A DNA stretch of 64,000 nt, taken from Octopus bimaculoides (taxonomy: Eukaryota). The translations under genes and the position numbers were made by a program. The DNA lies in the NCBI RefSeq assembly GCF_001194135.2, contig NC_068983.1, forward strand, positions 138,061,583 to 138,125,582. Direction: 5' to 3'. The notes beneath the pieces were generated by a model that did not search any database, was not told the DNA's origin, and saw nothing but the letters and a program-made list of their open reading frames with translations. Below are positions 1 to 64,000 of the stretch, piece by piece; position 1 is the first letter of the stretch, and each line of letters opens with the position of its first letter.

Positions 1-310
1 GTAAGAGGATATAATTCATAGACACCTTTTACAACGACCGATGTCGAAATCAATAGCAATATTTTAACTTCATAACGGTTATACCGTTATATGTATCAGA
101 TACCTGGTAGAGTCTAAGTAATTTAAGGAAACATAAAGATAAGAAAAAAAATGATAATATTGTATCAATGATAATTCTTGATATAATCTGGCACGGATCA
201 GTAATTCTGAAGAGTTTCTGACACAGCAAACAAATTTTAATAATTCTTTCAATTTATATGTTTAACTTTCGTATTTATGTAAGTGTTGAGTCGCTATTAT
301 TACTGATTTA

Positions 311-537
311 TTGTTTATCTCCAGGTCAAAATAATCGCACAAAGCTGTAATCAAAATTATTTCAACAGATATCAGTCTATCTTATATTTTTAGTGTGTTT
401 GCTATTCAGATACATTGTTTCTGAGACTACATATTTCAATATCTCCTTCATTTCAAAAGAAAGTAGGGTGTGATTTGAGGGAGATATGAGATCTATTTCT
501 GGGAAGAAGACGATCACGTAGAAGCTTCCTTGTTGGC
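311..537. repeat. Decayed interspersed repeat (family D, unclassified)
   Basis: The motif gtgtgatttgagggagat...ctatttct has degenerate counterparts at about 6940-6975 and 50720-50760. Confidence 0.45.
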
Positions 538-2491
538 GTAATATATTCATTCGTTAACTCTAGTCATTAAGAGCGTCGCCGTACCTGAAACCTCACTGGA
601 GTTTAACTTCCCATAATTCTCATTTAATCTAGATTGATAAAATTAGTGTTAATGATCCACTCTAGGAAGCAGTAGCAGATAACAAAACTCTGCGGAAACA
701 ACAAATATCATAGGGATTAAAAATCGGAGAACAAAATTTTCATGAGACGTAGATTAATAAAGATAGCAAGATGAATTTTATCTTTTCAAGGAAAATCCAC
801 CTGCAGCATACATTTGTGAAGTATCAGTGTTTTTATACTAGATCTGTGGCTGAAGCTACAGATCGAGGGTTAAACTTCACAGCCATCACATTCTTCCTCT
901 CTTCCTTCTCTTTAACTTTTTCCTCCAGGTAGTCTCTATTGTCGACAAAAATGAAGGAAATTTATTGTTATTGGGAATGGACTTGGTTGAAAAAAAAAAG
1001 TTTTAATCGAAATATGAAGGAAAATTTCATAGAAAGTTGAAAATTGTCATATGAAAAAATGTGTCTGATGGCTACTTGCTTAAAGTGAAGAAATTATGTA
1101 TTTAAATGAAAAAAATCAAAGTTTATCAATGAAATTTGAATATCACATATTTAGAAAAATGTAATAATAAGGATAATATTAAGAAAAATGTTAATATTAT
1201 TGTAAGATTTGCTGGCGACATCCATAAATGGGACCAACAAAAGGCAATGGATTGACTGTTCTCTATAGAAATGAATGCGTGTTTTGAACGTGTACAACGT
1301 CAGTTCCGTTGTGCACAAGTGCACAAGTGTTGAAAGAAGTAACGGAAATGAAAGAATAGTTCGACGACAACATTCTTATTGTTATGAAATATGAATAATA
1401 TTTGTTATTATTCACATCAGTATTGTTATTTATAAGCTGTTTTGAAAACAAAAGGAAAATTTCGTAAAAGTGAAAAGAAATGTGTTTTTTTTAAAAATGA
1501 ATTCGACAGATAAAGTATGGCTATCCAAAATATGAAAAGAATTTAATATAACTATGAAATTAATATAAATGTGAATTTTTTCAAGAAATTCCTTATGTGG
1601 GATGATTGCCTGAAGTTAGGTAGTTACAAGTAAGAAACCAAATCTATCAACAAAATTCGATTTCCACCTCGACCACAAGGACGACGCCGCCGACGAACAC
1701 TACCACCACCACCACCACCACCNNNNNNNNNNNNNNNNNNNNNNNNNNNNNNNNNNNNNNNNNNNNNNNNNNNNNNNNNNNNNNNNNNNNNNNNNNNNNN
1801 NNNNNNNNNNNNNNNNNNNNNNNNNNNNNNNNNNNNNNNNNNNNNNNNNNNNNNNNNNNNNNNNNNNNNNNNNNNNNNNNNNNNNNNNNNNNNNNNNNNN
1901 NNNNNNNNNNNNNNNNNNNNNNNNNNNNNNNNNNNNNNNNNNNNNNNNNNNNNNNNNNNNNNNNNNNNNNNNNNNNNNNNNNNNNNNNNNNNNNNNNNNN
2001 NNNNNNNNNNNNNNNNNNNNNNNNNNNNNNNNNNNNNNNNNNNNNNNNNNNNNNNNNNNNNNNNNNNNNNNNNNNNNNNNNNNNNNNNNNNNNNNNNNNN
2101 NNNNNNNNNNNNNNNNNNNNNNNNNNNNNNNNNNNNNNNNNNNNNNNNNNNNNNNNNNNNNNNNNNNNNNNNNNNNNNNNNNNNNNNNNNNNNNNNNNNN
2201 NNNNNNNNNNNNNNNNNNNNNNNNNNNNNNNNNNNNNNNNNNNNNNNNNNNNNNNNNNNNNNNNNNNNNNNNNNNNNNNNNNNNNNNNNNNNNNNNNNNN
2301 NNNNNNNNNNNNNNNNNNNNNNNNNNNNNNNNNNNNNNNNNNNNNNNNNNNNNNNNNNNNNNNNNNNNNNNNNNNNNNNNNNNNNNNNNNNNNNNNNNNN
2401 NNNNNNNNNNNNNNNNNNNNNNNNNNNNNNNNNNNNNNNNNNNNNNNNNNNNNNNNNNNNNNNNNNNNNNNNNNNNNNNNNNNNNNNNNNN

Positions 2492-2492
2492 N

Positions 2493-2568
<76 letters not shown>

Positions 2569-2618
2569 TGTGTGTATGCATATAAATGTACACACACACA
2601 CACACACACACACACGCA
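2492..2618. repeat. Compound (TA)n-(TG)n-(CA)n microsatellite
   Basis: Seen directly next to an assembly gap. Confidence 0.95.
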
Positions 2619-3162
2619 CGCTTTGAGGAAATACGATGGATCTATGAGAGAAAAGATCTTTATGACCAGAATGAAACAAAGAATTTCAACGATATTAAAC
2701 TTGATGACCAATGAAACAATGATTCCAAAGCTGGAATGTTGGAATTTACAGCTGAGTGAAATTTTGATGGGCAGTTAATGACTAATACTAAACTATACTG
2801 TTATTGTCAAAGCAAGACAGCCAACCCTTCAAATTGACTACAGTTTCGATTTGGACGCCAGGACAGACCAAAACATCTCTAGTCTTAAGATAACTGATAA
2901 GAAATATGACTTGTATCTTTAAGCAGTATATGTGGAAAAAAGAACTTGTATGTATGTTTATAAACATGCACACATATACTCAAAACAATATACTCAACTG
3001 TAAGTATGGAAAACAATTAAATTTTGGAAAAATTTAATGAAAAGTTTTTTAAAAGAATATTTGCATAGTTTTCAAATACAAGGGGTATTCTCCTTGTTTC
3101 TGCCTGTCTCTGTGTCTCTTGTTTACTCTTGTGGGGTCGAGGTCGTTGTGAATTCTTGGCAG

Positions 3163-3238
3163 AGAAGAAGAAGAAGAAGAAGAAGAAGAAGAAGAAGAAG
3201 AAGAAGAAGAAGAAGAAGAAGAAGAAGAAGAAGAAGAA
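3163..3238. repeat. (AGA)n trinucleotide microsatellite, about 25 units
   Basis: Seen directly; it explains the poly-Arg ORF. Confidence 0.97.
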
Positions 3239-4749
3239 AAAAATGCGAGAGTGCTATGATATTAGTTGGATGTTAAATGGTCAAGTACCCTGAAAGTGAC
3301 TTGTTGTGGATGGTAGTAGTGATTGAATTCTTGGATATCTCTTTTGAATATATCATTTTTAATATTTGCGTGTGTGTTATTCATTGTGATTTCAAATCTT
3401 TGCCCTGATGGCGAGTTGTGTTCTTGAGCAAAATACTTCATGTCACATTTTTTGCCTTCCCTCTCTGCTTTCTGTATCTCTCTCTGTTCCTTACTACTTT
3501 TCTCCCTCACACTACTGACATGTTACCTATGGTCATCGTCTTGTCTTCTTTGTTTTCACGCCGACCGCTGAGAGACCAGTCGTATTTTCACTTGCTTCCC
3601 ACCACTCTCATCACGTTTCACTGTCCTTCTGTTAATCTTCATTTCAATCATTCAATCATGTCTCCTGTCAGTCCTTAAAGCCATATTTTGTTTATATATT
3701 TCAGTTTGCCTGTAAGTTCCCAGTTTTCGTTCTATTTGTTTTCCTCTTTGTCCCTCGTCCGTCCACTAATTGCCTCGGTTTGAATTGCACTTATCTCATG
3801 ATTGTATATTCAGTTTCTGTATTGTATAGTTGTTCATTTATTGTTTGTTCATTTTCTGGCATGTATGGTTGCTTGTTTATTGGCTCGCCATTTCCCAACG
3901 GCCTCTTGCTATCGGCGCCACCAAAGGGCAATAACAATATCGCTGAAGGCGCGAAATTGCGTTTGACTATCTGGCTGATTACGGATGAAGATTTGGCAAT
4001 CTTTTTGTCTGTTTCCCATTTCTTTGTAAATTTATTACATGGTATTTTACTTGTTACACACACACACACACACACANNNNNNNNNNNNNNNNNNNNNNNN
4101 NNNNNNNNNNNNNNNNNNNNNNNNNNNNNNNNNNNNNNNNNNNNNNNNNNNNNNNNNNNNNNNNNNNNNNNNNNNNNNNNNNNNNNNNNNNNNNNNNNNN
4201 NNNNNNNNNNNNNNNNNNNNNNNNNNNNNNNNNNNNNNNNNNNNNNNNNNNNNNNNNNNNNNNNNNNNNNNNNNNNNNNNNNNNNNNNNNNNNNNNNNNN
4301 NNNNNNNNNNNNNNNNNNNNNNNNNNNNNNNNNNNNNNNNNNNNNNNNNNNNNNNNNNNNNNNNNNNNNNNNNNNNNNNNNNNNNNNNNNNNNNNNNNNN
4401 NNNNNNNNNNNNNNNNNNNNNNNNNNNNNNNNNNNNNNNNNNNNNNNNNNNNNNNNNNNNNNNNNNNNNNNNNNNNNNNNNNNNNNNNNNNNNNNNNNNN
4501 NNNNNNNNNNNNNNNNNNNNNNNNNNNNNNNNNNNNNNNNNNNNNNNNNNNNNNNNNNNNNNNNNNNNNNNNNNNNNNNNNNNNNNNNNNNNNNNNNNNN
4601 NNNNNNNNNNNNNNNNNNNNNNNNNNNNNNNNNNNNNNNNNNNNNNNNNNNNNNNNNNNNNNNNNNNNNNNNNNNNNNNNNNNNNNNNNNNNNNNNNNNN
4701 NNNNNNNNNNNNNNNNNNNNNNNNNNNNNNNNNNNNNNNNNNNNNNNTC

Positions 4750-5015
4750 ATTTACCAGACTATCCGATGTCGTTATCCTTCGCTTCACGTTGTTTTAGCT
4801 TTCCCTTCATGCAACCACGCTAGCTAAGAGAGCAGGCTAATATTCCTCAGATAGGAAGGCTCTTTCATTACAAGGTTACCCATTTACAATTCAGAGTGCC
4901 AGAGAGACGTGAAATGAAGTGTTTTGCTCAAGGACACGATGCGTTGCCCGTTCGGGAATCGAATCCACGATCAAGTGATAGTGAGTGCAACATGCTAAGC
5001 CAAGGTGCTTCGCAT
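4750..5015 (-). mobile_element. tRNA-derived SINE with CORE-like segment
   Basis: Minus strand reads tggcttagcatg (A-box-like), ggattcgattccc (B-box), then ccttgagcaaaacacttcatttcac, resembling the CORE-SINE motif ccttgggcaagtcactt. Confidence 0.7.
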
Positions 5016-5016
5016 A

Positions 5017-5063
<47 letters not shown>

Positions 5064-5294
5064 ACACACACACTCGCACACATATATGCACACACACGCA
5101 CATGTATATGTATTCGCACACTCATACATATAGTATTATAAACGCATAAAAACAACGAACATTGAATAAACGACTAAGTAGATGTGTAGAATCTAATATA
5201 AAATTGTTGTGACTTAGGACTTACTCCAATAGGGGGTTATATGAACTGTCAGTTTGAATAAGCCCTGACAAGAACAAAATTTGGTTCCTGTATT

Positions 5295-5296
<2 letters not shown>

Positions 5297-5377
<81 letters not shown>

Positions 5378-5552
5378 ACAGATGTATATATGTCCGTGTG
5401 TTTGTGTGCGTGTTTGCATGTGTGTGTGCGTGTTCCAGCACGCGTGCGTGAGTACATGTACATATACATGTGTGTGTATATGTATGTATGCAAGCATATA
5501 TGTACGCATGTATGTATGTATGTATGTATGTATGTATGTATGTATGTATGTA

Positions 5553-5601
<49 letters not shown>
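5297..5601. repeat. Compound (CA)n/(TG)n/(TATG)n/(TC)n microsatellite
   Basis: Seen directly; runs into a gap. Confidence 0.95.
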
Positions 5602-6814
5602 NNNNNNNNNNNNNNNNNNNNNNNNNNNNNNNNNNNNNNNNNNNNNNNNNNNNNNNNNNNNNNNNNNNNNNNNNNNNNNNNNNNNNNNNNNNNNNNNNNN
5701 NNNNNNNNNNNNNNNNNNNNNNNNNNNNNNNNNNNNNNNNNNNNNNNNNNNNNNNNNNNNNNNNNNNNNNNNNNNNNNNNNNNNNNNNNNNNNNNNNNNN
5801 NNNNNNNNNNNNNNNNNNNNNNNNNNNNNNNNNNNNNNNNNNNNNNNNNNNNNNNNNNNNNNNNNNNNNNNNNNNNNNNNNNNNNNNNNNNNNNNNNNNN
5901 NNNNNNNNNNNNNNNNNNNNNNNNNNNNNNNNNNNNNNNNNNNNNNNNNNNNNNNNNNNNNNNNNNNNNNNNNNNNNNNNNNNNNNNNNNNNNNNNNNNN
6001 NNNNNNNNNNNNNNNNNNNNNNNNNNNNNNNNNNNNNNNNNNNNNNNNNNNNNNNNNNNNNNNNNNNNNNNNNNNNNNNNNNNNNNNNNNNNNNNNNNNN
6101 NNNNNNNNNNNNNNNNNNNNNNNNNNNNNNNNNNNNNNNNNNNNNNNNNNNNNNNNNNNNNNNNNNNNNNNNNNNNNNNNNNNNNNNNNNNNNNNNNNNN
6201 NNNNNNNNNNNNNNNNNNNNNNNNNNNNNNNNNNNNNNNNNNNNNNNNNNNNNNNNNNNNNNNNNNNNNNNNNNNNNNNNNNNNNNNNNNNNNNNNNNNN
6301 NNNNNNNNNNNNNNNNNNNNNNNNNNNNNNNNNNNNNNNNNNNNNNNNNNNNNNNNNNNNNNATGCATGCACACATACACATACAATACCTAAAATACAC
6401 TTACAAACACATTCACATATAAATAGTTCGAACTGGAGATATTGATTTACTTCATATTGCAATAACAGACTTGCTGGCCGTCATGTTTATTTATTTACTT
6501 TTTTATTCATTTTTTATATATCCACCTTACATGATGTATTGGAGAGAAGTTCAGAAAGTGGTAGTTGGGGTTTGTGCGGCTGTCAATCAGTGAACGAAGA
6601 ACCAATAACTCTAACAGATAACGAAGAAAATTTCATAAACACATATATAGCTACTTTGAGTGTGGCGTAAAGGTAAGTGTGTAATGTCTTAATGAGACGG
6701 AGAGATGAAGGAGGTTCGATTTCCAGTTTTTGTACCTTCATTAGCAACGTTAATTATATCGTTAGGAAAAATAATATGAACGTTAAATCTCGGCATTTGT
6801 TGCTTATGTGGTGA

Positions 6815-6990
6815 TTGTTTAAGCACGTGATCAAACTGTCCTATAGCTAACGAAGTCTCAGTCATAAATATTTTCGTACATATCACAAATCTAATGTATC
6901 TTGCTTGACATTAATTGAAGTATCTTTCACTCCAAAGACGATTTAAATGTGATTTAATTGTTATTTCTAGCGAATCGATTGTATAGGAGA
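6815..6990. repeat. Decayed copy of family D repeat
   Basis: gatttaaatgtgatttaattgttatttctagc resembles the 470-500 segment. Confidence 0.35.
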
Positions 6991-8579
6991 TAAATTTAAA
7001 TGTGAACTTCTGAGTAAAAAGAAATTGCTGAACGTTTGTGGGTAGGGATAGCTTCAGCACTTTTCTTCAGTAAAAAAGAAAAGGAGAAAGAAAAATGTAG
7101 GTTTACTCAGTAAATCGAAACCACCCAGTACTCTGTCCTGGTTCAAGTGATCATGGCAGGAACGCATCTGAATACAGGGTATTTAATATATGCTTACCTG
7201 CGTCTAAATAAGAAACAACAAATCTCGATGAAACAACAAGTTTCGATAAATTACAAGGCAATAGTAGAGTATTAGATTAAAATAAAACGGTGAAGCATAA
7301 ATTAACATACACCCGACATTCTTTTGTTAATTTTGGTTGAGGCTTTAGATTTTCATGAAAGAGAATAATAATATTTTGAAGAGTTAATGCTTTGACTAAC
7401 GGTATTAAGGGCACGAACGTGTTAAATAAAAGGGGATAAAATATGTACTACCTTTTACACTTATCAAGTTAAGTGTTGTTAGTCTGCCCTCTCCATTAAG
7501 TAGTTCTGCTTGAAATGTACCAAAAGGTGCAGCCGCACCAAACACTCTATTACGGTTCTACATGTGATCATATTGCGCAACAATATACACTGAACGTACA
7601 ACTTTAAGATCTGCCACAATTGAATTTACCTAATTAATAGTGACAGAAACAGTATCAATAAAAAAGGGTAATCTTTATATCCAACTTAATGTGGATGGTT
7701 TGTTAGAACACCGAATACTCCGTTATTTACCCTGAAAGAATTTCTCCAGGTACATAACGCAGTACTTGGTGTTGTAGCAAAGCAATGATATTAAGTGGGA
7801 TATAAAGATTGCCTTTGAATATAACATATTTATAAATTGTTTTGAACTATTTAGAGAATAAAAACAATAAAGGACTTGCAAATTATAAGTTAGCATATAT
7901 TTAAGATAACGATTAAATTTCTTTTCTCGTCAATTGTCCCTACCTGCCATCTATTCATCTATATAACCAATTCTATAACTTGGTATCCGCCTTCTCTGAT
8001 TCATACTTTTTTCCTTTCTCACACGCATACACTTACACGTGTGAATTGCAAAAATTCTGTTCTAAAATGCTTAGAGTTGTAAATAGAAAGTTGGGTGAAA
8101 TATTTCCTCCAAAGTACAAAGGTAAAAGTTGCAGATTAGCATTATCACTAAAATTGTTTTCAAATAGGATGAATTTCTTTGAAACATAAATGAATATAGA
8201 AAGATATATTTGTATATAGAGAGGAATAGAAAAGGGTATAAAGGTAAAAGTATATGGATGAAGGGTGACAGGGAGGAAGAATAAAAGAGATATATAGGTG
8301 CAAGAGTTAGAGGGAAGGTGATGATGCAAAAAAAAAAGAATGATATAATACAAGAAGGGTTTTTATAATTCTACAGGATCCGTTTCCACGAGTACAATTG
8401 GAGTAAAATTTGGGTAAGTTATAGATAGAATGTATGTAAGGCAAAATGTGAAAATATAGTTAAATGATATTAATTGAGTGATTACCACTAAATGTATAAG
8501 ATATAATAATATCTTAACTCTATGTAGCTAAATATAAATTGGTGACGTTTGGACACACGCACGCAAGCGCACACGCACG

Positions 8580-8621
<42 letters not shown>

Positions 8622-9015
8622 CACACACACACGTACATGCACATTCATATATACATACATATACATACATATGCATATATACATGCATGTACACACACAT
8701 ATGTACAAACACACATTTGAAATATGGACGAAGTAAAAAGTAGATAGAAAGCAAGACTTGAAGGGGCGAGGGAGTAAGTCAATAAACATGTAGAAGTGAA
8801 TTAGTATGTTTAAAAAAACAAGGAATTAAAATTAACAACGGTGATAAAAATAAATTTCGTGGAAATTTGTAATTACAAGGAGTAATAAATATAAGATATG
8901 AATACAAGTAATAAAATACTATACTAAAAATATTAAAATTAGAATCAAAAGTGTTGAATCGAGAGACTTGATGACACTTGTTTATGATAGACAAAAGGAG
9001 AATAATAATATAAAA

Positions 9016-10270
9016 TTTTTGATTTAAAACTGACAGATGTCAACTTCCCAATAAATTGTCCCAAATTACTTTTATTTATAAAAAAAAAACAACTTGGAGT
9101 TAAGGAAATTTAAGTATGTTTTCCATTAAAATTTAAAGAAGAAATGAAGCTATATGGGAACTTTTAACTAGATTTTTATACAATCAGATAAAGCCAGAAA
9201 ATTGTATGATATAAACAAAAAACATTAGACTCATTAGTAACATTGTCAAGAATTATAAGGAAACTACTCAACATTAATTCTTAAGGTTAAGTCATAAAAG
9301 TAAATCTAAATATCCACACCAGAAATCATCCTTGATCGAAATAAAGTTAATTTTCGACAAAATTCTTCAAATCAATCAAGCCCACTAAAACTGATTTGGG
9401 GGAAATTAGCAAGCACATTCTTGACAGAATAACGAAATATCACATTATATTTGTGGTAAAATATTCAATATTAACCAGTTTCAGAGAATTCTTCATAATG
9501 CCAACCCCTTAAAATGCACTCCTCTATTAGTCTTCCTTTCTTTAGTAAAGGCATGATGTCTCCAAATCCATCGTTAACGTCCAAAATTTTGTCATTGATA
9601 TGATTACTCTTGTTAAGATTCATTATGAATTTTAAAATATCACCATATACTCCTTGATGACCACATAGGTAGGGCAATATCAGTAGAAATTAGTGATCCT
9701 GCTGGCCTTTTCTGTTTTTACATCGTAAAAGCAAATTCCAGTCGTTACAAGGGGGTTTTCATTTGGAAGACAGTGTACCACTGTTAAATAACAGCCAGTC
9801 TACACAATTAAGAAAGGAGGAAAGAATATAGATTATAGGTCACTTCTGAAACTAAATTAAACATAGGTGACTTTTAGATGTAAATTTTAACAATTTTTAG
9901 TTTAGAAAATTGAAGAATCATTAAACTATATCCTTAAAGCAAATAATTTGGTTTAGAAAATTTTGCTTAACATCCCAAACATCTCTCAGCATACAAACCG
10001 TTAAAGGAAGCAACACAGTACTACAATGGAGCCTTAGGTAGAAGTGATTTTTGAGGCAAATGTTTCTATATCGAACCCACTGCGGTCACACGTATACACC
10101 ATCACCACCATCAGTAACAGAAAAAGAATAGAACTGGCAATATCACATGGTATAATCTTCCTTCCTTTTCGTTGTAATTAACTCGACAGCCAGAATTTTT
10201 CCTCCTTCTTAGGATATGTTTTAATAAGAACACCATTAAAATAACTTATCCTGTTTCAACAATTTGCATT
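9016..10270 (+). mobile_element. Decayed Penelope-like element (PLE) reverse transcriptase pseudogene
   Basis: Colinear frameshifted motifs: SDKARKLY (about 9184), KPTKTDLGEISKHILDRI (9378-9431), GFHLEDSV at the GLYRDDGL position (9754), LLDVNFN (9871), KKNRTGNITWYNLP (10121), FNKNTIKITY (10220). The order matches PLE RT motifs NPAKSEIG.ISK.ILD, YRDDGL, FLDVTFN, R.R.IIWFNPP, FN.NT.K.SY. Confidence 0.75.
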
Positions 10271-10339
10271 AACTCTATATTCATTTAATCTTCACAAATT
10301 CAATTCTACATAGTAACCCTAATAGAAGTTGTAATATTG

Positions 10340-10484
10340 ATTTCAAATTTTAGCACAAGGCCAGCAATTTCGGGAGCGGAGAGGTAAATCGATTACATCG
10401 ACCTCAGTAATCAACTAGTACTTATTTTATCGACCTCCAAGGAATTAATGCAAAGTCGACCACGGCGGAATTTGAACTCAGAAT
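10340..10484 (-). mobile_element. tRNA-derived SINE family A, 5'-truncated
   Basis: Reverse complement of the body at 21410-21500 (ctgagttcaaattccgcc..gtcgactttgc..gtcgataaaataagtac). Confidence 0.85.
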
Positions 10485-10790
10485 AGTAGTAGCAAGATTA
10501 ATTATAATTGTTATTTGAACTACAAATGTCAGCATAGTGGTATTGTATCCCGTTCCAATGTTACTACCAGCAACTCAGTAAACACGTATATAAGTTTATA
10601 TTAATATCTTCATGTTATATTACAATAAAATCATACATAAATATTCAGGAACTCCAAAAGGAAAGTGAAATTTCAAGCTGGAAATATGTTTTGAGCCAAT
10701 GGAGAACAGTAGCTAGTGCAATGTCTTATACACCACCAACTGCAAGGAAATGATCTTTTATTTCTATTATCATCATCATCTGAGTCATAT

Positions 10791-10994
10791 AAGGCGGTAT
10801 GCTGGCAGAATCGTTAGCATGCCGGGAAAAATGCTTAGTGACATTTCGTCCAACTTTACATACTGAGTTCACATTCCAGCGAGGTCAGCTTTGCCTTTCA
10901 TTCTCTGGGTCGATAAAATAAGTAACAGTTGAGGATTGGGGTCGACTTATTCCCTCCCCCAAACTTGCTGACCTTGTGCCAAAATTTGAAACCA
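10791..10994 (+). mobile_element. tRNA-derived SINE family A, near full length
   Basis: Head aaggcggtatgctggcagaatcgttagc, degenerate B-box gagttcacattcc, tail ccttgtgccaaaatttgaaac; aligns with the 21338 copy except for the tail. Confidence 0.88.
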
Positions 10995-11029
10995 CTATTA
11001 TATGAGTCATCGCCGTCGTCATGTATCGA

Positions 11030-11290
11030 ACGCCTGCAGTACATTGTCTTCCCGACTATGTTCTCCAGTTGCCATGCAGCTCCTCTCCAACCAACCAACT
11101 ACTGATATTGTTTACTATTCCTTCCATGATAATATTTCCAGACATCTACTTCTTCGACTATGGCCATAATACATGAGCTTTTGCTTTTTCGCAGTACTCA
11201 GGAGCTGTCGTCTGAGTATATTTGTTACTTTTTCATCAGTTGTATTTTTGTTATCGTTATTATTTTTATTTTCGATATTTCCATCGCCTT
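11030..11290 (-). mobile_element. RTE-like LINE 3' fragment
   Basis: Minus translation RQLLSTAKKQKLMYYGH followed after a frameshift by NIIMEGIV, resembling the RTE C-terminal motif LL..IK.RKL.YFGH...IMEG.V. Confidence 0.45.
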
Positions 11291-11331
11291 TTTACTTAAG
11301 TCTTGCTTCCAATGAAAAAGTGTCCTGCTGA

Positions 11332-11373
<42 letters not shown>

Positions 11374-12946
11374 NNNNNNNNNNNNNNNNNNNNNNNNNNN
11401 NNNNNNNNNNNNNNNNNNNNNNNNNNNNNNNNNNNNNNNNNNNNNNNNNNNNNNNNNNNNNNNNNNNNNNNNNNNNNNNNNNNNNNNNNNNNNNNNNNNN
11501 NNNNNNNNNNNNNNNNNNNNNNNNNNNNNNNNNNNNNNNNNNNNNNNNNNNNNNNNNNNNNNNNNNNNNNNNNNNNNNNNNNNNNNNNNNNNNNNNNNNN
11601 NNNNNNNNNNNNNNNNNNNNNNNNNNNNNNNNNNNNNNNNNNNNNNNNNNNNNNNNNNNNNNNNNNNNNNNNNNNNNNNNNNNNNNNNNNNNNNNNNNNN
11701 NNNNNNNNNNNNNNNNNNNNNNNNNNNNNNNNNNNNNNNNNNNNNNNNNNNNNNNNNNNNNNNNNNNNNNNNNNNNNNNNNNNNNNNNNNNNNNNNNNNN
11801 NNNNNNNNNNNNNNNNNNNNNNNNNNNNNNNNNNNNNNNNTATATATATATATATATATATATATCGTCACTTCCTTTTCCTGTTAATTTCCTTCTGATT
11901 ATATATTTACTCTCCTAATGAGTGTGATATAGTTTTGCTACAGTTTCTATTTTCAACATACTATATATAATATTTCTTTCTGTAGATATCAACCATATCA
12001 CCAAGGGAATCTTTCATCACCGATGTATATTTATTTAGCTACGCAGATTTAACTTATTCACTTTGTTCATTTAGACGTAATGTCTATATTCAAATATGTT
12101 TTAGCGACTATTATTCTCTCATTTTGAGTTACCGAGACTTCGCCTTTAACATGTTTCCTAATTTTACCTCAATTTTACCCGCTTAGATGAATCCCGATAA
12201 CACTGTAAAACCCATTTCAACGCTCAGCCATTTTTTAGCTCCTACATCGCTTTCTCTCTTTCTTCCTTGTATCTCCTTCCATCAACGTATTCCTACACCA
12301 TATCTCTTTCTATTCTTTTCTGTGTTTCCTGTTTTTTTTTTAATATTAACCTTCAAATAAATACGTTTTATTCAAAACTGTTTTATTGATATATTTATCG
12401 ATATCTTTACCCTTAGCCAGTTCTTTGCCTCCTTTTCTGTGGTTTAATGTTTTTTACTAGATTAAAAGAAAAGTATTATGCTCACCTTTCTTTTGACCCC
12501 CTTCGCATTTTAGTTCAAAATTTCCGCACCGTTATTCAATTCGTAAAGTTTTCTCACAAATGTTGTTTACTTTCTCCAGATTATTATTTCTATACAGTTC
12601 ACTTTCTTTCCCTCTTGCACACATTTTTAACAGTCTATTTAAGTTTTACTAAATCTTTTACTTCTATACGGGAATATTCAATTAATTATGCAACACCTTA
12701 TAAAATTCATACACTACTTATCAAATAGATAAAATTATCTTGGTTTTTATTTACTATTGATTGTGTCTACTATCAGCATCAGTTATTTCGTATTTGCTTC
12801 TTCACACTCTTATGGCCATCTCCTTCATATTATTACTGTGTCCTATTCCTATTTACTTTAACCCGTGTACATAATTTAATCTATCTATATTACAATACAT
12901 ACATACGTTTATACATACATACATATATAAATGTATATCTACATAC

Positions 12947-12992
<46 letters not shown>

Positions 12993-13211
12993 NNNNNNNN
13001 NNNNNNNNNNNNNNNNNNNNNNNNNNNNNNNNNNNNNNNNNNNNNNNNNNNNNNNNNNNNNNNNNNNNNNNNNNNNNNNNNNNNNNNNNNNNNNNNNNNN
13101 NNNNNNNNNNNNNNNNNNNNNNNNNNNNNNNNNNNNNNNNNNNNNNNNNNNNNNNNNNNNNNNNNNNNNNNNNNNNNNNNNNNNNNNNNNCATACTGATT
13201 ACTTGGATAAT

Positions 13212-13229
13212 TATGCCTGAGCAACATGA

Positions 13230-13296
<67 letters not shown>

Positions 13297-13311
13297 TGCC
13301 GCTCAGGCATA
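13212..13311. repeat. 20 bp inverted repeat (18/20) enclosing (TACA)n(TA)n
   Basis: tatgcctgagcaacatgata at 13212-13231 versus tatcatgccgctcaggcata at 13292-13311. Confidence 0.7.
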
Positions 13312-14395
13312 GTTACGCTAGTAATCGGTATATTTGTGGTTTAGAGTAAAGCGTGAGGTGAGTAAAGAGTGTAATATTAATGAATGAATTACAAAAGAAC
13401 AACAATTACGTCATCACTTTCATTAGCTTTCAGTTTTTTATGTTATAAGATGCAGTACACTCAGATGTGAGAGCTTGGCAACATCCTGTAGCCGAAAGAG
13501 CTGTAAGCTAATGTAGGTCATTACATAACTCCTGTTCGTTCGTCATTCATTAATGTATGTATGTATGTATGTATATTTGTATGTGGGAGCACTATAACTC
13601 AGCAAATAGAATCTTAGCAAGTAACATTTTAGACAGAGCCACAGCTTAGAAGCGCTAACATTACAAGTCCGAACTAAGCAAGTTCCCAATTTTGGCAAGT
13701 ATCCAATTCAGTATGTCTTGCACAAAAATGAAATAATTGATCAACAGAAATTGACGTCTTAACCTTTGAATTATAAATTGTAATACCTTTAAAAGCCAAC
13801 TAAACCAAATGCTACAATTTGTAATCCATTATCCAGTCAGAAAAATGGAAACCGAAATGAAAATTGTCAAAACACAAAGAGGAAAAGACAAGATCCTCTA
13901 CAGAGGGCATTCATAAAAGCTGGAACAAATAGCAAAAATGACTGTTTGCTGGCGATGCAGCGATGAGAATTGTTCTGGGTTGATTTCAACGCCTCTCAAC
14001 TACAGGGAAGAAGGAAACGCTGAGTATGCCTGTTAGCATACATGTATACTTTATTTGTGGGTTGACAAGACAACTGATGGTGTCATGTGACGATACCTCC
14101 ACAGTTGTCTAAGCGTGTCACATGGAAGTACTGGCGCTCGCCCCCATACTGGATAAGCACACATATATACTTATATATATATATATATNNNNNNNNNNNN
14201 NNNNNNNNNNNNNNNNNNNNNNNNNNNNNNNNNNNNNNNNNNNNNNNNNNNNNNNNNNNNNNNNNNNNNNNNNNNNNNNNNNNNNNNNNNNNNNNNNNNN
14301 NNNNNNNNNNNNNNNNNNNNNNNNNNNNNNNNNNNNNNNNNNNNNNNNNNNNNNNNNNNNNNNNNNNNNNNNNNNNNNNNNNNNNNNNNNNNNNN

Positions 14396-14443
<48 letters not shown>

Positions 14444-15472
14444 CGTGTGAGTGCGTGTGTGTATTTATATATATTCTTTTCTTTATTTTTCTTCTGTCAA
14501 CGTTAACTTAAAGGAAAACTGTCTAAAATATTGGATGCTCAGATTAATTAGCAGAATCATATATTGGCGGCCAGCCATTTTTATGTTGTGCAAACTCAAG
14601 CACATCTTAAATCTTCTAAGCTAATCTTTACTAGACAGTGAAGTTGTTTTTCAGAAGTTTCCTATTTCAGTTTTTTTCTTTTCAAACTGTCATGCAAACG
14701 TTCGACTATCTTTAAAATCACAATCGTGTTTTTTGGACATTGCAGTGTTTGATTATCAGTCTATAAACCCAAGAGTTGTCCCATCTTAAGTACCCAAATT
14801 GTCCAGGAGCACATCATTTAATTTTCTTACATTTTTCACGAATTGTTTCCACAAGCTTTACTGTTTTGGCCATGTGTCTGATTTCCTTCTCCCCCATCAA
14901 ACCTATTTTAAAGCATCAAACATAATATCTAGTGTAACCATATTACGCTTTCATTCTGCAGTGCTGTCTTCACTTCAGCTTGACAGTTTGTTTCTTGATA
15001 TAACATATTTGTAGTAAAAATAGCACGTAGAAAAATGATCTAATTCTTTTTGATATAAAAACAGAAATGAGAGGATGAAAGGTGAAGGAGTAAGATAGGA
15101 GGAAGTACTGCATAACCCTTAGTTGAAGGGTTATCATGTTCGTCGGCACTTTACCCCTTGCACCTCTGACTTAAACCATAATATCACATTCTATTCCCTC
15201 CTACTCACACACACCTACACCCCATCCACACATATCTTTGTGTTGACATACAACATATATAGCTACATTGCTATTATGGTGATACTACTATTGTTGGCAG
15301 TTGATTATTCAAAACTTGCTGGGTTAGTAGTGGTGGTGATATTAGTTGCATTAGTTCTCAAGCTAGTGACGATAGTCACAGTGATGGGTGGTATCTTTAT
15401 TTCGTAATTAGAGTTTTTCAGATTATTAACTACTTTAATGCTAGCTAGTGTGTCGAGAAGGTGTCATTGGGC

Positions 15473-15803
15473 CAGGGCTGGCCAACCTGAGGCCGCGGGC
15501 CGCATGCAACCCCGCAAACTTTTATCTTGGGGCCCACTTGATACTTTCTTGAAATGGGTTTTTTAACACAAACATCTAAAAAATTTTATGAAAAATTAAT
15601 GATTGTAATGAAAAGTAAAAAAAAAGAAAAAATACTACTGTTTTTGCAGCGATAATATTTCATTTTGAATCAACGATCATTCATTCATTATCGTAATTAG
15701 AGAGAAAGCAAAATGCTTTCTTTTCTGTCAGTATACAAGCAGCCCTCAAAAAACTTTCTGTGATTAAAGTGGCCCGCAGTGTAATTTGAGTTGGCCAGGC
15801 ATG
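15473..15803. mobile_element. hAT (Charlie/MER30-like) MITE, 331 bp
   Basis: TIRs cagggctggccaac / gttggccaggcatg, subterminal gcggcccgc-type motifs, degenerate 8 bp flanks cattgggc / ctttagac (5/8). Confidence 0.75.
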
Positions 15804-16147
15804 CTTTAGACTAATAAAGAAGTTCAGTTTTTAAATTCTTAAAAGTTCCGTAAAGGTGAAATTACAAAATTTATCCCGATATTAGCAGTCATATTTCACA
15901 ATTCCCGTAAGCGCGAAATGCATAGCTTAAGGTAGCAAAAACGGAGCGAATGCCTGTATATATAATAACAGTCTTAGTCGACTGAAGATTGATGATTGCA
16001 CTCAGTAGACTGAAGAATCTCGAGTAGACTCTAATAATTTTTTTTATGTATTAAACGTATCTTCCCATTCTACCTTAAGTACTGACTACGGAATCGGGTA
16101 ATGATTACGCTGAGTGAACCTTGTGTGGTATATGCACTCGCATATTT

Positions 16148-16300
16148 TATCATTTTTACACACACACGAATACACACACACGCATACACACACACGCATA
16201 AACACACACGCATACACACACATACGCATACACACACACACGCATACACACACACGCATACACAAACACGCATACACACACACACACATACACACATGTA
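16148..16300. repeat. CA-derived minisatellite (acacacacgcat-like units)
   Basis: Seen directly. Confidence 0.85.
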
Positions 16301-16403
16301 CACGTATTTATATGCAATATATATGAATGTATAAAGGTGTAGGTGTCTCGTGTATGAGCAAGAACGTTAGTGTGTAATTTTTATGATTGTATGGAGTACT
16401 AAG

Positions 16404-16484
<81 letters not shown>
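16404..16484. repeat. (TATC)n microsatellite
   Basis: Seen directly. Confidence 0.97.
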
Positions 16485-16486
<2 letters not shown>

Positions 16487-16608
16487 ATATATATTAAAGA
16501 GCGTAGGCTCGAAACCTAAAAGACTTTCTTACCTTTCCAAGTGTCAAAATAATACACTTGCTTGTTGTTTATACACCTGTTTTTGTCTTCTGTTTTTCTG
16601 TACATTTC

Positions 16609-16641
<33 letters not shown>

Positions 16642-17304
16642 NNNNNNNNNNATATATATATATATATATATATAGATATATATATATATATATATATACC
16701 AGAAACATTCAATATGCGAGTTTCTACCTAAATTTTATATAAATATTTTATACATATAGGTTTCACAGGAAAAAAAATTTGACTTGTATGTTTGACGGCA
16801 TATCATTTTTGAGTGGTTTCTGTTTCATACATGTGAGATCTATGATTATTTAAAGAACGTAAATGAATGAATAAATAAATGAATGAATGAATAAATGAAT
16901 GAATGAATAAATAATATCTGAATTTACCCCGAAGAAAGTCTGTCATATTCGTTATTATCAAATAAGTCTAGCTATGAATAACAATTGGGAATTAGTAAAT
17001 GTGTGTTATATCAACATAGCTGGCAGTTATTAAAGTTGTGTTCACACTCTGTTATCTGTGATATATAATCAAACTGCGCCGACTGACTTAATTTATTACA
17101 TTGTTTCGGTTATGTTATTTACAAGATATACTGTTTGAAGTTTTGCTATTAGTTCACCTTTCTAACTAAATGTATTGTTATTTCTTCCATTATAACATAT
17201 TTATTTATTTATATCTATTTATGTATCAGTCAGATAAGTTCTTAATATCTTAGAATTTTATTATTTAAAAATTTTATTTTTTGTGAAACACAAGCCATTT
17301 CCAG

Positions 17305-17440
17305 AATTTATGTCAGAATGAAGTATATCAAAATGGTGCCTCAGCATCATTCAAGAATACGTTTCCCAGTTCAAATTTTCTTCACTCTTTTCATCATTTG
17401 TCCAACATGTTAAGCGCCGGTACCTCAATAAAATATTTAG
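17305..17440 (+). CDS. Candidate exon, product unknown
   Basis: ttccag acceptor, ag|gtacgt donor, one frame open across the segment (NLCQNEVYQNGASASFKNTF...SIKYL); no family recognised. Confidence 0.2.
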
Positions 17441-19224
17441 GTACGTGTTTCGTTTAGTACCTGCTTGCGTGCCTTCAGCAGCGTTCATTGGATTTGATAC
17501 AAACTTTTGAAACAGACCACTCACATCAGTTTGCATTCCACCTATATACTTCTCGCTGAAATCGACCTTTAAGATGTCCAAGGTGGGTTACAATCTCATC
17601 AAATTGGGAAGACTTGAAAATGTAATAGATACTAACATCTCTTCCTCGCTGACTAACTTATAAACATACACACACATATATACACACATAGAAACGCCCC
17701 CACACACAAACGCACACATCATTAATAACAATTTTACAGACTACAAGGATTCAAAGAATCAATATCTCGCAATCGGTGCAGATACGTTAAATGAATGTTG
17801 TAGATACTGAGTTACAAGTTTTGTTTTGGGTTTATATTAACTAATGTTGTTTTACTTCAGACAGGTGAATTAATTATACATCTCACTATTCATTACACAG
17901 GTGAGAGCAGAGACTTAGGTTATACTGAAAAGGTAACAGCAAACAATTCCTATACATCCTTTCCAGGAAGATGCTATAAATGCTGCATAAATACTTCGGT
18001 GGCAGAGACGATAGAAATCATAATAACGAACCCAGAACAAAGGCCATCTATGATACCAGAAAACATATTAAAAACTGCTCATGATATTTACAGCTGAAAT
18101 GCATTTTTGCTGCCCATAAGATGCAAACAAACAGGTGGAGTAGTTATGCTATTCTTTTTCTTTAATTTTTTCTCCAATTCGTTTGAAAGTAATACTTTTT
18201 GCTATACTAGTGTATTATTATACTTCTTCTATGCATTCAGCAACTATAAAGGTATGCATGTACTTATATTCAAGAGAATGTAATTTCTTTCACTATCGTA
18301 TTATTGTTATGGTTATTGTTATTTTTGCCATTCAAAGTATTGCTTTTAAGGTATTGCTACTTTTTACGACTGACGACGCTGTTGTTAATGCAGTTATTAT
18401 CAAAAGTGTCTACATTAATATTAATGTATTTTTCTAAGAATCGCCGCTATTATTTATTTTAGACTTGCTATTTACTCCTATTTTCTTTCCTTCCTTCAAA
18501 GGAGAAAATTGGTTACTGCTATAACGAGAATCATCTCCCACCGTAACCAGTATAACAACGCTGAAATGAATTTCTGATGTCCATGCAACAATAAATAATA
18601 TAACTTCCCTCCTAATGGGGAATATATATAAATATTAAGCTTCACTCTTCTTTCTTGGCGTAAAAACCATAAAATAAATACAAGGTATTCAGTTAGAGAA
18701 AACAAAATACATTTGTCAAACGAGAGCTGCTTCAAGACACATCTTTCTGAGGAAAGTTTCTGCAACAACGGCAACAGCAACAGCAGCAACAACAACACTC
18801 ACAATTATAATAACTAATATTAATTCCAGTTGATTTTTAACACTAGAATCTTTACTTTACCGAAATATATATAATCAGTTGAAATAAATGGACAAAGTAT
18901 ACAAGTGGAATGGGTTGGCTTTAAGCCTCCAGGAAGAAATACAATAGTTAAGATGTAATTCTATAGGAGGGATGAAACTGAAGATAATTGAGCAATAATG
19001 AAAATGGCAGTAAAGGCACTTTCGGCATTTTATGATTTAAAAGTTACAGTATTTATTATCAGGTTATGTTTATGAAATGTAACAGGCAGGAGTAAAATCT
19101 ACTTTAAATTGTTTATATTGTTTTAGAAAATGCTATTACGATTATATGAAAATGAAAATTAAAATAGAAAAATCAAAACTATATTCTAAGTGTATTTTTG
19201 TCTACTGATTACATGGGGATCTAA

Positions 19225-19242
19225 ATAATAATAATAATAATG

Positions 19243-19306
<64 letters not shown>

Positions 19307-19331
19307 TGATAATAACAATGATAATAATAAT
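19225..19331. repeat. (TAA)n microsatellite at the SINE tail
   Basis: Seen directly; abuts the minus-strand SINE 3' end. Confidence 0.95.
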
Positions 19332-19539
19332 GCTTTCAAATTTCGCCACAAAGGCAGTTTGGGGAAGGGCATGAGTGGATTACATCGACCCTAGTTTTCA
19401 ATTGGTACTTATTTTATCAACCCCGATAGGATGAAAGGCAAAGTCGACCTCGGCGAAAATTGAACTCAACGTAGTGACAGGCGAAAAGCCGCTAAGCGTT
19501 TCCCCGGCGTGCTAAAGATTCTACCTAGATAACTGCCCT
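19332..19539 (-). mobile_element. tRNA-derived SINE family A
   Basis: Reverse complement of the family A body (ggatgaaaggcaaagtcgacctcggcgaaaattgaactc). Confidence 0.85.
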
Positions 19540-19560
19540 ACTACTACTACTACTACTACT

Positions 19561-19902
19561 AGGCACATTTTTACCGATCGCGAGGGAATGCAACTTTATA
19601 TTCAGTGCTGAATATTATTCCGTAAAAGCACATGTACTGAAGTGTAACTTAAAAAGCCCGTCTCTTTCATGGATATATAAGGATGAACAATCGTCTATGT
19701 ACTGTGTTGAATACATCAGGGTATGTTTATTTTTGTTTATTTTTATGTGTCTTGACCATGCGTGTACTGATGAATAAAAGATGCAGTTTACTGCATAGTT
19801 TACTGCATTAATTATTAAATCATTGGTTTACCGTTAAGTTAGAAGTTTTTAGGAAGTTAGCTTTGAAAGTTGCATTCCCTCGCGATCGGTAAAAATGTGC
19901 TT
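19561..19902. mobile_element. MITE with 37 bp terminal inverted repeats
   Basis: aggcacatttttaccgatcgcgagggaatgcaacttt (19561-19597) and aaagttgcattccctcgcgatcggtaaaaatgtgctt (19866-19902), 36/37 identity; AT-rich non-coding interior. Confidence 0.88.
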
Positions 19903-20201
19903 ATTTTGGTAGTTTTGATTTATGGAGTTCCTCTAAGCGTGAGGCATTATTGTATAGTAATGCCCATATATAAATTAAATTATATGTATTTATGGAAAAA
20001 AAAGTGTTTTTTTTCCTTATGAGGTTCTTTCACGCTAACTACTTGATAAATTCTTATAAAGTTTTTAGTCTAAACTTATATTATATTATATTATATATAA
20101 CACAAAAAACAATAACAAAAAAACAACAAAGTGAGGACGTGATACGGATAGTGTTATTGGACGCTCGGGAAAGGAAAGAGAGAGAGTATGACGTTTCGGG
20201 C

Positions 20202-20344
20202 ACGCTGACAGGGGCGTCTCTAGGATCACTAAATTAGACAAGTCTCGCCTATGACTGCTGACGAGCCCACTACTGATAGGTGAAGCTAGTCTAGTCCAGT
20301 GATCCTAAAGACGCTCATGGGGCGGTTATCTCTCCTGTCAGTGT
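20202..20344. repeat. Long imperfect inverted repeat (arms 20202-20252 and 20276-20344)
   Basis: acgctgacagg..gcgtctctaggatcact..tagac..cgcctat mirrors ataggtg..gtctagtccagtgatcctaaagacgc..cctgtcagtgt; the right arm has an extra segment of about 18 bp. Confidence 0.85.
20254..20300 (+). ncRNA. Degenerate type I hammerhead ribozyme motif
   Basis: actg-CTGACGA-gcc[11 nt]ggt-GAAG-ctag t ctag-TC-cagt: stems I, II and III present; A15.1 is G. Confidence 0.6.
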
Positions 20345-21337
20345 AGATATATATTGCACGGTTCTAATGCATTAAGCGTTTTTAACTCATATCTTGCAAC
20401 ATAATATGCTTCGCCACCCTCAATCACAATTAGGGACGCTAAAACTTTTCCTAGTATATATATCAATTATTTCGTATATNNNNNNNNNNATATATATATA
20501 TATATAAATTATTTCAGTATTAACTTAGAGCAATTTGTAATCATACATTAGTAATCAAACTACGGGTCAGCATACTGAGAAGCAATCGACAATGTTAGTT
20601 GAGGGGTTGATATCATTTGATAAAAAGGCATTTACGGGGCAACTGGTATTATAATGTCGCGCTGAGAACTACTGGATTCTCCGACAAAATATGTAAAATT
20701 GCCTTATAAGCAAAAAGCATAGAAATAGGAATAGATAGAAATGATATATTTCTTATATAATTAGAGAATTGCCTAATTTAATAAATCCAATTTTCCGATA
20801 CGACATAAATATACTAAGACATTAAATAGGTACTGTTTTAAGGTTAACGGTGTTGGTAATATATAGCACTAAAGTCGAAACCGATAACATTAATGAACCA
20901 ATATATATATTAGATCAACCGAGTTGGAATTTAAAATTTGATGTGTAAGTATAAACATTCATTAGCCAGCGCTGCTAAAATATGTACTACAACTTCGTTA
21001 AAATTTATTTGGTTCTTACGTGAGGCAATTACATAAGGATTCAAAACTACATGGTCAGATGTTAATAAAACATAGGCCTATATGGAGGGTACATTCATAT
21101 AAAAAATGTGGTGTTGTCTTAAAAGAGAAACTAACGATTTTCTTTTAGAACGAAAATGGTTTGAAAGCAGAATTGTTGGCGCCTTGTATTTACGAAATCG
21201 AACATCATGCATGTTAGTGTCAGGCTCGCTGATTTTTAATCTTTCAGAAAAAAAAATGGACTTTCATCGATATTGCAATATTCTACAGATAAGAGTTTTA
21301 AAAATGTTCAAACAGAAACTAACTTTCACTAACTTTT

Positions 21338-21555
21338 AAGGCGGCGAGCTGGCAGAAACGTTAGCACGCCGGGCGAAATGCTGAGTGGTATTTCGTCTGC
21401 CGCTACGTTCTGAGTTCAAATTCCGCCGAGGTCGACTTTGCCTTTCATCCTTTCGGGGTCGATAAATTAAGTACTAGTTACGCACTGGGGTCGATGTAAT
21501 CGACTTAATCCATTTGTCCCCTCTCTGTTTAGCCCCATGTGGGGAATAAAGAAAT
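21338..21555 (+). mobile_element. tRNA-derived SINE family A, full length, 16 bp TSD
   Basis: A-box-like tggcagaaacg, B-box gagttcaaattcc; direct repeat agaaactaactttcac at 21314-21329 and 21557-21572. Confidence 0.92.
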
Positions 21556-24500
21556 TAGAAACTAACTTTCACAAAAAAGAATGATTACAATGACCTTTTA
21601 TTGGTTTGGATTCTGAGTGAAATGATTAATCAATGACGTGAGGATAATTTTGACAAGCAGCTAACAGATGGTAGTAAGATTTCGAAACAATTGTATTTGA
21701 AAAACATCGCTCATATGAGTTTCTTTTCAAAATATTAAGCAAGCTTTCGTATAATATGTGTGAAAACATTTTTAATTGCTTGATGATGTAAGAAGCAAGA
21801 GAATCGAATTGTCAGCTGAAGAAGTGTAAAATAGAGAAAGGGAGTACGTAAAAGTGATGAGCTGTATATTATGAGTGAAGTTTACTTAGAAATCGCATAA
21901 GTTTTTTTTCATTTTAAAGAGAAAAGATTTGGAAAGGCATAGATAGTTAGAGGGTGAGAGAAAAGAACATAAATGTTACAGATGATTATTTATTGAAGAT
22001 ATCGTAGACGAAGGAGCATTATCATGTGTGCATTCGGAGTTGAGTACAGATGTAACAGTTCTTAGGATGGAAATTGCTGTATAAGTGGCATGTTATTTAT
22101 TAGTTTGAAACATTGATATCTTGTCCTCATTTTGAAGAGTTATAGTTTTCATTAAAGACTTCCTTACATGCATAAGGTCTTTGAAGATAACTGAACAAAT
22201 CGCAGATCCCACAAAAAAGTGCCGTTCAAATAATTAAAAGACCCAAACTTTTATCACCCACAATAAAGATATATTCAGTGATTTTCTTCGGTTTTTGAGA
22301 CACCAAATGGAAAGGAAATGAAGTTCCGTCTGGATAGGATGGTAGTCAATCGCAGATTTTGTCATCGAGCGTGTCAAACTCGATACTGCTGATCGACAAA
22401 AATTCTTTACGTTTACAAAGCTGCAATTACTTACAACAGCGAAATGCAGCACATTCATAATATACTGACAGTTATGTGGCCTGAAATATCTGGCAACAAA
22501 GTATTCTGGCTACAAACACAGCATAGTACCAATAACAAAACAGAAACAACAAATGTTTGTCTACTATACAATGCAATTCACATTTGGTCTTCTTAGCTAG
22601 GGATAATACTTGTATCGTTATTCTATAAAAGCTCTGATCTGCAGAACAACTTTTGCCTCAATTTCTCTAGTTGGAATATAATATAGATATCAGGCTTCTA
22701 AGGAAATGCTGACAGCGACAACTAACTCATTAAGATAGAGATTTATCATCCATCTTTTGATCTTGAACAGTTTCGGTGCACTCATCGGCCTTTTTGAAAA
22801 GGTAAATAAAAATGAAGTACTAAAGTACTAGTGCTATTTCCATGAGAGTCCTGATGAAATATCTTGGGTGTAATGAAATCACACACAACATGCTTGACAT
22901 ACTGACGCAGACAAGCATTTTTACAAATACAAACATTCTCGATTTCAACTGCAGAAGGTCATCTGACTGATTGGCAAACTTTCACTCGCAAGCACATTAC
23001 GTACACTAGCCCAAAACCTTATATTTTTTCTGAGTCTTTCATCTATTCTCTTATAATACCTGCTATTTTGAGCTAACAAGCTATACATAACTGCTAGACA
23101 AACCCATCTGCAGATACGCCTTCTGTCATCAATATTGTGTCTGAACTCACGAACTATGTACAACAGTTTATCCAACCGTTTCTGCTTGAAATTACAACTC
23201 TTTAGAATTCTCTCTATGACACCACTTCCGCTACAGGCATTAATCATAGTTTAGACAAAATCTCAAGTAATGACAACCAGTATTATGAGCACTGTCTTTC
23301 TCCAACGACTAAATATTCGAAAATATTAAAAAAAACAAGTAGCGTCATGGCATATTTTCATATTTTAATATTTCAAGAAGAAAGCTATAAACATTATCGC
23401 GTGAGTTTGCTATCGGTTCCATTCTCCATAGATTCTGTTTTTATAAACCCCAGTTCAATACTTGAAGTTTCATTGTGATATCGAAGAACATAACTCCTCA
23501 GCCAAAGAAAGAAGTGATATCGTGACAACGTTAACTGTTTGTAGAACTGGGGTTGTCATTCAAATTCAGTATATATTCCAGAGGAACAATTCACATGTCT
23601 TGAAGTTATATTATTTAATATGCTGATTATTTTTGACATAAGGCAGAAAGAAATCCTGATTCAGAAACATTCTGCAATGGTAGCGATCAAAACAAAGAAC
23701 AAAGACACTTGAAAAAGACCAACTACTTCTTGCTGTGTTCACAGTTTGAGAGAAAAGCTATGTTCGATTTTTTTTTGGATGTAAAAATAAGATTGCAATG
23801 ACGAATTTATATACGAAGATATTCTATATTTTCTTAATATATGCTTTTATTTGTTTCCTTTTCGATTAAACTGTGTTTCTCTTATTCGTATTACTTAAAA
23901 CTAATGCGCTTTCAGGATTAAGCCACTACAGGGGACCTAGCGAAGAACCTACAATATAATGTAGATTGTCTTGGTAAGCTTAATTATGTATCATTCAAAC
24001 ATAAAAACAATATTTTGTAATTCTATGCTAACGAATCTACACAATCTACAAATGTTTTTGATTTATTTTTCATTTATATTGTTTATTCCATCTGATATCC
24101 CCTGGAGAATCTTTCAATATATTTAATTTCTACTTTTTTCTGACATTTTCTTATTTTGTTTTCTTGTCTGCGTCGATTGAAACAACTTGTAATGTTTATT
24201 TTAAATATAATTCTACTTTATCTAGAAAAGCTGAACTATACATACATATGTACGTACATATAGATACGCATACATTCAAACACACATATGCACCCCCCAC
24301 ACACATATGCACCCCCACACACATATACATAAACATATATATATACATGTCGTTTATAAACAATCTTGTTTTATAACGTTCAAAAATAAACAAGCAAGCA
24401 AACCAAAATATAATAATAGCCCTATATATGTATATCAATCTATCTAACTGTCTAAACAGATATGAAAGGGGCCAGTTTTTATCGTCTTTGTATTAGGATA

Positions 24501-26456
24501 ACGTTGCATTGTGTATATATAATAGGCAATAAATGGAGACGTTTGTTCTGATATGAACAAAGTTAAGCTGGTTGTATGCAATACGGAAGAAATAAATTGA
24601 GATAAATAAATCTTTATTCTTTCTATTAAGAAATGTATCAAACAAGAAGCGATCTGTAGATTGCATATAATTTATTGCTATTACTATTTCAATCGATCTT
24701 GATACGTATCCAACTATATTTGCTAATCATAACCAAAAGCAATCTCTTTCTCTCTGTATATAGTGCGCGTTCATCCATTGTTAACTAAATTTATCACTCT
24801 TGTTTTTGGGGTGCCACAAAAGACCAATGAATCTATTATCAGCTATGATGTTGATGTTTCGAATCCAAACAGTTCTAGAGAGCTGGCAGCGACACATAAC
24901 TGTGACATAGCTGCTAATCATGTGTTCGAATCAAAACGTATTTTTTGAGATGCTTACTCAGAAGGCTGGTCTATGAGAAATACTATTTTCTTTCAGAGAA
25001 AAATCAATTCCACAGTGGAGCCACCGTTTAAACCCCACACGCTATGTTCGTACTACTAGACGCAACCATCTGTTGTCATCAAATTGGTATTAATCCGGAG
25101 ACATGGTGGACAACATGTTACTCAACCCAGTGCAGATGTATGCAGTTTTCAGCAGCAATTTGCTTGAGAGTTGGACTGGAACGTAGAATGGATTTCAGTG
25201 CTTACCATGACACTCAGCATGAGAGGGGGTGTTACGAAAAGATAAATACACTTGCGGAAATATGGGAAGCAACGGCTGGCTGGCTGTATGAAGGATAAAG
25301 CGATTGGTCTAGAATTCTGCTTTACGAGCTTTACTTTTACATGTCAGAGTTGTTTGCCGGCGTCTTGGCAGGTTTCTACGCAACTAATAGCAGTTCAGAA
25401 GGTTTTCAGTTCTGTGAGTCGAAGAGCAGTGAGAAAAACCGACAAAAGGATGGTCTGGTTGGTAATTTTAGGCTTGCAGCATCTCTGTTAAACGCAGATT
25501 TCAACATTTGGTCAATGAAAAGGTTATCAATAATCTAATTGGTGATGCGCAAATGTGCGACGTTCCGAACAGTTCTATCCACGACAACCTCCATCTAATG
25601 AAATAAATTAAAGATACAGAGTGGGTAGAGAATCAGGAATGAGTGAAACTTTGATCAATTTAGAGCAGTAAAATAATCGACTTTCATAGAGTGAATTTGG
25701 TAGGCGGAAACTCTTCGGAAGCCTATCGTATATATACTGATTCTACTTTCTACCATCACTTTCTTAGCATTGTTACATATTGAACACAAGTACTAAGTGA
25801 AGATTTGATCGACGAAGCCATACAAATGTTTGTTGCTGCCTGGCCGCAATGACTGAAATACGTAAAATTATAAAAGGAAAGAATAAAAAGATATATATCG
25901 TCACCATGTTTATATTTATCTTTGAAAGCTTCAAGCTACAGCTATCAAATACCGTGGTCCTGTTAGAGAGTGTTTTGACACCACAGAAAATGTTTACTTG
26001 ACAGCTAATGAATAGCTTTACTTTGTTCATATCTTATTTTACCGTAGTTTTTTGGAATTGTGCACGTTTTATGATTGTCTTTTCCTCTTTTCCAGTAAAA
26101 TCTTATCGTATTACATTATATTTTTACAGTTCCTTCCTTCATCCTAAACGTCTCTTTTTTTTCTAAGGTACTCTTCTGTGAATTTTACGAGTTACGGTCT
26201 GCTTTCGTCGTTTTAATACTTCACTTGGTGGTGGTTCTTTCACAGACNNNNNNNNNNNNNNNNNNNNNNNNNNNNNNNNNNNNNNNNNNNNNNNNNNNNN
26301 NNNNNNNNNNNNNNNNNNNCCCCCACACACACACACAAACAAAGCTTTATCTATAAAAATATCTTTATATATGAATATATTCAAAGATGTGTGTGTGTGT
26401 GCATGTGTGTTTATATGTATATGTGTGTGAGTGTGTGTGTGAGTGCTTTTGGATGC

Positions 26457-26490
<34 letters not shown>

Positions 26491-27002
26491 ATATTAGAAT
26501 TTTGCTCTGAGCAAATAATAAAAATGACAAAACTAAAAATTAACTCGTAAATTTACTGAACATGGTGATAAATAAATGAAAAAGAAGTATGTTTGCGAGA
26601 AACAATGAATACATCAATGCCTTACGATGGGATAAGTATGAATATTACAAGACAAGACGATAAAAATAAACAATACAAGGACGGAACACACCAAGACCAA
26701 TAAACAGACTTTTGACCAGGATTGTACAAATAGGAAATGCAGTATTATGACTCAAACGAGACCAGAGCATGCAAGAATTAACGTGAAGGCAAACATAAAT
26801 GCTGTTAAGTCTTTTGACCGGCAGTATGAGAGAACAGAAAGCTAAAAAGAGAAAAGAAAACGGAACTGAACGATTCACTAGTCAAGGAATGAAAGGCAGA
26901 AGGATAGAGAGAAACAGGACTGAACAGAGAAGTGAACGGCCTTATGGGAAAAGCTGCAACAGAACGCAAGATCGAAGGGAAAAACGAAAGCGGAAAGCGG
27001 AA

Positions 27003-27003
27003 A

Positions 27004-27070
<67 letters not shown>
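27003..27070. repeat. (GA)n microsatellite
   Basis: Seen directly. Confidence 0.97.
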
Positions 27071-27072
<2 letters not shown>

Positions 27073-27791
27073 GAAATGGTTGATGAATTGAAGAATTTAG
27101 AGTTGTGAGAGAAGCAATAGTATAGGTTAACAATAATAACGTGTGAAAAGGTCTGCCCTGGGCAAAGTATAAATAAGACGGAATCAAACATGAATTCGTA
27201 AAATTTACAGAAAATCCAACAAAAAAGAATTTTCTGGAAGAAGCAAGACAGAGAGTTTACACACACGCGCGCACACACATTTATAACACAAGCACACAAA
27301 TACGAATACACACACACGCACGCACACACACACGCACACACACAAATACACATGTGTGCAAGTGTGTGTGCGTGTGCTTATATGGAACACCATTGAGCTT
27401 GATTTTCTGATAGTGTAAGAATAATGTTTGTGGTATTAATTTGTTCAAAGCACATTTAATGTCACTGCGTAGCAGTAGTAATATTGGCGCTATAAAGTAA
27501 ATTAGGATTGGAACAAACTAGTAATATTTGATTTAAAAATCAATTAGGATGATAAACTAATAACGAATTTGTCATCGCAACTTCATTTGCTAAAGATATT
27601 TAGATTTGGTTATTATCACACCGTATTTATATTTTACTGCAGTATTAAATATGAGTCAAGAAAATGAATATGTTAATATTTAACCAGAATCTTGCAGAAT
27701 CAGGTGAACGACAAGTAAATTGTTTTACATTATCTAGTTACGGCTCTTCAAATCTACCATTAGACAATGGATTATACCATTCTTTAATAGT

Positions 27792-28005
27792 GTTTTCAAA
27801 GTTCAGCACAAGGCCAGTAATTTCGTGGGAGGGCTTAAATCGATTACATTGACTCCACTGTTCAACTGATACTTATTTTACCAAACCCTAAAAGATGAAA
27901 GGTAAAGCCGACTTCGGTCGAATTTGAACTTACAACGCAAAGTTGGACGAAATGCCGTTGAGCATTTTGCCCTGCGTGCTGGCGATTAACCCTGTTCACC
28001 GTCTT
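27792..28005 (-). mobile_element. tRNA-derived SINE family A
   Basis: Reverse complement alignment to the 10791 copy, including the ccttgtgc..aa.tttgaaa tail. Confidence 0.82.
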
Positions 28006-28275
28006 TGTGTCATTCCTTAATAGTTATTTCTTAATTTTATCAGTGTTAAAAATGTGGTAGAATTCTTAAAGAGCTTTTGGGTAGCTTTCCTTCGGATTTC
28101 TAGTGCCAATGAAGTCGATAAACAAAGTGCAGAGGAAAGTTTTCTCGAATTGTTCGTACTAATGCTGCATATTTAAAGTCTTGTGGCTAAGACAGAAATC
28201 AATTAAACCAGAAATATAAATTCATACACACACATACACATATATGTGTGAATGATTTTATACACACACACACAC

Positions 28276-28312
<37 letters not shown>

Positions 28313-28316
<4 letters not shown>

Positions 28317-29455
28317 GTTGAAAACTAAGTTCCCGCCGTATTTTAAAATTTATATTTTTTAAAAGGTTTAATAAAAAATTACAACTAATTAATCAATAAT
28401 GTATTCACCCTTGTTTACAACTTCTTCCCAACGTTCAACAAGATTTTCAATACCTCGTTGGTAGAAATCACCCGATTTCGACTCGAAAATTGATCCAACG
28501 AAGCTCTCAACTCTGCATCAGTATTGAACGAAACTCCACGCATAGCATTTGAAAGAGATCGAAAGGGGTGGAAATCCATTGGTGCCAAATCAGGAGAGTA
28601 CGGTGGGTGTGGCAGCACTTCCCAGCCATGCGTTTGAATGGTTTTCTTGGTCATATTGGCGATATGAGGGTGGGCGTTTTCGTGCACCAGAAGAACTCCA
28701 TGCTGCCGATTAGGTCTTTTCTCTTGAATAGCCGTGTTGAGTCATTCCATTTGTTGAACATAGACTTCCGCATTGACTGTTTGGTTCCGCTCAAGCAATT
28801 CGTTATGGGTAATCCCTTCTCAGTCCCACCATACGTTTTACGCAGATGAAGATCATGTTTCACGCGCTGCGTCGCTTGTTTACCGGGGCTAAGCTATTCT
28901 TTACGCTGCTTCATATTGATGTACATTTTTCATCACCAGTAATGATTCAGTAATGAAATGGTTGCTTGTGTCCATAAGTAGTTAAGCAGTGACAAGCAAG
29001 CAAACCAGCGGAGATTGTGGCTCGTTGATTTTTGTTGTTGTCACTTAAAGCATGCTCCGTACTTCTGAACCTTTCCCATCGATGCTTCTCTATAGCAGTG
29101 GGGGAGCATTCCGGTTTCTCTGCCAGTTCCCTTGTCGTTTGACGAGAATTTTCGTGCAAAAGTTGGTTTATTCGCTCTTCATCGAACTCAACTGGACGGT
29201 CAGAACGAGGTGCGTCTTTGAGGTCAAAATATCCATTTTTGAACTTGGCATACCAATCATGAGCAGTTCTTTCAGCTACGGCACCCTCTCCATACACAGC
29301 ACAAATGTCGCGAGCAGCTTTTGCTGCCTTAGAACCTTGATTAAAAGCAAAAAGGAGGTGTCGAAAATGGTCGTTTTTCTTAACTTGACATTCCATTTTA
29401 ATGATCTGAAAATAAACAAAAATTAACTAAAATTAACTAGAAAAAAAAACAAAAC
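28313..29455 (-). mobile_element. Mariner (DD34D) DNA transposon, other end in a gap
   Basis: TIR-like ttgggttgaaaactaagttcccg immediately after TA in a (TA)n run; encloses the transposase pseudogene. Confidence 0.93.
28389..29396 (-). pseudogene. Frameshifted mariner transposase
   Basis: MECQVKKNDHFRHLL..., HTH region, IITGDEK, VHENAHPH (D to E), HPPYSPDLAPMDF, C-terminal RWEEVVNNKGEYIID*; split over several frames. Confidence 0.93.
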
Positions 29456-30654
29456 NNNNNNNNNNNNNNNNNNNNNNNNNNNNNNNNNNNNNNNNNNNNN
29501 NNNNNNNNNNNNNNNNNNNNNNNNNNNNNNNNNNNNNNNNNNNNNNNNNNNNNNNNNNNNNNNNNNNNNNNNNNNNNNNNNNNNNNNNNNNNNNNNNNNN
29601 NNNNNNNNNNNNNNNNNNNNNNNNNNNNNNNNNNNNNNNNNNNNNNNNNNNNNNNNNNNNNNNNNNNNNNNNNNNNNNNNNNNNNNNNNNNNNNNNNNNN
29701 NNNNNNNNNNNNNNNNNNNNNNNNNNNNNNNNNNNNNNNNNNNNNNNNNNNNNNNNNNNNNNNNNNNNNNNNNNNNNNNNNNNNNNNNNNNNNNNNNNNN
29801 NNNNNNNNNNNNNNNNNNNNNNNNNNNNNNNNNNNNNNNNNNNNNNNNNNNNNNNNNNNNNNNNNNNNNNNNNNNNNNNNNNNNNNNNNNNNNNNNNNNN
29901 NNNNNNNNNNNNNNNNNNNNNNNNNNNNNNNNNNNNNNNNNNNNNNNNNNNNNNNNNNNNNNNNNNNNNNNNNNNNNNNNNNNNNNNNNNNNNNNNNNNN
30001 NNNNNNNNNNNNNNNNNNNNNNNNNNNNNNNNNNNNNNNNNNNNNNNNNNNNNNNNNNNNNNNNNNNNNNNNNNNNNNNNNNNNNNNNNNNNNNNNNNNN
30101 NNNNNNNNNNNNNNNNNNNNNNNNNNNNNNNNNNNNNNNNNNNNNNNNNNNNNNNNNNNNNNNNNNNNNNNNNNNNNNNNNNNNNNNNNNNNNNNNNNNN
30201 NNNNNNNNNNNNNNNNNNNNNNNNNNNNNNNNNNNNNNNNNNNNNNNNNNNNNNNNNNNNNNNNNNNNNNNNNNNNNNNNNNNNNNNNNNNNNNNNNNNN
30301 NNNNNNNNNNNNNNNNNNNNNNNNNNNNNNNNNNNNNNNNNNNNNNNNNNNNNNNNNNNNNNNNNNNNNNNNNNNNNNNNNNNNNNNCTTATATTCTCTT
30401 TACACTTATTTCATGTAATTCTGTTGTGTCCTATCATTCGTATTATCCGTATTATTTTTGAGGTCTTGAGGGTAATGAAGAAATTCTTGTTCTTATTGTT
30501 AACATTATTCGATTACCAATAAGTATTATTTATGCTAACTCTCGCCTACTCGTACAAAAAGGTAGATGCGTCATTTTCGGTTGGGAGTTCCAACTCTTTA
30601 TGAATGCGTTACGTTGTCCACCTTTTCCAGAATCCAGAATCCAAAATTACCGTG

Positions 30655-30658
<4 letters not shown>

Positions 30659-30697
<39 letters not shown>

Positions 30698-30830
30698 TGT
30701 ATGTGTATGCATGTTTGTGTATACATGTGAGTGTGTGTGTGTGTATACATCCACATATATACATATGTGCATCTATATATATATGTGTACACACGCACAC
30801 GCACACGCCCACACGTGCACACAGACTCGC
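30659..30830. repeat. Compound (TG)n...(CA)n microsatellite
   Basis: Seen directly. Confidence 0.9.
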
Positions 30831-31879
30831 ACATTCACATATTAGATATTTGTATCACGAATAAATTTGTACTTATAATGCCCACATTAGTTAGTAGATA
30901 TTGTAGATAGAATACTGTCCATATAGATTCAAAAAGTGACCATTGATTTCTTATACATGGAAAATGCGACAAACGTATACTCAATAAATTTGTTCACTGC
31001 TCATCTAAGAAGTCAATAATTACTTTTTGAATTCACATAAAGAATGTCGTATCCACGAGCGACTTTGTATATGAGAAACCATTATTGGTTTCTCTTGTGA
31101 ACCGAAACATTCTTGTCAATGTTGTCCACCGGCACTGGACTTGAGCACAACATCAATCGCCGCTCACAAAGTCAGTATTGATTGCTTAGTTAGGCACTTA
31201 TCCCAAAATTTATAGCAAAGGAAAATGTGATTGCATGGCTGTTATAGTTTTATCATGTCATGAGTATTAAAGGTGTTAGTGAAATGAATTGGTTTGAACA
31301 AGGAATCGAAATCAACACGCAAACTCTCTGGGAACTTGTATTTTGCAGTAATCAGAAATACATTATTGAACACAGAACAAAAATTTGTGACCTACATACA
31401 TTAGTATATATATATATATATATATATATATATNNNNNNNNNNNNNNNNNNNNNNNNNNNNNNNNNNNNNNNNNNNNNNNNNNNNNNNNNNNNNNNNNNN
31501 NNNNNNNNNNNNNNNNNNNNNNNNNNNNNNNNNNNNNNNNNNNNNNNNNNNNNNNNNNNNNNNNNNNNNNNNNNNNNNNNNNNNNNNNNNNNNNNNNNNN
31601 NNNNNNNNNNNNNNNNNNNNNNNNNNNNNNNNNNNNNNNNNNNNNNNNNNNNNNNNNNNNNNNNNNNNNNNNNNNNNNNNNNNNNNNNNNNNNNNNNNNN
31701 NNNNNNNNNNNNNNNNNNNNNNNNNNNNNNNNNNNNNNNNNNNNNNNNNNNNNNNNNNNNNNNNNNNNNNNNNNNNNNNNNNNNNNNNNNNNNNNNNNNN
31801 NNNNNNNNNNNNNNNNNNNNNNNNNNNNNNNNNNNNNNNNNNNNNNNNNNNNNNNNNNNNNNNNNNNNNNNNNNNNNNN

Positions 31880-31947
<68 letters not shown>

Positions 31948-33127
31948 TCAAAATATAGAAATAAGTAAACGAGCACAGATAGAGAATTATTAATATAACT
32001 AACCCTTGACATTTCAAATAACACAAGCACTGCTTGCACCCTAAAAACCCAATTTATCAGTTTGTTATATTTTTGATTATAATTTAAATTTCCTCTCTTT
32101 TCCATTATCGCCATATGTTCCTATTTGATTTTTTTTCTTTCGGGTCATGCCCCTTAATGCAAACAAAAATGAAGCCTACATTTTCACGTTAAATGTCATA
32201 GTATTATTTTCGGCATTTGAGCAAAAAGAAAATTTTGAAATTCAAAAATGTTAAATACTAGCGGAAACTTGAAAGTCTGTTGTGTATCATACTTTTGTTG
32301 TTTTTGATAATACAATTCTGATTACAACAGTACGGGTGTCTCAGACATTTAAACAATACTTTTATCTAGGTTGCACTTTCTCTTTCTTGATCAATGTTGG
32401 GAGATTTTTATGTAGTCTTTAAAAAGCTGTATAAGTATAAGTATAGATGCGTAGTTAGCTTAAAATATTATATCATTGAGAGGAGTTAGCAGTTAGAGGT
32501 GAGGTTTGATGCATACTGATCCTGATTAGAGAAGGTATAATTTCATTGATTGTGTTTGGTGTTCTTAAAGGAGACTATGATGTCATCTATACAAGGGAAG
32601 ATTTACGACTACACTGTTGCATAAGCTGTACAAATCTAGCATGAGATATCGAGGCTGTGTGTAGATGACACACGACTTCGGAAAATGTGAAACGAGTAGT
32701 AATATAATGTGAGTAGACATGCATTGTCAGAATTGGCTATCAGATGATAATTATTGTACAAAGAAAGAATGAAAAATTATATACAAACAAACTAGATAGC
32801 AATTCAAATATGTTGAGTGATATTTGAACTCATGAAAAGGTTTTTCACTGCAGCTTGTTATGCCTTCGTGTTTTAGACATTTTTGTCTCCTGCGAGAATA
32901 TTTTGTCATGACAAACTAAAGTGGAAACATTTTCTTTGAGTTCAAATATCTCTAAAATATAAATGAACTTGTGCTAAGTTTAGTTTCCTCATAGTCACTG
33001 TATAGTGCATCTACATGTGAATTTATTTCGGCTTGGCGGCCAAAATTCATTACCTGGCAATAATACTTATTGTTTGTTTTATATATATAAAAGAAACCTA
33101 GATTTTACAGTTCAGAGTTGCCTCTCT

Positions 33128-33182
33128 CTGGTATCTAATGCTGACGAGAAGATAACTACTTCGAAATACATGTATCCACCAG
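33128..33182 (+). ncRNA. Type I hammerhead ribozyme with canonical core
   Basis: ctgg[tatctaa]tg-CTGACGA-gaag[ataacta]cttc-GAAA-tac[at]gta-TC-ca-ccag. All conserved core bases present, G10.1-C11.1 pair, AUC cleavage triplet (cut after 33176). Confidence 0.8.
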
Positions 33183-33610
33183 TGCAATGAGAGCGCTCTA
33201 AACGCATCAAATGACTGAACCGGATCCTGAAATTTCCCGATGCATTCTCTAACACCTATACCCATCACAACGTATGAATATCTATCTACATCATTTCGTA
33301 GTTGAACATTTAATATCTGTAGCACAAATAAAATGCAAGACTGGCCAAAGCCGACGAACCGTAAACATCCACTGGTATTCTGATACTCTTCGGCACGACC
33401 AGCTGTAAATCCTCCAGAAATAAACTCCTCAACAGTTGTATGAACCATTTCAGCGTACAGTGCTCAGATATTTGAGATCATATTCTCCCTTACATAATTT
33501 GTTTTCGCGTACTGGTTAAAAAGCACATGGCAATGCTTTGCTGAAGAGGTACAATAAGACTGAAGCAAATCCCTTGATCCCAGAATGAAAATGAATTACA
33601 TTAAAATCAA

Positions 33611-33812
33611 TTTTACTCTTTTATTCTTTTACTTGTTTCTAGTCATTGGACTGCGGGCATATTAGGGATACACTTCGAAAATTTTAGTCGATCAACTCGC
33701 TTCAGTATATATCGTTAATCTTGCACTTAGTTCGAATATCTGTTTTTGTTGAAACGTTACGTTACGGGTCCATAAACAAACCGTTGTCAAGCGATGAGAG
33801 GCAGACACAAAG
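33611..33812 (-). mobile_element. SINE family B body/tail
   Basis: ttactcttttattcttttacttgtttctagtcattggactgc tail and gttacggg..taaac..ccgttgtcaagcgatg body, shared with the 37516 and 49525 copies. Confidence 0.75.
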
Positions 33813-34339
33813 AACTACACAGTACACACACACATATATACATACATACTTACACACGTGTGAGTTTATATATATATATATACATACATACACACATATG
33901 TGTGAGTTTATATATATATANNNNNNNNNNNNNNNNNNNNAAATTTTAGTCGATCAACTCGCTTCAGTATATATCGTTAATCTTGCACTTAGTTCGAATA
34001 TCTGTTTTTGTTGAAACGTTACGTTACGGGTCCATAAACAAACCGTTGTCAAGCGATGAGAGGCAGACACAAAGAACTACACAGTACACACACACATATA
34101 TACATACATACTTACACACGTGTGAGTTTATATATATATATATACATACATACACACATAACACTGATCCTTATAATATAAGGGTCAATAATAACAAGTG
34201 TATTGAAATATTTATTATAGGATATTAACAAAACGTTGAGACATATTTAGATATATCTAATATCTCTCTTAGTAAAAATTTCAAGTGAATGGAATAAATA
34301 TTTCGTATGAAGAAAAAAACAAATACTCTTCCAAATTTC

Positions 34340-35411
34340 AACTTTATGGGTCACTTAGAAAAACAATGAAAAATGGAACAAGAACAAAAAAGAAACCCTT
34401 ACTATTAATATTTTGTGAACATTCCTTTACTATCAATGACCTCTTGACATCTGTTACTACAAGACTGAATTAATTTCTTGCAAAATGATGGAGTAATATT
34501 GTTCCATTCGTTTTACAATGATTCCCAGAGTTCGTCTTGGTTCTTTGAATTTCCTCTTTGCGCCTCATCTCCAATAATCTTCCAAACGTTTTCTTTAGGG
34601 TTGAGATCGGGACTTTGAGGTGGCCAGTCCATTAGATCAACCCTTCATCACTCAAAAAATCTTTGACTCTCTTCGCAGTGTGACAGGGAGCGTTGTCCTG
34701 CACAAAGATAGGAGGTTGAACTCACGAGGATCGGTGATGTGGAAGGACATGCTGTCTAAGAATCTGTTTGTAGATTTCAGCATTGACAGACTCTTGTAGG
34801 CGAATAAGTGTACCAGAACCAGCAGCAGAGATCACACCCCATACCATTACGCTGCCTCCTCCATATTTCACTGTCTTCTTCACACATGCACAAGATAACC
34901 TTTCGCCACTTCTTCGTCGGACGTACATCCCGCCATCGGAACCAATCACATTAAACTTCGATTGATCGCTAAAATGAATCTGCGTTGCGCGATACATTGA
35001 TCATCGGAAGTGGAGCTAAACTTGCAGGATATATCAGCAGCGCTCTTAAACCTATCCTTCAGTGACATTCTAAGCATAATACAAACCTGTCTTGGTGAAG
35101 TTTTACGCGGTCTACCGGTTTTGGGTTTAGCATCTGTCGATCTTGATGACTTAAAACGAGCTACAATTCGTTGCACAACACTTCCAGACCTTCCTACAGT
35201 TGTTGCTATCACAGAATTTGACTTACCCTCTTGGTGAAGGCACACAATCCTTTGTTTTTCATCACAAGACACCGGTTGTCTCTCACAAGCTGCCATGCTG
35301 ACAGTTAAATGTTCTAATAATGTAAGATCACAAGAATAATAGTCTTCTAAACAACAAATAGCTCGGTTAGTAATTCATTTTTTCTAAGTTACCTTTAGCT
35401 TTTGGCCACTG
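34340..35411 (-). mobile_element. Tc1-like DNA transposon
   Basis: One intact terminus (minus strand cagtggccaaaagctaaaggtaacttagaaaaa); a partial counterpart ggtcacttagaaaaacaatgaa at about 34349-34370. Confidence 0.88.
34405..35296 (-). pseudogene. Frameshifted Tc1 (DD34E) transposase
   Basis: GRPRKTS, FSDQSKF, KYGGGSVMVWG, FVQDNAPCH, WPPQSPDLNPKENVW and terminal KGMFTKY*. Confidence 0.92.
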
Positions 35412-35419
35412 CAAAGAAA

Positions 35420-35510
35420 GACTGGGGCCAACCAAATCCATCAAAGCAATGCTCAAAGATTGCCGCAGTTCAATGACTGAAACAAGTGTAGGAATAAAAG
35501 GAACTAAAAG
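35420..35510 (+). mobile_element. SINE family B 3' fragment
   Basis: gccgcagttcaatgactgaaacaagt matches the 3' end of the 49525 copy. Confidence 0.6.
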
Positions 35511-37515
35511 AAACACGTTCAAAACATTAAGAATATTTAGCATACATGAGTCAGTGCATCATTACACATTTTATTTGTCTCAGTTCACACTATTCTCCTA
35601 CTTTAGTTATTTCCCTTTGATTGAATTTGTATTTTTTGTTATTCATTGTACAATACCCTTAACATAATGAAATCGAACGTTATTTGGACTATTTCCTGAA
35701 TCCTATTGTTGATTTGAAATTTAACTGCTTCAAAGTTTGAAGAAGTTTATTAAATGTCTCGAAAAGAAACATGTCGGATGCCAGATTTTCGGATATTTGC
35801 TACCGTAAAATCTACATGATGAGGTCTTCTATTAACAAACAACACTTCTCACTTTCTCCATCTCTATCTGTCACTCTATAGATCTCTGTTACAATATTTT
35901 CAGACAAACAGTTTTTGATAAAAATAGATACGATTCTTTATTAAATCAAATTAAACTAACCTACTTTGTAGTGTGTAGCTGTAGGTGTGGCGTGTCAAAA
36001 CACAGCCTCTATCAGACTGAGTTGGTTTTAACAAACTAAATCAATTTGGCTGAGTCTATAATTTAATACGGGACATGGGCATTTTCATCAATGTTAAATA
36101 GTTGCTGAGATGTATATATACGTATGAACGTACGAATGAATGTATATATATTCATGTATGTATGCATGCACGTATGCATGTATTATCTCTCTTTCTCTCT
36201 CTCTACATATATATATATTATATGTCTATATCTCATTTATATATATATATATATATATATATATNNNNNNNNNNNNNNNNNNNNNNNNNNNNTATATATA
36301 TACATATGTTTGTATACATATATGTATGTATATGTAAACTGTTTAGCATCTAACTAAAGAGTAAATAAACCAAAACAAATTCATACGCCTGCACCTGTAA
36401 AATTATCTTTCAGCATTACTGTAGAACAATGACACGGTACAGCTTTAATAAAGATTTTGACGCTAATTTCTACTTGACATAACATATCTTACTGTAGTTT
36501 TTTTTTATTTGTTGATTGTAATCATACAGAATTTATATGATTGTTTCTGATGTAATTAATCACTGACGTAGAAAAAAAAATGTGAACGTAATTATGAAAA
36601 AAAAAAAAAACCCTAAAACAAAGCAAAACAAATTATGATAAAAAGCAAAATCGTAGTTGATGAGATTTCGAAATTAACATCATTAATCATGTTTGAGCAT
36701 CTGCATATTTTGCAGATGTACAAAGTTCGTTTTTGTAATTTACTAATTGCATGGAAAACCAAATATTCTGTTTTTATGTAATAAATACGTTTACGTGCGC
36801 CTGTATATGTCTAATGTGAAAGCAAATAAATGCGTAAGCTTTCATATGCTTTTATCGCTCACATTTACTATTACTTGTGTTGTTACTACACATCGAACAT
36901 TCCAGCCCAATAAAAGACCAAAAATAAATAAATATATGAATAAATAAAAAGGTCATACTTTGAATATTTTCTCTGCCGCAACATTTTCAAAAATAAACTA
37001 GAAACAACATTCTTTATTTCTTTTTCGTTTCCCTGCAGTACATTAGAAACAACAGTTGTATTGAATTTTGTATTTATTTTGTGTTTGAAAGACAAACTTA
37101 GTAAAAGTCAGAATCTCATCATAAAGTTGGTATTGAAAATGAAACTACATATAAAATGTCATAAAATAGGAATAGTATATATTGTTGCTGTAGTCGTTGT
37201 TGTTGTTGCATTAGTAGTAGATGGAGTGATTGTATTTTATGAGTCATACTCATACTTTATTATGAGCAAGACAGAAAGTTTTAATTTCGCGAACACTCTG
37301 TTCTCTGCCTCCAGAGACAGAATATGCATGCAAGTTCACGTGTATGTATGTATGTATGTATGTATGTATGTATGTGTGTGCGCGCGCGCGTGTTTATGTG
37401 TGTGTGTGTGTGTATTCAAGATGCATTCCAGAGGACTTGGGACTCTTTCAGAAAAGACATTTATTAACTTCAAAGAGTACAAAGTTCTAATTGCCTTCAA
37501 AGTAGGATCCTCTAA

Positions 37516-37680
37516 GGGTTTTCGTCAAACAAATCAACCACGGGACTTATTTATTAAAGCCTAGTATTTTTGCTTTCCGTCTCTTGCTGAATTGCTAAGG
37601 TACGGGGACGTAAACACATGAACACCGGTTGTCAAGCAGTGATGGGGGAGGCGCAAGCGCAGATATAAAGACACACAAAC
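37516..37680 (-). mobile_element. SINE family B body
   Basis: ggacttatt..aagcctagta..gctaaggtacggggacgtaaacac..ccggttgtcaagc is the reverse complement of the 49555-49680 segment. Confidence 0.78.
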
Positions 37681-39404
37681 ACATGCGCGTGCACATACTC
37701 AGCTACAACACTTTAAGATCATATAATGATCTCGGATCGACTTCTTGAGTATAATTGTAACAGTAGGGGGTGACATTTAGATGTACCACAAATAAGAAAG
37801 GTCCTCGGGTATAGGGAATATAAAGCAGAACGTTTGCTCTATGCTGGGCGATATAGTCGAATCTAATATTACTTATAAGCAACAAGGAGCCGTTCAAATT
37901 CTTTTTTCCTCATCTCATCTACATCTATTATGTTTCAGTCAGTTTTATTAAGTCCTTGATTATGATTAAAGTTACAAGTAACAAATAATTTCATGCTATG
38001 TTTATCATATACGTAACTATTTTCTTTCTTACTTCGTCAGAAAACGAACCAATTTTATTGAAATATTTTTGCAGTATAAATATGCATGCTGCTATACTGT
38101 TTCTATAATGAATAGCTGTTTAGATTTATATTTTATTCTACTTTGCATAATTATTTCTGAAGTATTATTTTCTGTTTTACAAAAATCAAATATTAAAGCA
38201 TAATGTCTATATTTTTAATTATAAGGGGGAAGTGTGCTATTGATCTATCATTATGTCAGTATCGATTCTGTTCTATTCAATGATTGATATTTTTCATGTA
38301 ATGCAGAATCTCAACTAGCCTCTTAATTAGTTTTGCATAACGTAACCTCATTTGCTGTATTATACACAGCAAAAACACATGGATGTAAAATAAGTACCCA
38401 AAATAAAGACACATAACGACCAGGTTGTATGACTTTGAATAAGGCCAATTTTTACATGAAAAAACATGTATTTATTGAAAGAAGTATAACCAATCTTGAG
38501 TGGAATTGAAATCAGAACGCAGCAAGAAGAAAAATCTTAGGACTTAGATGATTTACTCTCCCTTTCATTTCGACCATAACGTAAGGGCACTGTATTATTG
38601 ATGTTTATTTTATTGACTTCACGAGTCTGTCTTACATACAACATACAATAAGAAAGCGAAGTTAATCTGCGGTCTCTACGACCAAATGCATCTTGTGATG
38701 CACTAGTTTATATGAAGAATGTTGAGGTTATTGCTGATGAAAATTTATCCAGCTCTGAAGCAAGTTGTTTCACAAGCGATTAAATGAAAACTGACTTATG
38801 CACTTTATTTATTCACCAATATATTTGAGCGTTGCTTTATGAACACAGAATAAATTAAGCCAGAAGTGGCCCGAAAGAAATTATTTGATGAGTGTAATTT
38901 CCGGCCATTGAGAAGTGTGTTTGGATATCACTTCGGTAATTTTTATAAAGCGTTAAATATATTTCCTAATTTCCGAAATCAAGATTCACGAGGCTCTTAT
39001 TTTGATGGAATCATTATCTGGTGAAGGAAAGTGTAACTATCATTACGTGCTATAAATAAATTCATATTTAACGTGTAAAGAGAGAATTTTCATAATTCGT
39101 CCTTGAAATCCTCTTTACATGATACACGTATACATTATTATATATGCTTTAAGCATCAGAAACAGATCAAATGATCAAATGCCGATGGCTTCCCAACTTT
39201 CACTTTGTGTACACTAATGCTTTATATAATCGCTTACTTAATATTCTTCGGGATATAGGAAATACAAACACAAACACGTACACGCGTATAAATGTAAGTG
39301 GGTGCGTATCTTGTGTGCATGTAATGTATATGTGTGCGCATGCTTGAGCATTTGTTTGAAATGTAAAAACCTCCAGCACTATACAAATATACGTACATAT
39401 GTAT

Positions 39405-39525
39405 GCATGTATGTATGTATGTATGTATGTATTATGTATGCATGTGTGGGTGTGTGTGTGTATGTGCATGTAGTATATATATATAAATATCTATTTCTCT
39501 TTCTCTCTTTCTGTGTATATATATG

Positions 39526-39615
<90 letters not shown>

Positions 39616-39631
39616 CATATATATATATATG

Positions 39632-39680
<49 letters not shown>

Positions 39681-39697
39681 GTGTGTGTGTATGTGTA
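39405..39697. repeat. Compound (TATG)n/(TA)n/(TG)n microsatellite
   Basis: Seen directly. Confidence 0.95.
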
Positions 39698-41589
39698 GTG
39701 TAAACTTTCTACTACCCGTATAGAAAAGTTCTCCTCGTCTTTCTCTTTCTCTTTCTCACATTCTTACAATAATCTATATAGGTATTTGTTGCAATTTCTC
39801 ATACATTCCTTCCTTTTGCTATTGACCTTGTTGTTGACCTATGTGTTCGCAACATGTGGCTGCAGTGGATGACCTTTTTATTTATTCGTAGATATTGTTG
39901 ATTTTATTTTCAATGTAAGTTTTGTATTGACATAGCTGCCAATGGTTTTCGTTGTGTTGATTGCTATTAAATTATCATTGTTTTGACGTGGGGCAATACT
40001 ATTTCAGATGACATGACAAGTTGTTTATGAAGCCCCTCGGTTTCTTGTTCGTAACTAACAGCCTGTTATACTAGTTTTAGATGAAACACCAAATATTACC
40101 ACGATCGAGTATCATTAACATTTGTTGTTTCATTTCCAACATCTTTCAATTGGTTTCCAAGGATATTCAACCGACAATACATCCTCATTAATTCTAATGA
40201 ACTGTGAATCTACACCCACCATCAGATTCTAGAAGTTTAAATTCTGATTCCTTCTATCCTTTAGTCAATTCTACTGGGTTTCAAACTTCTTAACAACGGA
40301 TAACGTCTCCAGTTCTTTTCTTTTGGGGAGCAACAAAATTTCTTAGAAAGTGGATATGAACACATTAATTCTGAAACAGTGACACTCAAGTTCAAAATGT
40401 GACATTCAGTTTATTGTTTAACCGTGATAGCACTAAAGCAAATTATTATTGCCCTTATCATACATCTACGCATAAGAAGGTGTTCCTATGCTGTATTTTC
40501 TGCTGCAAGTGTTGTTGTTTATCACCAGGACCGGCCTTAATTTGGCAGTCCTGTCAAAAGATACTAAACACAATTTGGTTTTTATTTTTAGGCATTGATG
40601 CTTTGAAAACTATATTATCAAATGCAGGTGCTGTATATCGCCTGCGTACATATAATTGAGTATATACATTCTAATGCTGGTGTTGTTTTGGGCGGTGATA
40701 TAGATTTTATTAACATTTTTACTGAGACTGTATCTGTCATTTTACTATTGTCTTTGTTAAGTTTGTCGATAAAGTTAACGTCCATCTGTGGTTTTACTCA
40801 AGACAGATTGACAACACATATTCCGTTTTCCCTGCTAGATGTTTTTACAAGAGAATAAATTATAGTTTCTACCTCTATTGTTGCAGTCACTACCATACGT
40901 TATTCCTTTCACATTTTATTCTGTTGTCACTTTAAATGCCGTGGCACTGACATGCTTTAGCTATTCTCTATTATGTTGCTTGTCGAAAAACTCATGCTCT
41001 TTTTCCTTTATTTTGGATGATTTCAAATATTCCACTCCCGCCATTAAAGAAATGATAGTGAGGATCATTATCATCTTCATTATCATCATAATGATAAATA
41101 GTGTGGTGTGTGTATTACATAACATTCCTGTATTCGCCACTTTGTTTTATTGTACTTTTATCATAGTTTGGATGGGGGTGGTTATTCTTGTTTATTCTAC
41201 GTAGTTTGAAAGTATTAAACGTTGATTACATTGCATATGTTCTGTATAAGTTGTATTATTTTGAGTTAGATGCAAAGCGTATAGTGAGAAGCCAGTTGTT
41301 AAACAGATGAAATAGTATGTAGAAAGTTTGATGCACCTTGTCCTATTCTTTTTTGAATTTGTGTGAAAGCTTGTGGGTTTACAAATTTGTTGGGTTATCT
41401 CTTCACATTATTCTATGTATTCAATTTATCATTAGTACTTACTTTTTTCCTCTTCTCATAATTCATATTTTGGTTTCGGGATTCTTTGGCTTTTCTTTCT
41501 GGGGTGATGTATTAGTTGTGATGTAACAATTATCTAAGTGAGAAAATTTACTCTCTTTGTTAGTCTTGATAAGAATGTCCCACGTTATA

Positions 41590-42870
41590 TTTGCTTTATA
41601 AATGCCACTTACATCAAACTTGGTATATTAATGTTGACTGCATAGTATCAAGTTGATATCAACGTCACGTTAAATGTTTGCTCGAAATCGCTGTAACACT
41701 CTTTCTTGATATTCTCTTTCATACTTGCATGCTGAATGCCAGAGCCCTCATTTATTCTGAGGTATTTATAAGTTTGTTCCTGCTCGAGTTCTTTTGTGAC
41801 CGTGTCAACATTCAACTCCACCGAATGTGAGGTCTTCAGCTTCCCTTTCTGGAAAGTGGCCTTAGCACTTTTATCAAGACTAAATTCCACCCCAATGTCA
41901 TCACTGAATGCTTTCCCAGTACGTAGTAGTCCTTCAAACTCATTATCGTCTTTGCCATAGAGTTTTAAGTCATCCATATAAAACCGATGACTTATTTTCT
42001 TGTCACCAATTTTATATCCATGCCCTGTTCTGTTAAGTTCACTTGTCAGGAGTATTAGGGCTATGCTGAAAATTAAAGGGGAAAGTGAGTCACTTTGGAG
42101 AATGACGCAGTTGGTATTAATATTTTTTGTAGTCAGTACTCCATTAGAGTGTAATAATTGGAGATTCATGTTCCACATTGAGATGTTGTGCTTCAGGATG
42201 TTTGAAATCACAGGAGAAATTTTGAAGATATCCCGCGATTTCAAGATCCATGACTGCAGTATGCTGTCGAAGACCTTTTTATAATCAATCTATGCAGAAA
42301 TGAGGTTTCTGCGTTTCTTATGACAGTTCTCGAGGATCATTCGATTGATTAAGAGTAGGTCTTTGCATCCATATGAGCCTCGTTGGCATCCCTTTTGTTC
42401 AGTAGGGAAAATATCGTTCTGTTCCATAAGTTTATATGTTTTCTCCACGAGGATGGACGTTAAAATTTTATACGTTTTAGATAAACATGTTATGGGCCGA
42501 TAGTTTTAGGGAGATTTGGTTTTATTATTCTTCGGGAGTAGGTAAGTAATAACCTCTTGCTAACCAATCAAGTGTTTTCGTAGGATCTCTCATAATTTCA
42601 TTGAATAACTGGACTAACCTTTCGTGTGCGCACGGGAGTGAGGCGAGTCAGAAATTTGGCACTCTATCATTACAAGGGGATTTCCAATTACGAGCCATCG
42701 CGATTGTCATTCATAGGTCTGCTATTGTGATGTCTTCCCATGCTTGTTCTGGTAAGTTTTGGTAGGATACTTCTGTGAGTCTAATCCAGTCTGCATTTTC
42801 ATTGTAAGTTTTTTCAACACTCGAGATATTACAAGGTTCTATTCCAATCAATCTCATCTTTATTCTTCAA
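41590..42870 (-). mobile_element. R4/Dong-clade non-LTR retrotransposon RT fragment A
   Basis: KNYRPITCL, EQKGC, IDYKKVFDS, ILQSDSLSPLIFSIAL, ISHRFYMDDLKLYGK, YKYL, with stops and frameshifts; typical R4-clade RT signature. Confidence 0.88.
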
Positions 42871-42885
42871 GAACTGACTGTATAT

Positions 42886-43056
42886 TTTCTTACATTATTT
42901 ACATTATTTACATTTAACAGATATTTGTCCTCATATGGTTTGTTGTTAACACAACGTTTCGGTTGATATACTCTCCAGCCTTCATCAGATGTCTTCGGGA
43001 AATTTCGAACTTGGGTTCTTATTCCTAAGGTATTCTTAAGGTCACTGCCTGGAATC
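42886..43056 (-). mobile_element. Short SINE-like element carrying a hammerhead motif
   Basis: Non-coding insert between two RT fragments; minus strand ends in a (taaataatg)n-type repeat tail; B-box-like gttcgaaat upstream of the ribozyme. Confidence 0.55.
42948..42993 (-). ncRNA. Minimal type I hammerhead ribozyme motif
   Basis: gacat-CTGATGA-a-ggctg[gagagtatat]caacc-GAAAC-GTT-gtgtt; palindromic helix III (AACGTT), GUU triplet, one stem II mismatch. Confidence 0.7.
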
Positions 43057-43455
43057 TGATCTTCTCTTTCATTGCTGAATGTTTTATGCCGTTACTTTCG
43101 TCTATGCCAAAGTATTTATATGCTTCTTCCTAGTCTAGTGCTCGGATTCTTGCTTCTGTATCTACGTGAATATCCACAGAACATGCCAGTTTGCTTCTTA
43201 TGAAAGTGGCTTTCGCGCATTTCTCCAGTCCAAACTGCATCCTGATATCATTACTGAACTTTTTAACCGTAGCAAATAGACCTTCTTGTTATTCGTCATT
43301 TTTTGAGTATATTTTCAGATCATCCATGTAGAACAGATGACTCCCTTTTTCTTCATGATCCCATATCCATACCCAGTTTTGTTGAGCATAGTACCTAATG
43401 GTGCTAGTGCCAAGCAGAATATTAAGGGTGACAGCGAGTCCCCTTGGAGGATACC
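43057..43455 (-). mobile_element. R4/Dong-clade RT fragment B
   Basis: GILQGDSLSPLIFCLALAPL, FYMDDLKIYSK, MQFGLEKCAKATF, YKYFGI; paralogous to part of fragment A. Confidence 0.85.
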
Positions 43456-43475
43456 ACAAACATAAAAATACTCAC

Positions 43476-43631
43476 TATATACCACTGGCCTCTTTCAGTT
43501 TCCGTCTACCAAATGCACTCATAAGCCTGTAGATGGCCCGAGGTAGAAGATACTTGCCCAAGGTGCGACGTTCTGGGACGGAACTCGGAACCATGTAGTT
43601 GGGAAGGAAACTTCTTATCGCACACACACGC
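43476..43631 (-). mobile_element. tRNA/CORE-like SINE head
   Basis: Minus strand ggttccgagttccgtcccag (B-box-like) then ccttgggcaagtatcttctacctc (CORE-like) and gcatttggtagacggaaactgaaagag. Confidence 0.78.
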
Positions 43632-44156
43632 ACAGAGACACACACACACACACGAGTGTCTGTGCGTTGAGTGTTTGTAGATACATATAAAGATACATAT
43701 CTTTATGTGTGTTTATATATATATATGTTTAAATTGAATTTAATTACATATAAGTATATGAAAGTTAAAGTTCATGATTTAAAGAAAAATTTCGATAACT
43801 GGAAAACGGTGATCTTAACTTCAACTTCAACCTCTACTGATTATACACAGATATGTGTGTATATTAATATATTTACAGCAAATGGTTCTTCGATACACAA
43901 TATAATAGGAATCGATGCTCTGTTATAAACAGTGTTTGATATCTATTAAAACGTTGAACAATCACTGAGGGACGATACAATTCACAGAGGACAGTGCGAA
44001 AGAGAAACTATTTGGCCTCTGCTAACACTGGCTTACTGTTTTGTGGGAAGTTTACTTGTTTCATCGTTCTGATGTCGTTCTTTCTTTAATCTTGATGTAG
44101 TTTTACTATGAAACTATGTATACTGCGCATATTGTTATACAAACATACATACACAA

Positions 44157-44203
<47 letters not shown>

Positions 44204-45201
44204 ATATATGTATATATATATATATATATATANNNNNNNNNNNNNNNNNNNNNNNNNNNNNNNNNNNNNNNNNNNNNNNNNNNNNNNNNNNNNNNNNNNN
44301 NNNNNNNNNNNNNNNNNNNNNNNNNNNNNNNNNNNNNNNNNNNNNNNNNNNNNNNNNNNNNNNNNNNNNNNNNNNNNNNNNNNNNNNNNNNNNNNNNNNN
44401 NNNNNNNNNNNNNNNNNNNNNNNNNNNNNNNNNNNNNNNNNNNNNNNNNNNNNNNNNNNNNNNNNNNNNNNNNNNNNNNNNNNNNNNNNNNNNNNNNNNN
44501 NNNNNNNNNNNNNNNNNNNNNNNNNNNNNNNNNNNNNNNNNNNNNNNNNNNNNNNNNNNNNNNNNNNNNNNNNNNNNNNNNNNNNNNNNNNNNNNNNNNN
44601 NNNNNNNNNNNNNNNNNNNNNNNNNNNNNNNNNNNNNNNNNNNNNNNNNNNNNNNNNNNNNNNNNNNNNNNNNNNNNNNNNNNNNNNNNNNNNNNNNNNN
44701 NNNNNNNNNNNNNNNNNNNNNNNNNNNNNNNNNNNNNNNNNNNNNNNNNNNNNNNNNNNNNNNNNNNNNNNNNNNNNNNNNNNNNNNNNNNNNNNNNNNN
44801 NNNNNNNNNNNNNNNNNNNNNNNNNNNNNNNNNNNNNNNNNNNNNNNNNNNNNNNNNNNNNNNNNNNNNNNNNNNNNNNNNNNNNNNNNNNNNNNNNNNN
44901 NNNNNNNNNNNNNNNNNNNNNNNNNNNNNNNNNNNNNNNNNNNNNNNNNNNNNNNNNNNNNNNNNNNNNNNNNNNNNNNNNNNNNNNNNNNNNNNNNNNN
45001 NNNNNNNNNNNNNNNNNNNNNNNNNNNNNNNNNNNNNNNNNNNNNNNNNNNNNNNNNNNNNNNNNNNNNNNNNNNNNNNNNNNNNNNNNNNNNNNNNNNN
45101 NNNNNNNNNNNNNNNNNNNNNNNNNNNNNNNNNNNNNNNNNNNNNNNNNNNNNNNNNNNNNNNNNNNNNNNNNNNNNNNNNNNNNNNNNNNNNNNNNNNN
45201 N

Positions 45202-45254
<53 letters not shown>

Positions 45255-45649
45255 TACACATGCACATATGCACAATGGCTCGTATGCACACACATATAAG
45301 ACAAAGAATGAATATAGCGCAACTTTATTAATTATTAGAGTTACAATTGTATGACTTGATGCTCGTCTGCTGAAGATGCGTATGTTCATTCATTTGTTTT
45401 CTTATTTGTATTATATCTTACTCTTCGTAAGATCTGCACACTGCTTTTGCCAATGATGTAACTGGAGTTTCTGCAGCAGTGGACTGCTTTCTTGAAAGTT
45501 GCAATATGAAAGAATAGATAGGCAAGAGCTTAGGTTGAGAGTTGTATTGCAGATACACTTTTCTATGCTATCTTCGCCACACAAATACAAACACGCACAT
45601 ACATATACATAAACATGCACGCTCACACATACTCTAGTATCCGACTGTG

Positions 45650-45730
45650 AATATGAGTGCTCAATACCGCACTGGTGGATAAATGTTCCTTCTATTGTGA
45701 ATTAACAAGACAGCCAGTGGCTTCATGTGG
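45650..45730. repeat. Interspersed repeat fragment (family E)
   Basis: atgagtgctcaa.ac.gca..ggtggata..at..ctatt.gtgaattaa shared with 59143-59214. Confidence 0.65.
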
Positions 45731-47496
45731 AAGTTGTCCACGATTATTCAAGCGATGCACTTGGGAGTGTTGATACTCGTCTTCATTTTACATGAGAATA
45801 TACGAGTTTACTGGAGTCTTTACGGGATTTAAAGTAAATACACAGCCTAGAGCTAAATGTTATCTCCCTTGCATTGGTCTTAGATTTTTCAAAAATTTGC
45901 GCTTACCATAATTTAATTAATTTCTTAATTATCATATGCGAGAATGCTCACGGAGACCCCCCCCCCACCATATATATATATGTATATATATATATATATN
46001 NNNNNNNNNNNNNNNNNNNNNNNNNNNNNNNNNNNNNNNNNNNNNNNNNNNNNNNNNNNNNNNNNNNNNNNNNNNNNNNNNNNNNNNNNNNNNNNNNNNN
46101 NNNNNNNNNNNNNNNNNNNNNNNNNNNNNNNNNNNNNNNNNNNNNNNNNNNNNNNNNNNNNNNNNNNNNNNNNNNNNNNNNNNNNNNNNNNNNNNNNNNN
46201 NNNNNNNNNNNNNNNNNNNNNNNNNNNNNNNNNNNNNNNNNNNNNNNNNNNNNNNNNNNNNNNNNNNNNNNNNNNNNNNNNNNNNNNNNNNNNNNNNTGT
46301 GTGTGTGTGTGTGTATGTGTGTGTGTATATGTGTGTGTGTATGTGTGTGTATGTGTGTGTGTGCGTGTGTGTGCGTGTGTGTGTACATCATACTTTTGTC
46401 GATGTTTGAACATGTGTGTATTATTATGTATGGAATTTCACTTATTTTGGATCCCAAGTTGTTCCATGAAATTGTAAGTTCATATTAATATATTCTTGTG
46501 AATTGTGTATACGAATCTGTATACGTATCTATGCAGTTACAAAATCCGGCATGAGTTCATAGGCTTATATGTCAGTAATGCATATTTTGCATATAATAGA
46601 TATACAAAATTTATTCAGGCTGGAAAGAAGGCAAGGTGGGTGAGGGTCATGCTTGAAATTTAGAAGAATTAACTGTTGTTTGTGCATTCAAGCGGAGAAA
46701 ATTCCGTCCCTAATATTCAAAATATTCAATAATATTGAATTTTACTGTGATGTGCAGCTTGCATTTGCTGTCCACAATTTCTGGCCTCAGCTGTGATGTA
46801 CCAAATATATGACGGTTTTCTACATTCTTCTCTTTAAGGGTCAGTACTATATTGAATAAAGATGTATGACTTTTTTTCTTGCTTCTCTTATTCTTCATCC
46901 CTTCTGTTCTTCTCTCCCTTTCACCGTTCCCTCCCACTCACACTCTTCTTCCCTGGCTCTCTCGTCGGTGACACATGTGACGAAAGGGGATCTTTCTTTC
47001 TGTCCACCGCTTTGCTAAAGAAAAAACGTGCCTTTTCCTGTCTCCTCATCGCTCGTCTACCTAGCGTTCATAATAATTTTTCTATCGTTTTGGCTCAAGA
47101 GTCCTCACCGTTTGCTTTTACTGTCTTGTTCTCACTGTCCAGTTCTTGTTAACAGTTTGACCCTCCACAAAAAATCCCAAATTTTATTTAATTTGCTTTG
47201 TAAGAAGGACTGTTTCAACGAAGTCGCGTATTGTCCTTGCCTTCGAAACGTGGAGTAGAAGAAACAGGGACAACTGACGAAGAGGTATACTGTTTATGTT
47301 GCATGTCTCGTTTCTCTGTTTGTTTTTTTCGTTGTTCGAGAAAAGTTTGTTTTCTGTTTTCGATTTTATGTTTTCGTTTCGCATTATGTTTAACGTTTTT
47401 TTGATGTCCCGTACCCATATATGCATGTATGTATACATATAGATGTAGGTATGTACATATATGTATGAATATATGCATATATTCATATATTATTTA

Positions 47497-47757
47497 TATT
47501 ATTATTATTGTTCAGTAATTTTATTTTTATAACGTGCTTTCACTTCACTACCGAGCGCAGCTCTGTGCGCCTTGGGTATGTGCTGTGGTTTGCTGTGGTG
47601 CTCTTATGTTTACTGTATTGAAAGTGTTTTGCGTAGAATGTGTGCAGTACCCAGTAGTGCAATTTTCTGTATGTTATATATATTTGTAAGTCCTGGTGTT
47701 TTTGTTATGTATTTGTCTGAATATTTTTTTTATTATACCTAAGGCACCTACTATGAT
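47497..47757 (-). mobile_element. 3' end of an R4/Dong-clade LINE with (TAA)n tail
   Basis: IIVGALGIIKK, then after a +1 shift in an A run YSDKYITKTPGLTNIYNIQKIALLGTAHILRKTLSIQ* (stop 47610-47612), a 3' UTR of about 100 bp and (taa)n. Confidence 0.85.
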
Positions 47758-48598
47758 NNNNNNNNNNNNNNNNNNNNNNNNNNNNNNNNNNNNNNNNNNN
47801 NNNNNNNNNNNNNNNNNNNNNNNNNNNNNNNNNNNNNNNNNNNNNNNNNNNNNNNNNNNNNNNNNNNNNNNNNNNNNNNNNNNNNNNNNNNNNNNNNNNN
47901 NNNNNNNNNNNNNNNNNNNNNNNNNNNNNNNNNNNNNNNNNNNNNNNNNNNNNNNNNNNNNNNNNNNNNNNNNNNNNNNNNNNNNNNNNNNNNNNNNNNN
48001 NNNNNNNNNNNNNNNNNNNNNNNNNNNNNNNNNNNNNNNNNNNNNNNNNNNNNNNNNNNNNNNNNNNNNNNNNNNNNNNNNNNNNNNNNNNNNNNNNNNN
48101 NNNNNNNNNNNNNNNNNNNNNNNNNNNNNNNNNNNNNNNNNNNNNNNNNNNNNNNNNNNNNNNNNNNNNNNNNNNNNNNNNNNNNNNNNNNNNNNNNNNN
48201 NNNNNNNNNNNNNNNNNNNNNNNNNNNNNNNNNNNNNNNNNNNNNNNNNNNNNNNNNNNNNNNNNNNNNNNNNNNNNNNNNNNNNNNNNNNNNNNNNNNN
48301 NNNNNNNNNNNNNNNNNNNNNNNNNNNNNNNNNNNNNNNNNNNNNNNNNNNNNNNNNNNNNNNNNNNNNNNNNNNNNNNNNNNNNNNNNNNNNNNNNNNN
48401 NNNNNNNNNNNNNNNNNNNNNNNNNNNNNNNNNNNNNNNNNNNNNNNNNNNNNNNNNNNNNNNNNNNNNNNNNNNNNNNNNNNNNNNNNNNNNNNNNNNN
48501 NNNNNNNNNNNNNNNNNNNNNNNNNNNNNNNNNNNNNNNNNNNNNNNNNNNNNNNNNNNNNNNNNNNNNNNNNNNNNNNNNNNNNGTAGATTGATTTC

Positions 48599-48641
<43 letters not shown>
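48599..48641. repeat. (TAT)n microsatellite on the far side of the gap
   Basis: Seen directly. Confidence 0.95.
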
Positions 48642-48650
<9 letters not shown>

Positions 48651-48660
48651 TATACACACA

Positions 48661-48713
<53 letters not shown>

Positions 48714-49289
48714 GCTAAAATTTGACTAGACTTGACGTGCAGCTGAGTAATAGACTTTACTATTATATTCCAACTTTAATTAACTTAAATGTCATTCCTG
48801 CTGTTTTCGCTTCAGTTTGATTATTAAGATAATAATTTTATTCCTCCTCATTAATTTCAATTAGTTGAAATTTCTTCGCTCATTATATATAAACCCGCTT
48901 ACAAGCATCCTGGTGTTGTGTTCTAATACAGTAGTTATTCCTATGTCGTTTTTCAACAGGCATTATTTTCAGTTACTAGGTTGCCCATTTGTATTCATAA
49001 AAAAGTTTCTTCCCTTTAGGTGTTCTAAATAACGTTTATAACATGCTTTGGCGATAGGTATCAATAACGCCAAAGCATATCAAGAATTGCCATCGTATCA
49101 ATAATGATCAAAATAAATCCCCACGGGATTTTAATTTTAATTTATTTTAATTAATTAAAACATCTCAGTTATCTTCCTTTCTTTTCAATTCTGAACTAAG
49201 AATAAAAATAATGATGCTTTGTTCTCACTAAATACGCAACTTAAATTCATTGCAATTTTTCGGTTCACTTCATAACATATATTCACACA

Positions 49290-49352
<63 letters not shown>
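49290..49352. repeat. (TATC)n microsatellite
   Basis: Seen directly. Confidence 0.95.
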
Positions 49353-49353
<1 letters not shown>

Positions 49354-49410
49354 ATAGTCATGTATAAATATATATATATATATATATAAAGATATATCAA
49401 AGATATAGTC

Positions 49411-49449
<39 letters not shown>

Positions 49450-49524
49450 NNNNNNNNNNNNATATATATATGTATATGTACATACATGTGTGTGTGTGTG
49501 TGTGTGTGTGTCTGACTTTGAATG

Positions 49525-49754
49525 CGCGTCTTTGTGTCTGTGTTTGTACCCCTGCACAAACTTGACAACCAATGTTGGTGCATTTAGTCCCCGTAAGTTA
49601 GCAGTTCAGCAAAAACAAAAACAAACAAAAAGGATAGAATAAGTACCAGGCTTCAAAAGAAAAATTAGTACTAGGGTTGATTCATTCGATTAAAGAAAAG
49701 ACTCTTCAAAGCATGGCCGCAGTTTAATGATTGAAAGAAGTAATAGATAGAAGA
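49525..49754 (+). mobile_element. SINE family B body/tail
   Basis: cttgacaacc..tgttggtg..gtccccgtaagttagc..gatagaataagtacc..gcatggccgcagtttaatgattgaaa; follows (TA)n(TG)n. Confidence 0.78.
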
Positions 49755-50436
49755 TTGCAGGTAGACTCGAATTGATTACGAACTTTTTCAAAGAAGCGCC
49801 CCAGCTAGCATTACACACACACGTCTCAACCCACAGACACTTTTTTTTCTTTTTGCACCTTTCGCCTTTGAGAGGCTAAGAAACGCAAATTAGGGCCACA
49901 CAAACTATCAAGAAACAACTAAATGTCAAACTGTAAAACTCCCTGATTCCATCTAACACAATTTACACCTTAGAGAAATACCCTAAAATTCACTGATACA
50001 CACAGAGATCGATCTCACACCAGATTGCTTTCGCTTGCTTATGAACATCGTTACCAATTATGTGACGCTGAGCGTGCGCTCGCTGTTCTGTCAAATTAGA
50101 TGTCTAAAAGATTTCTATCTCACGATAAACCATTTATTTCACTTGTATCAATGTTGAAATTTCCTGGTATAAGAATTTTTTTTCACTGCTCATAATGTAA
50201 AAATCCAGAATCAGTGAAATCCGCTGAGAGTCTGCGTCGACAGCAAGTAATTTTCCATTGAATAATGTAGTCATAGATACATTCAATTAAGTATGACTAT
50301 ATCTTTGCTTTAAACTAAACTTCGCCTTCTTCATTGCTAATTCGTCAGCCATTTAACGCTATGCAGTCAAGCTTCTACTGGTGTCTGACAGTTACATACA
50401 CGCACTCACAAATACACGCACTCACAAATACACAAA

Positions 50437-50480
<44 letters not shown>

Positions 50481-50482
<2 letters not shown>

Positions 50483-50553
50483 AGGCGAAGTGGCCCAGTG
50501 CTTAGGGCACATACGCCATAGAAACTGGGGAACCGGGCCCATGAAGGGCGAGG
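50481..50553 (+). mobile_element. 73 bp GC-rich insert in (TA)n, probable internally deleted SINE
   Basis: Starts ggaggcgaagtggcccagtgcttagggca (A-box-like tggcccagtg); flanked on both sides by (TA)n. Confidence 0.5.
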
Positions 50554-51289
50554 AAATATATATATATATATCAACAAAATATATGAATATAAGCATCTGA
50601 ATATATATATATATGTACCACATACTGTCTGTTTCTGCCATTTGTTGTTTAGCAAACGTATTCCATCCATGATCATGTCATATGTTTATATATCTGGAAC
50701 TACATTATACTTTTGAGACGGTAAGATGTCATCTGAGAGAAATTTTGTGGTTATTTCTTGTCAGCAAAATTGTAAATTAGCGTCATTCGAGTTTCTTTTA
50801 ATCCTGATTGGTCTTTTCAATTATATCTATCGTTTCGTTCTTTATATTCAATGATTTCTTGAAATTTCCAAGCAAGTTCTCACGTTTTTCTTTATCCCTG
50901 CTTTGCTCCTGTTGACTACAAACGTTGCTCTTTCAAATATATTGATTAACGTTTACATTACAAATCAACACACCGTAACACTATTTTAAGCATATAGTTT
51001 TCTTCAGTTAGTACGCCTCTTCTGCTTCTGTAAGTCAAATGAACTGGAGACATGCTGTCGCTGTTACCACTTCTACTGATTATTCTAATATATGTATATT
51101 GAGAAAATTATTGTTGATGTTTTAATAGGACGATACTTTGCGTAGTGGCCTCCTGGTTAGCTATTAATTAAATAAACTGCTTATGTAGACTTTCATATGA
51201 AAAAATATTGTCTACAAGGTTCACTGCCACCATATATATTATTTCACAAGTACTTATCTCAGCCCCCCACACACGCTACACACATCTAT

Positions 51290-51476
<187 letters not shown>

Positions 51477-51480
51477 ACCA

Positions 51481-51646
51481 TTTTTTTCTCGACCCCTTTT
51501 GATCGAACTTCCCCCTTTTCCCTTCCTACGATCCCTTTTGATCGACACACCCTTTTTTCCCCTTCCCCCTCCCAAAAAGAAAAGCTCTACATTGTATTTG
51601 TCCCATCTTTGTTGAGCCCTGTGTGGCTAATAAAAGAAATGTATCT
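51481..51646 (+). mobile_element. Short Tx1-type 3' tail module A
   Basis: Highly similar to 54671-54834; ends gccctgtgtggctaataaaagaaatgtatct; flanked by direct repeat tatctaacca (51471-51480, 51642-51651). Confidence 0.8.
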
Positions 51647-54600
51647 AACCAAACAACACCACCATCAGCGCCACCAAATACAGAAACAACACCATCACCA
51701 TCACCAACAACAGCACAAAAATCCAACCAAGAAGAGGAAAAGGAAAAAATAACCCCCCCATCCCCATCAACTCATACACCACATCCCAACAACCACCAAC
51801 AACCACCAATAATAGCAACATCAACAACACACTCACAAATTGATCCCAATACTCTTCCCCTCCCTTCTTTTGATTCCCTTCGTCGGAAAAAGGTGATACA
51901 GAAGAATGGCAAATGGCAACAGGGGGCGGGGGGAGAAGAGAAAGGGGAAAGAAAAGAAAAGACACGCAATCAATCAAATCAAGGAGAGTCAATACTCCCG
52001 AAAACACAACTTCCGCACAACACACACATTACCACCAGCAATACAAACACACAAATACCAAATGGCCCCACAATGTTGGCTCATACAATTCAGACCTAAT
52101 GCAATGCATTAGGTCAAAGACAATCATAACATAAGACAATGTCAAAACAAACAACCACCCACGCACAACACCACTACAACACATAAAAATCAAACACGTG
52201 ACACAAAACACGCTGAAATATAGGGAGATTTCGAAAGTACTTATCAAGAAAATTATATAAAAACCTCTTGACAGAAGATTGTGAGGTGAAGAACAACCAA
52301 CTTTCGCACAATAAGTGATTCTCTCTCTCTCTCACACACATTCTTTTCTTTTTCCTTTCGTCTGTAAAGCACAACTTTCGATAGGAACATGCTTAGCAAA
52401 GGTTGTACATATGTGCGTGGCTTGGGGGTCGCCTTGGAAACAAGGCTACCTGTTATGTGACATTGAATCACAGAATGTGTATATATCATAGCCATCAGTG
52501 AGACTCAACAGCACATGTTCGGCGTACAATTCGACATTTATTTTTTCCGTGTCTACCGAGAATGGGCGGAGGTGGTACCACAGTGCTTTTTTCGGAAGTG
52601 TGTGGACCTCAAAGTAAGAGTAATATTCCTAGTCCCGGAGGGTAGGCTGGTCGTCTTCGATGTAGATGGCAGTAATGTGTATGCATAACAGTTTATGTAC
52701 CGTCTTTTACATCATTGACAGAATAGTTAAGGAACCTGGCATGGGTGAGGCGCTAATCAATTTGGATCAATCGAAAGCTTTCGATAGGGTCGACCATCGC
52801 TACTTGGAGGCTGTCCTTACGGTCCCGTCTTCTGCGGTTGGATCGCTGCTTTATACAACGGCATCCGCTCGGTAGTTCGTGTAAATGGTCATCTATCCAG
52901 ACCATTTAACATCACGCGTTCGGTCCGTCAAGGATGCTTCCTCTCGTCGCTTCTATATGTACTGACTCTAGAGCCACTACTGCGGAAGCTGGCGACGCTG
53001 AGGGGCATCCTGCAAGAACTGGGATGCGGGAGGGGCCTATCTGCATACGCGGAAGACGTCACCGTCATAATGTCGAACCACAGGCATATCGACCCGGCCA
53101 GTGAGACACTAAAAGAATACGAAGCGGTAGCGGGAGGGAAAATTAACTCGGAAGAGTTAGTGGGCTTGCGGCTCGGCACCTGGAGAAGCAGGCCCATGCC
53201 GCCCAACAGCGTCTTCATCGTGGGATACTGGACCGACGGACAGGTTAAATTGCTCGGGGTCTGGTTCAGACCGGACCTCCAAATGGAGAAGAACTTGGAC
53301 GAGATAACGAGTAAGTTGGCTACTCTTACCCAGCAATGTGCCGAGAGGAAGCTATCCCTAAAAGGTCTGGTGGAGGTGGCGAATGCGTACATCGCGTCCG
53401 TCATCTATTACCGTCTGAACGACGTGCCTTGTCCTGACCCTAACATTACCAAATCGGAGCGCATGGTCTTCCACTTGTGTGGAAGGGAAGCGTTCCGATG
53501 GTTAGGCGATCCATTTGCTGTCAACATCTGCTAAATGGAGGGCTGGGCATGCCGTGGTTGATGCGCAGACATGCACTGAGACTGCGATATCTCTGGCGCT
53601 TCATAGACGATGGTGAACAGGTATGGTCGTCGTTTGTGAGACGCGCTTTCCTGCAGCTCGTCTCTTTGGCTGTTCTGCAGTCATGGATCAAACAGAGACC
53701 GAAGCTAGGCGAATGTCACTGCGAGTGCCACCTTTCTCTCGAGCAACTCTGCCTTTCGGGACCAAACTTGTGTGACTTTAATTCCACGAAGGCGTTCTAT
53801 AGAGGATTATTTTAGGTGGAGGTGCGACGACGTTCTTATGGGACAATCTGGGCGTCTACGGGGAACACCTGACCCGCCTCTTCAGGAGAACTTTCGGGCC
53901 TATGGACAATCACCAGAGATCCCTGGCCTGGCAGTGCTATCGGGAAGGATTGCTCGTTCGGGATAAGCTCTACAGGCACGGTTCGAGATACACCGGACCG
54001 AGTTGCCTGAGAGGCGGTCAGAGCGACGAAACCATTCTGCACGTACTCGTGCAGTGTCCAACCATTTCGGACCTGTGAGTTTATGTCGCGCGTAGGACGA
54101 CTTCGGTTATCGGCCGAGTTTATCGTGAATATTGGCCCGCCATCTTCCTTTAACCAGGAAGGCAAAGCAGTTTTCATTGTACTGGTGGCTATGGTGAAAG
54201 AATGTGTGTGGTGGACTCGTGCAAAAGGTTTAGAGACAAACACTTTCCTCTATGGCCAATCGCTTATCCACGTTTTCGAGTACCACTTGAAAAGGAAGGT
54301 CAGAATAGAGAGGTGAGAATAGAGAAGTTTTGTCTCATAAAATTTTCAATAAAAGGTGGGTGAATATAGCAAAGATGGTACGCGTGAATGACGAAACCAC
54401 TTTAAGCATGATCCTGTAAATCCCAAAGAGACAGCGCTTTGCTCTCGTGTTTCTTTCCCCGCTTGAGGTTACCGTGGTCTTTTCTGTAGGCTTTTCTTTT
54501 ACATTTTCATCCCGTCTTATTTTGCTGTTTACACGTCCGAAACGCTTTCGATCCCTCTTGATCCTTTCTTTCTTTCTTTCTTTCTTTCTTTCGAAAAGTT

Positions 54601-54670
54601 CTACGTTGTATTGTCCCCTCTGTATTCGGCCCTGCGTGGCAAATAAAGATATCTATCTATCTATCTATCT
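51647..54670 (+). mobile_element. Tx1/L1-clade LINE, 5'-truncated and internally deleted
   Basis: Low-complexity putative ORF1 tail (inferred), ORF2 remnant, pyrimidine-rich 3' UTR, AATAAA at 54642 and (ATCT)n tail. Confidence 0.85.
52389..54419 (+). pseudogene. LINE ORF2 (APE endonuclease N-terminus, RT, CCHC) pseudogene
   Basis: MLSKGCTYVRGL..IIAISET (APE); LDQSKAFDRVDH (52762), VRQG, LLYVLTLEPLL, AYAEDV (YADD to YAED, 53043), CLRGGQSDETILHVLVQCP (54004), stop at 54417-54419; multiple frameshifts. Confidence 0.9.
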
Positions 54671-54858
54671 TTTTTTCTCGATCTCTTTTGATCGAACTAC
54701 CCCCTTTTTTTCCTTTCCTACGATCCCTTTTGATCGACACCCCATTTTTTATCTCCTTCCCCCTCCCCAAAAGAAAAGCTTTATATTGTATTTGTCCCCT
54801 CTGTGTAAAGCCCTGTGTGGCTAATAAAAGAAATCTATCTATCTATCTATCTATCTAT
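54671..54858 (+). mobile_element. Short Tx1-type 3' tail module B with (ATCT)n on both sides
   Basis: Near copy of module A; ends gccctgtgtggctaataaaagaaatctatctatc. Confidence 0.82.
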
Positions 54859-55373
54859 GCACATGCATAGGCATTGACACACATGTACGGTATATATATA
54901 TATATATATTACGATAGATCCTGTCAAAAATGAGAGAAATGGGATTTATGCCGTCCAGGCTTTTCCAAGTGTGTTGGGCAACAGATTCACAGTGACACAA
55001 TACCATTCACTACATATGTATGCATATATACATAGGCATAGCCGAAACATTAAGAAATTAGCTTCGAATTATGAGATTTTGGCTTCGATACTGCTGTATT
55101 GAACACACGTATTTTATCAAAGCTTCAGGTCGATAATTCCCATGTAAGTGAATTGTTTAGTGTGCATTATTATGTCAGATATGTGTTTGTGCACAAGACG
55201 AAGGTAAATGGATCTACATCCAGTCAGTTGTAACCAGACGACAGGTGAACCGAGAGTTATACTGACATTTGTTGACGTGATAAACACTCAAACATAAAAC
55301 CAGCATTGATATAGAACAAATGCACACACACACACACACACATAAATTTATATGTTATATATATAATATATAA

Positions 55374-55595
55374 TCCTTTCTACTCTAGGTACAAGGCCTG
55401 AAATTTTGGGGAGGGGACTAGTCAATTACATGGACTCCAGTGAAATACTGGTACTTAATTTATAGACCCTGGAAGAATGAAACGCAAAGTCGACCTCGGC
55501 AGAATTTGAACTCAGAACGTAACGATAGACGAAATACCGCTAAGCGGTTGACGATAAACGAAATACCGCTAACGACTCTGCCACCTCACCGCCTT
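55374..55595 (-). mobile_element. tRNA-derived SINE family A with internal duplication
   Basis: Family A body; gata.acgaaataccgctaa duplicated at about 55524 and 55552; tail variant ggccttgtacctagagtagaaagg. Confidence 0.85.
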
Positions 55596-56411
55596 TACAT
55601 ATAATATGTAATATGAAATGTATAGCTATTATTTAATGTAATATAATATAAAATATATATCTAATATATAAAATATAAAAATACTGTACGTATTTATTGA
55701 CAAAAGAGGTGACCTTTAACAGAACACCTTACATGCTGGAAAGGGCAGTTAAAGCCCAAACTACGAGTAAGGCAATTTCAAAGAAAGAAAAATAAAAAAA
55801 ATATTTCTATAGTTACCCCCAGACTCAACTTTCTGCATTAATGTGTAAATAAATTAATTGGTCATCCGTAAGGGCAGTAAGATTAATGCACATTCATGCA
55901 GCTCGGAGAATACACGTACTTCACACTTATACATTATAACTGTTCAAATCCACCGCCCAAGCGCAGTTACATTCGGCAGCAAATAATAATAAACAATTAA
56001 AACTGCGTAACAAAAGGGTTTCGAAACTACGAAACTTTTACTTCTAAAATAATATATTATTTTCGCAGTAACATATAAAATATGTAAGCAAACACACACA
56101 TACACACACACGCACTCACGCACACAGACACGCAAACACACATGCACGCACAAACACAAACACAAGCATTTACACACACACCCAGGCACCCACGTATACT
56201 GTCTATATTTTGCTTAATTTGGTTCATGTCTTCTTCAATGGCTCTCGTGAGGAGCAGGTTTAGGTGAACAAATGTGAAGAGGCTGTTGATATCTATTTGC
56301 GGTTTCTTGTTCTTCATTTCAATTGTGCTTATTTATTGCGACTCACTTCAAAATGCTTGAACGCGTTGAGTATATTTTTCTCTGTGATGACCTCTCAAAT
56401 TCATATGTATG

Positions 56412-56417
56412 TATATA

Positions 56418-56488
<71 letters not shown>
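56412..56488. repeat. (TG)n microsatellite
   Basis: Seen directly. Confidence 0.96.
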
Positions 56489-56491
<3 letters not shown>

Positions 56492-56842
56492 GTGTTGCTT
56501 TATGTGTTTGTGCTTGTATACGTTGGTTTCTGTGCGTGAGTGTATGCACATACGCGGATATGTACACATTCAAATATGTATATATTCTTTAACCAGTTTC
56601 AGTCATTGGACATGCCCAGGAACTGTCATCAACTATTCTGTTCATGATGTAGACTGCAGTCCTTAATAAGGCATACATTTTCTTGGTTTCTATCTCTTGA
56701 TAGACATATGACGGGACAATACGTAACACCAGTTTTCAGACACAGTTACACACAACTCTATTGAGTATTTCTGTGCATTTGCCTGTTGTTCATTATTAAA
56801 AAAGAAAAAACATCTTAATTTTATTCAAGGTATTGTTCGCTC

Positions 56843-56917
56843 GAAGATGTCTCCCGCAGTAGGATCGAATCCAGGACCTCTTGATTACGAAGCAAACGTC
56901 TTAACCACGTGACCACA
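56843..56917 (-). mobile_element. tRNA-like SINE head fragment
   Basis: Minus strand tgtggtcacgtggttaagacg..cctggattcgatcctactgcggga: A-box and B-box present, no clean acceptor stem. Confidence 0.65.
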
Positions 56918-58136
56918 AACACGTTCATACACATATGCAAGACATACACATACTCACACACGCACACACACCACACACACACACAGCAACATACACAGAA
57001 ACACACACATACACACACATATACACACACTGAATGTTATTTGGTGAATAAGTTGTGAAATACAACAAGAGAGGGGAAATGAAGTTCGCGTGGCGAAATT
57101 TGTAGTGTTATTGTTTGTTGTTTAGCCCCGGACTCTGATTAAGCTGACCAATGACAACATACTTTCCAACCTTCACCAACGCGTCCTCTTAGGCATTATC
57201 CAAAGTATTCTGCCTCATTTTGGAATGTGATGTTTAATTTTGTGCTTAAATCTATTTAGAACCCATTTCCATATAACTTCCCTTCGTAATTAGATAAAGG
57301 TATTGGATTAGAATTAATCAAGTATACACTGTACTTGAAAAGACGTTGAATTGCAACCGACAGTAGTGGCTTCCAGTGTCATATCAGTTAATTAGGCAGC
57401 TATAACTAAGTAGCGTGGACCAGTGAGAATTAAATGTCCTAGTCATTAACAAAAGGCTGCAGTGCAAAGAATGATAAACTTCTCAATTCGTTAAGGAGGA
57501 AATAAAAACAAAATACTTATAACTCATCTTAAAGGCAAAGCAATCACATGAAGGAAAACTAAAAACTCGAAATAAAATGAAAGAAGCCATTTGAAAACAT
57601 TCAAAGAGATAATTTCAAAATCTATTTCACGAAGATTATTTTAAAGACATTTAAATCAATCAATTTATATTAATAAAAAATATAAAAAGAAACATAGTGA
57701 ATATGTAAATGGAGTTAAATCGGAAGAATATTTCTGGTCTAAATTCATCTTAATTCAAATAATTTAATTGCTTTTTCATTGTAACAGAAAGATAATTAAT
57801 AATCATTTTTTTATGTTGCTTTCTTTAAGAAACATTTTGTCATCCATCCATTCATCTATCCTTCATTCTATACATACACTCTGTTTAGCCATTCATCTAA
57901 CTGATACTGATTAAAGGCAAAGCTGATTAATTAAGATGCAACAATTATTCGGCTAATACAAATTCACAATTAATTGTTAAAGAGATGCAAAAAAAAAAAA
58001 AAATTCCAGTGTGAAAGGAAATATGAAGGTGGGTTTTGTTAGATTGATAGATAAACAAATGGTTATATGGAAAGATACCTAAACAGAAGAATAGCTCAAG
58101 TCAAAGCATGACATGTGTGTATGTATGGATATATAT

Positions 58137-58183
<47 letters not shown>

Positions 58184-58192
<9 letters not shown>

Positions 58193-58290
58193 ATTTTACG
58201 TTTTTAATATATAATATATAATTTTACGTTTTTAATATATATATATAATTTTACGTTTTTAATATATATATATAATTTTACGTTTTTACA
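58184..58290. repeat. Four copies of a 27-29 bp AT-rich unit (ataattttacgttttta plus TA)
   Basis: Cores at about 58191, 58219, 58246 and 58275. Confidence 0.92.
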
Positions 58291-58359
58291 TACATACACA
58301 CAATCACACACGCGTACACACACAATCACACATCTGTAATTAGGAATTATACATAATAA

Positions 58360-58990
58360 ATGTTTTGACGGAAAGAAAAACAACTTGACAATACCATCGG
58401 TGTTTCTTTCAATAAGTAGAAGTTGCTTGGCCATTCAAAATGTTGAAGGAGCATTGTTATACCATTTCTTGAAACTCTGTCAAAAGCTCTTTCCATGTCG
58501 TAGAATGTAATGGAGTGTAGTTTCCGTTGTTTGCCGCTTGTGTCTTACAGTTGTGCGGATAAACGTGTCGATTGTGTTGCAAAGGGCACAAAAGACGTAT
58601 TGTGATTCGGAAAGAAATTGCTTTCACGAAGGTCTGGAGATGGTTTAGAAGAATTCTTAGAGATATTTCCCCTGCGATAAGGAACAATGTTATTCCACAA
58701 TAATTCCCTCAAAATTTTCGATCTTTCTTGAAGATGGTGATAATAACAACGTATATAAATTAGTTTGGGACTCGATGGCATTCTCCCATCTTCATTGTCA
58801 GATTGAAAAGCTTGATTTTTGAGAAGTTTTATTCCATGTTTCTGTAATCCAAAAGAGGGTGTTGTCAGAGCTTGGGAATTTTCATGATTGCATTGTTGAT
58901 AAACTCTTCGGAAAGCAGTTACATTGTCATACAAGGTTGTTCAAAGTGATGTGATGCATTTCTTGAGATGCCTTCTGTTGTTATTGAATC
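58360..58990 (-). mobile_element. Decayed RTE-clade LINE RT fragment
   Basis: GITLFLIAGEISLRILLNHL, ESQYVF, FYDMERAFDRVSR in shifting frames; compare RTE GISLLSIAGKILARVLLNRL..ESQCGF..DLEKAFDRV. Confidence 0.7.
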
Positions 58991-59071
58991 CCGATCCAGC
59001 AGCGAGGAAAATGTAAGCCATTCAGGCTGTGGGTGTTCTCTGCAGCTAGAAGGTTGATAATTTTATTGGCC

Positions 59072-59113
<42 letters not shown>

Positions 59114-59142
59114 GTACACACACTAAATGTCAAACGATGAAA

Positions 59143-59214
59143 ATGAGTGCTCAACACTGCATAGGTGGATAGAATTTCTCTATTTGTGAATTAAGGCTAC
59201 CATTGGTTTCATGT
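59143..59214. repeat. Interspersed repeat fragment (family E)
   Basis: Matches 45650-45730. Confidence 0.65.
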
Positions 59215-60076
59215 TAAAGAAAGTAGGAAAATATTTTACTGTCTCCTGTTTGCTCTTGACAATAAACCACTTACTCAGTTTAACTATAGAATTCTGACCT
59301 CATACATATATACCGAATTGAATGAACTTAGATTATTATGTAACAGCCTTTTTTAAATACACACCACGGAATTAAACTTATTTTTGACTGATGAGCCCTA
59401 AACTTTCACACAAAAGTTTACATACAGGCTGTAGTGAATCCAAAACAATAACATGATAGCTATTTGTCTTCGTTAATTTTAACTCACTTGGTACTAGCCG
59501 CCTACCTGTATTTAATAGTTTTCCTAATTGCCTTACGACAGTATCATAACTATAGACAAATCCAAGTATCTCAAATATGCAACATAGATTTGTGATTTCT
59601 TAAAATTGTCCCCCCCCCCACCTAGGAGACGTGCCATAATGACCATTTAAATCAACTCCGCTGGAGAATGGCTGTTAATCTTAAGACTCAATAATTCTCA
59701 GAATTTGAGATGTCATTGAGAAGAAGGACAAGCTCAGATTATCTCCCCTGTACCTAAAGGTAGACAAGAAAGAAAATGGTTGGATAATATCCATTGTCTC
59801 AATAGATCACGCTTGAAAATCCAGCCGAAAATATCTAACGATTGCTTCTGATAGGTACTTTAGAAGACGGTGCCTCAAGGCTCTACCCCAGTAACCCCTC
59901 GAAGAATTGTGTGCGAAGAAGACTGATGGAAGAATTTATGTTGTTTGGTATTTGATATATCTGTGTTTGTTTATGGTATTCAAATACATGTCAAAGGCCA
60001 CTTTGAGTTACTTCCCTTGCCTCATTTTTGTATATATTATAAACGTTTCCTTTTCTACGATCACCCTCTATGCGTC

Positions 60077-60297
60077 TACGAGGAGATGCTGAAAAGTTTC
60101 TGGCTTTGGGAAAAGAAAAATAATGGAGGATCAGTTAATTATGATTTTATTCAACATATTCCCTTCTCAGATGCACACACGTATTGCAGCAGTCCTTCAG
60201 CTTTTCTAAGACCTGTAAAAGAACTTGGAAGTTTGGGTCTCTAACCAAGCCTTTTGTGACACCCTTAAAACCAAAACCTTTTCAGCACCCTATCGTG
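60077..60297 (-). mobile_element. Mariner-derived MITE, about 220 bp
   Basis: Imperfect TIRs acgaggagatgctgaaaagtttctggcttt / aaaaccaaaaccttttcagcaccctatcgt; interior minus frame LEKLKDCCNTCVHLRREYVE* resembles a mariner transposase C-terminus. Confidence 0.8.
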
Positions 60298-61865
60298 TCT
60301 CCTTCTACTTTTTCTTATTTCTCGACTCCTCATTCTACTACTAAGAGTAGCAGAATGAGAAGGCTTTTGATTTCCGCCCACCCAATCAAAATATGCATGA
60401 AGAAATTCCTCTATGTAACGCTTTCATTACTACCTATACGATGAAACAAATATATATAAAGGTCTTACAAAAGGAAGCTAAGACCATTAATCTGAATAAA
60501 ATATTGAATTGTCAATCATTTTATTCTAAAAGGTATATACATATATATATACATACTTACATACGCACATACATGTACTTGCATGCATACATACACACAT
60601 ACATGAATACATAGATACACACAGGCACACACACACATATGCATGTGTGTGTGTATAATACATGTATGTATATGTACATGTCTGTGTGTATATGTACATG
60701 TTTGTATGTATATGTACATGTTTGCATGTATATATGTACATATACCTAAGAACATACACACCTACATACATACACACAGATAGACAGACAGACAAATGGA
60801 CAGGCACACATATACATAAACACACACATCTATATACTTTTGCTCATATAACTAGGTGTGTATGAGTGTGCACGTATCTAGAGGAAAACGTGTTAGATAT
60901 TTTATTTAGATATAATGACAACTCAACGGAAGTGAGCAAATTAATACGTAAAAGCACAGCAATGGAAATACATCGTTTATGAAACACAAAATACTTTGTT
61001 ACCGATTAATAATTGTAACACTATTTCTTGTCGATCTAATTCTATTAACAAAACTCAAATAATGGTTAGTATAAACATCGACAAAGACAATAAAATAACA
61101 GAGCGAAATTAAAGTGTGAAATAAAGTAAAATCGTTATTTAGTATTATAACATCATACAAACACATGCATGCAGACACACATACGCGCACAGACACAAGT
61201 ATACACACATATAAAAATGTATCCGCACCAATTTCCCGTGATATCGCATCATCATTATTGGACAAAGCACTGGGATACCTTTATATAATTTTATATTTAG
61301 GCTTCCATAGAAGAAATTGCTAAAAGACTTAATAAAAATATAAAGTAAATGAAAGCAATCCTTAGCGCTCACTGAAATAAAGTTTTTGTTTTTGGTTTTA
61401 TGCATACAGTTAGAATTAGAAAGGAATTTATCTTGCACAATTACGATATCCATAAAAGCATATGTATCTACGTACATATGTATTTGTATGCATCTTCATA
61501 TACTTGTACACATACATACATACATACATACATACATACATACATACATACATACATACATAATACCTACATACATACATACACATGCATGCATATATGT
61601 GTGTATTTGTACGTATATTAACGCATATTTATATATAGTTTGTGTGTAATTATGTGTGTATATATATCTAGGCAGATCACTGCAAGTGATACATATATGC
61701 ACCAACGGTTGGCCAAGCACACATACACACACACATATACGCACACACACGCGCACATACACACATATTAGAGGGGAAAGGTCAATAAAAACAATGGCAA
61801 GACAAGTATCTCAAGTCATTTAGAATATTTACTTAGAGTAAGGTGAATTTGAAGATGTCTTACAG

Positions 61866-61935
61866 CTGTTTCCGAGATATCTCAAGTGATAGGTTACCAT
61901 CTCCATACCATGGGTATTCCGTCATCAGAGACAAG
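61866..61935 (+). CDS. Candidate 70 bp exon, product unknown
   Basis: cttacag acceptor, strong aag|gtgagt donor; two frames open (CFRDISSDRLPSPYHGYSVIRDK or VSEISQVIGYHLHTMGIPSSET). Confidence 0.25.
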
Positions 61936-62305
61936 GTGAGTATGTATGAAAGTTCTATACAGGGAATTCACAGTTCATAAAGGAATAAAATTGTAGATAG
62001 AAGAATAAAGAGTAAAACAGATAGAAGAATAAAGACAGGAAAATAAAGTTCACGACTCATCATCTTCCGGAGGCTATGGAGGTTGGTCCGTACTTTCGTG
62101 AAGGTATAAGTCCTTAAGTATAACCCAGGTAAATCCAGGTAGTATTTTGACAATATTTTAAATGTTGCGTCGATGTTGAAGGAATAAATCAAGTGGTTAG
62201 CTAGTATCAAAATGGTCCATGTCGGTATATATAGTGAGGAGGGCAGACATCATGATAGACAGATAAGGGTGGTGGGTGAGTGAATGGAAGAGAGAGGAGG
62301 AAGAC

Positions 62306-62885
62306 AGGAAAGAAAGGAATAGGATAGGTGCGGGAAAGAATGAATGAGAGCGAAGGTAAGAAAGAAAGGAATAGGATAGGTGCGGGAAAGAATGAATGAG
62401 AGCGAAGGTAGGAAAGAAAGGAATAGGATAGGTGCGGGAAAGAATGAATGAGAGCGAAGGTAGGAAAGAAAAGAATAGGATAGGTGCGGGAAAGAATGAA
62501 TGAGAGCGAAGGTNNNNNNNNNNNNNNNNNNNNNNNNNNNNNNNNNNNNNNNNNNNNNNNNNNNNNNNNNNNNNNNNNNNNNNNNNNNNNNNNNNNNNNN
62601 NNNNNNNNNNNNNNNNNNNNNNNNNNNNNNNNNNNNNNNNNNNNNNNNNNNNNNNNNNNNNNNNNNNNNNNNNNNNNNNNNNNNNNNNNNNNNNNNNNNN
62701 NNNNNNNNNNNATGAATGAGAGCGAAGGTAGGAAAGAAAGGAATAGGATAGGTGCGGGAAAGAATGAATGAGAGCGAAGGTAGGAAAGAAAGGAATAGGA
62801 TAGGTGCGGGAAAGAATGAATGAGAGCGAAGGTAGGAAAGAAAGGAATAGGATAGGTGCGGGAAAGAATGAATGAGAGTGAAGGT
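62306..62885. repeat. 52 bp purine-rich minisatellite spanning a gap
   Basis: Unit gagagcgaaggtaggaaagaaaggaataggataggtgcgggaaagaatgaat; about 4 copies before and 3 after the gap, near identical. Confidence 0.95.
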
Positions 62886-63565
62886 AAAATAAAATCAGAA
62901 TAAAAAAATCAAAATAAAGATAAAGATAAGATACCACTATTATTCTTCGTTAGGGTCGGTTCGGGGTGAGAGGTCGGACATTAAGGTTTTCGAAAAGTAG
63001 AGGAGGAAGGCATTTATGACTATTAATTAAATCGATGAATTCTAGGTTCGGAGTGGTCATTTAGTTCAGTGGTCAATAAGGATAGCTAAAAATAGATGCC
63101 TAACTTAAGGGAGCATAAATAGGATTAAAAATACAATTAAATGGATAAAAGATAAAATATTAGAGAATTAAAAGTTAAAAATTACAAATTACAGACGGTT
63201 ATAGATTGAGAATTAAAAAAAAGATTATTGCAGCTAGTTAGATTCTTAGATACTTATGTTAATGAATGAAAGGGAACAAAACGAACGTATATTGTAATGA
63301 CTGTGGATGTATATAGGCAAGTGTTATATGTATTGATTTTCCTTGTATTTGGACATATGGAAAAATCTAAAGGTACGATAGAACTTGTGTTCACATGAAG
63401 AAAATGCATTGTGCTGTTTATTGAGTAATTGTGGCGCATCACGAATAAATATTTGGAGGGATTCTGTCAGGTAGAGTCCACACGTGGAGAGTGAGGCTTG
63501 GTATGGGACACCAGAATCTATTATGGCCAGAATACCCTATCTAGTGTTTTCCTATTTATCAGATA

Positions 63566-64000
63566 ACGGACGAAGCTCCGTGGTATTTCGATCGAAGGGG
63601 CGTACGTCCAGGCAAAAAGCTACGGACGAAGCTCCGAAGCTTTTCGGTCGAACGGGCGTACGTTCAGGAAAAAGCTACGGAAGAAGCTCCGTAGCTTTTC
63701 GGTCGAACGGGCGTATGTTCAGGCAAAAAGCTACGGCCGAAGCTCCGTAGATTTTCGTTCGAACGGGCGTACGTTCAGGCAAAAAGCTACGGAGGAATCT
63801 CCGTAAATTTTCGGTCGAACAGGCGTCCGTTCAAGCAAAATCTACGGACGAAGCTCCGAAGCTTTTCGGTCGAACGGGCGTACGTTCAGGAAAAAGCTAC
63901 GGAAGAAGCTCCGTAGCTTTTCGGTCGAACGGGCGTATGTTCAGGCAAAAAGCTACGGCCGAAGCTCCGTAGATTTTCGTTCGAACGGGCGTACGTTCAG
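63566..64000. repeat. GC-rich 55-56 bp quasi-palindromic satellite with 222 bp higher-order repeat
   Basis: Consensus aagctccgtagcttttcggtcgaacgggcgtacgttcaggcaaaaagctacggacg; anchors at 63645, 63700, 63756, 63812, 63867, 63922, 63978; runs off the window end. Confidence 0.95.

What the first reader, a model, noticed from the sequence alone, without database searches (positions are those of the whole stretch)
21513..21555. tRNA-SINE 3' tail matches the 3' end of the Tx1/L1-type LINE in the same window
SINE tail TTTGTCCCCTCTCTGTTTAGCCCCATGTGGGGAATAAA-GAAAT versus LINE-type tail TTTGTCCCCTCTGTGTAAAGCCCTGTGTGGCTAATAAAAGAAAT (54791-54834): 36 of 44 columns identical. Shared 3' ends are the established sign of a SINE borrowing a LINE's RT, and the 16 bp TSD fits APE-type target-primed reverse transcription. 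Tail-sharing partners are mostly L2/CR1/RTE, so a Tx1/L1-clade partner would be unusual.
Basis: partly seen in the sequence, partly recalled or inferred. Interest (0 to 1): 0.75.

Follow-up and report, generated by a model that had tools for sequence, protein, structure and literature searches.

The report
Octopod SINE carries Tx1-type LINE tail
A short non-coding mobile element in this cephalopod DNA ends with the same 45-base tail as a Tx1-type (L1-superfamily) LINE in the same window. This is the usual sign that the short element borrows the LINE's copying enzyme, but it is rarely seen for this LINE group.

Summary
It matches the tail of the ORF2-bearing LINE copy (54610-54652) in 32/42. 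Random 44-mers score 5.9±1.3 (max 13) against 27 observed. A perfect 16-bp target-site duplication encloses the whole SINE.

A model built only from tails found elsewhere recovers four significant sites in the window: the SINE end and the three LINE ends. Those outside tails came from the Argonauta hians genome and two metagenome contigs.

In four independent LINE copies the tail lies about 230-270 nt after the ORF2 stop. The ORF2 has an L1-type APE endonuclease, an RT and a CCHC zinc-binding domain. Its RT is 36-37% identical to Xenopus Tx1 and about 26% to human L1. It groups with Tx1 in 93% of NJ bootstraps.

In 22 kb of Argonauta, ten copies of two SINE families end in the tail of the local LINE. 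So the SINE tail is LINE-derived, and trans-mobilisation by this Tx1-like LINE is the best inference, though untested.

Caveats: only one such SINE copy lies in the window. Five sister copies carry a different tail. A tRNA origin for the head could not be confirmed.

The parts
21314..21329 (+). 5' target-site duplication AGAAACTAACTTTCAC
   Evidence: Identical 16-mer at 21557-21572.
21330..21339 (+). Ten extra bases (TAACTTTTAA) between the TSD and the SINE head. They partly repeat the TSD end (TAACTTT).
   Evidence: Read directly from the sequence. The other copies start at (A)AGGCGG. Origin unresolved.
21340..21428 (+). SINE head with an A-box-like motif (GCTGAGTGG, about 21380-21388) and a B-box-like motif (GAGTTCAAATTCC, 21412-21424).
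   Evidence: Motifs read from the sequence. The head is shared with four other copies in the window. ARAGORN and Rfam detect no tRNA.
21429..21510 (+). SINE body (GGTCGACTTTGCCTTTCATCC...GATAAATTAAGTAC...GGGGTCGATGTAATCGACTT), CORE-like.
   Evidence: 77-85% identical to five other copies in the window. Positions 90-167 also match five SINE copies in Argonauta L004.
21511..21555 (+). LINE-derived 3' tail of the SINE: ATTTGTCCCCTCTCTGTTTAG-CCCC-ATGT-GGGG-AATAAAGAAAT
   Evidence: 37/45 identical to LINE tails B and C, 32/42 to A, 30/35 to the L005 LINE tail. Hit at E 2.1e-5 by a tail model built only from non-window sequences. Hairpin CCCC/GGGG, -7.1 kcal/mol.
21557..21572 (+). 3' target-site duplication AGAAACTAACTTTCAC
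   Evidence: It starts with AGAAAC, which resembles the SINE end AGAAAT, so microhomology for priming is possible (inference).
51284..51476 (+). (ATCT)n/(GTCT)n microsatellite that abuts the 5' end of tail-only unit C.
   Evidence: TRF, 48 copies; sequence.
51480..51640 (+). Tail-only LINE 3'UTR unit C (tail at 51596-51640).
   Evidence: 87% identical over 183 columns to unit B. Tail model E 1.4e-6.
52389..52685 (+). LINE copy A: remnant of the ORF2 start and endonuclease residues 1-105, with frameshifts and stops.
   Evidence: tblastn of the L005 endonuclease, aa 4-105, 32% identity, E 5e-5. An internal deletion of about 450 codons follows.
52681..54419 (+). LINE copy A: RT, CCHC (zf-RVT) and C-terminal part of ORF2. 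It has at least four frameshifts; the stop is at 54417-54419.
   Evidence: Pfam RVT_1 1.4e-12 and zf-RVT 6.5e-4. 73% nt identity over 1.7 kb to L005. tblastn 50-69% aa identity. Frames.
54420..54652 (+). LINE copy A 3'UTR, ending in tail A (54610-54652), followed by (TATC)n.
   Evidence: Tail model E 1.2e-4. The same ORF2-UTR-tail layout is seen in L002, L005 and L004.
54665..54834 (+). Tail-only LINE 3'UTR unit B (tail at 54789-54834), flanked by (TATC)5 and (ATCT)6.5.
   Evidence: Tail model E 2.1e-4.
10793..11000 (+). Sister SINE copy with the second tail type (...GACCTTGTGCCAAAATTTGAAACCACTATTA).
10332..10483 (-). Sister SINE copy, 5'-truncated, second tail type.
19325..19536 (-). Sister SINE copy, second tail type.
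27785..28003 (-). Sister SINE copy, second tail type.
55370..55595 (-). Sister SINE copy, second tail type, with a duplication in the head.

Best explanation
The element at 21340-21555 is a SINE with three parts: a head carrying pol III A/B-box-like motifs, a CORE-like body, and a 45-nt tail. The tail was copied from the 3' end of a Tx1-type (L1-superfamily) LINE family that lives in octopod genomes. That family is represented in this window by one internally deleted copy and two tail-only units at 51480-54834. The LINE's ORF2 protein has an APE endonuclease, an RT and a CCHC domain. It is inferred to recognise the conserved tail on its own RNA. The tail consists of a U/C-rich stretch, a short G+C hairpin, AAUAAAGAAAU and a short terminal repeat. 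SINE RNA that carries the same tail is taken as a template in trans. The endonuclease nicks the target, the RT primes on the nick (target-primed reverse transcription), and second-strand cleavage 16 bp away produces the TSD. Shown here: the tail homology, its terminal position in both elements, the TSD, the link between tail and ORF2, the LINE's domain set and Tx1 affinity, and that tail-sharing is a family trait in a second octopod. Inferred: recognition of the tail by ORF2p, trans-mobilisation, and the role of the hairpin.
For: Tail match: 36/44 to 37/45 identical, score 27 against random 5.9 ± 1.3, max 13. A 16/16 TSD encloses head, body and tail as one insertion. A covariance model built only from non-window tails finds four sites with E < 1e-3 in 128 kb of searched strand: the SINE end and the three LINE ends; the next hit is at E 0.06. 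The tail lies 235-272 nt after the ORF2 stop in the window copy, L002, L005 and Argonauta L004. blastn of the whole L005 LINE against the window hits the LINE copy, a small LINE fragment and the SINE tail (30/35). In Argonauta L004, six copies of a SINE with the same body and four copies of a second SINE all end in GGCCCTTGTGGCTAATAGAGAAATCTAT, and two LINE 3' ends lie in the same 22 kb. The LINE has an L1-type APE endonuclease with catalytic motifs, RVT_1 and zf-RVT, and a relative is collinear with human L1 ORF2p over residues 4-861. Its RT is 36-37% identical to Xenopus Tx1 (257 bits) against about 26% to human L1 (165 bits). NJ bootstrap for grouping with the Tx1 clade is 93.4%. A hairpin sits at the same place in nearly all tails, and its outer pair varies G-C / G-U / A-U. 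Published RT trees find only Tx1 in the L1 superfamily of molluscs (PMC10294476), and 13 recently active L1-Tx1 families are reported in Octopus vulgaris (PMC13282606).
Against: Only one SINE copy with this tail is in the window, and no further DNA of the source species could be fetched, so family status in this species is not shown. Five sister copies carry another tail that the tail model does not recognise. RNAalifold finds no consensus structure in the tails. The single-sequence fold z-scores are modest, 0 to -2.9, and the SINE hairpin is in a shifted register, so the structural argument is weak. The LINE copies in the window are dead (frameshifts, stops, internal deletion), so the source of the enzyme is not here. 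The SINE lacks the LINE's terminal ATCT repeat. It sits in ordinary DNA, whereas the LINE units here sit in (ATCT)n. The Tx1 tree uses 182 columns, NJ only, and a single L1 reference. No experiment was done.
Confidence: 0.78

Rival explanations
1. One-off chimera. The tail was joined to a SINE only in this copy, either by template switching from SINE RNA to LINE RNA during a single reverse-transcription event or by two adjacent insertions. On this view there is no SINE family with this tail in this genome.
For: Only 1 of 6 SINE copies in the window has this tail. Ten unexplained extra bases lie at the 5' junction.
Against: A perfect 16-bp TSD flanks the whole unit, so head, body and tail inserted together. 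In Argonauta the same kind of SINE carries this tail in 6 of 6 copies, and a second SINE family carries it in 4 of 4. A template-switch origin is in any case how a tail-bearing SINE family is born.
Confidence: 0.1
2. The tail does not belong to the Tx1-like LINE. It belongs to another non-autonomous element or another LINE clade that happens to lie downstream of the ORF2 remnant.
For: The best-matching window tails (B and C) are in 170-bp tail-only units that both start at the same base after (ATCT)n. They could therefore be a discrete small element.
Against: Four independent ORF2-bearing copies from at least three sources have the tail at the same distance after the stop, with collinear 3'UTRs. 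The ORF2-linked L005 tail matches the SINE tail 30/35. Units B and C share 3'UTR sequence with copy A upstream of the tail. No other site in the window has the tail.
Confidence: 0.04
3. The LINE is an L1-superfamily element but not a true Tx1-clade member. It could be a separate deep lineage, or a relative of the fish L1 'F' lineage.
For: Only one L1 reference (human) and one named Tx1 reference (Xenopus) were available. The tree has 182 columns and is NJ only. Outside the RT core, identity to Tx1 is only about 29%. Ohshima (2012) places Tx1 next to the vertebrate F lineage (PMC3472496).
Against: RT identity to Tx1 is 36-37%. That equals the full-length identity of the medaka elements to Xenopus Tx1; those medaka elements group with Xenopus Tx1 in 98% of bootstraps. 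Bootstrap for the LINE grouping with Tx1 against human L1 is 93%. Published RT trees report no non-Tx1 L1 clade in molluscs (PMC10294476). This rival does not change the main point, which is a tail-sharing partner from the L1 superfamily.
Confidence: 0.15
4. Chance resemblance of two A/T-rich, low-complexity ends.
For: The last 11 bases (AATAAAGAAAT) are A-rich and include a poly(A)-signal-like hexamer that is common in 3' ends.
Against: None of 40,000 random or shuffled comparisons reaches even half the observed score. The match includes the G/C-rich half. An independent model retrieves the site.
Confidence: 0.01

Closest known systems
UnaSINE1 / UnaL2 of the eel, and stringent-type SINE/LINE pairs in general (Kajikawa & Okada 2002; Ohshima & Okada 2005; cited in PMC3747384)
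   Same: The SINE and LINE share about 40-60 nt at the 3' end, with a short stem-loop and a short terminal repeat ((TGTAA)n in the eel; ATCT or ATT units here). The LINE RT is thought to recognise the tail and mobilise the SINE in trans.
   Different: The partner there is an L2-clade LINE; here it is a Tx1-type, L1-superfamily LINE. The eel pair was tested by retrotransposition assay; this pair was not.
ZmSINE2/ZmSINE3 with LINE1-1_ZM, and SINEX-3_CR with L1-1_CR (Ohshima 2012, PMC3472496)
   Same: SINEs whose 3' ends match an L1-clade LINE, with a conserved 3' stem-loop. They were taken as evidence for stringent recognition within the L1 clade.
   Different: Those are from plants and a green alga, belong to the L1 clade proper, and end in poly(A). 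This one is from an animal, is Tx1-type, and ends in a non-A repeat.
SINEU and Tx1-Mar of crocodilians (Kojima 2015, PMC4494074)
   Same: A Tx1-clade LINE is proposed as the engine of a SINE family.
   Different: SINEU has snRNA-derived heads and poly(A) tails. That link rests on shared target preference and shared 5' heads, not on a shared 3' tail.
Kibi, Koshi and crocodilian Tx1 families that insert into microsatellites (Kojima & Fujiwara 2004, as cited in PMC4494074)
   Same: Tx1-type LINEs found inside microsatellites. Here three LINE units lie head-to-tail inside (ATCT)n (51284-54858).
   Different: The targets there are (TC)n, (TTC)n, (TTCC)n and (TTTC)n. Here the repeat equals the LINE's own terminal unit, so insertion into earlier LINE tails or RT slippage cannot be separated from true target specificity. 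The SINE copy is not in a microsatellite.
Octopus OR1/OR2 CORE-SINEs (Ohshima & Okada 1994; listed as CORE-SINEs in PMC4758252 and PMC4824008) and the RepeatMasker class tRNA-Core, reported as dominant in octopus (PMC8967140)
   Same: Same host group. The same layout of head, conserved core and variable tail. The body here looks CORE-like.
   Different: No OR1/OR2 or CORE consensus was available to the tools, so identity with those families was not tested. None of the papers I could read names a LINE partner for them.

Membership tests
SINE (generic definition) | Short (under 500 bp), non-coding, repeated at many loci | tested here: met
   216 bp. Five further copies of the head and/or body in 64 kb. 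Related copies in Argonauta.
SINE (generic definition) | Insertion flanked by a target-site duplication | tested here: met
   16/16 bp TSD.
SINE (generic definition) | Head derived from a pol III-transcribed RNA (tRNA) with an internal A/B-box promoter | tested here: inconclusive
   A- and B-box-like motifs are readable. ARAGORN finds no tRNA in the window or L004. Rfam finds no tRNA, 5S, 7SL or snRNA match even at E up to 10.
CORE-SINE superfamily | Central domain homologous to the CORE consensus | not testable with these tools
   No CORE, MIR or OR2 consensus is in any library offered. The resemblance is from memory. The literature lists octopus OR1/OR2 as CORE-SINEs (PMC4758252, PMC4824008).
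Stringent-type SINE/LINE pair | 3' tail of the SINE homologous to the 3' end of a LINE in the same genome | tested here: met
   The same holds in Argonauta.
Stringent-type SINE/LINE pair | Conserved stem-loop in the shared tail, with compensatory change | tested here: inconclusive
   A 3-5 bp G+C hairpin sits at the same place in 16 of 18 tails, and its outer pair varies G-C / G-U / A-U. RNAalifold gives no consensus, z-scores are 0 to -2.9, and the SINE hairpin is shifted in register.
Stringent-type SINE/LINE pair | Short terminal repeats after the tail | tested here: met
   LINE ends: (ATCT)n in the window, ATCTAT in Argonauta, (ATT)n in L002 and L005. Argonauta SINEs end in ATCTAT. The window SINE copy ends at GAAAT(T) without the repeat.
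Stringent-type SINE/LINE pair | Tail-dependent trans-mobilisation of the SINE by the LINE protein | not testable with these tools
   Needs a retrotransposition assay.
Tx1 clade of non-LTR retrotransposons (L1 superfamily) | RT groups with Xenopus Tx1 rather than with L1 proper or other clades | tested here: met
   BLASTP: 36-37% identity and 224-277 bits to Tx1, against 26-28% and 162-193 bits to human L1. NJ tree, 182 columns, 1000 bootstraps: 93.4% with vertebrate Tx1, excluding human L1 and R2. Limits: one L1 reference, no ML, no RTclass1.
Tx1 clade of non-LTR retrotransposons (L1 superfamily) | N-terminal APE-type endonuclease of the L1 kind | tested here: met
   The L005 endonuclease hits only L1 endonuclease structures, and the catalytic N, E, D/N, D and H motifs align. 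The window copy keeps endonuclease residues 1-105. Relatives P0138 and P0143 hit Exo_endo_phos.
Tx1 clade of non-LTR retrotransposons (L1 superfamily) | CCHC zinc-binding domain C-terminal to the RT | tested here: met
   zf-RVT in the window copy (E 6.5e-4, below the Pfam cut-off), in P0002 (8.6e-9) and in P0004 (4e-6).
Tx1 clade of non-LTR retrotransposons (L1 superfamily) | Sequence-specific insertion (many Tx1 families) | tested here: inconclusive
   Three LINE units lie head-to-tail within (ATCT)n. Only one locus was seen, and the repeat equals the LINE's own terminal unit. Other (ATCT)n arrays in the window carry no LINE.
Tx1 clade of non-LTR retrotransposons (L1 superfamily) | ORF1 upstream of ORF2 | not tested
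   L005 has an open frame running off its 5' end and overlapping the ORF2 ATG. No full 5' region was obtained.

The most novel reading that the evidence does not exclude
Octopod Tx1-type LINEs use stringent, tail-specific template recognition, which would be the first case in an animal L1-superfamily lineage. A single Tx1 lineage and its close sisters would then be the engine behind the large octopod SINE expansion (about 8-12% of octopus genomes). That engine would also drive the majority tail type seen in this window, whose partner is still unknown.
Probability: 0.4. Interest if true: 0.65.

Novelty: new member of a known kind. Interest (0 to 1): 0.5.

Why it matters
SINE/LINE tail sharing is textbook for the L2, CR1 and RTE clades. 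The L1 superfamily is the standard example of relaxed, poly(A)-based template choice. In a 2012 survey only three L1-tail SINEs were found among 58 pairs, all in plants or an alga. An animal Tx1-type LINE with a conserved, non-poly(A) tail shared by abundant SINEs would support the idea that stringent recognition is ancestral in the L1 superfamily and was relaxed later. It would also name a candidate engine for the octopod SINE expansion, which genome papers describe without naming a partner LINE. In practice it gives a classification handle (a tRNA/Core SINE with an L1-Tx1 tail) for the many 'unclassified SINE' families in octopus repeat libraries. It also gives a pair that can be tested in a retrotransposition assay.

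Tried and rejected
1. Two scans of JGI metagenome contigs, one for the SINE body and one for the tail motif, both returned nothing. The second should have hit L002, so that collection does not hold the contigs that the protein index points to. As a result no more DNA of the source species could be obtained.

2. Looking for source names to classify the LINE gave nothing useful. The third protein search, seeded with a turtle relative, finally returned Swiss-Prot Tx1.

3. PDB comparison alone only shows 'L1-like, not R2-like'. It cannot separate Tx1 from L1.

4. The first bootstrap run used rooted clade matching and gave meaningless deep supports. It was redone with unrooted splits.

5. RNAalifold on the MAFFT tail alignment gave no structure, because the loop length differs between lineages. 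I did not pursue count of structure pairs on that alignment for the same reason.

6. I tested whether the second tail type is a diverged version of the same tail. There is only weak pairwise similarity to the L002 and L005 tails, and neither tail model hits it. This is left open.

7. I tested whether 51641-52388 is the LINE's 5' part. Only low-complexity matches were found. Unresolved.

8. The P0005 look-up found no contig. L007 adds a LINE 3'UTR whose tail is cut or diverged. L003 (ENA) is from a different organism without these SINEs.

Full report
**What is in the window**

The window is A/T-rich (35% G+C), microsatellite-rich eukaryotic DNA with 6.9 kb of N. Its repeats and their closest relatives are cephalopod. 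The LINE ORF2 described below is most similar to proteins from Argonauta hians and from unnamed assemblies. The SINE body recurs in the Argonauta genome. I infer an octopod source. The species was not identified.

**The observation**

- 21513-21555 against 54791-54834 gives 36 identical of 44 columns.
- The copy at 51597-51640 gives the same figure.
- The tail at 54610-54652 gives 32/43.
- One base further 5' the match is 37/45.

The local score is 27. Twenty thousand random 44-mers from the window give 5.9 ± 1.3 (max 13). Twenty thousand shuffles of the LINE tail give 5.7 ± 1.2 (max 14).

The 16-bp direct repeat AGAAACTAACTTTCAC lies at 21314-21329 and 21557-21572 and is perfect. Ten extra bases (TAACTTTTAA) sit between the 5' repeat and the head.

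**The SINE**

The element at 21340-21555 has three parts:
- a head with an A-box-like and a B-box-like motif;
- a body that I recognise from memory as CORE-like;
- the 45-nt tail.

Five other copies in the window share the head and/or body at 77-85% identity. All five end differently, in ...CCCTCCCCAAAnTTGCTGGCCTTGTGCCAAAATTTGAAAnnAYTATTA.

Neither ARAGORN nor the Rfam tRNA model recognises a tRNA in any of these heads or in the Argonauta copies. So 'tRNA-derived' rests on the motifs and on the literature on octopus SINEs. That literature covers the tRNA-derived OR1/OR2 CORE-SINEs (PMC4758252, PMC4824008) and reports tRNA-Core as the dominant class (PMC8967140).

**The LINE**

From 52389 to 54652 lies one copy of a LINE with a large internal deletion.
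- Endonuclease residues 1-105 are recognisable at 52392-52685.
- The sequence then jumps to the RT at about 52681.
- It continues through the RT, a CCHC zinc-binding domain and the C-terminus, with several frameshifts and in-frame stops, to a stop at 54417-54419.
- A 233-nt 3'UTR ends in tail A (54610-54652), followed by (TATC)5.

Two 170-bp tail-only units follow the same pattern: unit B at 54665-54834 and unit C at 51480-51640.
- They are 87% identical to each other.
- They share 3'UTR sequence with copy A.
- Both begin at the same base directly after an (ATCT)n run, and both end in the tail.

So three LINE units lie head-to-tail within (ATCT)n between 51284 and 54858.

**Does the tail belong to this LINE?**

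Yes. Related ORF2-bearing contigs were fetched through the protein index.
- L002 (a JGI contig) ends ...GGGCCCTTGTGGCCAATAAAAGAAATC(ATT)n, 272 nt after the ORF2 stop.
- L005 is a 3.9-kb, 24.7x-coverage ENA contig that is a nearly full-length element. It is 73% identical to the window copy over 1.7 kb. It ends ...GTTTAGGCCCTTGTGGCCAATAAAGAAACGATTATTAC, 258 nt after the stop.
- In Argonauta hians (L004) the tail CAGCCAGGTGGCTAAGAAAGAAAT lies 270 nt after the stop. A second, 5'-truncated copy ends CGGCCCTTGTGGCTAATAAAGAAATCTAT.

blastn of the whole of L005 against the window hits three things: the LINE copy, a small LINE fragment at 25.5 kb, and the SINE tail at 30/35 identity.

**Independent test of the tail family**

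I built a covariance model from 14 tails, none from the window: 4 LINE tails and 10 Argonauta SINE tails. I searched the window with filters off. Four hits have E < 1e-3:
- 51598-51640 (E 1.4e-6);
- the SINE tail at 21515-21555 (E 2.1e-5);
- 54611-54652 (E 1.2e-4);
- 54792-54834 (E 2.1e-4).

The next hit is at E 0.06. The second SINE tail type is not found at all.

**Is tail sharing a family trait?**

In the 22-kb Argonauta locus, six copies of a SINE whose body matches the window SINE end in ...TGTCCTTCTGTGTTCGGCCCTTGTGGCTAATAGAGAAATCTAT. Four copies of a second SINE with a different body end the same way. This is the tail of the LINE in the same locus, and several copies have recognisable TSDs of 11-15 bp. 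So the partnership is a family-level feature in at least one octopod. For the species of the window, only one copy was seen.

**Which clade is the LINE?**

- The L005 endonuclease matches only L1-type endonuclease structures, and the catalytic motifs align.
- A 43%-identical full-length relative (P0138) is collinear with human L1 ORF2p over residues 4-861, at E 1e-73 against 1e-25 for R2.
- RVT_1 and zf-RVT are present.
- A search seeded with a turtle relative returned Swiss-Prot YTX2_XENLA, the Xenopus Tx1 ORF2 protein.
- BLASTP of the octopod family (P0170, P0002, P0004) gives 36-37% identity in the RT core and 224-277 bits to Tx1. Against human L1 it gives 26-28% and 162-193 bits. Tx1 against human L1 is 25%.
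- I built an NJ tree of 182 RT columns with three R2 structures and an R2-like RT relic from the window as outgroups. It puts the cephalopod group with Xenopus, turtle and medaka Tx1 elements, excluding human L1, in 93.4% of 1000 bootstraps.

The limits of the tree are one L1 reference, NJ only and a short alignment. The result agrees with published RT trees that find only Tx1 in the L1 superfamily of molluscs (PMC10294476). It also agrees with the 13 recently active L1-Tx1 families reported in Octopus vulgaris (PMC13282606).

**Structure of the tail**

Nearly every tail can form a 3-5 bp G+C hairpin at the same place:
- GGCC-CUUGU-GGCC in L002 and L005;
- GGCC...GGCU in Argonauta;
- AGCC-CUGUGU-GGCU in the window LINE;
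- CCCC-AUGU-GGGG in the SINE.

The hairpin is often enclosed by pairing between the upstream UCU(G) and the downstream (A)AGA. The outer pair varies G-C / G-U / A-U. Four of the eight SINE-LINE differences fall in the hairpin and leave a hairpin in a shifted register.

The evidence is weak. Fold z-scores are 0 to -2.9, and RNAalifold finds no consensus on the MAFFT alignment. I treat the hairpin as plausible, not shown.

**Mechanism**

The best reading is the standard stringent-type partnership. The LINE's ORF2p recognises its own 3' tail. SINE RNA with the same tail is used in trans. The APE endonuclease nicks the target and the RT primes there. The start of the TSD (AGAAAC) resembles the SINE end (AGAAAT), which would allow a few base pairs of primer-template annealing; this is inference. 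The 16-bp TSD reflects staggered second-strand cleavage.

The LINE units in the window sit inside (ATCT)n, which equals the LINE's terminal repeat. This may be target preference of the kind known for microsatellite-specific Tx1 families (PMC4494074). It may instead be insertion into older LINE tails, or a composite 3' end. One locus cannot decide.

**Comparison with what is known**

Tail sharing is well known for L2, CR1 and RTE partners. For the L1 clade, a 2012 survey found 3 of 58 pairs, all in plants or an alga (PMC3472496, PMC3747384). The one published Tx1-SINE link (SINEU and Tx1-Mar) rests on shared targets and heads, and those SINEs have poly(A) tails (PMC4494074). I found no paper naming a LINE partner for octopus SINEs. 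Repbase Reports and subscription journals were not searchable, so prior description cannot be excluded.

I therefore rate this a new member of a known kind: an ordinary mechanism with an unusual partner clade.

**Verdict**

Noticed in passing
window 10332-10483(-), 10793-11000(+), 19325-19536(-), 27785-28003(-), 55370-55595(-): Five sister SINE copies share a second tail type (...GGCCTTGTGCCAAAATTTGAAAnnAYTATTA). It resembles the L002/L005 LINE tails only weakly and is not found by the tail models. Its LINE partner is unknown.
   Followed up: partly
window 51284-54858: Three LINE units lie head-to-tail inside (ATCT)n. Both 170-bp tail-only units start at the same base, so they may be a discrete non-autonomous unit or part of a composite LINE 3' end rather than random 5' truncations.
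   Followed up: partly
window 51650-52250: A 600-bp A/C-rich tract (44% A, 29% C) lies between unit C and the ORF2 start of LINE copy A. Only low-complexity matches were found elsewhere. It may be a 5'UTR or ORF1 remnant, or unrelated.
   Followed up: partly
window 41700-42540 (-): An RT relic with YMDDLKLY matches only R2-type reverse transcriptases among solved structures. It is a second, R2-superfamily (possibly R4/Dong-like) LINE. I used it as an outgroup.
   Followed up: partly
window 25523-25668 (+): A small isolated fragment of the same Tx1-like LINE family (RT residues about 117-164 of P0170).
   Followed up: no
window 49560-49740 (+): Another SINE-like repeat with a related core (GAATAAGTACCAGG...AGTACTAGGGTTGATTCATTCGAT) but a different tail.
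   Followed up: no
window 30443-30484 and 28163-28199 (+): Weak hits of the independent tail model (E 0.06 and 0.14). They may be decayed tails.
   Followed up: no
window 63566-64000; 62306-62886; 33702-34210: Three tandem repeats: a 56/111-bp unit running off the window end, a 52-bp unit in two blocks, and a 262-bp duplication.
   Followed up: no
L004 (Argonauta hians) 1475-15309: Two different SINE families (six and four copies in 22 kb) share one LINE tail. One LINE lineage apparently serves several SINE families.
   Followed up: partly
proteins P0005 / P0121: These are annotated in NCBI as Herbaspirillum sp. (MAG) proteins but are 69% identical to this cephalopod LINE ORF2. This looks like host DNA contaminating a bacterial bin.
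   Followed up: no
L005 (ENA ERZ25513664 NODE_8): A 3.9-kb contig at 24.7x coverage that ranks eighth in length in its assembly. It looks like a collapsed high-copy LINE from low-coverage host DNA, which suggests the family is abundant in that organism.
   Followed up: no
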